64,000 nucleotides of DNA from an uncultured Pseudomonadota bacterium (GTDB taxonomy: Bacteria; Pseudomonadota; Gammaproteobacteria; Steroidobacterales; Steroidobacteraceae). Below, in pieces: positions 1 to 64,000 of the stretch (the stretch's first letter is position 1; the number at the start of each line of letters is the position of its first letter). A program made the translations under genes and the position numbers. The notes under the pieces were generated by a model. The model saw nothing but the letters and a program-made list of their open reading frames with translations. It had not been told where the DNA came from and made no database searches. The stretch is from the NCBI GenBank assembly GCA_963743625.1, contig CAVUQM010000018.1, positions 856 to 64,855 of the forward strand, in the 5' to 3' direction.

Positions 1-1147
1 GCTGCGCAAGGTGGCGTATTGGCGTCGATCGATGGTGTGCGCGCGCCCGAGCAGACGGGTAAGCGAGCGATCGGCGAACAGCAGGAGCAGAAGGGCAGCG
101 ACCACCACCGCGGCTCCGGTAAGCCATTCGCGCACCACCTCACTTTGCTGGCCGGCGACGACGTCACCCCAGCTCTGATAGGCGTCGGCCAGCTTCTTGC
201 GTGCGGCAATGCGTTTGTCGCGCACCATGATGCTGCGCTGATAGAGGGCGAACTCACGTGTGAGGTTGAGTCGCCTGTCGGTCTCCTTGCCGCCACCCGT
301 GCCGGGATCGGGCGAGAGCGGCGGATTGGGGCCCGTCTTCGCTCCCGCCGCGGCCGTGCTGCCCAAGGCGCCAGCTGCTGCTGCACGCTCAGGAATTCGG
401 CTGCAATCTGCTGACGCTCCGCGGCGAGTTTGGCAGCGCCTTCGGCGACCTCGTGACCCGCCTCCTCAATGGCGTTCGCTTGTGACGCAAGCCCAGCCGT
501 TGGCGCACCTGCGCAACCATGCCGTGGAGGGACGATAGGGCACTGGCCGCGGCGACGGGAGCCGAAGGCGCGGAATCACGCTCGGCGGCGAGGTGTTCTT
601 CTTGGGCGTTCTGGATCGCTGGTGTACGTTGCCGCCGGCGGCCATCAAGTCGTCGTTGGCCTCCTCGATCTCGTCCTTCTCAATCTCGATTCGCGACCCC
701 ACAAGATCAAGCTGATCCTGAAGGTCGGGCTTCTCCGGCTCAGTGGCCTTCCCCATCCTTTGGGCCAAGGTGCCGAGGAGCTCGGTGTCGCTGTCCAGAC
801 TGTGCTGCGCGTCGGCGATCCGTGCCTGAGCCTTCAACGCTGCTGGGCTCAGGACGGAGGATGTGCCTGGATCTCGTCCAGTGCACCCATAAAGGCAAGG
901 TCCAGCTCGTAGTTGGCGGCTTGCACCGCGGCCTGTGCAAAAGGCCGTTCCTCGGGCGTGTTCGCAAGTCTCGCTAAGCTCTGCGCAGTGCGCAGCGCGC
1001 TCTCGTCGATCACCGGCACGCGGCTCATGCTGACGCCGGCTGGCTGGTCACGCGCGCAGCAGGTTCGCGGGCGTTCCACCGGGCGTAAAGGGCAACGGCT
1101 AGCAACAGCGCGAGCACCGTCGCGCAGATCTTCTGCAGGGCATTCAT
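1..1147 (-). CDS. Partial coiled-coil membrane protein, possibly the N-terminal region of an MscK/MscS-type channel; continues past the window start; split over three frames
   Basis: ATG at 1147 opens a signal/TM peptide MNALQKICATVLALLLAVALYA. ORFs 849..1151 and 466..837 (-) plus an unlisted open frame across 1..460 (..ALYQRSIMVRDKRIAARKKLADAYQSWGDVV.. then TM LTGAAVVVAALLLLLFA) read as one Ala/Gln/Glu-rich coiled-coil protein. The family guess is weak. Confidence 0.35.
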
Positions 1148-1278
1148 GCATCTATGATGCCATGCGTGCGAGCCCGAGCGTCATTTGGTTCGGGGACGCC
1201 AAAGAGTTCCGACTGGAGTCGTGGATTTACGAGGTCTGTGTTCGCGGCAGATTCATTCTCGAGCATGCATTGCACTGA

Positions 1279-1301
1279 CCAATGGACGGGCGATCCGTTG
1301 G
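1279..1301 (+). repeat. REP-like palindromic element copy (CCAATGGA-cgggcga-TCCGTTGG)
   Basis: 8-nt arms with one mismatch. Right arm GCGATCCGTTGG fits the family consensus GC(A/G)ATCCGTTGG. Intergenic. Confidence 0.6.
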
Positions 1302-1458
1302 CGGGCGGGGGCGTAAGGCTTGCTTGCGCCGCTCGTCGACACCGCCGGCAGCGCAGTGCGAATTCGTGCGGAAGCCGCACCACGAATGAGCTACGGCCCA
1401 TCGATTTGTCAGGGGCCGAGGGGCTGTGAACTATTTGATGACGAGCACGCACCACGGG

Positions 1459-1821
1459 TCAGTCGTAACCCCAGCCGCGGACTGCCAGAGCTGCGCCGAT
1501 AAAGTCCTCGCATGCGAGCGTGGACGCCGCTAGGCCAGCCCGGCGCTCTGAGCATGCAAACCCGGGTCGCGGGAGGCACCGATCTGTAGCGCCGATCAAA
1601 TATCGACGCAGGAGTCCGAAGAGGACCTCGACCTCTGGCAGCGGCCGGAACCAGTTGTCAGACGAGAAGGCAAAGAGTGTCAGGGTCTTAATGCCGCTCC
1701 TGGCGGCACACCGCACCACCGCGTCGGCGGCCTTCGCGCCAGCTCGATGCCCAGCCTGGCGGATCATGTTGCGCCTGTTAGCCCAGCGACCATTTCCGTC
1801 CATGATGATTGCAACGTGCAT
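1459..1821 (-). pseudogene. uppS: Isoprenyl transferase (undecaprenyl-diphosphate synthase family), N-terminal fragment only
   Basis: MHVAIIMDGNGRWANRR..GHRAGAKA..GIKTLTLFAFSSDNWFRPLPEVEVLFGLL matches the first ~85 aa of cis-prenyltransferases (DGNGRWA and AFSxxNWxRP blocks). Similarity is lost after about aa 90. I found no frame in 1151..1560 with the C-terminal RTxGExRxSxFLLWQ block. Confidence 0.55.
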
Positions 1822-1862
1822 ATGCAGAGTACTCTACAACACAGAGTTATAAGGCAAAAAAA

Positions 1863-2249
1863 TCAGCGTGGACGGGTTGCCTTGATGACCGCTTCGACGT
1901 GATCCAGATACCGATTCAATGCGGCTCGCCCGGTATTCGTGAGTCGGTAGGCCGACCGTGGCCGGCGGCCATCGAACGACTTTGTGCAGGTCACGTAGTT
2001 CGCCTCCTCAAGCTTGCGTGCGTGGGCACTCAGATTGCCGTCGCTTACGGCAAACAGGCCCTTCAGTTCGCTGAAGGTCAGCTCTTCTTGGACAGCCAGG
2101 GCGCTCAGAATCCCGAGCCGCACGCGTTCATAGATCAGGCGGTCAGAAGACGCTTCCTTGTCATCGGAAGACTTCTTTATCAGGGCAAGCCCGGCCCGCT
2201 TGGGTCGGGCGCGGCTTGCCTCTTCGTGAACTTTAGGCTTGGCTGGCAT
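1863..2249 (-). CDS. Winged-helix transcriptional regulator (HTH_34-like)
   Basis: RVRLGILSALAVQEELTFSELKGLFAVSDGNLSAHARKLEEANYVTCTKSFDGRRPRSAYRLTNTGRAALNRYLDHVE is the typical wHTH pattern (GNLSxHxxKLEEAGYV). The start overlaps the upstream membrane gene by 17 nt. Confidence 0.75.
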   Translation of the reverse strand: MPAKPKVHEEASRARPKRAGLALIKKSSDDKEASSDRLIYERVRLGILSALAVQEELTFSELKGLFAVSDGNLSAHARKLEEANYVTCTKSFDGRRPRSAYRLTNTGRAALNRYLDHVEAVIKATRPR

Positions 2250-2829
2250 GATTCTTTTGCCTTATCAGGATCCCAAAGCCTACGTGCAGTGCGCCAAAGC
2301 CCAGTCCGAGGGCGAGGTTCTGCAAGCTCTGCGGCAGGAAGAAGGCGAGAAGCCCCAACAGAACAAATAGGGTTCCAAGCACACCCACGGTCCTGGTAGT
2401 GGGGGCGCTTGCAGAAACGAGAGCGCAACCGTACAGCAGCAACCACGAGCCTGGAACGGCGTGGAAGCTGCCCGCCTCCCAGAGAACCACCGTCATGACG
2501 GCTCCGCCGAACAGTCCTGGGACCAGGCAGAGCATGAATTTGCGAACGGGCGCCCCGAACAGCGTGAAGCCTTGTTGTGCTACCTGACGACCCACGAGGG
2601 CGCCACCGCTGATCCCGGCGGCCACAGCGGCTGCCACCCAGACCTGCAGCCAATGAGAGCGCAATGCTGGGACGGCAGAAAGCGCGGTGGCCAGCAATCC
2701 CACACACCCGACAGTGATGCTCGCGGTTCCAGAGACGGTAAGCCTGCCCGCTGCCTCCATCGAGGTGCGGATGTACTGCAGCGTGGCGGCGGCGTGAGAG
2801 TCCAGGCTGACAGTTGAGGAGGAGCGCAT
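2233..2829 (-). CDS. Polytopic membrane protein of unknown function, co-transcribed with the wHTH regulator
   Basis: Within ORF 2233..3081 the hydrophobic, coding-looking part starts at ATG 2829 (MRSSSTVSLDS..). It has 5-6 predicted TM segments (GCVGLLATALSAV, VWVAAAVAAGISGGALV, LCLVPGLFGGAVMTVVLW, etc.). Confidence 0.6.
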   Translation of the reverse strand: MRSSSTVSLDSHAAATLQYIRTSMEAAGRLTVSGTASITVGCVGLLATALSAVPALRSHWLQVWVAAAVAAGISGGALVGRQVAQQGFTLFGAPVRKFMLCLVPGLFGGAVMTVVLWEAGSFHAVPGSWLLLYGCALVSASAPTTRTVGVLGTLFVLLGLLAFFLPQSLQNLALGLGFGALHVGFGILIRQKNHASQA

Positions 2830-3386
2830 GGAAAAAATATAGCCGCCCGTGCTACTGATCGTCAAGTACTCTGCAGAACAAAGTAAAGTGGAGGTCCATC
2901 GAGGCAAGCACTGGCGCGGGTGCGAAAGCAGCATCGGACCTAGTTCGCTGGTCCGTCGTCGATACGGCGCTGTGGACACTGAAGTGCAGCGCAAATTCAG
3001 TCCGGAAGACCTCCTCCCCAGGAAGCGTGAGGCAACCACCGTTTGCAGGCCCATGTGCAGTGCGTACGCATCGACTGTCATTTTCTGCGGTCCAAGTCAC
3101 TGAAGGTCACGCGATTGACAGCGATTCTGAACCGTGGCCACTGAGCGCGGGTTGTCATTAGCGCCTCTATGGCCGGTCTTGATTGACGTGTGCGGCAGGC
3201 CCTCTGGGTGGAAGGTAATGGTCGGAATCACAGTCCCCGTTCGCGCCACGCTTCAGCTGCTGCTCACCTGCGCGGTGCTCTGCGCTGGCGCTCCGGCATT
3301 GCAGGCATCGGGAGGCGCCACAGGGGGATTGGCGGAAATTACCGTGGCTGGGGCGCGAGAGGCAGCTGGATCCGCTTCTGGAGGAT

Positions 3387-4655
3387 TTGGAGGAGCGCAC
3401 CTTCAACTTTTTCTGGGATACGGCGAATCCGCAGACCGGCCTGGTACCGGATCGTTACCCCACGCCCTCGGGATCGAGCATCGCTGCGGTGGGCTTTGGG
3501 CTTACCGCTTATCCCATCGGGGTTGAACGGGGCTACATCTCGCGTACCGCCGCCCGCAAGCGGGTCCTAACGACGTTGCGCTTCTTCGCGCGCGTGCAAA
3601 ATCAGCATGGCTTCTTCTACCATTTCATGGATATGCGCACGGGCGCACGTGCCATGAATAGCGAGGTGTCGACGGTAGACACCTCGCTGCTGCTCGCCGG
3701 AATGCTGTTCTGCCAGTCCTATTTCACTGGTGCCGACCGCAGCGAGGTCGAGATCCGCAAGCTGGTTGAGCGCATCTACCGCAGGGTGGATTGGACCTGG
3801 GCACAGCCACGGCCCCCGGCACTGGCGCTGGCGTGGACCCCTGAGACAGGATTTTCTGAAGGCGACTGGCGCGGCTACAACGAGGGGATGCTCGTTTATC
3901 TTCTGGCACTGGGGTCGCCTTCGCACCCGATCGAAGCGCAGGCATGGAGCCTTTGGACCGCTGACTACGACAAGCACTGGACCTCGGTATACGACCAGGC
4001 ATACCTGGGATTTGCGCCTCTGTTCGGTCATCAGTACACCCATGTATGGGTGGATTTCCGGGGCATCAAAGATGCGTACATGCGCAAGCATGACCTCGAC
4101 TATTTCGAGAATAGCCGGCGGGCGACGTATGCCCAGCGCCGCTATGCCATCGCAAACCCGCTGCACTGGCAGGCCTATGGCAAGAACGTTTGGGGCATGA
4201 GCGCATCCGACGGGCCCGGTCCGGGCGGGGAGCTGCACCAAGGCGAGCGCCGCCCGTTCCTTGAGTACGCTGCCCGGGGACTAGCCCCCGGTGACATCGT
4301 TGACGATGGCACCATCGCTCCGACTGCCGCCATCAGTTCGCTGCCGTTCGCCCCTGAGATAGTCCTGCCAGCGACCCAGGAAATGTACCGCCGCTTCGGT
4401 GCGGCTATCTACTCGGAGTACGGGTTTCGCGATGCCTTCAACGCAAGTTTCAGCACTCGCGATCCACAACCGGGACCTACGCAGCCCGGGTGGGTTGATA
4501 CGGACTACCTGGGGATTGATCAGGGCCCGATATTGGCGATGATCGAGAACTTTCGCAGCGATCTGGTCTGGCGAATCATGCGAACGAATCCTTACCTTCA
4601 GCGTGGTCTTGAGCAAGCTGGGTTCTCAGGTGGCTGGCTGGCGCAACTAAATTGA
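3387..4655 (+). CDS. Putative glucoamylase-like (alpha/alpha)6 glycoside hydrolase (PF10091 / GH144 endo-beta-1,2-glucanase-like)
   Basis: TFNFFWDTANPQTGLVPDRYP..SSIAAVGFGLTAYPIGVERGYISR..HGFFYHFMDMRTG..STVDTSLLLAG pattern. A signal peptide MVGITVPVRATLQLLLTCAVLCAGAPALQA starts at ATG 3218 in another frame. The true gene is therefore probably 3218..4655 with one indel near 3330-3360. Confidence 0.65.
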   Translation: MEERTFNFFWDTANPQTGLVPDRYPTPSGSSIAAVGFGLTAYPIGVERGYISRTAARKRVLTTLRFFARVQNQHGFFYHFMDMRTGARAMNSEVSTVDTSLLLAGMLFCQSYFTGADRSEVEIRKLVERIYRRVDWTWAQPRPPALALAWTPETGFSEGDWRGYNEGMLVYLLALGSPSHPIEAQAWSLWTADYDKHWTSVYDQAYLGFAPLFGHQYTHVWVDFRGIKDAYMRKHDLDYFENSRRATYAQRRYAIANPLHWQAYGKNVWGMSASDGPGPGGELHQGERRPFLEYAARGLAPGDIVDDGTIAPTAAISSLPFAPEIVLPATQEMYRRFGAAIYSEYGFRDAFNASFSTRDPQPGPTQPGWVDTDYLGIDQGPILAMIENFRSDLVWRIMRTNPYLQRGLEQAGFSGGWLAQLN

Positions 4656-6211
4656 ACCTGCAGATGATTCGCCGCTTCCTGTCACGCCTGGTCACGACGG
4701 TAAAGAAGACGGTGATGGTGGCGCTGGTCGCGAGCCTGACTCTGGCCGCGGCACCGACAGCCGCCCAGGCCGTTGCCACTCTGACGATCGATGCGGCGGC
4801 CCCAACGCAGCCGTTTCCGCACTACTGGGAGCGGATGTTCGGCTCGGGTCGCGCGGTGCTGAGCCTTCGCGAGGGCTATCGCGATGACCTGCGCGCCCTG
4901 CGCAGCAGCACGGCGGCTGCATACGTGCGCTTCCACGGCATTCTGAACGACGAAGTGGGGACATACAGCGAGGGCGCCAATGGGGAGCCCATCTATAATT
5001 TCTCCTACGTCGACCAGATCTACGATGGGCTTCTGGCGACCGGAGTTCGACCTATCGTCGAACTGAGCTTCATGCCCTCCCGTCTGGCCGCATCCGATAC
5101 GCGACACAGCTTCTGGTATCGCCCGGTGGTCGCCCCGCCGAAGGACTATGGCCGCTGGGACGCCCTCATCACCGCGCTCGCCCGGCACCTGGTCGAGCGT
5201 TATGGGGTCGATGAGGTCAGCCAGTGGTACTTCGAGGTGTGGAACGAGCCGAATCTGGACTTCTGGGCGGGCGAGCCGAAGCAGCCCACGTACTGGACGC
5301 TCTATGAGCACACTGCCCGGGCGCTGAAGGCGGTGGACCGACGGCTGCGTGTCGGCGGTCCGTCGACCGCGCAGGCTGCCTGGATCGCAGACTTCATCCG
5401 CCATTGCAATGAGCAGGGCATTCCGGTCGATTTCGTCTCGACCCACGTCTATGGCGATGATACAGCCAAGGATGTATTCGGGACCGACGAACAGATTCCG
5501 CGTGATCGGATGGTGTGCCGCGCGGCCGCGAAGGCACACGCGGAAGTCAGGGCGTCGGCAATGCCTGCCCTGCCACTGATACTTACTGAATTCAACGCCA
5601 CCTACCTGAACCGCACGGAGATTACCGACGCGGCGTTCATGGGGCCATGGCTGGCGGAAACGATCCGCGAATGCGACGGACTCGTACAGGACATGGCGTA
5701 CTGGACATTTTCGGACGTATTTGAGGAGCAGGGGGTCGTACGCAAGCCGTTCTACGGCGGGTACGGTTTGCTCGCGGCCGGTCATATTCCCAAGCCCGCG
5801 TTCAATGCCTTCGCGCTGCTACATCAGCTCGGCGATCAACGTTTCACGGACGACGTGCCCGGTTCGCTGGTGACCCGGCGCGCAAATGGCGATGTGGTGC
5901 TGGCGTTGTGGAATTACGCGACCCCGGGGACTGCAGGAGCGACGCGAACGGTGAAGCTGGAAGTCAGGAACGCGCAGGTACGCAGTGCGCGTCTTCAGGT
6001 ACTGGATCGCACCCACGGCAACGCACTCGCAGCCTACTCGAGCATGGGGTCGCCGCAGTATCCGACCCAGGCCCAACTGCTCCAGTTGCGCGCGGAGGCG
6101 GCACTGCCGCCACCCACCACGAAGGCGTTTGAAGCCGGCTTACTGACCCTGCAGGTCCCCCCCGATGGATTGGTCCTTGTCACGATCCGGACCCATCGGA
6201 AGCGTAGCTAA
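4652..6211 (+). CDS. Glycoside hydrolase family 39 (beta-xylosidase-like), secreted
   Basis: Signal peptide, then FEVWNEPNLDFW (acid/base Glu) and LPLILTEFNATY (nucleophile Glu), typical of GH39. TTG 4652 overlaps the upstream stop; ATG 4664 is an alternative start. Confidence 0.85.
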   Translation: MNLQMIRRFLSRLVTTVKKTVMVALVASLTLAAAPTAAQAVATLTIDAAAPTQPFPHYWERMFGSGRAVLSLREGYRDDLRALRSSTAAAYVRFHGILNDEVGTYSEGANGEPIYNFSYVDQIYDGLLATGVRPIVELSFMPSRLAASDTRHSFWYRPVVAPPKDYGRWDALITALARHLVERYGVDEVSQWYFEVWNEPNLDFWAGEPKQPTYWTLYEHTARALKAVDRRLRVGGPSTAQAAWIADFIRHCNEQGIPVDFVSTHVYGDDTAKDVFGTDEQIPRDRMVCRAAAKAHAEVRASAMPALPLILTEFNATYLNRTEITDAAFMGPWLAETIRECDGLVQDMAYWTFSDVFEEQGVVRKPFYGGYGLLAAGHIPKPAFNAFALLHQLGDQRFTDDVPGSLVTRRANGDVVLALWNYATPGTAGATRTVKLEVRNAQVRSARLQVLDRTHGNALAAYSSMGSPQYPTQAQLLQLRAEAALPPPTTKAFEAGLLTLQVPPDGLVLVTIRTHRKRS

Positions 6212-6233
6212 AAAAGTAGCGGAACCGGACGAC

Positions 6234-6270
6234 ACTCCTGCAACCGACGGATGGGCGACCCGTTAGGAGT
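6234..6270. repeat. Hairpin between convergent genes containing a degenerate REP-like copy (CGACGGAT-gggcg-ACCCGTTA)
   Basis: Outer stem ACTCCT (6234-6239) / AGGAGT (6265-6270). The inner sequence 6245..6265 differs at 3 positions from the copy at 39166. Confidence 0.5.
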
Positions 6271-6324
6271 TCTCCTAAGGTATTGATTCCTAGCGCCTGC
6301 GCGTTTGTCCAGTGCACGTTTGGT

Positions 6325-6336
6325 GCAGCGGATTGC
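6325..6336 (-). repeat. REP-like half-site in opposite orientation (reverse complement GCAATCCGCTGC)
   Basis: GCAGCGGATTGC on the + strand. Only one arm is preserved. Intergenic between 6211 and 6353. Confidence 0.35.
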
Positions 6337-6352
6337 AGCGGCCCTGTTGCTG

Positions 6353-7357
6353 CTATGGCCGCAGTCTCAGACCGTCGCCGGCAAACCCAACTGGTCCAGA
6401 GAACTGCGTCGCAATCGACTCCGTGACTGAAGCGCGATTTTGGTCTACCGCAGGTGACAGGTGACTGAGGAGGAGCGCCTTTACGTGCGCTCGTGAAGCT
6501 AGGACGCCGATCTCGACTGGCGGGGAGTGCAGCGAGTACAGAACTTCCGGCGACTGGGGACGATCGAGGACGACTTGGTCGAATACGAGTAGGTCGGCGT
6601 CGCGCGAGATGCGGGCGAGGGCGGCCAGACCGCTGGGATCTACATCTCCGCTGAAGACGACGCTGCGCCCGCGGTAGTCGATGCGGTAAATAATGCTCGG
6701 CGCATCGCCGTGGTGGCCCGCGATGGCGCTGATCTTCACATTCCCCCGCGACTGGATCACAGCCGGAGCTTTTCCGGTTGCCGGCCACGGAAGGTTGGTC
6801 GTGCTGAAAGTGATGGGAGCGGAAAATTCCGTGAGGTAGGCGAAGGCACCGTCAGCGGCAAAGAGCAGGCTCATGAAGCGGCTCGTCGAAGGAAATGCCG
6901 GCTGTCCGCGCCGCGCCGGGCGCCCGGCCGGGCCAAACACATCGAAGTGAATGGGGTCGCTGCCTGAGACGGCGCGTGCCTTGATGATGCCAGGCAACTC
7001 AGCAGCGTGGTCGACGTGCAGGTGGGTCAGAAGAACGGTATCGAGCGAATCAAGTGGCACCTTTGCCTCACCAAGACGTGCGAATGCCCCCGGACCGGCG
7101 TCTATGATGATGCGCGGCTCTCCGGCAATCAGGACGAGATAACTTGAAGACGCGCGACCAGTAGCTCCCGGTCCTCCGGAACCGAGAACGATTATCTGCA
7201 TGGGGAGCTGCTCAGCGTTGCTACGTGCGGAGTCGCTCTGAGCACATACGCTGAGCGGCACTCCGGCGATGGCAAGTGCTGCAAGAATTCGCCGCGAAGA
7301 CCGAATCGGCCGAGGCGTCCGAGAGCTGTTCTCGTCGACTATGCTTGCGGTGGTCAA
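6353..7357 (-). CDS. MBL-fold metallo-hydrolase, secreted
   Basis: Signal-like N-terminus, GSGGPG.., and LLTHLHVDHAAELPG (HxHxDH metal motif). Confidence 0.8.
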   Translation of the reverse strand: MTTASIVDENSSRTPRPIRSSRRILAALAIAGVPLSVCAQSDSARSNAEQLPMQIIVLGSGGPGATGRASSSYLVLIAGEPRIIIDAGPGAFARLGEAKVPLDSLDTVLLTHLHVDHAAELPGIIKARAVSGSDPIHFDVFGPAGRPARRGQPAFPSTSRFMSLLFAADGAFAYLTEFSAPITFSTTNLPWPATGKAPAVIQSRGNVKISAIAGHHGDAPSIIYRIDYRGRSVVFSGDVDPSGLAALARISRDADLLVFDQVVLDRPQSPEVLYSLHSPPVEIGVLASRAHVKALLLSHLSPAVDQNRASVTESIATQFSGPVGFAGDGLRLRP

Positions 7358-7890
7358 TCCGCTCCTCCTGAGCTCAAGCCCTGCCAGAGTTCAACGCAGA
7401 GTCTATTCTGATTTGATGGAGGAGGGCTTAGGCGCGACACAACTTGAGATTCCGGGACAGCCTTCATGCACGTGATTGACGATGGCAGTCCGCTAAAGGG
7501 CGCAAGCGCAGCCTCCCTGAATGGCGCCGCAACGGTGTGCATCCTGAGTCTGAGCGGCACCGATGAAACGACCGGCCAGGTACTTTGCGCGCAATGTATA
7601 TCCAAGTTCCGCCATTCTCTGGAACCACAGCTTTCGCAACGTCATGGAAGTGGGTGCCGACGGGACGCTGCGGATCGATTACCGAAAATTCAATGAGGTA
7701 GAGCCGCTTACTTAAGCTGCTATCGCCCGAGATCGAACGGTTCCTGAGAAAGATTGAAGGCTCGGTTTGATTCCGACCCAAATGCGCGCTGCGCCCCGCG
7801 CGCCGACCTGGCCACCACAACGATAGTTTCCCGTTTGCTCTCGGGGCATCGGTTTTTTGAGAATGCGACATTCGTCGCCGGGTTCAGCGG

Positions 7891-9950
7891 CTAGGCGGCG
7901 GCCAACCGTCTGTACTTGGCCGCTCTCGCGGGGTCTCCCATCAGCTGATACAGATCGATCGCTCGTCTGAGTGCGTCGGTTCCGTAAAGTGTCGAAGGGC
8001 TCCACTTCCTGAGCAGCACCGGAATGCTAGAACTCAAAAGGGCGTCGGCTTCAACGAACTTCCTCTCACCGGTCAGACACTCGGCCTTGACGTTGTCGAG
8101 CAGAGCCATGCGCCAAGGATCGTCAGGATAGCGTTCCGCCATTAGCGGTCGGGCGTTCTCGATCCGTGCCAGGCCATTTCAAAGTGACCACGGCGGCACT
8201 CGAGGTCCGCGATATCGACGAGAATCGGAGCATGCATGCGACTCTTGTTTTCGATGGAAGCCTTCAGACCCTTATCGAACGCAGTTGCCGCGGCGTCGTA
8301 GTCGCCCTTTCCCATTCGCGCCAGTCCGAGGTTGGTGAACGCGAATATCAGATCGCGCTGGGTCTCATCCTGCTGCGCAAGCTGGATGCGGACCGCCTCC
8401 TCGAGCATCGGTATTGCGCGGTCGAAGTCGCGCCGCTCGACGTAGATCAGTGCCAGGTTGTTCATGTCGACGGCAACGTCCGGGTGATCCTTGCCAAGAA
8501 CGCGGGTGTCAATGGCGAGCGCGCGCTGGTAGAAGCTTTCAGCGCGGTCGTTTTCGCCGCGGAGATACGCGACAGCGCCCAGGTTGTTCAGCGTCTCTGG
8601 GACCAGCGGATGCGTTTCGCCGGAGAATCTCATGCGCGCCTGCAACGCCTGCTCAAACAACGGCTCGCTCTCGGCCAGTTCATTGGCATTGGCCTTGGCA
8701 GCCGCGAGCTGCTCGAGAATGCGGACCTGCAGCTCGTTCGGCGGCTGCCCCTGCTGCAGCGCAGATGCGCGTCGGAAAAACTCAATCGCCTGCGCAACCT
8801 TGTCTTGGTAGCTGGCGACGGTACCGCGGCCCAGGAGAATTTTCGTTTGCAAGGAGCGATCGGGTGGGTCGAGGGCATCTGCCAGACGCTGGGCCTGCGT
8901 ATACAAGGTGTCTGCCTGCTCGTCTCTGCCGCGCAGCTGCTCGACGAAGGCAAGGGCTGCCGTCTCTCGCGCCAGCGCCGCGGAGTCCTGCCCTTGGGTC
9001 GCATGGGCACCCTCGAGCAAATGTACTGCAGGTTTGTATAGCCCCAGCCCCGTGTAAACCTCACCTAGGGTCGTCGACAGGGCGGCCCGTACCGCTGGCT
9101 CGTCCCGCAGTGACCCTTCGATCTGGGCTGCACCGCGGTCCAGAATGGAGCGCGCGGTTACGGAATTTCCCCGCGCCTCGCTCGGGTTGGAGACCTGAAA
9201 CAGGGAAATGAGAAAATCGGCGGTGCGTTCAGCGGTTTGCGACTTCTGCACGGCCAGCTGTCGCTGCTTTACCGCCTCTTGCCGTGCGAGCAATGCAGCG
9301 ATGGCAAGCGATGCGAATACCACGCAGCCGACGGCGCCAGCGAGTCCGATCGCCGCCAGGCGCCTGCGCTGTCGCGCGTGATCGCGATGCCGGAGGTCGT
9401 CAAACCTTACTCCAAGCAATGCCGCGATGATCTTGAGCTTGGCGTTATGGCGGGAGTCGCCGCCTGGCCGAAGGTCCGCAGCGAGTGGCTCAGCCGTCGG
9501 CTCGGCAGTTGACTGCCCTTCGACAGCCGTCCCGAGGAGAGCGGGCGGAAAGCATTCCAGCGATGTTGAGAAACCGCGCTGTGAAGCGAGGGGTTCGCCG
9601 GCCACTACTAGACATAGGATCTTCGACGCTTTGCCTTGGTCCTTGAAGACCTGGATCTCTTGGTTGACCCAGCGTGACGCTGCAGCCAGCGGCGAGCAGA
9701 CGACGATGAGGAAGTCGCTTTCGTCCAGCGCCTTGCGAAGGGTTTCTCCCAGATCGGGCGAGCTTGAGAGCTCGTCGCGATCGATGAACACCGGACGTAA
9801 GCGTGACCGCAGCTGAGTTTGTGCGCTTCCGAGTCGCTTGTGCGGTACTCGGTAGCCTTCGATGGCGCGGTGCAGCCAGCGGGCCACCTTGGCATCCGCG
9901 TGTTGGTAGCTGATGTACGCGACGTAGCGCTGGGCTGCAGATTCGGTCAC
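7891..9950 (-). CDS. TIR domain - TM helix - TPR repeat protein (one apparent frameshift)
   Basis: N-terminus YVAYISYQHADAKVARWLHRAIEGYRV..VFIDRDEL..DFLIVVCSPLAAASRWVNQEIQ is TIR-like. The TM helix is LAAIGLAGAVGCVVFASLAIAALLA, followed by many TPR units. ORFs 8142..9950 and 7891..8142 join as ..RGHFE-NGLARIENARPLMAERYPDDPW.. if the T3 run at 8177-8179 is really T4. Confidence 0.8.
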
Positions 9951-10029
9951 ATTTCCTCGCAGTTCTTAACAGCCGCTCATACAATGCCAAAAACGCCGCG
10001 TAAATCAATGCGGCTCTCGCAATCAGGGG

Positions 10030-11462
10030 ATGATCATGCGGATTCGCACTTTAGCGATCGTGCTGGCCAGTCTGTATGTCGCGATGGCAAGCGCAGGCGG
10101 CATAGTTAAGAACCACATCAGCGTTGACTTCGGTCCTGTATTCGGTCCCGGCGGTGACGGGGATGACTTCGGTACCAACACCGTCGGTGACGGTACCGCC
10201 TGCACGGCGGGCTCGAGTGGACCCGAGTCCTGCCCACTGACCCTGATCAACGATGGCTCCACTGGGGCGATCCCGCTCGGATTCCGATCGACTTCGGAAC
10301 CGGGCCAGTGAGCAGTCTGTACATCAACGAGAACGGTATCGTCTCGTTCACCGGGCCGATCACAGCGAACTCATTTGGCAGTCTCGCGGGACTGGGCCAG
10401 CCGGTGATAGCGCCGTTCTATGCGGACCTGACTTCGGTCACCTTCGTAGGCACTGTTTTCGAGATGTCGGGCAGTAACTTCGGGCAGATCATGTACCAGC
10501 GCGGCTCGGCTTCAGCGCTGCCTGGCAGTGACGGCAACTTCGATCAGGCGGACGAGGTCCCTGCGTTCTCGGTCCTCTGGTACGGCCCGACTGACGCTGC
10601 TGGTGCGCAGATCTTCACGCAGATCGTCATCTACTCGCACTCGTCCTCCGGGACCGGAGATTTCGATGTGCGCCTGCGCTATGGGCAGGTGGATGGTGAC
10701 CTGTACAACACCGGCACCGGCACCACGGGGATTGCCGGCCTGCTGCTCGGCACCAACACCCTGAATATCACCGGACCGCTGGATGGGTCTGTCGATCACT
10801 TCTATAGCTTCCGCGGCGGCCTGCTTGTCGGCACCGCCCCGCCGCCGCCGCCGGTTACGCTCACGTGCCCCAGCGCCACTGCGCAGGCCGGGGTTGCGTA
10901 CAGTTCCGCTTTGGCGGCGACCGGTGGTGTGACTCCCTATACTTTCTCATTCTCCGGCAGCCTGCCCGCCGGCTTGCAGCTGAATGCCGCTAGCGGCGCA
11001 ATCGCCGGCACGCCGACCGCCGCCGGCGCGTTCACCTTCACGGCGCAGGTTGCCGATGCCACCGGTACCGCGGCCGGATCGGCAACCGCCAGCTGCACGA
11101 TCACTGTGGCACCGGCGGTCGTGCCGCCCGCGCTGAAGGTGTCGCCCGCCAGCGTTTCGTTCGGGACCCTGGGTCGCTTCAGCCTTCAGGCCCGGACAGT
11201 GCTTCTGACCAACACGGGGACGGGAACCATCTCGCTGTCGCGGGAATCCGTGACGCCTGCCGCGGGTAGCCCGCGCGGCGACTTTGCGGCCTTGAGCCTC
11301 TGCGGGACTTCGCTGGCCGCCGGCAAGAGTTGTCCGATCTATGTGATTCTCTTTGCCAAGGACCTGGGGTCGATCGCCGCGGCCTTGAACATTCCCAACA
11401 GCGGAACAAACAGTCCCCAGGCGGTGCCACTCAGCGTGATCGTGACCCCGCTGACACACTGA
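10030..11462 (+). CDS. Secreted multidomain protein: NIDO-like domain, putative Ig domain, C-terminal Ig/ASH-like domain (one apparent frameshift)
   Basis: Signal peptide MRIRTLAIVLASLYVAMASA. YINENGIVSFTG..VIAPFYADL is nidogen-like. PYTFSFSGSLPAGLQLNAASGAIAGTPT is the putative Ig-domain signature. ORFs 10030..10311 and 10308..11462 join (..IPLGF-PIDFGTGPVSSLYIN..) if CC at 10284-10285 is really CCC. Confidence 0.6.
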
Positions 11463-11539
11463 GCGGTTCGAATCAGAACTGCGACATCGGTCAGGTAGTG
11501 GCGCGGCGCTGCTGTGGTCGTCGCGCAGTCCGGAGCTAT

Positions 11540-11560
11540 CAACGGATGTGCAATCCGTTG
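11540..11560 (+). repeat. REP-like palindromic element copy (CAACGGAT-gtgca-ATCCGTTG)
   Basis: Perfect 8-bp arms. Lies 78 nt downstream of the stop at 11462. Confidence 0.7.
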
Positions 11561-11831
11561 GTACGCGCCGATAACCGAGTGGCAACCTTAGGGCGCTGAT
11601 TTCAGTGCAGGGCGGTTAGGCGTGCGTTGGGGCCAGACCCGTGTTCGCGGCGACTTGGTCCCATGCTCGCCCCACCACGACTCGTCCGCTCCAGAGGCGG
11701 GCTCAACCGTAAACTTGACTATAAGAGTGACGGATTCTCCTACGACAGATTCGGGAGCTGTCCGACGGTGGCCTCAGCTCGCGCGGGGAAACTAGCGTCT
11801 GTCGAAACTGTGAACGATTGACGGAGGCAAC

Positions 11832-12065
11832 TTGGCTAAGTTAACCACCAAAGCGCGAAAGAAGATCCCGGCCAGGTCATTCGCGGGACCCGGTCGGAGT
11901 TATCCAATCGAAGACCGGGCTCACGCCATTGACGCGAAGGCACGCGCAAAGCAGCAATTCAATAAGGGGCGAATGAGCAAATCCGAGCTTGCCGCCATTG
12001 ACTCCAAGGCTGACAAGAAGCTCGGCGCGAAGAAGAGCAAGAAGAAAAGCAAGAAGAAAAGCTAG
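11832..12065 (+). CDS. Small lysine-rich hypothetical protein
   Basis: 77-aa ORF with GGAGG at 11823-11827, just upstream of TTG 11832. The tail is KKSKKKSKKKS. No family recognised. Confidence 0.45.
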   Translation: MAKLTTKARKKIPARSFAGPGRSYPIEDRAHAIDAKARAKQQFNKGRMSKSELAAIDSKADKKLGAKKSKKKSKKKS

Positions 12066-12104
12066 CCCGTCGTCTGAAATTCTCCGTGCGCCCAAGGATT
12101 ATTT

Positions 12105-12488
12105 ATGGTCGATCAAACCCTCCCCCGTGGTGCAGGTAATGGAAAAAACGGGAAGACGCAGGGAAAGCAAAGTGGCTGGGCGGAGCGCGCCGCGGCCAGG
12201 CTGAATAAGACCCGCAAACCCATAGCCGAGAAGCTACGCGGAGCAGCCGAAGCCATTCAGGGTCAGGCGCAGTCTCTGTACCAGGGCGAACACATCTCGG
12301 AAGGCGTTTCAGACGTGGCCTATGGCGCCGCCGAACGGGTCGAATCCTCCGCTGCCTATCTGGAGTCGAATGACATCTCGCAGATGGCGAGAGATGCGGT
12401 GGAGGTCGTCAGGCGCAACCCGCTGCCGGCCATTGCCGTGGCAGCGGCTGTTGGGTTTTTCCTCGGCCGAGCCTTAGGCAGACGGTGA
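12105..12488 (+). CDS. DUF883 / ElaB-YqjD-like tail-anchored stress protein
   Basis: Ala/Glu-rich helical body and a C-terminal RRNPLPAIAVAAAVGFFLGRALGRR membrane anchor, typical of the ElaB/YqjD family. Confidence 0.55.
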   Translation: MVDQTLPRGAGNGKNGKTQGKQSGWAERAAARLNKTRKPIAEKLRGAAEAIQGQAQSLYQGEHISEGVSDVAYGAAERVESSAAYLESNDISQMARDAVEVVRRNPLPAIAVAAAVGFFLGRALGRR

Positions 12489-12907
12489 TTAGGGACTTAG
12501 CTGCCGACTTCGGCAAGCGCCATCGGTCGCCTCAAGATAGGCCGTTGGGATTCGGGAGGAAGATCAAAGTTCGGATAAACGACTCCGCCGGGTCGGCCAT
12601 CTAAGGAGAGGACGGAAGCCTTCCCCTGATGGAACCCGCACGCACGTTTGACGCGACCTAGCATTCCCTTTTGGGCAGTCGCTGACCTTGTAGATCGAAC
12701 CTACTATCACTCGGAGGTAACTACCACAGCGGTGGAGCGAAATGCGGCTGCCCCGAGCTGCGTGAGCGGGGCAGTGCGGTGTCGACAATTTGTGTTTGTT
12801 CTGCCATAGCGCTATCGGTGACTGAACGCTTGGATCGTCAGTGCGCTGCTCCTCGAAGCACTGCTGGACTAATAACGAGATCGCCGTCAGCCGCAACGCG
12901 AAGCGAG

Positions 12908-14041
12908 ATGCGGGCATGCACCAAGGCGCTGCGTATTCGTCTTTTGGGCCTGGGGACTACGCGGGGTACCGCATTGGCAATCCTGATGGCGTTTTCGATG
13001 GCTCGAGTTATTCCGGCGGAAGCGGGTCCTTCCGCGCTCGCGGCCAAACAGAAGGAGGAGAGCAAGGACTCCGAGTCGCCTTGGCTCTTGGTGCCAACCC
13101 TTTCGTCGAATCCCAAGCTCGGCACATCGGTCGGAGGAATGGCCGCGTACATGTATTACTTTGATACTGAATCGAAGGTATCCATCTTCGGCGTCACCGC
13201 GCAATACACCTCTACCGGCTCGGTTGTCGGGGCACTGACAGCCAAGACGTCCTTCGGTGCGGACCACCATCGTCTGCTGGCGCTCGCCATCGGCGGCAAT
13301 ATCAAGAATGACTATGACGATTTTCTGGGCACGGGCATGCCGCTCAAGAGCGAAGATAATTTGCGCGCCTACGTGCTGCGGTACCAGTATCGGATCTGGG
13401 GCGATTGGTTCATCGGCGCGCAGGCCCTGAGTAGCACTTACCAGATGCTCGGACAAACGGAGCTTGACGACGAGTTGCTGCAAACGCTCGGTCTCACCGG
13501 CTTTTCCGGAGGCGGACTTGGCGCAATCATCAACTTGGATTCGCGCGACAGTGAGTACAGCCCTCATAAGGGATGGCTGATCAACCTAAATAACATCGCC
13601 TACCGTGAGTGGATCGCGGGCGACAATAACTATGACGCTTATCGGGCCGATTTTCGTTGGTACTGGGAGCATGGGGACGGCAATGTGCTGGCGCTTCGCG
13701 CAAATAACCAGTGGACGGTAAACGCACCCGCCAGCGCCTACGCACCGATCTCACTGCGGGGCTACAAGTTCGGTGAATATCTGGGAAAGTACATGTCCTC
13801 AGTTGAGGCAGAGGAGCGACTGCACCTCGCCTCGCGTTGGACGGCTACTGTGTTTGTGGGCGTCGGTTGCCTTTACGGGGGTAGTCTCCGCTGCAGTGAC
13901 AGCGAGAATGTCTATCCCAACTTCGGGGCCGGTGTGCAGTACGTCATTAAGCAAAAAGAAGGTATGGTGCTCAACCTCGAATATGCCAAGGGCAAGGGAG
14001 ACAACGACGGCACCTATCTGAAGTTTGGCTACGGATTCTGA
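12908..14041 (+). CDS. Outer-membrane beta-barrel protein (Omp85 / surface antigen D15-like barrel, no POTRA seen)
   Basis: Signal peptide from ATG 12908 (MRACTKALRIRLLGLGTTRGTALAILMAFSMARVIPAEA). Alternating beta-strand pattern, aromatic-rich, terminal ..YLKFGYGF. Confidence 0.6.
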   Translation: MRACTKALRIRLLGLGTTRGTALAILMAFSMARVIPAEAGPSALAAKQKEESKDSESPWLLVPTLSSNPKLGTSVGGMAAYMYYFDTESKVSIFGVTAQYTSTGSVVGALTAKTSFGADHHRLLALAIGGNIKNDYDDFLGTGMPLKSEDNLRAYVLRYQYRIWGDWFIGAQALSSTYQMLGQTELDDELLQTLGLTGFSGGGLGAIINLDSRDSEYSPHKGWLINLNNIAYREWIAGDNNYDAYRADFRWYWEHGDGNVLALRANNQWTVNAPASAYAPISLRGYKFGEYLGKYMSSVEAEERLHLASRWTATVFVGVGCLYGGSLRCSDSENVYPNFGAGVQYVIKQKEGMVLNLEYAKGKGDNDGTYLKFGYGF

Positions 14042-14074
14042 TGATCGCGATGGCGCCTGACTGGGCTCGCCAGA

Positions 14075-14092
14075 CCGACGGAAGACCGTCGG
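14075..14092. terminator. Stem-loop downstream of the OMP gene (CCGACGG-aaga-CCGTCGG)
   Basis: Perfect 7-bp stem with a 4-nt loop, 34 nt after the stop. There is no T-tract, so intrinsic-terminator function is uncertain. Confidence 0.4.
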
Positions 14093-14377
14093 CTCAACCT
14101 CCTGGGGCGTCTGTCGTGCCTACCTTGGGTATTTCCGGCTGACTGTTGTCGACCGGCTCAATCGGCTTCGTGGGCAGCTGATCGCCCGAACCTTTTTCAT
14201 GGCTTGGCAGGGCAGGTCCCTGCTTCTTCTCAATCTGTTGCGCAGGGGTGTAGACGTTGGTCTTCATTGGCGTTCCCATTTCAACGCACAACGGTACTGC
14301 AGCGTGCTGGCGTCGACGGTCGGACGAACGCCGGGATTCAGGTAGGAATTCAGGATGATCGGGGGAGGGATGGCGTG

Positions 14378-17300
14378 TCACCCTGACCGTCTAAGGAAGA
14401 CCCGACAGCAACGGGTCGGCGATCCGTTGATGCTTTGGTGTACCAGCCTGACTTTGTAGCTGCCGGCGGATTTTCGGACGCCTGCGGTGCAAATTCCGTG
14501 CTGCAGAGAAGGCCGCCTCTGATGACCGGCTGGGAACACCCTTTGCGGGGTCTTTAGGGCTGCTTCTGCGAGCTCAAACTGCTCACGGTCTTGTTCCACG
14601 CACTTACCTGCCAGTCGGGCTGGGCGATATGGTCGTCCCAGTTTTCGTGTCCGCAGATCCAGTTCTGGACCTGCTGAATGCGTGCCTCCGACGGGGTCGG
14701 GTTTGTCGTACTGACGAGCGGTCGGGCGCAAAAATCCCCTTGGGGCGCAAACAGCCGGCGCCAGAGGAACTCGAACGTCCTGCTGGGTCAGCATCTCGTA
14801 GCGTGGATGATGGGAGAAGACACCCTCCCAGTACGCCATGAAACGATTGGGCGTGTTGGCCAGCAGAGGATCCGCGACCCGGAAGGTCTGCGCGAACATC
14901 CAGTGCGTTCCGAGTCCCCCGCGGGACCGAAACGCCATCGGCAGCGGCAGGTAATGCACCTCCAGGGTCTCGCCCCGGTTACGCGTCGCGAGTTCTGTGC
15001 GGATGTCGGTGAGCAGCTCCTGGGTAAGTCCGGCCGTTACGCGCTCCTTGGAGCCACCGGTGGCGGCGCCAATGCCGCGGTCGTCGGTGTAGTCGTACGT
15101 CACGGCCGATGCCTCGATCGCGAGTAGGTGGATCGGAGGCAGGGTCGTCGCAGGTGCGGCCTCGCTGACGGCTTCCCGCAGCGCATAAAGCGCAGACAAA
15201 AGGCCGAGATTCTCTGTGGCGCCACCGTCGGTCACGTAGAACGACCGCCGCGGACAGAGCTCGTAGCGTGCATCGATGACCCGCACACGCGCATTCGGGA
15301 ACACCGGCGGAAAGTTGGCGTTGAGCGCCGCGGCAGCGGCGAGATCGATGTCGGCATCTGGACCCGGACCAGGACGCAGCATGGTGTAGGCGAGACGCAT
15401 GTCGGGCAGGTCGTCCGCGGGCGCGGTGCCGGCGCGCTTCGGATCTGGCTGCGTCGAAAAGCCCGCATCCGTGTTGAGTGTCGTGAACACCAGGCGGCTG
15501 CCCGCCAGCGAGGTGAACGGCCGGGAGCGCTGGTTGCAATCCGTCCGGAAATCCCCGGTGATCGATGGGATGGCCTCACGCCCTCGCAGCAGCGCCGACT
15601 CTTCCGCCGGATGGCCGCTGACCGTCGAGTTGAGGATCAGCAGCGGTCCTGTGAGCGAATGCATGCCTACCGGCTGATCGGCGAACAGCCGATGCGTGAA
15701 ACTCTCTGCCAGCAGTTCCCCGAGCGGCGCTGATTTCGCGATGCGCAGCTCGCCTGCGCCGTCGAGCACGTCCTGGATGAAGGGCTGCGTCACGTCGGTG
15801 AGGTAATCATTCCAAGGCTTCGTGCCCGGGGTGGTCCCCGTGAGGTTCGCGAACCTCTGCGCGAACACTGCCGCCGCGACTCCACCGCCCGAGACCCCGC
15901 TCAAGAGCACGATGTCTTTGGCGTGCTGCAGCCTCGCCAGCCCCTCGAGCGCCTGTTCGGTGTAGAGGGCGGCACGGGTGCCGCCGCCGCTCGCGGCCAC
16001 GATGAGGGCGGGGCGGTGATCGCGTGCCTGTTTCTCGAGGGCCGCGAGCAGATTCGACTTGGTGCCGTCGGTGGCCGGTACAACCTGTGCGACCACGACC
16101 GGATCGGCGGTGAGGGGCGCGGCATAGGTCGTATGCACGTACCAGAGTGCCCCGGCCAGGAGCGCCAGCAGGGTATTGACGCCGTAGAAGTAGAGCTGCA
16201 GCCGGCGGTGCAGGGTGTCGAGGATGTCCGGGTCATCCTCGGGCCGGGAGAGCGCGCGGAAGAGGCCCATGTAGTCGTAGGTAGAGAACGCCGAGTCTCG
16301 CCTCGGCTCCCAGGGCGCAGGATTCGCCCGTTCCAGCCACCCCTGGGCGCACACCCGGCCGCTGCCATGCAGGCCAAGAAACCGACCATCAGCCTGCAAC
16401 TCCCCGGCTTCGGCTTCGTCTGACTTCACACCGTCGGGAAGCCCTATGACGTCGCCGTGCCCGTCGATCGGCGTGCCGAGCGCCTTAAGCAGCCGTACTC
16501 CCGGCCAGTAGTTGAGCCAGTACTCGAAGAACCACGCCGCGACGTAGAGCATGATGAGCGTGCGGAACACGGTCCCGAACGGTGCCGCGTCGAGCAGGGT
16601 AGAGACGTACTGGACGTTGAGCAGCCGCAGCGCCGCGAGCACGATGGCGGCCACTGACACCGGGAGGGGGGTACCGACCAGGAACCAACGGTCGACGTAC
16701 ACGACGAGCTGCCGCCAGCGGGTTGACAGGCTCCCATACGCGAGCAGCGCCGCACCGATCGCGAAGGCGCCCGCCGTATAGCTCAGCAGCCCATCGGTGG
16801 GGAAGGAGACTGCCACTAGCGCAGGCAGCAGCAGGGCCTGCAACGGGTGTCCGCCGACACCATTGACGAGAGCGGCGGTGACGCGCAGGCCCTCCACGGG
16901 CGGGTCTTTTCGGTCGTTGCGGATGAGGCGCGTCGAGGTGAGCCGTTCGCGGTAGGTCTTGGCCCAGTCTATGGACACCGGCGTCTTTCCCGGCGTCGTG
17001 CCGTCCCGGATCCATAGCGTCGTGCCGAAGAGCCCCATCGAGAGCAGGAAGGCGACGAGGGCCATGGAACTGAGCCCGAACACCACGATCGGATAGACGT
17101 GCGCGTAGGGCCCGGTGGAGGCCTCGCGCGAGGTGTCATCAACAAACACGCTCCAGAGAAAAACGATGCTGGCGACCCAGAGCGCCAGGAGTACGGCGAA
17201 TTGTCCGAGCGGACGCTTAATCCCGCGAGGACTCCAGACTATGAGGCCTCCGGCTCCGATCAATAACACGAGTCCCACCTGGACCCAGATCGGCAACGTG

Positions 17301-17695
17301 TGCCCGACTTTGAAGCAGCCGATCAGTTCCGGCCGCCACTTAAGGGCGACGCCGGCGGCGGCGATCAGTGGGGCGAGTGCGCCGGCGATTACCGCCAATA
17401 GCAACAAGACAGCTACAGCGAGGCGCGTCCAGCCGTGTAGTGAGAGCTGTCCTGCGTATCGGGCGAGTTCTACGAGCGCTGCCCGCGTCTGGGCAACGCG
17501 GCCCCGGATCTCCTCGCGTGTCGGCAGGTGCGGCTTGGTGTTGTCGGGCCTCGTGGTCTCCTGGGACTGCGGAGTTGCCGAGGCAATGGTGCGGGGCGCG
17601 TCGGGATCCCTGAGGCTGCGCCGCTCGGCGTACAGGCGTCGGGTAAGGGATCTCAAGACGTGGGAGAGAAGACTGAAGCCGATACCCGCAATCAC
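14378..17695 (-). CDS. Polytopic-membrane protein with C-terminal patatin-like phospholipase domain (frameshifted at both ends)
   Basis: About 600 aa of TM-rich N-terminus, then LIVAASGGGTRAALY (oxyanion), LLSGVSGGGVAAAVF (GxSxG) and FYVTDGGATENLGLL (catalytic Asp). After ..YEMLTQQD (~14775) the listed frame turns to junk. The adjacent frame reads TFEFLWRRLFAPQGDF..NWICGHENWDDHIAQPDWQVSAWNKTVSSLSSQKQP and stops at 14554-14556. A possible N-terminal extension reaches ATG 17995, which is in frame and has GGGGGAG 8 nt upstream, but needs four frame corrections. Confidence 0.75.
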   Translation of the reverse strand: MIAGIGFSLLSHVLRSLTRRLYAERRSLRDPDAPRTIASATPQSQETTRPDNTKPHLPTREEIRGRVAQTRAALVELARYAGQLSLHGWTRLAVAVLLLLAVIAGALAPLIAAAGVALKWRPELIGCFKVGHTLPIWVQVGLVLLIGAGGLIVWSPRGIKRPLGQFAVLLALWVASIVFLWSVFVDDTSREASTGPYAHVYPIVVFGLSSMALVAFLLSMGLFGTTLWIRDGTTPGKTPVSIDWAKTYRERLTSTRLIRNDRKDPPVEGLRVTAALVNGVGGHPLQALLLPALVAVSFPTDGLLSYTAGAFAIGAALLAYGSLSTRWRQLVVYVDRWFLVGTPLPVSVAAIVLAALRLLNVQYVSTLLDAAPFGTVFRTLIMLYVAAWFFEYWLNYWPGVRLLKALGTPIDGHGDVIGLPDGVKSDEAEAGELQADGRFLGLHGSGRVCAQGWLERANPAPWEPRRDSAFSTYDYMGLFRALSRPEDDPDILDTLHRRLQLYFYGVNTLLALLAGALWYVHTTYAAPLTADPVVVAQVVPATDGTKSNLLAALEKQARDHRPALIVAASGGGTRAALYTEQALEGLARLQHAKDIVLLSGVSGGGVAAAVFAQRFANLTGTTPGTKPWNDYLTDVTQPFIQDVLDGAGELRIAKSAPLGELLAESFTHRLFADQPVGMHSLTGPLLILNSTVSGHPAEESALLRGREAIPSITGDFRTDCNQRSRPFTSLAGSRLVFTTLNTDAGFSTQPDPKRAGTAPADDLPDMRLAYTMLRPGPGPDADIDLAAAAALNANFPPVFPNARVRVIDARYELCPRRSFYVTDGGATENLGLLSALYALREAVSEAAPATTLPPIHLLAIEASAVTYDYTDDRGIGAATGGSKERVTAGLTQELLTDIRTELATRNRGETLEVHYLPLPMAFRSRGGLGTHWMFAQTFRVADPLLANTPNRFMAYWEGVFSHHPRYEMLTQQDVRVPLAPAVCAPRGFLRPTARQYDKPDPVGGTHSAGPELDLRTRKLGRPYRPARLAGKCVEQDREQFELAEAALKTPQRVFPAGHQRRPSLQHGICTAGVRKSAGSYKVRLVHQSINGSPTRCCRVFLRRSG
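14409..14429 (+). repeat. REP-like element copy (CAACGG-gtcggcgat-CCGTTG)
   Basis: 6-bp arms. GCGATCCGTTGA matches the family right arm. It lies downstream of the corrected patatin stop (14554). Confidence 0.55.
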
Positions 17696-18032
17696 GAATA
17701 CGAGGACGGCAAAGACCAGTCAGTGAGGCTTTGATCATGCCGTTGGGGCCGAGCACGCCGCACAGCGGCGGAAGGTCGGCCCGAAGATGAGGAAAACGGT
17801 GATGAGCAGATACAGCCAGAAGAATGGCCAGGTCCAGGGAGACCGCGGGGACCAAGCTGCGCGAGTGTCGCTCTGGAGTTAACCACGCTACCCCGGGCTG
17901 GCGCGGAATCTCCCCCGAGCGAAACATGCTGTCGATGATGTAGGGGACATCGAGGAACAGCGCTCACAAATCGGACCCGGTTCTTTGGCTGGCATGGCCA
18001 CGCTCCCCCGTTGTTGTGCTCAGGACAGCTGT

Positions 18033-18600
18033 CTATCCAGGAACGACCAGCTTCTCCAGATTGTCGGCTGCGATCCGTCCGAAGCGTCTAGCTAGCACGC
18101 GCAAGAGGTCGATATTCACCGGCGCTTGCGCGCGCGTATAGGCCGACTGTGCGTCAAGGAGGTCCTGTGAGTCACCGGCAAAGCACTTCATGGCGATGAA
18201 GTCCTCACGGCCGACGAAGCGCAGTGGTTCGCCAAGAAATGGGATTTCGATGGTGCGAGCCAGAAACTGTGGATCCATACCACGAAGACCACCCAGTAAT
18301 CAACCTGGTTGGCCTGCACTCCGTCAGTCAAGTAGCTAGCCCGCTGCAATGGGCCACGGGGCTGCGGCGACACGGCGCAGCTCGGCGGTAAACCCGGCGC
18401 GCTCAAAGATGGTTCGCAGCTGTGCGAGGCGCTTGGCAGTCGTCCAGAGCAGCGCATCGACATCGGTCGAGGCACGCACCTCACCGTGTATCGATAGCGC
18501 GAAGGCGCCAATCACCGCATAGTCGATTTGTTCATCGCGCAGGATTTGAGCGACGTTCGAGCAGGAGAAGTGCGGATTGGCCTGCTCTTGTGGCTCTCAC
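18033..18600 (-). CDS. Small nucleotidyltransferase-fold protein (MNT/DUF-type), split over three frames
   Basis: GTG 18600 overlaps the HTH gene stop as GTGA. One frame reads VAQILRDEQIDYAVIGAFALSIHGEVRASTDVDALLW..LAQLRTIFERAGF (G-x-SxxG...D-x-D NTase signature). ORF 18033..18278 gives the C-terminus ..LRFVGREDFIAMKCFAGDSQDLLDAQSA.. typical of this fold. Confidence 0.6.
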
Positions 18601-19061
18601 GGGCGTCCTCGCCTGGTTTGGGCTGGTCTTGCCGCAGTCAGGGCTGACTTCTGAAGCTCACTGATCAGCTGATTGTGTTCGAGGAATGCCTCGAGCCGTT
18701 GCGAAGGGCTCAGCTCGCGTTGCGATCGCTGAAGGGTCGAGCGCGCCGCGTCTGCCAACTTCGAGCGCGGTATCGTCCGCGGCGGTGCGGCTGTATTTGA
18801 GAGGAAGACCCCGGCTTCCTGGGGGATCCGGCCAGTCATAAGCGTGACAGGAAGCCCGGCGCGTACCGCGACTCGCAGCAGGAGCTCGATAGATAGATCG
18901 GTTACGTGACCGTTCACGATCTTGCTCAGTGTGGGTTGGGGTATATCGAGTCGTTTTGCTGCGGCGCTTTGGCTCAATCCGGAGCGCGCAAAATGACGGC
19001 CCACTTGCAACGCGACATCAGCGCGGAGGGCATGAATTGTTGCGATGTCCGGTGAAGGCAT
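18597..19061 (-). CDS. XRE-family helix-turn-helix protein (antitoxin/regulator-like)
   Basis: GLSQSAAAKRLDIPQPTLSKIVNGHVTDLSIELLLRVAVRAGLPV is a classic XRE HTH. An ~80-aa C-terminal extension follows. Intact ORF. Confidence 0.75.
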   Translation of the reverse strand: MPSPDIATIHALRADVALQVGRHFARSGLSQSAAAKRLDIPQPTLSKIVNGHVTDLSIELLLRVAVRAGLPVTLMTGRIPQEAGVFLSNTAAPPRTIPRSKLADAARSTLQRSQRELSPSQRLEAFLEHNQLISELQKSALTAARPAQTRRGRP

Positions 19062-19189
19062 GGACGTATCTTATAGCAAATCTAGTATAGGTGTAAGACA
19101 GCCATTAGAGCAAAGGTTTCATCAACTTAGGCCGTCCTCAGCCGCGTTCGGTCGCAGTGCTAAGCTCAGCCGCACCGCAGTTTGGGAAA

Positions 19190-19615
19190 ATGCTCATGCG
19201 CTCCAACCGTTCTGTTCCTCCTTGCCCTGTGATTCCCGTTCTCTGCTACCCCGATCCGTCCGTGGCAGCGGAATGGCTGAGTAAGGCTTTTGGTTTCACC
19301 GTTCGACTGCGCATCGCCAATCACAGAATTCAAATGGTCGCCGGGGAAGGCTGCTTCACTATCCGCGAGGGCACGATCGCTCCGAACCAGTCGGTAAATG
19401 TTCAGGTTCGCATTGAGGACGCGCTAAGTCACTGCGAGCGCGCGCGTAAGGCGGGCGCCATCATCCTTACGGAGCCGACGGATCACTTCTATGGTGAGCG
19501 GCAGTACAACGCGCAGGATTTCTACGGCCACTGGTGGGACTTCACGGAGACGATTACGGACGTAGAACCGGAGAGCTGGGGCGGCGTCGTAAGTCCTTCG
19601 GGCTCGCAGATCTAG
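19190..19615 (+). CDS. VOC / glyoxalase-bleomycin resistance family protein
   Basis: IPVLCYPDPSVAAEWLSKAFGF..RIQM..GAIILTEPTDHFYGERQYNAQDFYGHWWDF is the VOC fold pattern. ATG 19190 was chosen inside ORF 19157..19615. Confidence 0.7.
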   Translation: MLMRSNRSVPPCPVIPVLCYPDPSVAAEWLSKAFGFTVRLRIANHRIQMVAGEGCFTIREGTIAPNQSVNVQVRIEDALSHCERARKAGAIILTEPTDHFYGERQYNAQDFYGHWWDFTETITDVEPESWGGVVSPSGSQI

Positions 19616-20636
19616 TTGCCACCCACGCGCCCGCCGTGACGAGCATACAGGCCACAAAGAGACTCATGCTGGCCGAGGCACGTCCTGCCGGGCGGTCCAA
19701 TGCGGAGGCTACTCGTCCGATGAACTGGCCGGCGAGCTTGGCGAGCTAATCGCGGGCTCAAAAATCGGTCGATCTTCCGATGCCGACATCACGATTGCGA
19801 AGCTCGTGGGAATCGGGCGCGCAAGACCTGGTTGCCGCGGAGGTGTCGCTCTGGAAGGTGAGTAGCTATGCGCTCACGGCCGCCAATCCAGGCAACAGTG
19901 CAGGCCGGGTCGCCTCCGACCAGCCTTAAGGTGCAGGACGACTAGGGCAATCGTGGCTCAGTCGGATGCGCTACCGCGTCTGGCCGCCGCGACGGGCTAT
20001 TCAACCCGACCCCAAGGTTCGGGCTGCGGACCTATGCAATCAAGTAGTTATGTCGACTTAGCTGCTTCGCTGCGTTGGGGCGGTGGCCGCGGCGTGTCGC
20101 TGCATCTTCAGAGCAACGCTTCAGGCAGACCGGCCGCCTCGAGCTGCGCCTAAGGGTCCCGCAGCAGCCAGCAACTGCTATTCAGCACGCTGCCAGCGTT
20201 TTGCCAGAAATTTTCCAGTCAAACGGCTAGGACCGTCGCCGGTTCCGGGCGCAGGTTCGGTTCCAGTGTCGGGGTGCCGCCTGGCGCGGACGCTCTGGCC
20301 TTCCAAAAAACTGAGGAGAACTTGCATGTCGATCAGGAAATGCGGCCCTGCAATGGGTGCTGCCTTGCGAATCCACGGAAACCAGCTGGTGGCCCGGTCT
20401 CTCCAGCCGGTGACCCAGAAGAAATTCCTGATACCCTCCGATGCGACCGAGGCCCGAAACACGCCCGGAGACCCTACGTCCTGGTCTACGTCATTTGCCA
20501 CGGCGGGGCGGCCGACTCCCAATTGGTTATCTACTCCTCGCCGTGATGCTCGAGGTTCGATGTCATTGGGAGGCGCCAATGTCGACGCAGGACGGTGGAT
20601 CCAACGCTAGCGGTTTGAAGCCAGGAGGACCGTTGA

Positions 20637-22271
20637 GTGAATACGCCCTCCCTCTCGCGAGGCAAGTGGTTGGCGCCCGTGGCCTGCGTGGTGGCGACAC
20701 TCCGTGGTGTGCGGATGTGCGAAGCACCCGGCCGCCCCCGCGGCTACAAGCGCTCCGTCCGCCGCAGTGCCCGCGACGCGCGCGCAGCCGGCGGCCGACC
20801 AGGCCGCTAGCGATCGCTTCTTCGATCCCAAGGAGAACCCGGGCGCCATCATTGGAGCGCCGGTGGACCCGCGCACGCTGACCGCGTCAGGAACTGCAAT
20901 ACGGCGCTCGCGCCCAAGCGCGACCCGCGCGTGACCTACGCCCCCGATGTCATCGTGATCGAGCAGGGCGACAAAGCCATCAAGATGGCCGCCAGCGACG
21001 GCATGGCACCCGGGTGCTCGACGCCGCTGCACTACACGTCAGCGAATTCGAGGAAGGACGGATCGTGTTCGCCACGGGCCGGGCGGTCGGGCGCATCGGC
21101 CAGATGACCCGCAACGGCGCCACCGTGACCGTGAGATTCGCCCCAGTGCAGATCACCGAAGTGATCCAGGAGGGGCACTTCCTCGTCGACAGCCCCATCC
21201 GCACGCAGGACTTCGTTATCTACACCGCGCCCGACTCTCCCGTCGATCGTGAGGACCTGGGCGCACCACCGGACCAGCAGGCGATGCGCGGGGCAGCGGA
21301 GGATGAGGCGCCGCACCTGTTCCGCACGGCGTTCATTCCGACGCAAGGCGTCGCCCCTGCAATTCCTGGCCTCGGGACTCCGGTACCCGCCCCGCCTGCC
21401 GCCATCAATAGCGCCCCACCGCTTTCGCTGGGCAACAACGCCTTCAAGGTCTACCCCCTGTGGGGATCAGACGGCACGATGGGGGTCGAATACGACTACG
21501 ACGCCAAGGGCGTGCACGTGAAGGCCTCCGGCGGCCTGAAGATCGGCGCCACGCAGGATCAGTTTTGTGCTCGATATCTCCCACGGCAGCATCAAGAAGT
21601 ACGGCATGGAGCTGGGAGGTGTGGCTGGCGTCGTGTTCGGGTTCGAGGCTGCCAGCGCGCAGGATCGATTCGTCAACATCAAGATGCTTGGCGAGCTGCC
21701 GGTCGACCTGACGCTGCCCCTCGCCATCGCCGGGGTACCGCTGGCGCTCACTGTGTTCACGAAGTTCGAGCTCGACACCGGCTTCAGCGCCAAGACATCG
21801 ACGCTGTCGGCGAAGGGGGAGTACTCGCTGACGGGCACCCTGTTCGCGGGCTGGCAGGAGGGTGGTCCGCCGATCACCGCCGCTCACCAGGCAAGATGAT
21901 CCGGCAACTAGGTCAAGGGGGTCTCGGTGGGCATCAACTCACTGGCCGCCAGCTTTGGCGTGCAGCCCATGGTTGGCATCGGTGCCTTCGGCTTCAGCAC
22001 CGGCGTGTATGTCGGTATGAGCTTTGGCGGTGGCGCCTTGAAGCAAACCAGTATTACGACGGTTGACTGTCGGGCGGGCTACGTCAGTGCCGACGCATAT
22101 GCGGGCATTGGGTACAAGCTGTCGGGGCCGTTTGTGAAGTTCGTCAACACTATACTGGCGTCCTTCACCCGCTACCGCCTTCCCGACCACGGCTCTTTGA
22201 TGCACATCGGGCCCGAGCGGATCATGCACGACGACGTGGAGATACCTAATCACTGCTCTACTCCGCGTTGA
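20637..22271 (+). CDS. Hypothetical lipoprotein, fragmented over at least five ORF pieces
   Basis: AGGAGG (20623-20628) lies 8 nt before GTG 20637. There is a signal/lipobox-like ..LAPVACVVATL/VVCGCAK. Pieces 20704..20934, 21014..~21560, 21567..21899 and 21927..22271 all read as coding and are co-linear. No family recognised. Confidence 0.4.
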
Positions 22272-22477
22272 CACGACCATCCGTGGGCCGGTGCATGCTT
22301 GTCAGTGGCGTGATCGCGGCTTAGCTCGCGCGGCGGTGGAGGTCTGCCACTGCGAGGGCCAACTGGCCGGCGACGGCCCTTAGGCAGACCCATCCCGTGT
22401 GAGCCCGAAACATCCTCGGGGAAAGGCCATGCATTTCGCCCTTGCTTCTGACCTCGATCTGATAAATACTGAACCAT

Positions 22478-22844
22478 ATGGTGCAGTATAGGCAAAGCCG
22501 CTTCGACGACTCGTTCGGCGCGCTCTCGGATCCGACCCGTCGGGGCGTCCTGGGAGCAGCTGTGCCGGGCGGACGCTTCTATAACGGAGCTTGCCGGGAA
22601 GTTTGCGCATGACCCTTACGGGCATGAAGAAGCACGTGGGCGTCCTGGAGCAGGCGGGGCTGGTCACCACGCAGAAGGTTGGGCGTGTGAGACGTGCAAG
22701 CTCGGCCTGCGCCGCCTTGAGGAAAAGGCCGCCTGGATTAATACGTACCGGCAGCTCTGGGCCGCTCGCTTCGACGAGCTGGACACGGTTGTCGAGGAAC
22801 TGACACGAAAGGAACAGGGCGATGGACGCAACAGTAAAAAGTGA
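22478..22844 (+). CDS. ArsR/SmtB-family transcriptional regulator (two apparent frameshifts)
   Basis: Hand-joined frames give MVQYRQSRFDDSFGALSDPTRRGVLEQLCRADASITELAGKFAMTLTGMKKHVGVLEQAGLVTTQKVGRVRTCKL.., the ArsR wHTH pattern that usually precedes an SRPBCC gene. Confidence 0.6.
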
Positions 22845-23338
22845 GTCAACCCAAATGAACAATCGCACGACGGTGGAACGGAAGAGTGAGCGCGTGATCG
22901 TCACGCGAAACTTCAACGCCCCCGCGCGCCTCGTGTTCGAGGCGTGGACCAAGCCCGAGCTGCTCAGGCGGTGGTGGACACCTAAGTCGATGGACATGTC
23001 CTTCGTTTCCTGCGAGGCAGATGTTCGCGTCGGAGGCAGGTACCGCTTCGAGATCAGTCACCAAGGGTCGAAGCCCATGGCCTTCTTCGGTACGTACACC
23101 GAGGTGATACCGCACTCACGCCTTGTCTGGACTAACGAGGAAAGTGACGCCGGTGTCATCACCACGGTGACTTTCGAGGAGAAGGGCGGCAAGACGCTGC
23201 TGGTCATGCAGGAACGCTATCCCTCGAAGGAAGCCCTCGACATTGCCGGGCCCGGGATGGAGAGGCGCGATGCCTGAGACGTTCGAGCAACTGGACGAGC
23301 TGCTCGTCACCTTGGGCGCGAGCGTGGGACGGTCATGA
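22822..23338 (+). CDS. SRPBCC / AHSA1-like (activator of Hsp90 ATPase homolog) domain protein
   Basis: RNFNAPARLVFEAWTKPELLRRWWTPK..GGRYRFEI..FFGTYTEVIPHSRLVWT pattern. The listed ORF ends at 23277, but the next frame continues MPETFEQLDELLVTLGASVGRS to the stop at 23336-23338. Confidence 0.75.
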
Positions 23339-23477
23339 AATGACCATTTTCAGGGCGGCATCTAGCTCCTACCATCCGCCGTTCGAACTACGTCGATGCT
23401 GGTTTGCATTTGGCGTAGGAGCACGCTTAGGTTACGACTTTGCCGCCCTATCACCGCCCCAATCAAGGAGAACGAAC

Positions 23478-23855
23478 ATGGGAAAGCTCGCCTATTGCAC
23501 GGTAGGTTCCAACAATCTGGAGAAGGCAAAGGCCTTCTATGATGCGCTGCTGGGATCAATTGGCATGCGCGGGGTATTTGAGCACCCCTCCGGCGGGCGG
23601 GTATACGGCGGCGAGGGGGTAGCAAATTTCGCGGTATTGGGAACATTCGATGGCAGACCCGCCACCGCGGGCAACGGCTCGATGTTTGCCTTCAGTTTCG
23701 ATTCTGCCAAGGAAGTGGATGCATTTCACTCCAAGGCGCTCGCTCTGGGTGGCACGGACGAGGGCGCCCCTGGAGAGCGCGCGCCGAAAATGTACTTCTC
23801 GTACGTTCGTGACCTGGACGGAAACAAGCTTTGCGCGTTCTCAATGGGCGGATAG
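23478..23855 (+). CDS. VOC family protein
   Basis: AAGGAG lies upstream of ATG 23478. MGKLAYCTVGSNNLEKAKAFYDALLG..MYFSYVRDLDGNKLCAF is the glyoxalase-fold pattern. Confidence 0.7.
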   Translation: MGKLAYCTVGSNNLEKAKAFYDALLGSIGMRGVFEHPSGGRVYGGEGVANFAVLGTFDGRPATAGNGSMFAFSFDSAKEVDAFHSKALALGGTDEGAPGERAPKMYFSYVRDLDGNKLCAFSMGG

Positions 23856-23937
23856 CGACAATCGGCGGCGGCTATCTGGGCCGGCTCAGGGACGAGGCGC
23901 TGCATAGCTGAGTTGGTCGGCACCGGGGCGGTCAGGG

Positions 23938-24597
23938 TCACGACGGCCGTCGATGAGCAGACGGACTCGGATGAAGCTCAAGAAGGGCAGCTACGGCATT
24001 GAGAGAGCGAGCCGCACTGTCCCGCGGGCTCGGACGCTCTGCGACACCGAGCAGCAGGTTGATCATTAGGGTTCCCCACAGAAGTCCGCTGAACTGCTCG
24101 GCCAGCTCCGTCGAACGCCCGGTCAGCAGATCGTTTTCCAGAGCCCGATCCATGATCTGACGTAGGGCGGTGCGGCTTGCCTCGCGTCCGATTGAGTCAA
24201 GTGCCTGCGCTACCTCGGGTGCGTGGGTTGCCTCGGCGATGGCCAGCCGGTACACCGCGATGACGGTGGGATCGGTTATTTCGCGCACCAGGTGCGCGCC
24301 GAAAGATGTGAGTAGCTGAGCGAGAGCCTGGCGATCAGTCGGTATCGGAAGATCAGTCGGCACTTCGAAGCGCTTGGCACGCCTGCTGATGCAGGCGACT
24401 AGCATCTCCTGCTTGTTGCCGACCAGGGCGTACAACTCGCGCTTCGACGCGCGCGCGCGCGTAGCGATCTCAAGCGTGCTGCTGGCCGCGTATCCGTTCT
24501 TCATGAACGTGGCGAATGCCGCGTCAAGAATGCGCGCGCGTAGCTCAGATTCGGAGTCGTTTTCCTGTCGCTTAGCCCGTGCTGCCGTGCTCATCAT
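23938..24597 (-). CDS. TetR/AcrR-family transcriptional regulator
   Basis: LRARILDAAFATFMKNGYAASSTLEIATRARASKRELYALVGNKQEML is the canonical TetR N-terminal HTH. Confidence 0.85.
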   Translation of the reverse strand: MMSTAARAKRQENDSESELRARILDAAFATFMKNGYAASSTLEIATRARASKRELYALVGNKQEMLVACISRRAKRFEVPTDLPIPTDRQALAQLLTSFGAHLVREITDPTVIAVYRLAIAEATHAPEVAQALDSIGREASRTALRQIMDRALENDLLTGRSTELAEQFSGLLWGTLMINLLLGVAERPSPRDSAARSLNAVAALLELHPSPSAHRRPS

Positions 24598-24613
24598 TGC
24601 TCCGCTTGACTAT

Positions 24614-24665
24614 TGGTACCGTATGGTACCACAATCCTCCTCCAACTGGTACCAAGCGGTACCAG
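24614..24665. promoter_or_regulatory. Two inverted-repeat operators in the tetR / membrane-gene divergent region
   Basis: TGGTACC-gtat-GGTACCA (24614-24631) and CTGGTACC-aagc-GGTACCAG (24646-24665). There are four GGTACC hexamers at 24615, 24625, 24648 and 24658. TTGACT at 24606-24611 and CACAAT at 24630-24635 form a possible promoter for the + gene that overlaps operator 1. Confidence 0.6.
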
Positions 24666-24688
24666 CATTTATCTGACAAGGAGCGATC

Positions 24689-25219
24689 ATGGTGCCGCAA
24701 CTCTGCTTTTTCCTCAGTGTCGCGCTGGGTTTCGTGGCCTGGAGCATCGTTGCGAAGCGCTACGTGTGGCCAAGGCTGCGTGCGTTGCCGCGCGTAGATG
24801 CGCTGCGCCCGATTCTTATATTGCACAGCTTCCGATTCCTTGGGCTGGCGTTTCTGATCCCGGGTGTCGTGTCGCCTGACCTGCCGGCTGGGTTTGCGCG
24901 CCCTGACGCCTACGGGGACATTGTTGCGGCGCTGCTGGCGTTGCTTTCGCTGGCGTTGTTGAACCGGCGGGCCGGCGTGCCGCTCGTCTGGGTCTTCAAT
25001 CTCTGGGGTTCCGCGGACCTGTTGCTGGCGTTCTACCACGGCAACGCTGTCGGCCTCATTCCGGGGCAGCTGGGAGCGGCGTACTTCATCCCGACGCTCT
25101 TCGTTCCGCTACTCCTGATCACTCATGTGCTGGCGTTCCGGATTCTTTTTAGTTCCCAGGGCGCACCCGAGGCGCGGAACAGCTGGCAGCGGGGTGCGGC
25201 TACCAACGCTGCCAAATGA
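24689..25219 (+). CDS. Membrane protein of unknown function (likely TetR-controlled)
   Basis: GGAG lies before ATG 24689. Four to five TM segments. Divergent from the TetR gene across a 91-nt operator-containing spacer. Confidence 0.6.
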   Translation: MVPQLCFFLSVALGFVAWSIVAKRYVWPRLRALPRVDALRPILILHSFRFLGLAFLIPGVVSPDLPAGFARPDAYGDIVAALLALLSLALLNRRAGVPLVWVFNLWGSADLLLAFYHGNAVGLIPGQLGAAYFIPTLFVPLLLITHVLAFRILFSSQGAPEARNSWQRGAATNAAK

Positions 25220-25245
25220 CGGTCTCGCGGGTGGGGGGAGCGGTG

Positions 25246-25268
25246 CCAACGGAACCGCAATCCGTTGG
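25246..25268 (+). repeat. REP-like palindromic element copy (CCAACGGA-accgcaa-TCCGTTGG)
   Basis: Perfect 8-bp arms, 27 nt after the stop at 25219. Confidence 0.7.
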
Positions 25269-25384
25269 TTTCGGCGTAAACGCGCCGCGTTTCCCCCATG
25301 GGAGGAGGGCGACCTCGCCTGCGCGGCGCAGATTTGGTGCAGGGCGGACACAACATACGTAGAGAGGCAGTTTATAGTGTGCAT

Positions 25385-27537
25385 ATGAAGACTCGGCGCT
25401 ACGTTTTGGGGATGCTCGGGGGAAGTGTGCCCGCGTGGGCGACGACTTCTCTGCCGCTATCAGCCTTATCTGCCTTGGTCGCGGTGGACGATCCCAACGT
25501 CAAGGTCACCGAAAATCTGTGGATTGTGATGTCCGACGGGACGCGGCTGGCCGCGCGGCTGTTCCTGCCGGCTACGGCGCAGGCACGACCGGCCGGCGTC
25601 GTGCTTGAGTATCTTCCCTACCGCAAGCGTGACAGCTATCGCTATCGGGACGACGTGGCCGGGCCGTTTCTGGCCAAGGCGGGCATCGCGCTGATCCGGG
25701 TCGACATCCGTGGGACCGGAGATTCCGACGGCGCCATGGCGGATGAGTATTCCGACCAGGAGCAGGCCGATGCACTGGCAGTCATCGATTGGATCTCCCG
25801 GCAGCCTTGGTGCAATGGCAAGGTCGGGATGCGCGGCATTTCCTACGGCGCGTTCGCCGCGCTGCAGGCCGCCGCGAAGGCGCCTCCGGCCCTCGTGGCG
25901 ATCGTTTCGACCTGCGGCACCGAGCAACGGTACCTGGATGACATCCACTACAAGGGCGGATGCCTGATCAACGACCAGTTTGTCTGGGCCATGGAATGGC
26001 AGGTCATCATGCGCGCACCACCGGACCCGCGCATCGTGGGCACAGCGCGGTGGCGTGCGCTGTGGCGCCAGCGTCTCGACGCGACCGCCCCCATGACCAT
26101 CCTCTGGAACGAACACCAGACACTGGATGACAAATGGAGCGATGCCTCAACCCAGGACTACAGCCGCATCCGCTGCGCGATCTACAACATCGGCGGCATG
26201 CTCGATCCCTACGTACCCTCGGTGACCCGCATGATGGAGCGGGCCCCGCAGGTCGAGCAGAAGGCACTCATCGGACCCTGGACCCATAAGTGGCCAGGCT
26301 ATCCACAACCGGACGGTCACTCAGGCAAGCCCACCGATGCGGCCAACGGCGTGCCAGGTCCGGGCGTGGACTGGCTACCGGTCGAAGCCGCTGGTGGCGC
26401 CACTGGCTGCTCGGGGAAGCCAACGGCATCATGGAAGAGCCGCGCTTCTGGGCCTTCCGCGAAGACAAGCCCGCCGGCGTGCGCTTCCCACACGATACTG
26501 ACGGGGCCTGGATCTCCGAAGCCAGGTGGCCCAGTGCCGACATTGGCTATCAGAAACTATTTCTGAATGGCGACGGCCTCAAGAGCGTGGCCGGCGCGCA
26601 GGTGCTGCTCCGGCACGCTACGGACCTGACGGTAGGGTTCGCCAACCGGTGGGCTGCAACCTCCGGAGACCCGACGACCTGGTGGCGTGACCAAGCGGCG
26701 GATGATGCGCGCTGCTTGCGCTTTGACTCGGCACCGCTCGAGGCGGCTCTGGATGTCGTGGGTGAGCCTCTCTTCACCCTCAGGGTGCGGGCAAACAAGC
26801 CGGTCGCAAAGCTATGCGTGCGCCTGACCGAGGTCACCCCTGACGGGCGCTCAAACTTTCTGAGCTACGGGCTCCTGAACCTGACCCACCGCGACAGCGA
26901 CGTGGAACCCACGCCGCTCGTTCCTGATACCGACTACGACATACAGATCAAAGCGCACTTCTGCTGCTACCGCATTGCGCCCGGCAGCCGTATCCGCGTG
27001 GCGCTCAGTGAAACCTGGTGGCCCGTCGTATGGCCCTCCCCGGAACCGGTGGTACTGCAGGTGACCGCAGGCGCCTCGCACCTGGAGCTGCCGGTCCGGC
27101 CTACGCGCGATGGCGAAACGCCGCCGTTCGAGATCTATCGCGAGCGCTACGCCGGTGCGGCTGCCGCGCCGGCTCCCTACGCAGACCCGCTGGCGGGCGT
27201 TCAGGTCACCGGCGAGCCCGGTCACCGTACTTTCACCCTGGTCGAGGGCACGCTCGACCCGCAGGGGGAGAAGATTCCCGGCGTGGGCACCGTGTATCGC
27301 GAGGCGTATCGCCTGCGCCGCTCAATTCGTGAGGATGATCCGAATTCTGCGCAGATGGAGGCGGAGGCCATCAACACCTACGAGCGCGGTGAATGGCGAA
27401 TCCGGTTGCGGGCGCACAGCCTGTGCCGCTCGACCCCCACGCATTTCATCTGCTCAGAGACCTTCGAGGCGTGGGACGGTTCGCGCGTGGTGTACTCGCG
27501 TACCTGGAACAAGAAGATAGCGCGTCGCCTGGTGTGA
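25385..27537 (+). CDS. CocE/NonD-family hydrolase (X-Pro dipeptidyl-peptidase S15 fold), one apparent frameshift
   Basis: Tat-like MKTRRYVLGMLGG. VMSDGTRLAARLFLP, VLEYLPYRKRD, GKVGMRGISYGAF (nucleophile elbow). ORFs 25298..26566 and 26290..27537 join as ..VDWLPVEA-RWWRHWLLGEANG.. if CC at 26388-26389 is really CCC. Confidence 0.8.
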
Positions 27538-27576
27538 GATGAGCGTCGACTGATTCACAGCGGCGGACGGTGGCAC

Positions 27577-29469
27577 TCACTCGAAGTGGAACAGGTCGAA
27601 CAGGTCGCCGATCGCCGGCATGTTGCCCGGTACGTAGGGCGTCGGTCCGCCGGGTTGCGGATCGGGAAGGTTATCGCGGCTGCGAGTGCTAAGCGTCTCG
27701 CCTAGTTCCCAGTTGCGCTCGACAAACTTCACGAAGGATGAATGTTCGGCGTACACGTGGCTGACGTGGCCGCCGGTGGCGAACGGCGACACGGCAACCA
27801 GCGGAATGCGCGGGCCGGTGCCGAAGAAGTCGACCGGCTGAATGAAGCCTGAGTCGTAGAAGCCCCCGCCCTCGTCTACCGTTATGAGAATGGCGGTCCG
27901 CGACCACTGCGCCGGATTGCTCTGCGCCAGCGTGACGATGTTCTTGATGAAGGCCTCGAACAGCGTCCATTTCGAGCTGTGCGGATGCCCGTCGAGCAAT
28001 TCGTCGGGCTTGACGTACGCGACCGCCGGCAGCGTCCCGTTCTTGAGGTCGGTGAACAGATCAAGCACGTCGCGCATGTGATCGGCGATCAGGGACGGGT
28101 AGCTCGCCTCGAATTCGAACGGGTTGCAGATGGTGCAGAAGTAGCCGTCAAACGGGCCGCCCGTGCCCTCGGCGTCGAAGGCGCCGCCGTAGTACCTCCA
28201 GGGGATGTTGTGCGCGTCCAGCAGGTCGCCGATGCTCCTTTGCATCGTCGGCGGCATCGTGAGCCCCCCGGTGGCCGCGCCCTTGGGCGTCAGCGCCGGA
28301 GGGATATTGACCACCGGCCAGTACTGCCCGGGCCCGCAGTGCGGATCCACGGCATAGGGCAGCGCCTTCAGGTAGTCGAGAATCGGCGCCACGCCAGGCT
28401 GAGTCGGGTCCGAGCAGTTCACCCACTCGGCCGAGCGCGAATAGAGGTTGAGAGTCCCGGGCTGCGGATCGGGATTGAAGATGTCGATCGCGGGCGGCGT
28501 CGCGACGTGTCCGGCGCCGTCGCTGTAGAAGATCTGATCGGCGAAAGCAAGCGGCATGCTGTCCGGGCCGGTGCCACCCATGACCGGCTGGTGGTAGTTG
28601 TCGCTGATCGTGTACTCGTCGGCCAACGACTTGAAGAGCGGCGCATCACCCTGCTGCATGTTGAAGAACGCCATGGTCTGACCGGTATCATGCGGAGTGC
28701 TGCCGGGCGGCGTGTCGTACGTCGTCGTGACGGCGGACTGCAGGTCGTGCAGGCAACCGGTGGGATTTGACGCTGAAATGTGCTCGGCATCGACGGCGCA
28801 GTCGACCTGCTGCCACATCTGGAAGAACTGGTGGATGGTGTCGGCAGTGAAGGCGTCGAAGGGCATGTGGGGGCCGGTCAGCTGGAACGGTCCGGGCGGC
28901 AGCGTCATGACGTTGCTGATGCGCGTGTCCGGGCCGAGCGTAAAGCTCAGCCCCGTACCACCGGTGCCAAACAGATACTGATCCTCGGGTGGCAGCTCCG
29001 GATCCCCGCCTGGAATATTCAGGATGTTGGCGTCGGAGGAGACTGCCGGTACGTCGCCGACATCGGGCGGCGGCAGAGTGGCGTAAAGGTTCTTGTCCTT
29101 GAGGTCGGCGCTGCTGAAGTACTTGCCGCCGTTGGGTGCCGAGGTGATCCGGTATTGATACGCCTGCGCAAAGTTTGGCCCCGGCGTGCCGTCGGCGTTT
29201 ACGATGCGCTGCGACAGCAGGTTAAGTACGCTCTCCCCCGCAGTCTTCGGCACGTAGGTCGCGAAGATATGGTCGAAGCCGCGGTTCTCGCCGACGATGA
29301 TGATCACGTGTTTGATGGGTGTGGCGGTCTTGAGGGCAACCACCGCTGCGCCGGGATCGGTCGGCGGAGGAGGCATTGTGGCAGACGGCGACGAGCCGCC
29401 GCCGCAGCCCGCGCAGAGCGCGAAGAGCGCCATCGTCGGAAATGCATGGAGATTCAGTCGCCGTTCCAT
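27577..29469 (-). CDS. Phosphoesterase-family lipoprotein (PF04185; phospholipase C / acid phosphatase AcpA-like)
   Basis: ATG 29469 gives MERRLNLHAFPTMALFALCAGCGG (lipobox). IKHVIIIVGENRGFDHIFATYVP is the family signature. The 2-kb ORF is intact. Confidence 0.8.
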   Translation of the reverse strand: MERRLNLHAFPTMALFALCAGCGGGSSPSATMPPPPTDPGAAVVALKTATPIKHVIIIVGENRGFDHIFATYVPKTAGESVLNLLSQRIVNADGTPGPNFAQAYQYRITSAPNGGKYFSSADLKDKNLYATLPPPDVGDVPAVSSDANILNIPGGDPELPPEDQYLFGTGGTGLSFTLGPDTRISNVMTLPPGPFQLTGPHMPFDAFTADTIHQFFQMWQQVDCAVDAEHISASNPTGCLHDLQSAVTTTYDTPPGSTPHDTGQTMAFFNMQQGDAPLFKSLADEYTISDNYHQPVMGGTGPDSMPLAFADQIFYSDGAGHVATPPAIDIFNPDPQPGTLNLYSRSAEWVNCSDPTQPGVAPILDYLKALPYAVDPHCGPGQYWPVVNIPPALTPKGAATGGLTMPPTMQRSIGDLLDAHNIPWRYYGGAFDAEGTGGPFDGYFCTICNPFEFEASYPSLIADHMRDVLDLFTDLKNGTLPAVAYVKPDELLDGHPHSSKWTLFEAFIKNIVTLAQSNPAQWSRTAILITVDEGGGFYDSGFIQPVDFFGTGPRIPLVAVSPFATGGHVSHVYAEHSSFVKFVERNWELGETLSTRSRDNLPDPQPGGPTPYVPGNMPAIGDLFDLFHFE

Positions 29470-29841
29470 GTCGGCGTGCATCCCTGGGTGGAGCAATCGG
29501 TGTTCACGTCTGCCGGTTTGCGCGCGACTCCCTCTGGAGCGGCAGTCATTAGGCGCGCGCACCGCTGCCGTGTCAAAGGCCCGCGACTCCCGCCGTTCGC
29601 ACGCGTCCTGTACCGTCACGCTCGGCCAGCCAGTCCACCTGGTATCTGCAACGACGCGCGGGTCCTGAAGAATGCCGAGAGCAGCAGTCCGAGCTGCCGC
29701 TCGTCGCGTCCCAGCTTACGGATGAGGGGTATAGTGTGTTCCGCGCCCAATTCGTCTCACTCGAACGGATGCACTTCGACGCACTCAAACGCCTGCTCGA
29801 CTGGTCGGCGGCGCTCCGCGGTCCCAATAGTTAAGGAACGA

Positions 29842-29864
29842 TCGACGGACTCGCAATCCGTCGA
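29842..29864 (+). repeat. REP-like element variant (TCGACGGA-ctcgcaa-TCCGTCGA)
   Basis: Perfect 8-bp arms. It shares the GCAATCCGT core with compensating changes in both arms. Confidence 0.6.
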
Positions 29865-30003
29865 CGCACTGCGCAATGCACTTAGAAAGCCGTGATCCGC
29901 GAGACCGACGTCATCTGTTCGGGCAAGCTTAGTGCACTGCCTGGGCGCCACAATCTGCATGCAGCGCCCGGCGCTGCAGGTCGCTGGAGGTCCCTGGACT
30001 ACT

Positions 30004-30020
30004 GTATCGCTATGCGATAC
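30004..30020. promoter_or_regulatory. Candidate HigA operator (GTATCGC-tat-GCGATAC)
   Basis: Perfect 17-nt palindrome ending 10 nt before the higB ATG at 30031. Confidence 0.5.
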
Positions 30021-30030
30021 ACTATGCTCC

Positions 30031-30312
30031 ATGCCCATCCGCAGTTTCCGGCACGATGGTCTGGAAAGATTTTTCCGCACCAAGAGTAAGGCGGGGATCC
30101 AGCCCAAGCATGCGCAGAGACTGAACCTCCAGCTAGGTAGGCTGGATGCTTCGATCCAGCCTCTCGATATGAATCTTCCCGGCTGGTACTGGCACCCTCT
30201 CACGGGCAAGGACGCGGGCCGCTGGTCGGTGAGGGTGAATGGGAATTGGCGCGTCACTTTCACATTTGAGGGCCGGGATGCTGCCCAAGTGGATTACGAG
30301 GACTACCATTGA
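30031..30312 (+). CDS. higB: HigB-type toxin (plasmid maintenance system killer, RelE/ParE superfamily)
   Basis: MPIRSFRHDGLERFFRTKSKAGIQPKHAQRLNLQLGRLDAS..DMNLPGWYWHPLTGKDAGRWSVRVNGNWRVTFTFEG.DAAQVDYEDYH matches the HigB family nearly position for position. Confidence 0.85.
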   Translation: MPIRSFRHDGLERFFRTKSKAGIQPKHAQRLNLQLGRLDASIQPLDMNLPGWYWHPLTGKDAGRWSVRVNGNWRVTFTFEGRDAAQVDYEDYH

Positions 30313-30325
30313 GCGGAGTCACATT

Positions 30326-30793
30326 ATGAGTGAAATGCACAGCCCGCCGCACCCGGGCGCGATTCTCGCCGACACAGTGCTAGGCCAGGATGGCGGCAAG
30401 TCTGTTTCTGCCTTCGCGGATGAGCTTGGTATCTCCCGCGTAACTCTGTCGCGTGTGGTGAACGGCCGCGCCGCGGTGAGCGTGGATATGGCGCTCGCGC
30501 TTGCAGAGGCCACCGGCACCTCGCCGGAATCGTGGTTGAACATGCAGACCTCCTATGATTTGTGGAAGGCAAGAGTCGCACGACGTAAGACGCTTGCGTC
30601 CTCAAAACCAATCCGTGCTCGCGCAATCCGGGAGGCAGTTGCAGCCGAGAGGCAACCCCTCTCTCGCCAGACTTCTTCGGAGCGTTCTGGAGTGCGGGGT
30701 TGGACTCGGGACACCGCAACGGGGATGGTGGCCTTTAACCGCGCCCCGAGCGCTCGCAGTAGTCGCGTCGCCGTCGCCCGTAAAAAGAAGTAA
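30326..30793 (+). CDS. higA: HigA-type antitoxin (XRE HTH) with an unusual ~55-aa C-terminal extension
   Basis: HPGAILADTVLG..SVSAFADELGISRVTLSRVVNGRAAVSVDMALALAEATGTSPESWLNMQTSYDLWKA. ATG 30326 lies 14 nt after the higB stop. Confidence 0.85.
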   Translation: MSEMHSPPHPGAILADTVLGQDGGKSVSAFADELGISRVTLSRVVNGRAAVSVDMALALAEATGTSPESWLNMQTSYDLWKARVARRKTLASSKPIRARAIREAVAAERQPLSRQTSSERSGVRGWTRDTATGMVAFNRAPSARSSRVAVARKKK

Positions 30794-30978
30794 CCGAAGG
30801 CATCAGGCGCACAGGCATTCGCCCTGAGATGAAGCCCCGATTGGGGCGTTTGCCTTGCAGGCCTTACCCGACTGTGGCGCGCACTCGGTGGTCACCGGCG
30901 ACGATCAGCCCACATAGTCAATGCTTCGTCTCTCTGGTTGCCTCCAGACGGGTCGCGTTTTAGATTTGTAGCGGTTTC

Positions 30979-30990
30979 GCAATCCGTTTG
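30979..30990 (+). repeat. REP-like half-site (GCAATCCGTTTG)
   Basis: The right-arm consensus is present. The left arm (AGCGGTTT) is only weakly complementary. Confidence 0.35.
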
Positions 30991-31129
30991 TCGCACCGGG
31001 ATATTTGCATCAAAGGCCTGGTCGCGAGCCTCCAGCGATCCATTCAGTGCCAATTCCGTGCACTGCGATCAAATGACTTGTGGCCAGCTTAAAGCGTCGT
31101 TAGACGTCCCGAGCAATCCGCCAGCGGCT

Positions 31130-31771
31130 TTAATTAGCCGCCTCAAGTATCTTCTTTTTCTGGGCGTCGAATTCGGCATCGGTAATGATGCCCTTCTTTC
31201 GAAGGTCATCAAGCTTCGTCAATTCTGAATAGATATCCTTTTGTGCTGAAGTTGCAGGAACGTCCGCATGAGCTCCGGGGTCGGGCCTCCCCACACCGAC
31301 ATTCGCAGCCTGCACATTCGCAGCGCCCACGGGGCTAGAGAGATCTTGAAGCATTCCATCAATTACCGGATCGAGCTTGGACGCGGTCCCGGCCCATTTT
31401 CCGAGGTCGAGTCCCCCATGTCCGTTGAGATGGTAGTGCCCACTGCCGATTACCACCCCGCTCTTAGTTAGTGTAAGTTTCGCGTCCACCATGTAAGGAG
31501 CGACATCCCACCATCTGTCAGCAGTGTATTCAAGTACATATTGACACTGAGGAGGGAGTGCTGCGTCCTTCACCAGCATTGTTTGGATTCCGTGCTGCTG
31601 AAATCTGGTCTGGATGACGCTAACTAGATCATCCACGTTGTTGTCAGGGTTAAACCTGATGCACGTAAGTGTGATTACTTCTTTCGTGCTGACGGGACTG
31701 GTCTCCAACGTGGTACAGCTGCTGAGTACCAGACCAGTGGCAATCATCGGAGCGAGAGCAGATCGGCGCAT
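31130..31771 (-). CDS. Lipoprotein with C-terminal SHOCT domain
   Basis: ATG 31771 gives MRRSALAPMIATGLVLSSCTT (lipobox). The C-terminus DIYSELTKLDDLRKKGIITDAEFDAQKKKILEAAN is a SHOCT motif. Visibly AT-rich. Confidence 0.65.
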   Translation of the reverse strand: MRRSALAPMIATGLVLSSCTTLETSPVSTKEVITLTCIRFNPDNNVDDLVSVIQTRFQQHGIQTMLVKDAALPPQCQYVLEYTADRWWDVAPYMVDAKLTLTKSGVVIGSGHYHLNGHGGLDLGKWAGTASKLDPVIDGMLQDLSSPVGAANVQAANVGVGRPDPGAHADVPATSAQKDIYSELTKLDDLRKKGIITDAEFDAQKKKILEAAN

Positions 31772-32071
31772 AGAACCCTCTAGAGTCGCTTCTGTTGCAT
31801 CGCGGCGCCCGCGTGCAATGTTTATTCTCGCAATCGTACGCTTCGATGCCACGGCAAGCACGCAACTTAGCCGAGCGCCGGCGGCTCGCTGCGCTCGGAT
31901 CGCATGAGCGTGTATTTCGCATCCCGTTGGTAACGGCTGCGAGGCGCTCCCTAGGCGCATGGAATCGGACGGCCTGTACCGTTCCGGAGAGATTTCGTGC
32001 AACACTAGTCGACGACGTAACTGCGGGTTTCGGCGTGGAAAATCCGGAGAGACGAGTTTTGAGAAGTTCTT

Positions 32072-34100
32072 GTGAATAGGCCAGTGGTGGGCAACCCGGG
32101 TCATGCCACCGGGCGCGCAACTATCCGCCCACTTTCCCGTGCTTGGTTCGAGTCAACCATCGACGGATTCCTAGCGCTTGACGCCGCTACCGCGATTGGA
32201 AACCTCACCGCTCATAGCGACGTCGACGTGGTTCCCGCGCAGGCCGACGCCTGGGGGCAACAAATATTCTGCCTGCAACAGTGTCTCACGGGCTTCTCCG
32301 GATACATTTTTCTTGAATTCAATATTCCGCGAATGGGCCGGAGAATTGATGCGGTCCTGCTAATCGGGCCTCTGGTTTTTGTTATCGAGTTCAAGGTCGG
32401 CGAAAGTCGATTCGATCGAGCGGCTATCGATCAGGTATGGGACTACGCGCTCGATCTAAAGAACTTTCATGAATCTAGTCACGCAGCGTCAATCGTCCCG
32501 GTGCTTGTGGCGACAGCTGCTACGGCGGCCCCACAATTGGATTTTCAGTTCGCTTCTGATCGGGTATGCCAGCCGTTGCGAGCAAGCCCAGATACAATTC
32601 GCGGATTGATAGAGCGCGCCCTCACGCTTGAAGTGCAGGAGTCACGTAGATCAGTCGAATTGGTCCAAAGCGCCGTACCGCGCTCACCCGACCATTATAG
32701 AAGCTGCTCGTGCGCTTTACGCCGAGCATTCAGTAGAGGCCATAGCCCGTAATGACGCGGGCGCCATTAATCTGAAGTCGACTTCCTCCAGAATAGAGGC
32801 ACTTGTCGATCAGGCGCGGGCTGGCAGTCGAAAAATAATCTGCTTTGTAACGGGCGTGCCCGGTGCCGGCAAGACGCTGGTGGGCTTGAACATTGCTACC
32901 CGCCGTCGTGAAGAGAGTCAGCCGACGCATGCGGTATTCCTGTCGGGCAACGGGCCACTCGTCGCTGTATTGCGCGAAGCTCTAACGCGCGACGAACTGG
33001 CACGGCAGAAGGCATCGGGCATTCGGTCGACCCGCAACCGCGTTGCCAATCCAGTCAAGGCATTTATACAGAACGTCCATCACTTTCGGGACGAGGCGCT
33101 ACGCGACCCGTCGCCTCCCAACGATCACGTTGTGATTTTCGATGAAGCGCAGAGAGCATGGGATGAACGCAAGACATCTGTGTTCATGAAGCAAAGAAAG
33201 AACCAACCGAACTTCAAGCACTCGGAGCCGGCGTTTTTGCTCGCCTATATGGATCGGCACCCCGACTGGGCTGTGGTCGTATGCCTTGTGGGAGGGGGTC
33301 AGGAAATTCACACGGGTGAAGGCGGAATTGGCGAGTGGCTCAATGCGATCAACGTAAGCTTTCCGAACTGGGACGTATACATCTCTCCTGACTTGGCCGG
33401 GAGCGAGTACGCAATCCCGGCTTTGGATGTCATCCGGAAGCGGGCAAACGTTCACGTCGACCATAGCCTGCATCTAGCTGTGTCGATGCGTTCCTTTAGG
33501 GCACAGCATGTGTCTGGATTTGTAAAGGAGTTGTTGGATGGGGACCTGAATGGCGCAAGACGTTCCCTCGAAGAACTCGCGCGGTTTCCAATGGCCATCA
33601 CACGTGACCTGAGCCGCGCACGAACATGGATAAGAGATCGAGCGCGCGGAAGTGAGCGCTACGGGCTGCTTGCGTCGTCTAAAGCGCTAAGGCTCAAGCC
33701 CCACGCTATCGACGTTCGCGTAGCTGTCGATCCGGTACATTGGTTTCTGAACGGCCCCACCGACATACGATCCAGTGTATTCCTGGAGGATTGCGCAACT
33801 GAATTCCAGGTGCAGGGCCTAGAGCTGGACTGGACATGCGTCACCTGGGACGCAGACTTGAGGTTTTCAGACGCCCGGTGGAGTTTTAATGATTTCCGAG
33901 GAAGTCGCTGGCAAACGATACGAAATGATCTGAATAAGAATTACTTACGCAACGCGTATAGGGTGTTGTTGACTCGCGCCAGGCAAGGAATGGTGATTTT
34001 CATTCCACCTGGAGATTCCGCAGATCACACGAGGCTGCCTGAGTTCTACGGCGCCACTTTCAAATATCTAACCGACATCGGCATTCCGGTTCTATCTTAG
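32072..34100 (+). CDS. PD-(D/E)xK nuclease-like domain fused to a DUF2075 (Schlafen-helicase-like) P-loop ATPase; one apparent frameshift
   Basis: N-terminus GRRIDAVLLIGPLVFVIEFKVGE (D..ExK). Walker A FVTGVPGAGKTLVGL, Walker B VVIFDEAQRAW, late motif YRVLLTRARQGMVIF. ORFs 32072..32752 and 32628..34100 overlap and join near 32620-32660 (..ERALTLE / IDQSNWSKAPYRAHPTIIEAA..). Confidence 0.8.
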
Positions 34101-34165
34101 GATCGCCAAACCGCTGGCCCCCGCAGCCCTACCGACAATCTGTGTGATCAGGATCCGCAACTACC

Positions 34166-34678
34166 ATGCCGGCACTTCAAAAGCTGATATTCACCGTACT
34201 TCTGGTCGGCGCACTCGTGCTAGTCGCGATGGTCTTTGTGGCACTCTCGCGGCGAGGCAGGCTGCCAGGCGCGCCGTATGAGCGCAGTAAGGGGCTGTTC
34301 TCTCCTGCAGAGCTTCGGTTCCTAACCGCTCTGGAAGACGCCCTCGGCTCTGCCTACCGAGTCTTCGGGAAAGTCCGGGTGGCGGATCTGGCCAACGTGA
34401 AACCCGGATTAACGCCGCGTGTTCGCCGGGCCGCGCTGAATCGAGTCGCGTATAAGCACTTTGATTTCCTAGTTTGTTCAGTCGATACCTGCGAACCGCT
34501 GTGCGCGGTGGAACTCAACGACAGATCGCACGCGGCAAATAGTGTTACGAGGCGAGATATTCTAATCGCTCAGGTCTGTGAAGCGATCGCACTGCCACTG
34601 GTAACCTTTCCAGCCGCCAAGTCCTACGATAGGGGGAACATCAAAGATCGCCTGGAACGCGAGCTGAAGAGGCGATGA
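34166..34678 (+). CDS. DUF2726 domain protein (restriction-endonuclease fold) with N-terminal TM anchor
   Basis: TM LIFTVLLVGALVLVAMVFVAL, then FSPAELRFLTALEDAL..YRVFGKVRVADL..YKHFDFLVC..PLCAVELNDRSH..RRD..ALPLVTF, the DUF2726 core. Starts 65 nt after the DUF2075 gene. Confidence 0.75.
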   Translation: MPALQKLIFTVLLVGALVLVAMVFVALSRRGRLPGAPYERSKGLFSPAELRFLTALEDALGSAYRVFGKVRVADLANVKPGLTPRVRRAALNRVAYKHFDFLVCSVDTCEPLCAVELNDRSHAANSVTRRDILIAQVCEAIALPLVTFPAAKSYDRGNIKDRLERELKRR

Positions 34679-34685
34679 GTAAAGG

Positions 34686-34704
34686 CGGATTTGCAATCCG
34701 TTGG
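34686..34704 (+). repeat. REP-like element copy (CGGAT-ttgca-ATCCGTTGG)
   Basis: The right arm TGCAATCCGTTGG is perfect and the left arm is shortened to 5 bp. Starts 8 nt after the DUF2726 stop. Confidence 0.55.
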
Positions 34705-34843
34705 TAGCTGGATCCAAGTGGCTGCCGGAAGTATCGGTTCTGCTGCCGACTTAGCGGGGCGTGCAGACTCGGTGAAGCCGTTGGCCTTCGAGGGCGGGCG
34801 GCATGCATTTTCTTCGGACCAATAATTGGACGGATTTGGATAC

Positions 34844-36842
34844 TCAGACGGGAAACTTCAAATCTCGCTCGACGGCCAGAAACCGCGTCTCCTTGCGAAG
34901 CGGTTCCAGGAGTGGGTCAGTCTTGAGGTTCGAGAGTCCCGGGTCCCGCAGGTGTACCGCCGTGTCGAGCCACTGGAGCGCCTCGGCATGGTCGCCCCAT
35001 TGCGCGTAGATCGTGGCGGTATTCGTATGCATCGGCGTCCCCATACGCCGCTATGAATCTCGCCAGGTCCGCCTCCGCGTCTGCATGCCGTCCAAGCTTG
35101 TCGTAGACCATCGCCAGACACTTAAGGCTCAGCCAGTGGTCTCGCTTCGCTTCGCAGGAAGCGCGCGCGAGCTCTAAGTCTCCGAGACCATAGAAAGCAG
35201 TCCCCGATACCCGTAAGCCTCCTTATGGTCGGGGTCGAGACTGATGCTGTCTTCGAATGACGCTGCCGCTTCCTTGTATCGCTGAGCGGCAAGTAATGCA
35301 TAGCCGAGTGCTCTATGGCTGCCTCCGTTGAGCGGATCAAGTACGACTGCACGGCGTGTGGCTGCTATTCCGGCATCGAAGTGTCCCATGCGGGCGGCGA
35401 ACTGACCGCTGAGGCGCAGCACCTGCGCATCTCCGGACGCGAGCTCCTCGGCACGTTTGTACTCCTGCTGTGCGCGAGCAAAGTCAAGCATTCCGAACCT
35501 GAACACGTACGCGAGTGCTGCATGCGCCTCCGCTAGTTCTGGAGCAAGCGAAATCGCGTGTCGCGCATCCAGCTCAGCCTTCTGAAAGTCCGCGCGCATC
35601 GCAACTCCTGTCGCGCCCTGCGCGGCGAAATAGGCGAAGGCAAGCGAGCGAGCCGAGAGCGCTAGCGCGAAGTTGGGATCCTGTCGAATCGCCTCAGTGT
35701 ATTTCACGGGCGATCACGCTTGGAATATCCTGCTCGTCGCGGATCGATTGATATGCCCTCGATGCGCGCAAGTAGGCGTCGAATGCGGCCGGGTTGCGCG
35801 TGCCGCCAAGCTCGATTTTGTGGACTTCATCTCCCAGCAGTGTCACCTGGAGGGCGCTAGCGACCGAGGTACCGCAATCTCGGTCTCCAGTTTCAACACA
35901 TCGCCAAGTCGCGGTCGTAGGTGTGGGACCAGAGGTGAAATCCCGTGACCGCATTGATCAGCTGCGTGGTGACGCGCACGGTGTTGCCCGAGCGTCGCAC
36001 GCTCCCTTCGAGCACCGCCCCGACATTGAGCTTGCGAGCGATCGTGCCGACGTCGGTGTCCTTGCCCTTGAAGGAGAAGGCAGAAGTCCGGGCGGCAACC
36101 TGGAAGTCATTGATCTGAGCCAGGGAATTGAGCAGCTCCTCCGCGAGCCCGTCCGAGAAATACTCCTGCTCCTTGTCCCCGCTCATATTCACGAACGGCA
36201 GCACCGCGATTGAATGCGACGGCGGGGCGAAGGTGGCGGCAGCCGGCGTGAGGGGCTTCGAGATCCAGAACTGGTCAGCAGCGAAGTACACCAGTGCGCA
36301 ACCAGGACCGCTATGAATGTGAGAGAGCACCGGCTTCGACGACCAAGCGGCGTGCGCCGACCTTCTGCGTCCCGCTGCGACGGTGGATGATGGACCCGGC
36401 GGCGACAGTTCGGAGGACAGCAGTCGCTGTACCTGCTCTACGAATTCTGGCGGCGCGTTGCCGCCGGGGTACATGGGGTCCACTGCACGGCTCGAAACGC
36501 GTCCGGGACAAGGGCATCCTGATCTCGGGTGTCGTCAATCAGGATCGGAACCAGAAAGGACTTCTGTTCTGCGATGTGGTGTGTTCGCTCGACGGCGAGC
36601 TTCCATTCGTGGCGAAAATAGCCCTCGAGGCACTATTAGTGTACGGCTTTGAGACTATGTGGGAATAAATAGGGCGCAGGCTTGGATGTTGTGCCGGATC
36701 TTCCGATCCCAGGCGTCCCGCCCCGTAGTTCACTCTGGTCAAAAAACACGTCGATGCCGGCCGCGCGTAGTGCCAGGCAAAGCTTCTGTGCAGCATCCGA
36801 ATCCTCCGACGCGTAGCTCAGAAATACCGATGGTTTAGTCAT
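34844..36842 (-). CDS. TIR domain - TM - TolB-like domain - TPR protein, split into at least six ORF pieces
   Basis: ATG 36842: MTKPSVFLSYASEDSDAAQKLCLALRAAGIDVFFDQSELRGG. The next frame reads ..IVSKPYTNSAS then EGYFRHEWKLAVERTHHIAEQKSFLVPILIDDTRDQDALVPDAFRAVQWT. Then SIAVLPFVNMSGDKEQEYFSDGLAEELLNSLAQI..VLEGSVRRSGNTVRVTTQLI (TolB-like). TPR pieces are 35174..35707, 34917..35111 and 34844..35044, ending ..DPLLEPLRKETRFLAVERDLKFPV. Confidence 0.7.
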
Positions 36843-37163
36843 CGATGGGACCACACCTGACAGATCATCCCAGGCCCTCTTGCGACCTCTATAGCGCCAG
36901 CTTAGCTCAAGTAATTTAGGTCGACCGAATGGGCTGCCAGGTGGCCGGGAATCGACGCGGCCGGCGGCCCGACTGGTCGAGGCTGAACTGTTGGTGGCTC
37001 TGGGGATTGACACTCTCGCTACGACGCGTCAACAGCTGGCACTGGTCTGATCGTCGAGAGTTTACTGGTGGAATGGAGTCGAGTGCGATGTCGAGCGAGT
37101 TCTCAGACCGATCCAGCCGGTCTGTAGCGAGACATAGGTGATCTAGCCAAGAGAGCGGCGGCA

Positions 37164-37186
37164 CCATCGGTGGGGCAATCCGTTGG
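37164..37186 (+). repeat. REP-like element copy (CCATCGG-tggggcaat-CCGTTGG)
   Basis: 7-bp arms with one T:T mismatch. GGCAATCCGTTGG consensus. Ends 119 nt from the IS481-family end. Confidence 0.55.
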
Positions 37187-37304
37187 TCCGCTACGGCAAG
37201 CCTTGTGGCAACAACAGCGTAGGGCGCTCCCGATTCCCAAAGGCCCAATTTCAGTGCACCGGTTGGCGTGACCACAACGTCATAGACCGTGGCTCGGTCG
37301 CTCC

Positions 37305-38246
37305 TGTGGAGCTTCAACAGATTGTTACCCTCCAGGCCGAGCCTACTGATGGGCGGCAGAGAGTTTAGCGCCGAGTGAGGGCGATGCCAGTTGTAGTGGT
37401 GCAGCCAGGAGCCAAGGCAGGCAGTGCGCTCCGAGGAGCTGCAGTAGGCGGCAGCGTAAGCCCGCTCGCGCAAAGAGGTTTGGATGAAGCGCTCCGCTTT
37501 GCCATTGGTTCTGGGGGGTATAGGGTTTAGTGCGCAGATGACGGATTCCCAGTTCGTGGCAGGCGTCGCGGTAGGCGTGGGAGCGATAGGCTGCGCCGTT
37601 GTCCGTCATGACTCGCTCGATGCGCACACCGTGCTCGAGGAAGCGGGCTACGCTGGCTCTGAGGAAGGCGCTGGCGGTGTGGGCCAGCTCGTCAGGCACG
37701 ATGCTGGCCAGAGCCACTCGAGAGGCATCATCGATCGCCACGTGCACGAAGTCCCAGCCGATACCGTGGTTGAGCTTCCCGGCCTTCGATTCCCGGTAAT
37801 GCGATGTCCGATGCCATTGATTCGCCCGAGCTTTTTGATATCCAGATGCAGCAGCTCTCCTGGTCTTTCGCGCTGGTAGCGCTGCACGGGCAACTGCGGC
37901 TGCAGATCTCGCCAGCGTGAGAGGTGCGCACGGCGCAGGATGCGCGAGACGCTGGCGGCGAGAACCCCACACGGCAGCAGATAAAGCGCCCGGTGCGCCG
38001 CTGCTGGCGCAACTGGATCACTTGAGCGCTCAGGGTCGCGGAGAGCTGGCGCGGACTATGCCGCGGCCGGCACGAACGATCCAGCAGGCCCACCGCCCCC
38101 TCAGCGCGATATCGGCGAGCCCACTTCTTCAAGGTCGTTAGTGACACCCCCATCGCCTGGGCAACGTCCAGCTGATGCTGGCCCGCCTCGAGGCGGCCCA
38201 GCATCAGCGCTCGACCCTTGGGTGTCAAACGAGCATTCTTATGCAC
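37305..38246 (-). pseudogene. IS481-family DDE transposase split over four frames
   Basis: Pieces: 37728..38246 (HTH N-terminus), 37648..37893 (RERPGELLHLDIKKLGRINGIGHRITG), 37343..37972 (WDFVHVAIDDASRVA..RVMTDNGAAYRS..HLRTKPYTP) and 36916..37473 (RERAYAAAY.SSSERTA.L..WLHHYNWHRPHSAL). Breaks may be assembly indels. Confidence 0.7.
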
Positions 38247-38334
38247 GGTTGTTCTCTCCCCTGGTAAGGAAACTGACGTCTAGCAACATCAGCTTCTCTC
38301 CTCCGGTGGGAGGGAACAACTCTGAAACATCACA
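37305..38334 (-). mobile_element. IS481-family insertion sequence (~1.03 kb)
   Basis: Imperfect ~30-bp terminal inverted repeats both start TGTG: TGTGGAGCTTCAACAGATTGTTACCCTCC at 37305, and the reverse complement of 38334 reads TGTGATGTTTCAGAGTTGTTCCCTCCC. The internal transposase reads MHKNARLTPKGRALMLGRLEAG.. I saw no clear target-site duplication. Confidence 0.7.
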
Positions 38335-38351
38335 GCTAGCCGTGGGCTGCC

Positions 38352-38771
38352 CTATATCCACGGATTGATGACAGATTTCAGGGCCGTATGAAAGTCCTGC
38401 GCGTTGCGTGTCACAAGTGTAAGTCCGTGCACAAGTGCCGTAGCAGCAATCATGGCATCCATGGCACTTATGGAGCGTCCCCGAGACTCCTGGCGCGCCA
38501 CAACTCGGCCCCATTCATCACAGACTGGTCCATCAATCAAGATGATCCGTTGTTCAAACCGCCTTGGGAGTTCCCCCTGCAACCACTCATCAAGCTCGCG
38601 GCGGCGCCTTCCCTGTGGCAGCCGCTCGATCCCGTAACGCAGCTCAGCAACAGTCACGACACTTAGGAAAACCTGATTTTCGTCAGCTTGCGAAAGCCAC
38701 GTCATCAGTCCGGCATTCGGCCGAGGCTTGGTCCACTCGGAAACTACGTTTGTGTCGAGCAGGAAGGTCAC
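38352..38771 (-). CDS. vapC: PIN-domain toxin VapC/FitB-like
   Basis: MTFLLDTNVVSEW..FLSVVTVAELRYGIE..DAMIAATALVHGLTLVTRN carries the PIN acidic residues and pattern. It overlaps the antitoxin stop by 4 nt. Confidence 0.9.
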   Translation of the reverse strand: MTFLLDTNVVSEWTKPRPNAGLMTWLSQADENQVFLSVVTVAELRYGIERLPQGRRRRELDEWLQGELPRRFEQRIILIDGPVCDEWGRVVARQESRGRSISAMDAMIAATALVHGLTLVTRNAQDFHTALKSVINPWI

Positions 38772-39022
38772 AGTTCTGTCGAGCGCAAGCGGTCCTTAGA
38801 TCGCCGGACCTTGAGACCAGAGCCCCTCAAGGGGGAGGTCGCAAAAAAGTCCGACAACGTGCCACGTGGACGAATGCGACGCTCCCACTCAGCGGCATCG
38901 ACGACGACAACCGTACGGCGGCCATTTTTAGTGATGGTTTGTGGCCCGCGCTTCTGGGCCTCCTCGATTACTTGGCTTAGTTTCGCCTTGGCTTCGGCAA
39001 CTGTCCAAAGATCGGTATCCAT
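38768..39022 (-). CDS. Phd/YefM-family antitoxin (VapC partner)
   Basis: WTVAEAKAKLSQVIEEAQKRGPQTITKNGRRTVVVVDAAEWERR is a Phd/YefM N-terminal pattern. Confidence 0.85.
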   Translation of the reverse strand: MDTDLWTVAEAKAKLSQVIEEAQKRGPQTITKNGRRTVVVVDAAEWERRIRPRGTLSDFFATSPLRGSGLKVRRSKDRLRSTEL

Positions 39023-39165
39023 AGAGTTCCCTCAGAATAGTCAGCATGGTCATTATAGTCATAAAGGGGAAGTTCGCAACGGGTTGTGGCCTTCTAATTG
39101 AGGAGGCGGGTCGAATTGCGTGGAAGCCGCAGTGCGAGCCACTCATGGGCCTCGCTAGCTGCTCG

Positions 39166-39190
39166 ATCAACGGATGGGCAATCCGTTGAT
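39166..39190 (+). repeat. REP-like palindromic element copy (ATCAACGGAT-gggca-ATCCGTTGAT)
   Basis: Perfect 10-bp arms, 144 nt upstream of the antitoxin start. Confidence 0.7.
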
Positions 39191-39587
39191 GGCTTGCGCG
39201 CGACTTCTCTATTAGGCCATCGTCGTCCATTGGCCGTTTCGCTTTAGTGCGAATCGCATGCAGTGAGCTCTGCCGGCGTCGGCTGAGCTGTGCGGTCAAG
39301 GACGACAGGGTGAACCTCGATCAGCACGCAGATGCGCGGCAACACCGGCGCCAGCGGTGAGACTAACGCGCGTGAAAGAGTCTTTGGCGATGCAACATCA
39401 AATGACATCCCGACGGGTCAACCGCGCGGATGCTCTTCCCGTGTTCCGCAACATGGCGCATAGTCAAACCGCTCACCACTAACAACGATTCAGTGAGCCC
39501 CCCTGTCGACACGCCCAAGCTGAGGCGGCGGGATGTCGAGTGGAGCGCAGGACTGGCACTGCTACCAGTTAAGAAGGGAAGGACATT

Positions 39588-42533
39588 ATGTTCAATCGCG
39601 CTCAGTTCGCAGCCGTTGTCGCACTGGGAATGATCTGTTGCGCACAGGCCGCACCGCAGAACGTCACGACCTGGCGATACGACGTCTCGCGCAACGGACA
39701 AAACACCATGGAGACGGCGCTCACGCCCGCCAACGTCCGCAGCAACACTTTCGGCAAGCTGTTCTCGTACGCGGTTGATGGCTACGTCTATGCGCAACCC
39801 CTGTATCTCGCTGGGTTATCGGTTGCGGGCGTTTCGCATAACGTACTCTTCATCGCCACCGAGCATGACACCGTTTATGCCTTCGACGCCGACCTAAACC
39901 AGCAGCTGTGGAAGGCCAGCCTGTTGGACACCGCACATGGTGCACCAAGCGGCGCAACCACCGTACCGAGCGGCGACATCGCCAGCAGTGACATCGTGCC
40001 GGAAATCGGCATCACCGGCACGCCAGTCATCGATCCCTCCGGCGGCACCTTGTACGTGGTCTCCAAAACCAAGGAGTCGGGAGCCTACGTTGTCCGTCTC
40101 CATGCCCTGGATGTCACGACCGGAAATGAGAGGCCTGCAAGCCCGGTGGTGATCCACGCGCAGGTCCCTGGGAATGGTGCAGGAACTGCAGCCGGAAGTG
40201 TGGCCTTCCAGCCGCAGTGGGAGCTGCAGCGTACAGGCCTGCTGCTCATGGATGGCAACATATTCATCAGCTTTGGCGCGCACGGCGACAACGGGCCGTA
40301 TCACGGATGGCTGTTCTCCTACAACGCCACTACCCTGCAGCAGATCGCCGTGTTCAATTCCAGTCCCAACGGTCGCGGAAACGGCATCTGGGAGTCAGGC
40401 GAGGGGCTCGCGGCCGACGTGGTGAACGGTGTTCCGCGCCTGTTCATCGTCACCGGAAACTTCTTCAGCACCGGAAACGGACCGTCGTTTCCCAAACTGC
40501 CTTACACGGGCGCGCAGAACTACAGCAACGCGGTGATACGCTTCGATATCACCAACGGCGGGTTCGTGATCAGCGACCAGTGGACGCCGTTCGATTCGGA
40601 TCAGCTCAGCGCATCCGATCAGGATCAGACCTCGGGCGGTGTCCTGCTGCTGCCAGACCAGCCCGGTGCCAATGTTCACGAGATGGTGCAGGTGGGCAAG
40701 AACGGACGGATTGAAGTCATCGACCGGGACAACCTGGGAGGCTTCAATACCAGCTACAACGCCATACCGCAGGAGATCGGCGGACAGATATCCGGACTCT
40801 GGAGTACACCTGCCTACTGGAATAACAACGTCTACTTCTGGGGCAGTGGCGATTATCTGAAGCAGTACCCGCTCAGCGCTGGGCGCTTGGCGGCAACTCC
40901 CTCTGCCAAGGGTACGGTGCAGTCGTTGTTTCCGGGGTCGAGCCCCGTAGTTAGCAGCAACGGCTCGGCAAACGGAGTGCTATGGGCTATCCGCTCAGAC
41001 GGCTATACCTCCAGCACTTCGGCGATTCTTTACGCTTACGACGCGACCAACGTGGGAAACCTGCTTTATGCGAGTTCGCAGAACAGCGCTCGCGATGCCG
41101 CTGGCAAGGCGGTCAAGATGACCGTGCCGATGGTGGTCAACGGAAAGGTCTATGTGGGTGCGCAGGGTGAGGTTGACGTTTATGGCCTTCTCGCAGTCGC
41201 CCCGCCGACTGTGCCGACACCCACTCTGAGCCCGGTCCCGGGCGTCTACTCGAGTGCCCAGACCGTGACAATCAGCGATTCACTCAGCGGCGCTGCCATC
41301 CACTTCACCAGCGATGGAACGCCTCCGACAGTGAACTCGAGCCTCTATTCGGGGCCAATCATGGTGACGAGTTCGCGGACTATACAGGCGATTGCTGTGG
41401 CTGCCGGTCGTAACAACAGTGCAGTAGGCGGTGGCGCTTACACGATAGGTAGCGCGCCCACGATCAACTTCAGCAATGGATTCGCGTCTGTGGCGGGCCT
41501 GACGCTCAATGGCAGCACTGTCAACTCAGACGATAGTCGACTGCAGCTGACTACGGGTGGGGACAATCAGGCAGGCAGCGTCTTTTGGAAAACCCCCGTC
41601 AACGTGCAGAGCTTTGTGTCCGACTTTACTTTCCAGCTTTCGGGCAATTCACCCATTGCTGATGGAATTACTTTTACGGTCCAGAACAGTGCCCCGACAG
41701 CACTGGGCCCGTCCGGAGGGGGGCTGGGTTACGGGCCCGACCACCCGGCTGTGGGCGGCATACCGAATAGCGTGGCCGTGAAGTTCGACGTCTATAACAA
41801 CGCCGGCGAAGGCACCGATTCGACTGGCATTTACGTCAATGGCGCCTCGCCAACAACCCCATCGGTAACACTCGCCAACAGCGGCATTGTCCTGGCCTCC
41901 GGAGATGTCATCAGTGCACACGTTGCCTATGACGGGAAGTGGTTGTACCTCAGCCTACATGACCCGGTTGTCGGGCGGCTGTGGGCCACGCGCTTTGCGA
42001 TCAATTTGCCGCAAACAATCGGCAGCAACACGGCATATGTGGGCTTTACCGGAGGCACCGGTGGCCTGACCGCGAGCCAGAAGATACTGACCTGGACTTT
42101 TGTATCCCAGCCCAAGTTTACCTCGCTGCAATACGACAGCACGAAACTCGCAGCAAAGAGCTCCGGGCCTACGTTCCGCACGTTTACCTACTCAGGCTTC
42201 CCGGACGGGTCTGGGACTATTCTCGATGCAACCAAAGTCGGTGACAGCGTCACTTTCACCGTGAACGTGCCAACGGCCGCCACCTATGATCTGACGGTGA
42301 CGGGGAAAGACTACAACATCCGCGGAATCTGGCAGTTGAGCATCGATGGCACAAATGTCGGACCGACGGCTGATGAGTACAGTGCGACGGAGTCTCTGGG
42401 TACATTCGATGTGGGGCCTATCGTTATCCCAGCATCCGGTAACCACAGCTTCAAGTTCACCGTGACGGGGCGCAACGCAAGTTCGACGGATTACAAGATT
42501 TCCTTCGACATCCTGCGGCTGGATCAGCGCTGA
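39588..42533 (+). CDS. Secreted multidomain protein: PQQ-like beta-propeller, chitobiase/hexosaminidase C-terminal-like Ig domain, L-type lectin domain, CBM-like C-terminus
   Basis: Signal peptide MFNRAQFAAVVALGMICCAQA. DGYVYAQPLY..LFIATEHDTVYAFDA (propeller). PVPGVYSSAQTVTISDSLSGAAIHFTSDGTPPT (CHB_HEX_C-like). LQLTTGGDNQAGSVFW..DGITFTVQN..VAVKFDVYNN (legume-lectin-like). Tail ..GNHSFKFTVTGRN. The 2.9-kb ORF is intact. Confidence 0.75.
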   Translation: MFNRAQFAAVVALGMICCAQAAPQNVTTWRYDVSRNGQNTMETALTPANVRSNTFGKLFSYAVDGYVYAQPLYLAGLSVAGVSHNVLFIATEHDTVYAFDADLNQQLWKASLLDTAHGAPSGATTVPSGDIASSDIVPEIGITGTPVIDPSGGTLYVVSKTKESGAYVVRLHALDVTTGNERPASPVVIHAQVPGNGAGTAAGSVAFQPQWELQRTGLLLMDGNIFISFGAHGDNGPYHGWLFSYNATTLQQIAVFNSSPNGRGNGIWESGEGLAADVVNGVPRLFIVTGNFFSTGNGPSFPKLPYTGAQNYSNAVIRFDITNGGFVISDQWTPFDSDQLSASDQDQTSGGVLLLPDQPGANVHEMVQVGKNGRIEVIDRDNLGGFNTSYNAIPQEIGGQISGLWSTPAYWNNNVYFWGSGDYLKQYPLSAGRLAATPSAKGTVQSLFPGSSPVVSSNGSANGVLWAIRSDGYTSSTSAILYAYDATNVGNLLYASSQNSARDAAGKAVKMTVPMVVNGKVYVGAQGEVDVYGLLAVAPPTVPTPTLSPVPGVYSSAQTVTISDSLSGAAIHFTSDGTPPTVNSSLYSGPIMVTSSRTIQAIAVAAGRNNSAVGGGAYTIGSAPTINFSNGFASVAGLTLNGSTVNSDDSRLQLTTGGDNQAGSVFWKTPVNVQSFVSDFTFQLSGNSPIADGITFTVQNSAPTALGPSGGGLGYGPDHPAVGGIPNSVAVKFDVYNNAGEGTDSTGIYVNGASPTTPSVTLANSGIVLASGDVISAHVAYDGKWLYLSLHDPVVGRLWATRFAINLPQTIGSNTAYVGFTGGTGGLTASQKILTWTFVSQPKFTSLQYDSTKLAAKSSGPTFRTFTYSGFPDGSGTILDATKVGDSVTFTVNVPTAATYDLTVTGKDYNIRGIWQLSIDGTNVGPTADEYSATESLGTFDVGPIVIPASGNHSFKFTVTGRNASSTDYKISFDILRLDQR

Positions 42534-43339
42534 TGCATTGCATGCGGCTGGGCCTGCTGGTGCTTGTGACACTCGTATGGCCCAGCCAGTCCCTTTTGGC
42601 ACAGCAGCAGGGCTCCAAGATCCATATGCATGCGGCCGAGGGCTATGCGGCCGATGGGTTCCTGTTCGCACCGCAAGGTCAGGGGCCGTTTGCAGCCGTT
42701 CTTCTCATCCACGGCGCTGGTGGCCTGACTGACTACGTGCGCGCGGCGGCTGAGCGTCTGGCGGCGAGCGGAAAGGTTGTGGTGGCGATCGACCTTTACC
42801 GCGGACGTACCGCCAACACAGCCGAGCAGGCGCAACAACTGGCGCACGACCTCAGTGATGCGGATGCTATGCACGATCTCGGAGCCGCACTGACGTTTCT
42901 TCGATCGCTCCCAACCGTCCGCCCTCAGGCCATCGGCGTCGCTGGGTGGGGCGAGGGAAGCCGCTACGCTCTGCAGCTTGTGCACGATAAGGCACCTCCT
43001 CGCGCCGTAGCTATAACTGCGATTGACGCGCCGAACGTACAGCTCCCGCCACATTGCACAACCGCTTTCATGGGCAGCTTTGCGAGCGATGCATCGGCGC
43101 AAGCCCGCAGCCTCAAGGCGAAACTTGGGGCAACTATTCGGTTAGTGGACATAAAGACGTACCCGCAAGCCCACGGCAGGTTCTACGACCCTGCCGCAGG
43201 GACCTATCGAGCCGAAGACAGTGCCGATGTTCTCGACCGACTCGTCAGGTTTTTCGATGCGGCACTGGACACTCAGCATCAAGGCGCCGGAGCTTCGTCA
43301 AACACGCGGGGGTTGCCAGGCAGCGTAGCGGAGCGTTGA
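42533..43339 (+). CDS. Dienelactone hydrolase family protein, secreted
   Basis: ATG overlaps the upstream stop as TGATG. Signal peptide, then FAAVLLIHGAGGLTDYVRAAAERLAASGKVVVAIDLYRG. Confidence 0.8.
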   Translation: MHCMRLGLLVLVTLVWPSQSLLAQQQGSKIHMHAAEGYAADGFLFAPQGQGPFAAVLLIHGAGGLTDYVRAAAERLAASGKVVVAIDLYRGRTANTAEQAQQLAHDLSDADAMHDLGAALTFLRSLPTVRPQAIGVAGWGEGSRYALQLVHDKAPPRAVAITAIDAPNVQLPPHCTTAFMGSFASDASAQARSLKAKLGATIRLVDIKTYPQAHGRFYDPAAGTYRAEDSADVLDRLVRFFDAALDTQHQGAGASSNTRGLPGSVAER

Positions 43340-43364
43340 TCGGGTCCTGTCAGGCACCGGTATC

Positions 43365-43386
43365 CCAACGGATTGCAATCCGTTGG
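43365..43386. repeat. REP-like element, perfect 22-nt palindrome CCAACGGATTGCAATCCGTTGG
   Basis: Every position pairs with its mirror (checked base by base). Starts 26 nt after the stop at 43339, between convergent genes. Confidence 0.8.
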
Positions 43387-43477
43387 CGGCAAACGTAAAT
43401 CGTTGACACTTCAGCAGCCCGGGGGAAGCTGGCTTCTACTGAGGGCAAATGCCGTCCAACGTATTAAGGTCCGACTC

Positions 43478-45140
43478 CTACAAAGCCGCCGCCGTCGAAT
43501 ACTGGCGTTCAGCACTATCGACATGCGCCCGGGACGCGAGCTCCGAGCCACTCGCCAGCGCGTTCCACGCTGCCAGGACCTCGTTGCCGCAGTTGTACCC
43601 CGGCAGGAAGGTGACGCCGGGCCCCGGATGGCAAGAGGCTCCGCACAGGAAAAGGCGATTGACGGGTGTTGCATGCCCGGTCCCCTCGACGAGCGTGCGG
43701 TTGCCCAGCATTTGCTCGGGATGGATGACGCCGTGGGTGAAGTCACCGTTGGTCGCCCAATGCATGGCAGCGAAATGGTCCGATGCAAACACCGCCTTTG
43801 CGACGATTGCGGTGCGGAAGCCCGGGAAGTACTCGTCCATCTGCGCGACCACCATCTCGGCGATCTGGTCGCGGATTTCTGCCCCGCTTCTCCTTCGGCG
43901 CGTCACACGGGTAAAAGAAGCCATAGGCAGTAGCGATGTGGAAGCCCTTGGGCGCCAGCGTATCGTCCATGATCGTCGGGAACTGATAGGCGATCGGAAT
44001 GCGTGGCGGCACGCGGCCCGCCTTGCACAAGTCGAAACACTTCTGCATCTCTTCCGGCTCGAACACCATGGCACCGCCGAAATGGGCGTAAGGCACGCGG
44101 TTTAGCTGCGCGAAGCGGGGCGCAAATGGCGGCAATGTGTTCAGTTTGAAGCAGATATGAACAAAGGCCCCTTTATGCACGATCGCATCGATTTTCTCCC
44201 GCGTCTCTGGCGGCAGGGTATAGCCGGCGAGCAGCCGGTCGAAAGTGGCAACCTTGTCGAGGTTTGACACGATCATCCGGGCGCCGATTACGGAGCCATT
44301 CTTGAGCTCGACGCCGACCGCAGTGCCGTTCTCGACGAGAATGCGCGCGACCGATTGTTTCAAGCGGACTTCGCCACCGTTCTGCTCAATCTGACGGGCA
44401 AGTGCCTCCGACATCTTTCCAATCCCACCTTTGACGCGCTTCATGAGCCCCTCGGAGCCCTCTTGCGCCATGGTGAATACGAGACACATGGCCGAGCCCG
44501 GCGTGTAAGGACCCTTGTAGGTCGACTGGATCGCGGCAAAGGCAAGATTGGCGCGCAGTTCCATGTGCTTCTGCTTGTCGGGGAAGAAGCGGTCCATCAC
44601 GTCCATGGCGGAACCCGTGAAAGCCAAGCGCAGCTGATCGCGGCGCGCTTCATCGGGCGCGTTCGTCAGGAGGTCCTCGAGGCTGTGCGGCGGCTGGCGC
44701 GCGGTGAAGCGGTTCATCACCCTCGCGGGATACTGGAAAAACTTCATCATGCGCACGAAGCCCAGGAGCGCGCCCGGTCCAAAATCGCGCAGGATCGACC
44801 AGAGCTGCTTTCTGGTGTTCGTCTGGAACATGAGCGGCTTTGCGTTCATGCCGGTTAGATTGGTGGCGAACACGGGCAGCGAAATGTATTCAACTCCCAT
44901 GCCTTCGAAGTCGTAGAAGTCGATGACCTCCTTCGCCAGGGGGAAGAGGCACGTGGCGCCGACATCGTTCTGGCAGCCGGTCAGGATCTCCCGCGACCCC
45001 GCCATGCCGCCGACATAATCGTTCTTTTCCAGCACCAGCACGCGCACCCGACTGCGGGCGAGGAATGCGGCGGCAGCGAGCCCATTATGCCCAGCGCCGA
45101 TGATGATGGCATCGACATTCTCGGATGCAGGTTGCAGCAT
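43478..45140 (-). CDS. NAD(P)/FAD-dependent oxidoreductase (phytoene desaturase CrtI-like family), one apparent frameshift
   Basis: VDAIIIGAGHNGLAAAAFLARSRVRVLVLEKNDYVGGMAG (FAD fold). ORFs 43743..45179 and 43478..44074 join as ..DAPKEKRG-AEIRDQIAEMVV.. if the C4 run at 43882-43885 is really C5. ATG 45140 is preferred over GTG 45179. Confidence 0.75.
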
Positions 45141-45354
45141 TCTGACGTTTCCTAAGAGTCCGCCTAGACTAATGTTCACGCCTTGGAATTTCTAAGCCCA
45201 GTACGTGTCCGTCATGGCAAATCATACGGTATAGCGGAGGCACGCTGGAAAGCGCTGGTGACGTCTGCGACCCGGGAGAGCCGGGTTTATTCCGGATGGC
45301 TCTAAACTTAGGCAGAACGCACTCCAACTTCGACTAAACCAGTCAAGTTCAATT

Positions 45355-46815
45355 CTATTGAGGTGGCGGCAGATAGTCCTCGATTGCGAATGGATATGCA
45401 TTATCTATCCCGGCCCCTCCGCCGTCGGGCGTGCTCCAAAAGGTCACCGAGTGCAGTCGTGTGTGAGCGCTCGCCTCCGCGGCGAACGCCTGCCCGAACG
45501 AGCGGCGCTGCACGGCATCTGGAAAGTAAAAGGTTTCCGCCACTCCGTATGAGGAACCGACGCCCAGCAACGGGAGTACCGCATCGGCATCGTCGAGTCC
45601 GCGCTCGATCAACTCTGCGTACGTTACTCCGGGGTTGAGCGGCAGATCGCTTGGAACGTACATTGAGAAATCGATACGGGCAGGCAGAGGCAGTGAGTTG
45701 TCTTGCATGAAATGCAGCGTTCGATAGAGCCAATACATTGATCGGTGGCCATTCAACTCAGGATACGTCACGTCGACGTATCCGGGGCTGAAGTAGTCCG
45801 CCTGCGTGTCGCTGATATTGAAATAGACCGAGGACGTGAACCCGGCCTGCCCCACCACCTGCACAAACCGCGGATAATGCGTCGTCATGAACCATCCTTC
45901 GTTCGTCTTCGGCTGAACCTCCCCCGGCGCTGCGATCATGATCTCTCCGTCAATGTAGACGATATCAACGACAGCGACCCCGTCCGGCCGGCTGACCCCG
46001 TGGACAGCAGCGAGCACCGCGTCCGTGGTCGCTTCCACGCGCGTGGTGTAGGTTGCGGCGGAAACCGGCGTATCTCCGAGACCGGCCGCCGGAGACCCCA
46101 CGGTGTAATCTGCTGCGCCTAACCAAAGTAGGCAAAGATCCAACCGCAGGCGATTTCCGCCAGAGCCGACGATGGCAGCGACGTCGGTTGCGTAGGAGCG
46201 CAAGTTCGCCTGCTCCCGGCTCGTCATCGGGAATGTCAGTGCCCACGCGCCCTGGGTATTCGGCGTTCCGGGTTCGAGTACCAGCCACAATCTCGTCGAA
46301 ATCAGCGTTGCCCCGCGGTCGGCCATGCCTTGCAGCTGCGTCTGGACTGTCTGGCGCACGGACGGGGTGTCGTACTGGCTGATAAATGCAGTATTGATGA
46401 AGTCCGTACCAGTTGCGTGATAGTCGACACCGACGTCATAGCCAGCGACATGACCTTCAGGAATGACAATCGGGACCGCAACCGTTGCGAACGTCTTACC
46501 GTCGGCATCCGCAGTGGCCTTCACCGCCTCGGTGCCCGGAAGGGCCGGGGCTGTGTACAGTCCGGCCGCAGTGATTGTCCCGTCGCCATCTGCAACCGAC
46601 CACGTGACCATCTTGTCCGACGTGCCGCTTACGGACGCGGTGAACTGCCGCGTGGCGCCGGTGTCTAGTACACCTGATGGGCCGCTGATGACTACTTCGA
46701 TGGATGGGGGAGGAGACGTATTGCTCGCGCTGTTTCCACCGCCGCCGCTACAACTTGCATTGAGGACGGCGAGTGCAGTCCAAATGAGAAATCGGGTGGA
46801 CCGAAACGCCTGCAT
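45355..46815 (-). CDS. Lipoprotein with Big_2-like Ig domain and a possible glycoside-hydrolase-like barrel; function unknown
   Basis: Lipobox LNASCSGGGG. VISGPSGVLDTGATRQFTASVSGTSDKMVTWSV..ITAAGLYTA (bacterial Ig group 2 pattern). Intact 486-aa ORF. Confidence 0.55.
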   Translation of the reverse strand: MQAFRSTRFLIWTALAVLNASCSGGGGNSASNTSPPPSIEVVISGPSGVLDTGATRQFTASVSGTSDKMVTWSVADGDGTITAAGLYTAPALPGTEAVKATADADGKTFATVAVPIVIPEGHVAGYDVGVDYHATGTDFINTAFISQYDTPSVRQTVQTQLQGMADRGATLISTRLWLVLEPGTPNTQGAWALTFPMTSREQANLRSYATDVAAIVGSGGNRLRLDLCLLWLGAADYTVGSPAAGLGDTPVSAATYTTRVEATTDAVLAAVHGVSRPDGVAVVDIVYIDGEIMIAAPGEVQPKTNEGWFMTTHYPRFVQVVGQAGFTSSVYFNISDTQADYFSPGYVDVTYPELNGHRSMYWLYRTLHFMQDNSLPLPARIDFSMYVPSDLPLNPGVTYAELIERGLDDADAVLPLLGVGSSYGVAETFYFPDAVQRRSFGQAFAAEASAHTRLHSVTFWSTPDGGGAGIDNAYPFAIEDYLPPPQ

Positions 46816-47040
46816 CAGAATGTTACCCTTGGGGAAACAAAACTGAGCGCATTCTGCGCCGCCGCGTCAGGGGATGGCGCAAGGAAGCTCACGGATCCCT
46901 CCCCATATGCCCGTTGCAGACCGTCGTTCTCAGCAACTCGACCGAGCGAACTTAGCGCTGATAATGCACCGCAAAGCGGCCGATCGCGAATGTCGTCCCA
47001 GCTGGTACCTCATAACTCGTCGGAGGACTCTATGCTGCCG

Positions 47041-47060
47041 CCGGTGGAGCAATCCGATGG
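47041..47060 (+). repeat. REP-like element, degenerate copy (CCGGTGGA-gcaa-TCCGATGG)
   Basis: The GCAATCCGATGG right arm differs by one base from consensus. The arms pair at 5 of 8 positions. Confidence 0.4.
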
Positions 47061-47161
47061 TTTCGTACACAAGCCGCTGATATCCAAAGCTGGCTACCGG
47101 CGTTCCGGACAACGCGCTGACGATCACAACCGAGGGTGTCAACGGGATGGATAGGTCGGAG

Positions 47162-48116
47162 CTATTCCGCCGGCGGCGCGAAAGGCTGCTGCTCGCGTGC
47201 CGGCTCAGGGAAGATCACGAAGTCGCGGTGGCTCTCCTGCACCAGATCGTCGCCCATCGCATGAAGTGCGGCCTGCAGCTCGGGCAGGTTTGTGTAGGAA
47301 ATCTCGAGTACGTGCTCATGGGGGTGTGTTGGCGCCTCGTCGGGGATCAGGTCTCCGGGCTTGGTGGTCATCTCTATGTGCGCACCGAGGATCCAGGACA
47401 CGTGCTTGTCCCTGGTAAAGGCCGCGACACGGTCGATGCTGTCGCGATAGGTCTTCGCCTCGTTCATCGGTATGTATAGACGGTAGGGACCCAACGAGTC
47501 GCCCGAGAACAGGAGCCGCGTCTTGCGGTCAAATATCATGACGTGCGCGGATTTGGTGGCCGGGCGTCGGAATGATGTCGAGGACGCGGCCGCCAAGGTC
47601 GTAGGAGACGATCTGGTTCGGCCAGTCGGCTATCTTGAAGAAGTCGGCCACTTCTTTGGGATACGGGCCGATGACCGTGGTGTGCGGTCGGCTCTGCAAT
47701 TCGGTGTCACCCTGGTGGTGATCTCCGTGGCTATGGGAATGCGCGACGATCAAGGGGATAAAGTCGCGATGATGTCGGGCCGCCCACTCGTCGACAACCC
47801 GGTCGATCGTCGGGCGAACGTTCAATCCACCGGCTCCGGTGTCTATCAACAGTGCGCGATTGCTACCGAACAGCACGTAAAGAAACGGTCCCTCGAAGTT
47901 AGTGCGGATCGACTGGCGGATGACATAGGTGTTGTCATCGTAGCGCTGCACCTGCATCTGCGGCTCATCCCTCGAGACGCCGCTGATCCAGGGTTTGAAT
48001 AGTGGCGAGTGGGTTTCGGAGCCTGTGGCATTGGCCACAGAGGTCGCTGCTATCGGGCTCGTCAGAATCAGCGCGATGAGCACGCGGGGCAGGACGCATC
48101 GCATTACGATGTCCAT
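47162..48116 (-). CDS. MBL-fold metallo-hydrolase, secreted (one apparent frameshift)
   Basis: ATG 48116 gives a signal peptide. LLIDTGAGG.., LIVAHSHSHGDHHQGD (HxHxDH). ORFs 47529..48245 and 47162..47596 join around ..IIPTPGH / TKSAHVMIFDRKTRLLFSGD. Confidence 0.75.
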
Positions 48117-48159
48117 CTCGACCTCTGAACTTCTGACAAACGCACGAGTGAAACTTGGG

Positions 48160-48552
48160 TCATGCAGGTCCTGTATCAGGGCGCGGCCGTACGTTTGTCT
48201 GCAACCACGGCACCAAACGCTCCATGTCGAAACTTCGCGCCGCAAATAGCCGAATCATGAATTCGTAGATCGACTCAGAGTTTGCGGCGATTGAATAGCC
48301 GTTGATCCGCAAGAACACATCGACTACTGCGAAGGCCACTCGCTTGTTGCCATCCACAAAAGGATGGTTTTGAACGAGGCTTTCCAGGAGCGCGGCGGCC
48401 TCGTGGACGAGGCTGTCGTAGTAGCCCGTTTGAGGGCGGTGAAGGGCTGATTCCAGCGCACCGGCGTCGCGGATGCCGGGAGCCCCGCCGTAGCGCTCGA
48501 TCAGCAGCTTGTGAAAAAAGAGCGCATCGGCGGTCGTGACGTACTCCGTCAT
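48160..48552 (-). CDS. doc: Doc (death-on-curing) Fic-family toxin
   Basis: GIRDAGALESALHRPQ..LVQNHPFVDGNKRVAFAVVDVFLRINGY contains the Doc/Fic motif HxFxDGNKR. It overlaps the antitoxin stop by 4 nt. Confidence 0.9.
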   Translation of the reverse strand: MTEYVTTADALFFHKLLIERYGGAPGIRDAGALESALHRPQTGYYDSLVHEAAALLESLVQNHPFVDGNKRVAFAVVDVFLRINGYSIAANSESIYEFMIRLFAARSFDMERLVPWLQTNVRPRPDTGPA

Positions 48553-48773
48553 TTAGCGAGCGAGCGATACAGTTGATCGCGCTCTTCGAGGCTCTGCTGA
48601 AATGCCTCGATGACATTTCGTCGGGGAGCCTGCTGGCGCTTCTGGGCGAGATACTCACGCATGGCTTCCCCGAGCACCGCCTGAAATTGACGTCCCTCGC
48701 GAGTCGCAATCTCCTGCAACCCTTCAAGCACTTCAGGATCTGCCTGAGACGAGAACTTGCGCAAAGTACTCAT
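48549..48773 (-). CDS. Antitoxin partner of Doc (RHH/Phd-like)
   Basis: 74-aa ORF directly upstream of and overlapping doc. ..LEGLQEIATREGRQFQAVLGEAMREYL.. resembles ribbon-helix-helix antitoxins. Confidence 0.7.
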   Translation of the reverse strand: MSTLRKFSSQADPEVLEGLQEIATREGRQFQAVLGEAMREYLAQKRQQAPRRNVIEAFQQSLEERDQLYRSLAK

Positions 48774-48782
48774 GGGTACTCC

Positions 48783-48810
48783 ATCATGATATATCTTGAT
48801 GCATCATGAT
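48783..48810. promoter_or_regulatory. Two ATCATGAT palindromes upstream of the Phd-Doc operon (candidate operator)
   Basis: ATCATGAT at 48783-48790 and 48803-48810, with a 20-bp centre-to-centre spacing. The first starts 10 nt upstream of the antitoxin start. Confidence 0.5.
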
Positions 48811-49025
48811 ATCTCAAGGCAGTGCGAAATCAAGGATCTAGGCCAGGTCCAATGAATACCTTTATAAACAAAGGGATGTTGCTCAAATTGATGGCCCGAA
48901 AAGGCTTTGCAGCAACGGTTAGGAAGCCGTCGCTTTGCAATACTGACGTTTAAGAAGAACGATTACGTCGGCGGCATGACGGTGCCTAGCCGATCCAGCG
49001 CCGCAACACTATCGGATTGTGATTC

Positions 49026-51638
49026 GTGACCAGTTTCAATGCCGATCTGCTTGAACGCGACGAACAGCTTGCCCGGCTGGAGCGCGCATTTGAGTTGGCG
49101 GCCCTGGGTCGGGGACGAATCATTGCACTCGCAGCTGAAGCCGGGGCCGGCAAGACGGCGCTGGCGGGGCGATTTGTTGCCGATCACGCGCGAAGTGCGC
49201 GGACGTATTGGGGCGCCTGCGAGAATCTCGCAACTCCCGAAGTATTGCTGCCGCTGCGGGACATTGCCCGAACCACCGGCAGCACATTGCCTCTCGGCGG
49301 CGATCACATCGGATGCTTTGAGGCTCTCCTGCGCCTTGTCTCTACAGGCCCCAACCCGGCTGTGCTTGTCATCGAAGACATCCATTGGGCCGACACGGCG
49401 ACATTGGATCTGATCCGATTTCTGGGTCGCCGGATCGCCCGGGTGCGGGCGCTGGTGATAATTACCTTTCGGGATGAGGAAGTCGGCGTGCGCTCACCCC
49501 TACGCAACCTGCTCGGCGAAGTGCCTTCCGAAAGCGTGGAAAGAATGACCCTGGCGCCCCTGAGTCTGGCCGCCGTCTCGCGTCTCTCCGTACAGCGCGG
49601 GCGCCGTGGCGAACATGTCTTTGCCCTGACCGCAGGCAACCCATTCCTCGTCACCGAGGCGCTCGCCGTGGACGGTGATCTGCCAAACGATGTCGTGCGC
49701 GATTCCACTCTCGCGCGCGCCTCGCGCCTTAGTACCGGGGGCCGGATGGTGCTGGAAGCGGTTTCTATATTCCCCCGTCGCGCGGAGACGGCGCTCCTGG
49801 CGGACTTGGTTAAGAAGTCTGTCGAAGCCGGCCTGGATGAATGTGTCGAGAAGGGCATGCTGTCGCTCGAAGGCGGAATGGTCCGCTTCAGGCATGAGCT
49901 GGCGCGGCGCGCCATCGAAGAGTCGATTTCTGCAGCCCAGCGACGCTCGCTGCATCAAAGGGTCGTCAATGTCCTCAAGCGACGCTCAGACGCGCGCCCC
50001 GGGGAGGTTGCGCACCATGCGGAACGCGCGGCGGACGTGCCTGCACTTCTGCAGTTCGCTCAGCTTGCTGGGGACAGCGCAGCCCGTGCGGGTGCCCCGC
50101 AGGAGGCCGCGGCGCACTTCGCGACAATGCTTAAGCATCGCGACGCCCTTGGCCCGGCGCTCGTAGAGGTGCTCGAGCGTTACGCTGAGCAGGCATATCT
50201 GGCAGGCGGAGCGGACGTTGCCATGAGCTGCATGGCTGAGGCAGCGCAGCTACGTCGGGATGCGCGCGACACACTCGCCCTCGGCCGGGATCTGACTCGC
50301 CTGACTCGCTATGCCTGGATGTGCGGCCGGCGGACGGACGCCGAGCGCTTCGTAAAGGAATCGATCAGTGTGCTTGAGACAGTCCCGCCGGGAGCTGAGC
50401 TGGCGTGGGCCTATTCGCATCAGGCGCAGCTCGACATGCTGGCTTCACGCATGGACAGCGCAATCGCGTGGGGCGAGCGAGCGCTAGCGCTTGCCCGGGA
50501 CCTGGGCGAGCAGGAAATCATCATTCATGCCTTGGGTAACGTCGGATCTGCCACCGTGGATCACCTGCGGTCGGGAAAGTGTGAGCAGCTGGAAGAGAGC
50601 TTTCAGCTGGCAATGGCCGGCAAGTTCCATGACCACGTCGAGCGTGCATCGTGCAATCTGACGTGCACCTACTACTGGCGTCGCGACTACGGGGCCTCTC
50701 TGGCCTGTATCGAGCGAGGAGTCAGTTACGCGGCGGCTCTCGAGCTCACTCATTGGGAGGGGTATCTGCGAGGCTGGCGCAGCATGATCCGATTGGATCA
50801 GGGACTGTGGCAGGAAGCCGGGGACGAGGCGCACGAAATCGGCAGCCGGACGTTTGCAGCCGATGTCTACCGGTTTCCGGCACTCATTGCGCTGGCGCGG
50901 CTGCGTATACGGTGCGGAGAGCCTGACGTCGAGACGCCGCTGGCGGCGGCGCAAGCGGTCGCGGCCTCACTCGCGGAACCGCAACGCAGTGTGTACGTCG
51001 CGACTACGGCGGCCGAGGCCGAGTGGTTGGGATCGAAGACCCACGGAGTGGGGGACGCCCGCTTGATGTTGCGCCAAGTACTCGAGCTTGCGCGTGAGCG
51101 CGAAGCGCTCTGGGTGATCGAGGACGCAGCCTTCTGGCTTCGCATGCTGGGCGAACCGGTGGGCGATACCCAGGGCATGGCCACACCGTTTCGCGAGCAC
51201 TGCGAGGGTCGATGGGAAGCGGCGGCGAAGGGCTGGCGGGGACTCGCTCGTCCGTACGAGGAGGCGCTGGCGCTGAGCGAGGGTGACATTGGCGCTCAGC
51301 GTCAGGCACTCGAGATCTTTGATCGGCTCGGCGCGGTGCCGGCCGCGGCCCGCGTGCGTCGCCAGCTGCGCGCCGGTGGCGTGCGCTCGGTGCCCAGAGG
51401 CCCAATCGCGGCGACGCGCGCCAATCCCGCCGGACTGACCCGCCGGCAGGTGCAGGTTCTGGAACTGCTTGACCAGGGCCTGACCAATGCGGAGATTGCG
51501 ACGCGCCTGTGCATCTCGGCAAAGACCGCCGAACACCACGTCGCCGGCATCATGGCAAGGCTGGATAGCCCGACGCGACAGGCCGCCGCTGCGGCGGCCC
51601 GCCGCAGCGGGCTGCTGGGGACCTCAAAAAATAGGTAA
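49026..51638 (+). CDS. LuxR-family regulator with N-terminal P-loop NTPase (LAL / STAND-type)
   Basis: Walker A ALAAEAGAGKTAL, DD-box VLVIEDIHWAD, a long helical/TPR-like middle, and C-terminus LTRRQVQVLELLDQGLTNAEIATRLCISAKTAEHHVAGIMARL (LuxR HTH). The 2.6-kb ORF is intact. Confidence 0.85.
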   Translation: MTSFNADLLERDEQLARLERAFELAALGRGRIIALAAEAGAGKTALAGRFVADHARSARTYWGACENLATPEVLLPLRDIARTTGSTLPLGGDHIGCFEALLRLVSTGPNPAVLVIEDIHWADTATLDLIRFLGRRIARVRALVIITFRDEEVGVRSPLRNLLGEVPSESVERMTLAPLSLAAVSRLSVQRGRRGEHVFALTAGNPFLVTEALAVDGDLPNDVVRDSTLARASRLSTGGRMVLEAVSIFPRRAETALLADLVKKSVEAGLDECVEKGMLSLEGGMVRFRHELARRAIEESISAAQRRSLHQRVVNVLKRRSDARPGEVAHHAERAADVPALLQFAQLAGDSAARAGAPQEAAAHFATMLKHRDALGPALVEVLERYAEQAYLAGGADVAMSCMAEAAQLRRDARDTLALGRDLTRLTRYAWMCGRRTDAERFVKESISVLETVPPGAELAWAYSHQAQLDMLASRMDSAIAWGERALALARDLGEQEIIIHALGNVGSATVDHLRSGKCEQLEESFQLAMAGKFHDHVERASCNLTCTYYWRRDYGASLACIERGVSYAAALELTHWEGYLRGWRSMIRLDQGLWQEAGDEAHEIGSRTFAADVYRFPALIALARLRIRCGEPDVETPLAAAQAVAASLAEPQRSVYVATTAAEAEWLGSKTHGVGDARLMLRQVLELAREREALWVIEDAAFWLRMLGEPVGDTQGMATPFREHCEGRWEAAAKGWRGLARPYEEALALSEGDIGAQRQALEIFDRLGAVPAAARVRRQLRAGGVRSVPRGPIAATRANPAGLTRRQVQVLELLDQGLTNAEIATRLCISAKTAEHHVAGIMARLDSPTRQAAAAAARRSGLLGTSKNR

Positions 51639-51729
51639 CGACCGCTGAAAAGATGGGGGCGGGCACCCCATGCGGCCGCGAGGTGATTGCGTCACGCTGT
51701 GATCCTCGGATCTATCCTGGGAGCCACAG

Positions 51730-52479
51730 ATGTCACGCTTCGGAATTTTTCTCTACGGTATCCTTTGTTACGCCGTCTTTTTTGCGGTGTTCCTCTATGG
51801 CATCGGGTTTATTGGCGGGTTCCTGACGCCCACGACCCTCGACGGCGCCGCCACTTCGACCGTCGGTCACGCGCTGGCGGTTGACCTGCTTCTCTTGAGC
51901 CTCTTTGCCATTCAGCACAGCGGCATGGCGCGGCCAGCATTCAAAACCTGGTTCAAGCGCATCGTGCCGGAGTCCGCCGAGCGCAGCACCTATGTTCTGC
52001 TGAGCTCGCTGGCGTTGGCGGCGATCTATGTCTACTGGGAGCCGATCGACGGGGTGATCTGGAGCGTTCCCGAGGGCTTGGCTCGTAACTCGATCATTGC
52101 GTTGTATCTTGCCGGCTGGCTGCTTCTTCTCTATACCACCTTCCTGATCGATCACTTCGATCTGTTCGGTCTCAAGCAGGTCTGGCGCAGGCTGTCCAAC
52201 AAGACCTACCGTGCACCCGTGTTTCGCACGCCAAGTCTCTACAAGCTCGTGCGCCACCCGCTTTACATCGGCTGGCTGGTCATTTTCTGGGCGGCGCCCA
52301 CCATGACCGTTGCGCACCTGGTCTTCGCGCTTGTCACCACGGCCTACATACTGGTTGCGATTCGGTTCGAGGAAGCAGACCTGGAGAGCGCATTCGGAGA
52401 CGCGTACGCTGATTACCGGGCCCGCACGCCGATGCTGATTCCGCGCATCTACCGGCGCCGCTCTGGCGTCTCCGGGTAA
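51730..52479 (+). CDS. mddA: Membrane methyltransferase of the ICMT/PEMT-like superfamily, MddA-like (methanethiol S-methyltransferase)
   Basis: LFAIQHSGMARPAFKTWFKRIVPESAERSTYVL, FLIDHFDLFGLKQV and FRTPSLYKLVRHPLYIGWLVIFWAAPTMTVAHLVFALVTTAYILVAIRFEEADL match, from memory, the conserved blocks of Pseudomonas deceptionensis MddA. The superfamily call is safer than the specific one. Confidence 0.6.
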   Translation: MSRFGIFLYGILCYAVFFAVFLYGIGFIGGFLTPTTLDGAATSTVGHALAVDLLLLSLFAIQHSGMARPAFKTWFKRIVPESAERSTYVLLSSLALAAIYVYWEPIDGVIWSVPEGLARNSIIALYLAGWLLLLYTTFLIDHFDLFGLKQVWRRLSNKTYRAPVFRTPSLYKLVRHPLYIGWLVIFWAAPTMTVAHLVFALVTTAYILVAIRFEEADLESAFGDAYADYRARTPMLIPRIYRRRSGVSG

Positions 52480-52602
52480 GTACGGACCAAAGAGCCCTCC
52501 TAGTGTCCCCGCGCTTGGGAGCCGCGGCCATACCGGCTGCCACTGCGTCCTGTCTCTGGCTAATCCGGTCGCAGGATCTACAAAGTCTCTGACTACCTGG
52601 CT

Positions 52603-53913
52603 TCAGTGCTCCGGCGGCGCCGGCAACTCGGAAGCGGAAGTCGTCGCGGGCGCGCGGGTTCGCCGGTGGGTACGGCGATACCCGAAGTGAGCAATATCGG
52701 GAGGGAAAAACATACCCCAGCTCCACTCGAGGAATAGACGGGACTTGCGGGACAATGTTGGTGTTCGCAGCAGATGCAGGCCGCGCCACATGAGCCAGGC
52801 AACAAAGCCCGACAGTCGGATGCCAGCGACTTCAGCGACGGCCTTGTTGTGGCCGATCGACGAGAGCTGGCCTTTTGGCCGGTAGCGAAACGGCTGCGTA
52901 GGCCGGCCAGCGATGTCGGCGAGGATATTGGCTGCGAGTTGCCGGGCCTGCGCCTCGGCAAACTGAGCGGTCGGTGGGCAAACCTTACCGTCCAGCGCGT
53001 TCACGACAGCAGCGCAGTCCCCCGCCGCCCAAATGCCGGCAAGACCGGGCACAGACAGATCGTCACTGACCGTGAGGCGGCCGCGATTCTTGGGGGCAGG
53101 TAGTGCCTCGATCAGGTCGCTCGGCTGAGTGCCGATCGTGCAGATGACGGTGCCGGCCGGGAGGATCTCGCCGGAATCGAGCTGCACGTCCAGATCAGTG
53201 ACTCGCACCGCGCGCGTGTTCAAGCGGACGCTAACGCCCCTTGAGCGCATCTTCCTGAGGGTAAATTCCCCCAGCGATGGGGAGAGCTCTTGCAGCAGCC
53301 GCTCACCGCTGTGTAGCAGCGTGATCGTCAGATCGCCCGCGCGCACTCGCTTGTAGTAGCGCAGGCTCGCGAGAAGAAAATCGACGAGCTCGCCGGCGGT
53401 CTCCACGCCGCTGAAGCCACCGCCGACGATGACGAAGCTCATCAGCCAGCGCCGGTGTTCGAGGTCGCGCTGCATTTCTGCCTGCTCGAGGCGCGCAATT
53501 ATATGATTGCGCAGAAACAGGGCGTCGCCGAGCGTTTTTAAGGGAAGGGCGTAGGACTCCATTCCTTTGACGACGTCGAGCTTGGCATTGGTTCCGCATG
53601 TCAGTACGAGATGGTCATAGCGAAATACTCCTGCGCCCTCGCCGAGATAGTGAACCGTCCGCGAAGTGGTATCGATCTCGATGACGCGGGCCATGCATAC
53701 GTGGGTGCAATGGATCATTTGTCGCAATGGGGCAACCACATGCGCAGGAAGGAGTGAGGCCCCCACCACTTCCGGCAGCAGCGGATTGAAAGTCGCGAAG
53801 TTCTCCTGGCTGATCACCGTCAGTGTCCAATCTGGCGGCAACGTGTGCTCGAGACGGCGAGCGATGCCCATGCCGGCAAAGCCGCCGCCGACGATGATCA
53901 GGTTCTTATACAC
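52603..53913 (-). CDS. ndh: Type II NADH:quinone oxidoreductase (NDH-2) family flavoprotein
   Basis: MYKNLIIVGGGFAGMG.., second dinucleotide fold FVIVGGGFSGVETAGEL, and GIWAAGDCA. Confidence 0.8.
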   Translation of the reverse strand: MYKNLIIVGGGFAGMGIARRLEHTLPPDWTLTVISQENFATFNPLLPEVVGASLLPAHVVAPLRQMIHCTHVCMARVIEIDTTSRTVHYLGEGAGVFRYDHLVLTCGTNAKLDVVKGMESYALPLKTLGDALFLRNHIIARLEQAEMQRDLEHRRWLMSFVIVGGGFSGVETAGELVDFLLASLRYYKRVRAGDLTITLLHSGERLLQELSPSLGEFTLRKMRSRGVSVRLNTRAVRVTDLDVQLDSGEILPAGTVICTIGTQPSDLIEALPAPKNRGRLTVSDDLSVPGLAGIWAAGDCAAVVNALDGKVCPPTAQFAEAQARQLAANILADIAGRPTQPFRYRPKGQLSSIGHNKAVAEVAGIRLSGFVAWLMWRGLHLLRTPTLSRKSRLFLEWSWGMFFPPDIAHFGYRRTHRRTRAPATTSASELPAPPEH

Positions 53914-53944
53914 TCGGCTCCTCTTCTCAGACTTCGAACGGCTG

Positions 53945-55000
53945 CTAATGCCCGATCAGACTGCGGTGACCGTCAGGATCCCGGGCCAGTATCGCGGCCG
54001 AAAATTCCATGGCGCCGTCATGCAGTTCAATGACCTTGCCCGCGGTGAGCGGCGTGCGGGCGCCTTGTAGACGTTGTGCGAGTTCGGCAAGGTTGGCGCT
54101 GCGCAGGTTGATCTGCCAGTACCACAGGTCGGCCGGCGCTGTATCAGGCGGCATGGGGCGACCGCTTTGCGGCGCCAGATATTCGAGCAGCTCTACCCCC
54201 GGTCCCTGTTGAGCGCGCAGACTCGTGATGCGCAGGTGTGCTCCGAAAACATTGTTCAAGTGCTCCTGCTCTGTGCCGAAGTTCTCGCTCTCTCCGGCGA
54301 CCCGCAGGCCGAGCAGATCGCGATAGAAGTGCAGACTTGCTTCGGTGTCGCTGACCACGATCGCCGTATGATCGATGCCGAGAAATAGCGGGCCGCCGTG
54401 CAGATGCCACTTCTGCGCGCCTTTACCTTCCGGGAAGGACAAGAGCTCCAGAAAGTGGCCGTCAGGATCACGGAAGTAAAACGCCTCGATTCCGGCAGCC
54501 GCGGTATTTGACTCCGGCAGGCGCTGGGGCGCCGTAGAGGCGTACTGCACCTTGAAGCTGCGCAGGCGTTTAAATGCGAGCTGCATATCGCTCACTACGA
54601 TGGCGATGTGTTGGAAGGCCCTATCATTGCTATGGAGGTCCGGCGGAATGGGCCGCCCGGAGGGGGTAAGGAATTGCAGCAGCTGCAGTCGCTCATTCCC
54701 CAAGTGCAGGGTGGCGACTCTCAGGCGTACACCGAAGAGACCAAAAAGCCGCTCGTAGTCTTCGCCCAGCACTTCACGATCGAGGTCAAACTCAAAGCTA
54801 AGCACGTGGGTGTAGAAATCAACGGAGCGCTCCAGATCGCCGACCGTCATGGCTATCGAGTCAACCCTATCCACCGCAGGTGCTTCGCCCGCCAGCGCGG
54901 CAGAAGGCGTCAGCGCTGGCGTAACCAGGCAGACGATGAGCGTCAGGGCGACGCGGAGGGCCGCGCGCCAGTAGGCGCGAGCGTCAGACCGCACCGGCAC
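53945..55000 (-). CDS. Two-domain VOC / glyoxalase-family protein with signal-like N-terminus
   Basis: VDSIAMTVGDLERSVDFYTHVLSF and IDHTAIVVSDTEASLHFYRDLLGL are repeated VOC modules. The GTG start at 55000 overlaps the GMC stop. Confidence 0.75.
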   Translation of the reverse strand: MPVRSDARAYWRAALRVALTLIVCLVTPALTPSAALAGEAPAVDRVDSIAMTVGDLERSVDFYTHVLSFEFDLDREVLGEDYERLFGLFGVRLRVATLHLGNERLQLLQFLTPSGRPIPPDLHSNDRAFQHIAIVVSDMQLAFKRLRSFKVQYASTAPQRLPESNTAAAGIEAFYFRDPDGHFLELLSFPEGKGAQKWHLHGGPLFLGIDHTAIVVSDTEASLHFYRDLLGLRVAGESENFGTEQEHLNNVFGAHLRITSLRAQQGPGVELLEYLAPQSGRPMPPDTAPADLWYWQINLRSANLAELAQRLQGARTPLTAGKVIELHDGAMEFSAAILARDPDGHRSLIGH

Positions 55001-56456
55001 TCTCCGGTGCGACGGCGCGGGTACGAGCGCATCCGCGCACTAATCGATCGCTAACACGCAGCGCCCAAGCGAAAATCGTGAGCGCGGGGTTCATACGACT
55101 GGAGCGCGGCAGGACACTACCGTCGACGACATAAAGACCGGGCAGGCCATGGACACAGCCTTCATGATCCACCACCGAGTCAGCCGCTGTCTTGCCGCAG
55201 ACGAGGGTGCCGCAGGCGTGCGCCGTGCCCGCCGAACCGATGCGGCGCGTAAAGCCGAGAATTCCCGCTCGGGCGAGCGCTATCTGCAAGGCCCGTGTAA
55301 ACGCGCGATGTTCGCGCCAGGCGGCCGCCGCGCGGCGTCCGTCATAGTCCATGAGCGGCGGCAGAGTGCCTCGGTCGAGTACACGATTCTCGGCGCAGGT
55401 GCCGTCCTCGGTCTGCAGAAAGAATCCATAGGCGTTGGTTCCAAGCCGGCGCGCGAAGCGCCGTGGTATCCATCCGGGCACCAGAGAGCTGATCAGTTCC
55501 GCATCGAAGCCGAGCGGCTGCACGCTTGAGTGCGGATAGCGGACGCAGGTGAGGAAGTTCGTCTTGCGCAGCGTGTCTGCGACGGCACTCGTCTGCACGC
55601 CGACCAGGGCGGTGAGCAGATGCAGCTTCAGATAGCGACCGATGTGAGGGCTCACGCCCAGCTCGTCCGCCAGGCCGGCGTTATCGATGTAGCGCTGCAG
55701 TAGCCGCGGTGAGTGCAGTGCGCCGGCCGCCAGCAGAACCACGGGCGCCCGATACTCGCGCCCATCGCTCAAGCGGACGCCCTGGATCAGCCGCCTCGAC
55801 TGAGAACTGCCGATGAGCGCACGCACCTCGGCATGGGTCAGCAGAGTAAAGAGCGGGTGGCCGCGCAGGCGTTCCAGAAAGGCGGTTTGGGCTTCCGCCT
55901 TCAGACCCAGCGCCGAGGCAAAGCCGTCAAAATGCCGCGCTTCGGCTGGCGTGCGCAGGATGTCGCGATGCAGACCAAGAGCGAGTGGAGAGCTCCGCCA
56001 GCTGCCGCCCGGGTGCACCATGCGCCTGAGAATGCGGGCGAGGTTGGGCTCGGTCTCAAAAAAATTGACGCCCAAGAGCTGTTCGGCTTCGGTGTAGTAG
56101 GGTTCAAGATCGCAGAGGCGCAGGGGCCACTCGGGGCAGCCGTGCTGCGCATCCGCCAAGAACTCATGCTCCGCAAAGCGGAGGAGCGCGGCGCCGTACC
56201 ACTTGGTCTTGCCGCCGACATTGAAATGCTCCTCCGGCAGCAGCCGGTGTCCTTGTGCGTCGACCCATGGCTCGCGGCTCATGAACTCACGGCCATGCAC
56301 GACCCGCTGGACGTCCAAGGTGCTACCGTCGGTCGGCAGGTACTCTCCTTTTTCCAACAGCAGCACGCGCCAGCCGCCCTGCACTAAGCGCCAGGCCGCG
56401 GCGGCCCCGCCCGCGCCGGAGCCGACGATGATGGCGTCAGGAGGGGCTGGGCTCAT
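54984..56456 (-). CDS. GMC-family FAD oxidoreductase
   Basis: ATG 56456: MSPAPPDAIIVGSGAGGAAAAWRLVQGGWRVLLLEKG. C-terminus ..GTAHACGTLVCG..VVDHEGCVHGLPGLYVVDGSVLP. Confidence 0.8.
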   Translation of the reverse strand: MSPAPPDAIIVGSGAGGAAAAWRLVQGGWRVLLLEKGEYLPTDGSTLDVQRVVHGREFMSREPWVDAQGHRLLPEEHFNVGGKTKWYGAALLRFAEHEFLADAQHGCPEWPLRLCDLEPYYTEAEQLLGVNFFETEPNLARILRRMVHPGGSWRSSPLALGLHRDILRTPAEARHFDGFASALGLKAEAQTAFLERLRGHPLFTLLTHAEVRALIGSSQSRRLIQGVRLSDGREYRAPVVLLAAGALHSPRLLQRYIDNAGLADELGVSPHIGRYLKLHLLTALVGVQTSAVADTLRKTNFLTCVRYPHSSVQPLGFDAELISSLVPGWIPRRFARRLGTNAYGFFLQTEDGTCAENRVLDRGTLPPLMDYDGRRAAAAWREHRAFTRALQIALARAGILGFTRRIGSAGTAHACGTLVCGKTAADSVVDHEGCVHGLPGLYVVDGSVLPRSSRMNPALTIFAWALRVSDRLVRGCARTRAVAPESAGAV

Positions 56457-57297
56457 GGCGGATCGCCCGGGCTTCTTGCGCCGTGCCGGGGCGAGGCGGC
56501 CGGCACTGCCCACAGTGGATGCAGGGCATGTCGGAGGAGTGGATGAGCTTGGCGCACATTGTGCGCCGGAAGAGCAGGCGGAACAGCTGCGCGCCCAGCA
56601 CCATGCCGGAGACCGGGGCGATCATGTAGATCCACAGATGCTGCCACATCTGCCCCGGGGCGGCAGAGGCGAAGCTGCGTGCAGGGTTCATGCTCATGCC
56701 CGACAGCGGTGACTCGAACGCAATGTAGGCCGCTACCAGGCACCCGGCGACGATGCCGGCAAAAGGAGCCGCGCGCAGCGCGCGCTGCATGAGCAGGATC
56801 ACGAAAATCAATGCGCCCGAGATCAGCAGCTCCGCGATGAAGGCGGCCGTAATGCCGGGTGGGCCCGGTAACGTGGCCGCAAAACTCACTGGCGGTGCAC
56901 TGAAGGCGCTGCCGAACAGGGCCAGCACGAACAGCACTCCTAATGAGCCACCGACAAACTGGCTCACTATGAAGAACAGGGCGTCGACCGGATGCACTTT
57001 TCCGAGACTGAGAAAAGCCAGCGTCACGGAGGGGTTCATGTGCGCGCCGGAGCGCTTGCCCCATGGGGAATAAATGATGCCGACGGCGGTGAGCCCCATG
57101 GCGATGCCCGCAAGCACGCGCCGCATGGAGGGATCCGGAACGTTGATGCGTAGCGGCGAGGCGGGATACTCGAGCAGCGTGGTGCACACCCCCGCGACGA
57201 TCATGAAGGTGCCGAGCGCCCAGGCCTCGATCAGGTACTCGGGCCAGTGCGCACGTAGTGCCCCGCCGATGTTCAAGTCCTCATCCTCCGGTCTCAA
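56437..57297 (-). CDS. MIP/aquaporin-family channel with Cys-rich C-terminal tail
   Basis: SGAHMNPSVTLAF (NPS variant of the first NPA box) and SGMSMNPARSFA (second NPA). The tail is CAKLIHSSDMPCIHCGQC. TTG start at 57297. Confidence 0.8.
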   Translation of the reverse strand: MRPEDEDLNIGGALRAHWPEYLIEAWALGTFMIVAGVCTTLLEYPASPLRINVPDPSMRRVLAGIAMGLTAVGIIYSPWGKRSGAHMNPSVTLAFLSLGKVHPVDALFFIVSQFVGGSLGVLFVLALFGSAFSAPPVSFAATLPGPPGITAAFIAELLISGALIFVILLMQRALRAAPFAGIVAGCLVAAYIAFESPLSGMSMNPARSFASAAPGQMWQHLWIYMIAPVSGMVLGAQLFRLLFRRTMCAKLIHSSDMPCIHCGQCRPPRPGTAQEARAIRHEPSPS

Positions 57298-58138
57298 ACC
57301 CCGGGTACAGCGTCATCCCGCCATCGACGAAAAGGCTGATGCCGTGCACGTAGTCCGCGTAGTCGGAGCACAGCCATACCGCAGCGTGCCCGATCTCCTG
57401 GGCTTCACCGATGCGTTTGTAGGGGATAAGCTTCATGAGCTCTGCGTAGGCCGCGGGCGTATCCCACGCCTGCATGTTGATCGGGGTGCGGATTGCACCC
57501 GGGCAGATCGAGTTTACGCGGATGCGGTAGGGTGCCACCTCCTGCGCGATGCTCTTCATCATCAGCATCACGCCGCCCTTGGACGCCGCGTAGTTGACGT
57601 GTCCGGCCCAGGGGATGACTTCATGCACCGAGCTGATGCAGATGATCTTGCCGGCTGAACAGGAGACCTGCCGGCGCACGCCGCGGCGCCGGAATTCTCG
57701 TACGGCCTCGCGTGAACACAGAAACTGACCGGTCAGATTAACGCCGATGACCCTGTTCCACTGGGCGAGTGTCATCTCGTGCAGCGGCGCGTCCTGCTGC
57801 AGGCCGGCGTTATTGACGAGGATATCAAGCGTGCCGAAATCCCCAATCACCGCGCTGAACATGGCCTGCACCTCGGCCTCATCCGACACATCGGCCCGAA
57901 CGGCGGCGGCGTTCACACCCTTGTTGCGGATCTCTGCCGCCAGTGACTCAGCCTGGTCCGCGCCGCTGACATAGTTGACGGCCACATCAGCGCCGGCGTC
58001 CGCCAGAGACAGGGCTACCGCGCGTCCGATCCCGGAGCCGCCACCCGTCACCAGGGCTTTTTGCCCGAGCAGAAGTTTTTGCGGCGGCACCGTCGGCATC
58101 ACGGGCTGCGGCAGATGGCTATGGTCGGAAGAGGTCAT
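57281..58138 (-). CDS. SDR-family oxidoreductase (glucose 1-dehydrogenase-like)
   Basis: ALVTGGGSGIGRA, NNAG, and SSVHEVIPWAGHVNYAASKGG (YxxxK). Confidence 0.9.
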   Translation of the reverse strand: MTSSDHSHLPQPVMPTVPPQKLLLGQKALVTGGGSGIGRAVALSLADAGADVAVNYVSGADQAESLAAEIRNKGVNAAAVRADVSDEAEVQAMFSAVIGDFGTLDILVNNAGLQQDAPLHEMTLAQWNRVIGVNLTGQFLCSREAVREFRRRGVRRQVSCSAGKIICISSVHEVIPWAGHVNYAASKGGVMLMMKSIAQEVAPYRIRVNSICPGAIRTPINMQAWDTPAAYAELMKLIPYKRIGEAQEIGHAAVWLCSDYADYVHGISLFVDGGMTLYPGFETGG

Positions 58139-60858
58139 GGCGTGCTCCGGAGTCGGGTGACGGCCGTGTTGCTTTGGGCTGGCGCGGAGTCCGGCGGGGA
58201 GTCGTGGTGCCCCAGCTCCTGGCCGTAGCGCGGCATCAGGAGCTTGGCGATCAATCCGGTCCAGCCGGTCTGATGGGAGGCACCGACGCCGCGACCGTTG
58301 TCGCCGTGAAAGTACTCGTAGAAAAGAATGTAATCGCGGAACTGCGGATCGTTCTGCAGCAGCGGTGCGCTGCCGAACACCGGTCGCCGGCCATCGGCGT
58401 CGCGCAGGAACAGGGTCGCGAGCCGCATTGCCAGCTCGTTGGCGATTTCATTGAGCGTCAAAAAGCGGCCCGAGCCCGTGGGACATTCGACCTTGAAGTC
58501 ATCGCCATAGTAGTGGTGGAATTTCTGCAGCGACTCGATGATGAGAAAATTCACCGGAAACCAAATGGGTCCGCGCCAGTTTGAATTACCGCCAAATAGG
58601 CCGGAGTCCGACTCGCCCGGCTGGTAACGTACAGAGAGGTCCATGCCGTTTACCGGGAAGTGGTACGGCTGCTGCGCATGCATGCGCGAGATGGCGCGCA
58701 CTCCGTGGGGCGAGAGAAACTCGTTCACATCGAGCATGCGCCCCAGCAGCCCTTTCATCCTGTGACCGCGCAGCAGCGACAGTAGCCGCCGATGCCCACG
58801 GCCCTCTTCATTCCAGTGTGAGACGAGTGAGGCGAGGTCGGGTCGGTAGCGCAGAAACCACTCGAGGCGTTCCTTGAAGGCGGGCAGACGCTCGAGCAGC
58901 TCTGGCTCGAGTGTCTCGACTGCGAACAGCGGGATTAGGCCCACCATCGAGCGCACCTTGAGGGGAGTCATCCGCCCGTCCGGCAAGTGCAGCACGTCGT
59001 AGAAGAACTTATCCTCCTCGTGCCACAGTCCCATGCCCGCTTGGCCGCCGATGCTCGTCATGGCCTCGGCGATGATGCAAGAAGTGTTCAAAGAACTTAG
59101 TGGCGATGTCCTCGTAGACGTGGTTATGCTGGGCTAGCTCAAGCGCGATGCGCAGGAGATTGAGCGCATACATCGCCATCCAGCTCGTGCCGTCGGCCTG
59201 GTCAATGTGTCCGCCGGTGGGCAGCTGTGCGCTGCGGTCGAAGACACCGATATTGTCGAGCCCGAGGAAACCGCCCTGAAATACATTGCGCCCCTCGGCG
59301 TCCTTGCGGTTCACCCACCAGGTGAAGTTCAGCATTAGCTTGTGAAAGATGCGCTCAAGAAAGGCGAGATCCCCCACGTCGCCGCGCTGCTTGCGGTCAA
59401 TCTGGAAAACGCGCCAGGTCGCCCAGGCATGTACCGGCGGGATTGACGTCTCCCAGAGCCCATTCGTACGCCGGGAGCTGGCCGTTCGGATGCATGTACC
59501 ACTCACGTGTGAGCAGCAGCAGTTGCTCCTTGGCAAAGGCGGCATCCAGATGCGCTAGCGGCAGACAATGAAAGGCGAGATCCCAGGCCGCATACCAGGG
59601 GTACTCCCATTTGTCGGGCATGGAGATGATGTCGGCGTTATTGAGGTGCGTCCATTCGTGGTTGCGGCCCGACTTGCGCGCGTCTGGCGGGGGCGGCTGC
59701 GTAGGATCGCCGTGCAGCCACCGTGGCACGTCGTAGTAGTAGAACTGCTTGCTCCAGATCATGCCAGCGCACGCCTGCCGTTGGACGTTGCGCGCGTCCG
59801 CACTGTCTATGCCGGCCTGCAGGTCGCCGTAAAACTCATCGGCCTCTGCCTGGCGCAGCGTGAACACGTCGCTGAAATCCTCGAAGCGCGGCTCGGCGTG
59901 CCGGCAAAGGCGCAGCCGAACCTCGGTGGCGGCCTTGGCTGCCACCTCAGACCGACACCAGAATGCGGCCTTGGTGCCCCGAGCGTCCGGGTTGACGGCC
60001 GAGGACCGCTCGTTCACGACGCGCTCGTGGAAGGCGTCCTTCCAGTAGCCCGAGCGCGAACTGTCATTCCATAGGCGCTGCGGGTTTGACTCGTTGTCGC
60101 AGAAAAGCGAGCGCCGCGTCCGGCGTGTCGCAATGCAGGTAGAACTGACCGAGCCCCGCATGTTCGGCCGCTATCATGTGTATCGCTGCTGCGTCGCAGG
60201 AGAGGCTTGGGTCTGCCGGGCTGCCAACTCCATGTATTGCGAAACCACAGCTGCGGCAGAATATGCAGCGCGGCGGTGGTGGCGCTGCGATTGTGGGCCG
60301 TGATGCGGATGAGGACGTCGTCGGGCTCGGCCTGCGCATACTCCACGAAAACATCGAAGTAGCGGTTGTCGTCGAACACGCCGGTGTCGATGAGTTCGAA
60401 CTCGGGTTCGCCGCTGCCGCGCCGGCGGTTCTCCTCCACCAGCTGCGCGTAGGGAAAGCTCGCTGCGGGTACTTATAGAGCATCTTGAGGTAGGAGTGAG
60501 ACGGCGTGGCATCGACGTAGTAATAGAGCTCCTTGACGTCCTCGCCGTGGTTGCCTTCGCCGTTAGTCAGGCCAAAGAGGCGCTCCTTGAGGATAGGATC
60601 GTGCGTGTTCCAGAGAGCGACGGCGAAACACAGTCGCTGCTGAACATCCGACAGGCCCGCCAGTCCGTCTTCCCCCCATCGATAGGCGCGGCTGCGTGCG
60701 TGCTCGTGCGGCAGGTAATCCCATGCAGTGCCATGGGAGCTGTAGTCCTCACGCACGGTTCCCCATTGCCGCTCGGAGAGATAGGGTCCCCACCGTTTCC
60801 ATCCGTGGCCGGCCGGGAAAGGTGTACTCAGTCGGCGGTGCTCTGCAGTCGGCTTCAC
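58135..60858 (-). CDS. GH63-like (MGH1/glucosidase) (alpha/alpha)6 hydrolase, split into at least five ORF pieces
   Basis: Co-linear pieces 60064..60858 ([21 protein letters not shown]..), 60014..60439, 59397..60161, 59009..59545 and 58135..59091 (..[24 protein letters not shown]). One junction (..[19 protein letters not shown]..) is repaired if GGG at 60452-60454 is really GGGG. Confidence 0.75.
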
Positions 60859-62951
60859 GGCGCGCTCCCCGCATGCGAAATGCGCTCGTGCGTAGTCTGG
60901 CGCGCGCGACTTAGGATGTGCCAGGCGCGCAGTGTCTCTCCGACACTCCAGGCCTGCGCGAAGCAGCCGCGCGGCACGTGGGGCGCATTACCGTCGAAGA
61001 TCTCGCTAATGGTGCCAAGACACGCCTCATCGAGGTGCGCCGCCAGACCTGCCAGCAGGTTGAGCACGTAGTCGGCATCCCCGTACGTGCGGTAATGGGC
61101 GAGCGCAAACGGCCCTGCGAGCCAGCTCCATACCGTGCCCTGATGATAGGCGCCGTCGCGCTCGCGCGGGTCGCCGCCATACTGGCCGGCATAGCCGGGT
61201 GTACCAGGCGCAAGACTGCGCAGGCCGACGGGCGTGAGCAATACGCGCGCGCACACATCCACCACGGCGCGGGCGCGACGCTCATCAAGGAGCTGTGTAC
61301 CCAGAGAAATTGCGAAGAGCTGGTTCGGCCGCAGGCTCGGATCGCTGTGAGTGCCCTCGGAACGCACCGCGCACTCGCTCTCTACCACATCGTAGAGGTA
61401 GCCTCCTTCCTCATACCAGAAAGCTGGCACGAAGGCGGCTGCGACCCGTGCGGCGCTGCGCGCGTAGGCGGCACTGGCGCGCGTGTCGCCCATTTCGGAC
61501 GCCCAGTGCGCCATATGGGTGAGGGCGAAATGCCACAGCGCGTTGATCTCGACCGGCTTGCCGGTGCGCGGCGTGACCACCCAGTCGCCGACTTTCGCGT
61601 CCATCCAGGTAAGCTGGATCCCGGGCTCACCGACGTGCAGCAGGCCGTCCGCGGCATCGCAATGGATGCCGTAGCGGGTGCCCCGCTGGTGCCAGTCAAT
61701 GATTCCCCTGAGACTCGGATAGAGCTCTACCAGCAGGGCCCGGTCGTCCGTGACCTGAAGATAAGCCTCGAGCGCGTGAAACAGCCACAGCGTGGCATCG
61801 GCAGTGTTGTATTCGGGTGCAGCGCCATCGTCGGGAAAGCGGTTGGGCACCATGCCCTGACTCACGTGGGCGACAAACGTACGCAGGACCGAGGCGGCGA
61901 TGCTGCCCTGGTCGTTGTAGAGCGTGAGGCCCGGCAGCGCGATCATCGTGTCACGCCCCCAGTCGGTAAACCACGGGTAGCCCGCGATGACGGTTACGCC
62001 AGCTGCGCCGACCGGCGTGTCTGCCTGGGGTCTCTCGCTCGCGGTAGGCGCCTGTGGTGTGGGATCGTTGCGCCTGACGATGAAAGCGTCGGCCGCGAGT
62101 GTAAGACGCCGGACCCATGAGGGAGCGGTGACAGCGGCGCTGCTTAGTAGGCGGTCGCGACGCTCGAGCTCTTCGCGCAACGACAGCCGGGTGTCGTGCG
62201 GTTCCGCGCTCGCTACCAGTGTTACCGTCTCGCCGGGGGCGAGCCGCGCGGTCAGGATGCCGGGACGAAAGAGATCCTCGACGTCGTCGAGACCGCGCTG
62301 CTGCTCGACCCGGTGCAGGAAGTTCCAGTACCAGTCACCCGTGCCGACAAACTGCCCGCGATCAAGAACGATGCGATACGGCCGTGCTCCGGGAAAAGCC
62401 GTAACGGTACAGCCGGCCGGCAGAGCGCTGACATTGAGTGACCAGCCGCCCCGAGTGTGCGCGTGATAGTCGCGATAAGTGCATAGCGGAGTCAGCTCGA
62501 GCTCAACGGCTGCCGGTGCATGTCGCAGCGTGAAGGCTAGACAGGTGGTGTTATACCCGTGCGGCATCCAAATGCGCTGTTCCAGCACAGCGCCGGCCAG
62601 CGCGTAACACCACACCGGCAGGCCCGAGACGAGCCTAAAGTCGCAGCACAGCTCAAAGCCGCGTGGCGAGAGGGTGCCATCCGCGAATTCGTTGCAGCCG
62701 AGCGCGAATGACTGCCGACCGCAGTGTGCGGTAACGTCCACCTTCGCGAGCATCACCGTGCGCTCGACGGGCGGCCGCAGAGCAGCCACCAGCAGACCGT
62801 GATAGCGGCGGGTGTTGGCAAGCGCGACTGTCCCGCACGCAAAGCCCCCCAGGCCGTTGGTCACGAGCCATTCGCGCCGCAGGGCGGACGGGAGCTGCGC
62901 GAAGTCCTCGCGCGCGAGCGTAGAGGATACCGTGCCTGCCGCCTCATTCAT
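60855..62951 (-). CDS. Glycogen debranching enzyme / amylo-alpha-1,6-glucosidase family (GDE_N + GDE_C)
   Basis: [32 protein letters not shown].. is the N-terminal signature. ..[19 protein letters not shown].. and ..[11 protein letters not shown].. are catalytic-domain blocks. The 2.1-kb ORF is intact. Confidence 0.85.
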
Positions 62952-62954
62952 GGC

Positions 62955-63434
62955 TTACTGCGCGAGCGCGGCGGTTGAGGGTCGGCAGCGTGCGGCCGAG
63001 CGACGCTCGAGCCAGCTATCCGCCGCCATGCGCCCTGGACCGAACACTGCCACGATGAGGAGCATGAATCCCCATAGCTCGCAGCGCAGCAATTGGGCCG
63101 GATCTGCGCCGCTGAGACCGGAGTTTACGGACAGGAACAGCGCCGCGTTGAGGCTCAGCGCACCCAAAGCGCCTATACGGGTGAAAAGCCCGAGGAAAAG
63201 CAGCGTGGCGAAGATCAGCGCCGCATACGCGCCCGTGAGCGAGGTGAGAGCGGGCAGGAGCATTTGATGCACCGCACCCTCGTTGCGGCCGGGCGCCGTC
63301 AAGAGCACCGTGCCTGCCTGCCAAAGGGCCCAGCCGCTCGCCAGACGAGCGCAAAGTAGCGTCAAAGAGCGAAAGTGATCGAGAAGTCGCCCGAGCCCGG
63401 TATGGGCGTCGCTCAGCGCAAGCAGGAATTTCAT
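62955..63434 (-). CDS. DoxX-family membrane protein
   Basis: Four TM segments. ..LLCARLASGWALWQAG.. and ..LFLGLFTRIGALGALSL.. follow the DoxX pattern. The stop lies 3 nt upstream of the GDE start. Confidence 0.65.
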   Translation of the reverse strand: MKFLLALSDAHTGLGRLLDHFRSLTLLCARLASGWALWQAGTVLLTAPGRNEGAVHQMLLPALTSLTGAYAALIFATLLFLGLFTRIGALGALSLNAALFLSVNSGLSGADPAQLLRCELWGFMLLIVAVFGPGRMAADSWLERRSAARCRPSTAALAQ

Positions 63435-63567
63435 GGCAGCACCCCCGGGCGTTTACACAGCAAGATGACCGTCGAAGTGGGCCCGCCATTACACAATCCG
63501 TTCCCTTGCAAGACACATTTACCGTGCGGGCATGCGCGATAGGCCCTGAAGGGCCGCTCCTGGATGG

Positions 63568-64000
63568 TTACTGGGCACCGGGTCGGCGGCTCTCGGGCGT
63601 TGGAATCTCACGCGCAATCCAGCGCTCCAGCCAGTGGTCCACCGACAGGGAACCGGCACCGGCAATCGCAAGCCACAAGAACAGCGCCAGGTACTCGAAC
63701 TCATCGAATCCAAGCAGGGTCTCGAGCGAGTCGACGTCTGCCCACTTCGCTGACTTAATGGCGACGATCATCGTGATACCGAGCGCTCCCGCCGAAATGC
63801 GGGTGAGGAGCCCGAGCAACAGGAACAGGCCCCCGAAGAATTCGACGCCCGACACGAACGGGGCCAGCACCTGAGGGAGCGGGATGTTCCAGCCGACAAA
63901 GTTGCTGGTGACCACAGGCAGGTTGTGCAGCTTGCCCCAGCCACTGAGCAGGAACACCCAGCCAACGGTGATGCGGGCGAATAGCGGTGCCAGCCAGCTG
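63568..64000 (-). CDS. DoxX-family membrane protein, N-terminus beyond window end
   Basis: ..FLLSGWGKLHN..FFGGLFLLLGLLTRISAGALGITMIVA.. The open frame continues to position 64000 (..WLAPLFARITVGWVFLL). Confidence 0.7.
   Translation of the reverse strand, partial: SWLAPLFARITVGWVFLLSGWGKLHNLPVVTSNFVGWNIPLPQVLAPFVSGVEFFGGLFLLLGLLTRISAGALGITMIVAIKSAKWADVDSLETLLGFDEFEYLALFLWLAIAGAGSLSVDHWLERWIAREIPTPESRRPGAQ

Follow-up and report, generated by a model that had tools for sequence, protein, structure and literature searches.

Nhi and Nhi-like are one-gene defences that degrade phage replication intermediates. Anti-phage activity was shown for Nhi, which is encoded by SERP2475 of S. epidermidis and has a nuclease-helicase domain order (Bari et al. 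2022, 10.1101/776245), and also for Nhi-like, which has no sequence identity with Nhi (Millman et al. 2022, 10.1101/2022.05.11.491447). The PDC systems are candidates that came to light inside BREX, DISARM or type I RM loci (10.1101/2024.01.29.577857). DUF2726 was grouped with Vsr and DUF559 in the PD-(D/E)xK superfamily, with links to mobile elements (Steczkiewicz et al. 2012). It was also described as a DNase with a restriction endonuclease (REase) fold, found as well in fusions with Abi-type N-terminal domains (Anantharaman et al. 2013).

The locus described here lies in a 64-kb stretch of DNA, the whole of which was analysed and is called the window. It comprises two genes on the forward strand: gene 1, for a candidate nuclease-helicase, and gene 2, for a small membrane-anchored DUF2726 protein. 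Most likely, each is a gene in its own right, the two having been brought in jointly by a small islet of foreign DNA, and they do not make up an obligate two-gene system. The features of the locus are as follows.

31130 to 31771, reverse strand: SHOCT lipoprotein gene, divergent upstream neighbour, with a C-terminal SHOCT domain
32072 to 32644, forward strand: N-terminal part of gene 1 in the upstream frame, PD-(D/E)xK-like nuclease domain (ORF, PADLOC PDC-S41, alignment A1)
32645, forward strand: extra single base c, placed at 32644/32645 between ...EVQES and VDQSNWS..., which shifts the frame
32646 to 34100, forward strand: C-terminal part of gene 1 in the downstream frame, DUF2075 / Schlafen group-3 SF1-type helicase ATPase (Pfam, PADLOC, alignment A1)
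34166 to 34678, forward strand: gene 2, intact, 170 aa, one N-terminal transmembrane (TM) helix and a DUF2726 REase-like domain
34686 to 34703, forward strand: one copy of a short palindromic repeat of a dispersed family, consensus CAACGGATnnGCAATCCGTTG (alignment A3)

Gene 1 occupies positions 32072-34100, and the ORF scan found it spread over two frames (32072-32752 and 32628-34100). Past the extra base, the upstream frame runs into a stop at 32750-32752. Removal of the one base at 32644/32645 gave a product of 674-675 aa, as anticipated by the preliminary description (~675 aa, with a frame break near 32620-32660), and this product aligned without gaps to full-length homologues. The homologues, of ~640-680 aa, are uninterrupted ORFs, whereas the window copy is split by the 1-nt insertion. 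This insertion was the sole indel over a 2,043-nt alignment with the closest homologue (locus L001), and the identical gap appeared in the alignment with a second homologue (L082). Programmed frameshifting was ruled out, because there is no slippery or hungry-codon context and the homologues are all in frame. Since the insertion cuts the nuclease domain off from the helicase, gene 1 as sequenced is most likely inactive.

Apart from the extra base, the frame-repaired gene is clean, with no further indels or stops over 2 kb and with all invariant residues kept, as would suit an error of assembly or sequencing that hides an intact, functional gene 1. Four or more further genes of the window are likewise split. 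Those of native composition, a CocE/NonD hydrolase gene (25280-27537, split at about 26290-26425) and a GH63-like gene (58135-60170), could reflect assembly-wide indel errors. However, inspection of the local sequence revealed no homopolymer or slippery motif at the insertion site, and the frame breaks are clustered: ~6 lie within 3.4 kb of TIR-TPR and IS481 remnants, compared with none in ~30 kb of long ORFs. Real local decay fits this uneven spread better than a uniform error. We infer that the frameshift is real and not an artefact; an error, which would bear on the pseudogene status only, is possible but somewhat unlikely.

As for its domains, gene 1 matched the Pfam family SLFN-g3_helicase (DUF2075, PF09848) over profile positions 3-353 of 354 (E 3.4e-79). 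Both of its pieces matched the PADLOC model PDC-S41 (PDLC05014, 657 positions), the N-terminal one over profile positions 2-171 (E 9.3e-49) and the C-terminal one over 171-653 (E 7.4e-219). Judged by this full-length profile match, gene 1 is a member of the PDC-S41 family, a candidate single-gene defence. All motifs named in the preliminary description were present, namely RIDAVLLIGPLVFVIEFKVGE, GVPGAGKTL, VVIFDEAQRAW and LLTRARQGMVIF. The Walker A motif GVPGAGKT is found at 32853-32876, the Walker B DE at 33141-33146 and the late motif LLTRARQGMVIF at 33966-34001. Among the gene 1 homologues, both Walker motifs were invariant and the TRAR-type motif was conserved (alignment A1).

The nuclease domain was characterized mainly by its conserved residues. 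In the alignment of 23 homologues (A1), E82, D93 and E106 were invariant and K108 nearly so; the nuclease-motif codons lie at 32315-32395. Pfam gave no match up to E 10 for the N-terminal domain of the window's gene 1, and weak matches only for that of its relatives (NERD, E 0.049; PDDEXK_3, E 0.047). The AF2 model was confident for the fold of the nuclease domain, with a pLDDT of 70-90 over residues 25-185, and was poor for the whole protein (pLDDT 61.6). Foldseek returned SLFN14 (weak top match, E 0.014), Can2, RecD and Upf1, none of them significant, with a probability of 0.5-0.6 for the Can2 nuclease. Falling short of significance, these Foldseek matches are weak corroboration. Together, the motif conservation and the weak profile and fold matches point to a candidate PD-(D/E)xK nuclease.

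Gene 1 homologues share 50-65% identity across phyla, with many invariant columns. Conservation of this strength is atypical for fast-evolving defence genes. The PDC-S41 family is very widespread, also on prophage-like contigs, and ~20 viral contigs bear gene 1 relatives.

Gene 2 starts 65 nt past the stop of gene 1. Its product scored 100.3 bits with the Pfam DUF2726 profile (PF10881), against a gathering cutoff of 24.7 (E 8.4e-29). The TM helix is strongly hydrophobic and covers residues 7-27 (34184-34246), with a Kyte-Doolittle value of 3.09 over residues 7-25, and AF2 placed a helix at residues 2-29 of a model with a pLDDT of 93. Pfam, hydropathy and the AF2 helix therefore confirmed the 170-aa, membrane-anchored DUF2726 protein of the preliminary description. 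Its domain calls for both genes, a candidate PD-(D/E)xK domain plus DUF2075 and TM plus DUF2726, were correct. The best Foldseek matches of gene 2 in the PDB were BstEII, TnsA, BsaWI and the REase-like 3ijm, with weak E values (1e-3 to 0.3) and probabilities of up to 1.0. All 25 of the 25 invariant columns of its subfamily are kept, including D100, E116-L-N-D119 and H122 (alignment A2), and the modelled fold is restriction-endonuclease-like (PD-(D/E)xK). The helix is followed by a stretch rich in arginine, suggesting a cytoplasmic location of the nuclease-fold domain. As a small nuclease-fold gene, gene 2 is typical of those that accumulate near defence genes. For neither gene 1 nor gene 2 did we find a model in NCBIfam, or a solved structure by sequence search of the PDB.

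Sampled lines of the module had been given as 40-47% GC, against ~70% elsewhere. These figures did not stand: only 3 of the 44 60-nt lines of the module are below 47% GC, and no part of the 64-kb window approaches a mean of ~70%. The anomaly itself persisted in a modest form, with 56.1% GC in the module versus 61.8% in the window, the 2nd percentile of same-size windows. GC3 was 0.58-0.62 in genes 1 and 2, versus 0.69-0.83 in long native genes, and it was similarly low (0.55) in the SHOCT lipoprotein gene (Pfam E 7e-9 for the SHOCT domain). The proposed horizontal acquisition was thus overstated in its composition argument, and a foreign origin of the islet is nevertheless supported by a modest but real GC3 anomaly, which includes the SHOCT gene.

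The SHOCT lipoprotein gene was probably acquired together with gene 1. An orthologue with 73% identity was found at the same position beside a gene 1 homologue in L082 only, and the gene was accordingly dropped as a conserved partner. The module is surrounded by HigBA, a PIN gene and broken genes for a TIR-TPR protein and an IS481 transposase. No BREX, DISARM or RM genes were found near the module in the window, and the window has no tRNA genes.

The palindrome CGGATTTGCAATCCGTTG starts 8 nt past the stop of gene 2. It had been described as a REP-like hairpin and used to argue for a single transcription unit. It does belong to a family of palindromes dispersed through the host genome; the window contains 10 matches to it, at 8 sites, compared with 0.19 expected. 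Its fold was no better than that of shuffled sequence (z = -1.1), there is no T-run, and the scan found no terminator-like site. A terminator was therefore rejected, and the palindrome is no evidence for a transcription unit. Five of the repeat copies are located at module junctions beside toxin-antitoxin cassettes. Integron attC sites were rejected as well: the repeats are only ~21 nt long, the genes point in both directions, further copies lie beside large native genes, and Rfam had no match.

Conservation of the gene pair was assessed at 135 loci of gene 1 homologues, each with 700 nt or more of downstream sequence. A DUF2726 gene was adjacent at one of them, L042, from a Patescibacteria genome, where it lies directly downstream in the same order, after a 48-nt gap, and encodes a protein with 25% identity. 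At the 20 viral loci, no DUF2726 gene adjoined the gene 1 relative. In the reverse direction, gene 2 homologues were examined in 8 cellular and 6 viral contexts. A DUF2075 gene was absent from all 14, and thus also from those of the closest gene 2 relatives (63-67% identity). The next-closest gene 1 relatives (71-75% identity, L082-L085) were without DUF2726. L001 has an intact gene 1 and, of DUF2726, just a dead 90-nt remnant; the window shows the opposite decay, with gene 1 frameshifted and DUF2726 intact. Gene 1 and gene 2 decay, are kept or are lost independently of each other.

Other neighbours of gene 1 homologues were also variable, the commonest family being present at just 13 of 161 loci. 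Vsr, NERD, HNH, Mrr and MazG genes recurred, in mixed orientations. The neighbours of PDC-S41 genes differ between loci, and nuclease and toxin-antitoxin genes abound among them, in the manner of defence islands. A co-oriented DUF2726 gene directly downstream, at a short distance, occurred in two seemingly independent lineages, the ancestor of the window and L001, and L042. This exceeds the strict chance expectation and counts against reading the two as unrelated neighbours.

The preliminary description had proposed a new two-gene defence system. It would be a single transcription unit, with the helicase-nuclease as sensor or motor and the membrane-tethered DUF2726 nuclease as partner or effector. 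Several observations would suit such a system: the shared strand, the 65-nt gap and the similar GC3, a pairing that is older than the split from L001 (as its remnant indicates), and the independent case in L042. Moreover, PDC-S41 homologues often have other genes for membrane-anchored REase-fold proteins (TM-NERD, TM-Mrr) beside them. However, these TM-nuclease neighbours are in mixed orientations, and each of the two genes is intact where the other is dead. The close relatives of either gene lack the other, and the adjacency counts (1/135, 0/20 and 0/14) are very low. In addition, the PADLOC model for gene 1 is that of a single-gene candidate, and neither gene 2 nor DUF2726 matches any PADLOC model. 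The proposal was meant to be given up if the adjacency was not enriched in other genomes, or if the pair matched a system already described; the adjacency is unconserved and gene 1 alone is already catalogued as PDC-S41, so that it falls on two of its own grounds. We regard a two-gene system as unlikely.

With gene 1 as a frameshifted copy of a catalogued candidate and gene 2 as its occasional neighbour, not a conserved partner, the locus is most likely a defence islet in decay, of an ordinary sort. An intact gene 1 may well, by analogy with Nhi, have a defence function and a Nhi-like mechanism. Its ATP-driven translocation or unwinding would engage phage DNA replication intermediates, and the nuclease domain of the same protein would then degrade them, which would unite sensor and effector in one protein. 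Gene 2 is a stand-alone, membrane-anchored DUF2726 protein with a Vsr/restriction-endonuclease-like fold, retained or lost apart from gene 1.

A role of gene 1 outside defence, as a conserved nuclease-helicase associated with DNA repair or replication and with gene 2 as an unrelated membrane nuclease, is very unlikely. The very strong conservation across phyla and the many invariant columns would be in line with it. So would the literature search, in which no paper naming PDC-S41 was found (the name is also absent from the text of the PDC supplement). Yet the family is patchily distributed, in variable neighbourhoods rich in nuclease and toxin-antitoxin genes, and has relatives on viral contigs. 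It was catalogued for being embedded in or associated with defence loci, its architecture matches the validated Nhi and Nhi-like, and the window's genome tolerates the inactivation of gene 1. We give just as little credence to the idea that PDC-S41 occasionally recruits interchangeable membrane-anchored REase-fold accessories (TM-DUF2726 here and in L042, TM-NERD or TM-Mrr elsewhere), the window being a rare two-component variant whose membrane partner might, for instance, retain or control the helicase-nuclease at the inner membrane, the site of phage DNA entry.

Under the preferred reading of two separate genes, gene 1 of the window is a new member of a known candidate family, and probably an inactivated one. 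Little is added by the locus if appearances are right and a decaying islet has here yielded another copy, probably dead, of a candidate defence gene already in the catalogues. The negative outcome is useful, in that the present evidence does not justify naming the pair of a nuclease-helicase and a membrane nuclease as a system. As a family, PDC-S41 is still worth testing, considering its Nhi architecture, its very wide distribution and its 50-65% identity across distant phyla. With an intact member, such a test would reveal whether single-enzyme immunity of the Nhi type reaches well beyond Firmicutes.

Compared with known systems, gene 1 has the helicase domain PF09848 in common with the group-3 Schlafens (SLFN5/11/13/14). 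It differs from them in its candidate nuclease, which is of the PD-(D/E)xK type instead of the AlbA_2-type RNase domain that is the effector in bacterial and human Schlafens. Gene 2 retains the conserved D...ELND.SH core of DUF2726 (PF10881), and its subfamily differs from the rest in being a short, stand-alone form of ~175 aa with an N-terminal membrane helix. In gene 1, a single polypeptide carries a putative PD-(D/E)xK nuclease at its N terminus and a DUF2075 SF1 helicase at its C terminus, the design of Nhi and Nhi-like. In contrast, the PADLOC Nhi model gave only E 0.0012 and 15.6 bits on gene 1, over ~30 residues (69-98) around the P-loop. In terms of sequence, the relatedness is negligible, and the likeness lies in the design and not in a common family. 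From PDC-S41, the window copy differs in being frameshifted and in lying outside any BREX, DISARM or type I RM locus. It shares with that family an end-to-end profile match, homologues of 640-680 aa and a life without a conserved partner gene. The earlier view of gene 1 as a nuclease-helicase fusion resembling a defence gene is supported.

The module comprises two genes, the first split between two frames:

32072-32752 (+), ORF, upstream frame of gene 1
32628-34100 (+), ORF, downstream frame of gene 1
34166-34678 (+), ORF, gene 2, 170 aa, starting 65 nt past the gene 1 stop

Gene 1 is a new, probably inactivated member of PDC-S41, a candidate family already catalogued by PADLOC. The defence-system profile search proposed in the preliminary description led to this family, the two pieces covering positions 2-653 of 657 in the PADLOC-DB PDC-S41 model (E 9.3e-49 and 7.4e-219). 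The DUF2075 assignment was also confirmed, the C-terminal piece matching Pfam SLFN-g3_helicase (E 3.4e-79). No NCBIfam model was found for gene 1 or gene 2. In the alignment of gene 1 homologues (A1), E82, D93, E106, Walker A GVPGAGKT and Walker B DE were invariant, K108 was nearly so, and the late motif LLTRARQGM contained an invariant LLTR.RQGM core. By motif and predicted fold (pLDDT 70-90 across residues 25-185), the N-terminal domain is a putative PD-(D/E)xK-type nuclease. Independent profile support for it was weak (NERD, E 0.049; PDDEXK_3, E 0.047; both in relatives), and Foldseek matched gene 1 to Can2 nuclease with a probability of 0.5-0.6.

PDC-S41 proteins (loci L002-L161) were 50-65% identical across Acidobacteriota, Verrucomicrobiota, Planctomycetota, Bacteroidota, Patescibacteria, Chloroflexota and Proteobacteria, an unusual degree of conservation for a supposed defence gene. 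About 20 viral contigs in IMG/VR carried relatives of 28-52% identity. This conservation implies that the family has spread widely by horizontal transfer while under strong constraint.

The frame break noted in the preliminary description was traced to a single extra base at 32644/32645, where the translation switches frame (...EVQES / c / VDQSNWS...). This was the only indel in the 2,043-nt alignment to L001, the locus encoding the closest homologue (P0001, 86% identical), and the alignment to L082 showed the identical gap. Without the extra base, gene 1 encodes a ~674-aa protein, and its alignment to 22 full-length homologues (640-774 aa) was free of internal gaps (A1). An indel error in the assembly is possible, because the frame is also broken in two genes of native composition: a CocE/NonD-type hydrolase gene (25280-27537, +), whose Peptidase_S15 and PepX_C matches do not share a frame, and a GH63/MGH1-like glycosidase gene (58135-60170, -). 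These two may reflect either indel errors in the assembly or pseudogenes accumulating in the genome. However, the frame breaks cluster in the islet around the module, with about six in 3.4 kb, and ~30 kb of long ORFs outside it are uninterrupted. We therefore lean towards a real frameshift in gene 1. Programmed frameshifting is unlikely, since no homopolymer or slippery motif was seen at the site and the homologues are all in frame.

Gene 2 agreed with its earlier description in length, 65-nt spacing, hydrophobic N-terminus and DUF2726 domain (Pfam, E 8.4e-29); PADLOC had no match for it. All 25 invariant subfamily columns were kept, including K97-H-x-D100, E116-L-N-D119 and H122. The AF2 model was confident (pLDDT 93), with restriction endonucleases and TnsA as best PDB matches. 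Within the PD-(D/E)xK superfamily, DUF2726 was grouped with Vsr and DUF559 (Steczkiewicz et al. 2012). The most fitting reading of gene 2 is that of an independent nuclease with a REase fold, tethered to the membrane. Its N-terminal segment is very hydrophobic, and the arginine-rich segment that follows the helix suggests a cytoplasm-facing catalytic domain.

Homologues of gene 1 were collected from 80 genome and 80 metagenome loci, plus L001; 135 of these had at least 700 nt downstream. With an HMM built from 120 gene 2 homologues, DUF2726 was found beside gene 1 in just one of the 135, the Patescibacteria MAG locus L042. There, the gene order is as in the window, the gap is 48 nt, and the DUF2726 protein (25% identical to gene 2) has an N-terminal membrane helix. 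In L001, a 90-nt remnant of a DUF2726 C-terminus directly follows the intact gene 1 homologue (HMM E 4e-5; DNA alignment score 63 vs 23.9 ± 2.6 for shuffled sequence). No DUF2726 was detected in the next-closest relatives (L082-L085, 71-75% identity) nor in any of 20 viral-contig loci. Conversely, a DUF2075 gene was present in none of 8 distinct cellular contexts and 6 viral contigs of gene 2 homologues, closest relatives (63-67% identity) included; neighbours ranged from biotin-synthesis genes through Lamassu, Mrr and transposases to a RES-Xre pair. The adjacency thus predates the window/L001 split and appears to have arisen at least twice, and is still rare. Decay was independent, with an intact gene 1 and a dead DUF2726 in L001 and the reverse in the window, which argues against mutual dependence, including that of toxin-antitoxin type. 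The new two-gene system put forward earlier is not supported; the underlying observation largely stood, composition figures excepted. Gene 2 belongs to a common type of DUF2726 gene that stands alone.

No fixed partner of PDC-S41 emerged from clustering of flanking ORFs, the commonest neighbour family occurring in 13 of 161 loci. Vsr, membrane-anchored NERD, HNH_2, HNH-HIT, MazG-like, membrane-anchored Mrr with a zinc ribbon, HNH_4 and WYL regulators recurred, many within 350 nt and in mixed orientations. This is defence-island behaviour, consistent with PADLOC treating PDC-S41 as a single-gene candidate. Small membrane-anchored nuclease-fold proteins often adjoined it, in mixed orientations (TM-NERD in 10, TM-Mrr with zinc ribbon in 5 and TM-DUF2726 in 1 of 161 loci). 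Examples are:

L056, 4666-5673
L102, 2288-3211
L101, 3176-4054
L042, 7996-8535

We consider it quite improbable that PDC-S41 sometimes partners such REase-fold proteins. In several loci, the genes ahead of PDC-S41 on the same strand encode a MazG-like protein and another DUF2075 protein, the latter with a C-terminal S24 (LexA-like) peptidase domain:

L022, 2160-5002
L083, 388-2567
L084, 627-3004
L085, 2-493

Three of these loci carry closer relatives of the window's gene 1 (71-73% identity), and the three genes may form a recurrent cassette. In L082, a match to the PADLOC candidate PDC-M41A (7193-8989, -) lies downstream of the gene 1 homologue, with an adjacent ORF and two more beyond that, and the setting is therefore defence-island-like.

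The module had a GC content of 56.1% vs a window average of 61.8%, the 2nd percentile of same-size windows. GC3 was 0.55 in the upstream lipoprotein gene, 0.58-0.60 in gene 1 and 0.62 in gene 2, vs 0.69-0.83 in long native genes. The compositional anomaly reported earlier is thus real but modest, and its figures ("40-47% against about 70%") were wrong, with only 3 of 44 sixty-base lines below 47% GC. A foreign origin of the module is plausible. The low-GC3 stretch holds, in order, HigB/HigA, the SHOCT lipoprotein, genes 1 and 2, TIR-FlgO-like-TPR, IS481 and PIN:

27577-29619, AcpA-like phosphoesterase gene, one border
29932-30793 (+), HigB/HigA-type toxin-antitoxin pair
31130-31771 (-), SHOCT lipoprotein gene, syntenic with gene 1 in L082 only
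34844-37013 (-), TIR-FlgO-like-TPR gene, at least four pieces
36916-38246 (-), IS481-family transposase, over three frames
38352-38771 (-), PIN-domain (VapC-like) gene
39588-42533, lectin/PQQ-domain gene, other border

The TIR-FlgO-like-TPR gene, in which just positions 1-38 of the 122-position TIR profile are left in frame, and the transposase are decayed remnants. The stretch is a small islet, much of it decayed, that combines toxin-antitoxin and defence-like genes with remnants of mobile elements and is bracketed by the HigB/HigA pair and the PIN-domain gene.

The hairpin after gene 2, previously taken as a sign of one transcription unit, is CGGATTTGCAATCCGTTG at 34686, one copy of a dispersed, host-specific palindromic repeat (consensus CAACGGATnnGCAATCCGTTG). 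The CAACGGATnnGCAATCCGTTG(GT) repeat was matched 10 times in the window, at 8 sites, vs 0.19 expected, always in the same orientation (~21 nt each, at 11543, 14412, 25250, 29846, 30972, 34686, 37168 and 39171). Five of the eight sites fall at module junctions within the islet (29.8-39.2 kb). The copy at 34686 has no T-run and an unexceptional fold (z = -1.1); what it marks is a position between genes, not a transcription unit. The repeat matched no Rfam family, was absent from the 198 loci fetched, and could be either REP-like or a site where a protein binds.

PDC systems were proposed through "guilt by embedding" in BREX, DISARM or type I RM loci, explicitly as untested candidates (10.1101/2024.01.29.577857). 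By sequence, gene 1 falls outside Nhi; the PADLOC Nhi model, like those of AbiO and GajB, matched it only around the P-loop (E >= 5e-4). In Nhi, one enzyme combines helicase and PD-(D/E)xK nuclease activities, which jointly keep phage DNA from building up, probably through attack on replication intermediates (10.1101/776245). Nhi-like has the domain order of Nhi and no sequence similarity to it, and is also phage-protective (10.1101/2022.05.11.491447). By analogy, an Nhi-type mechanism is the best-supported reading for PDC-S41: from its architecture, an intact gene 1 product would work as Nhi does, one enzyme acting as both helicase and nuclease.
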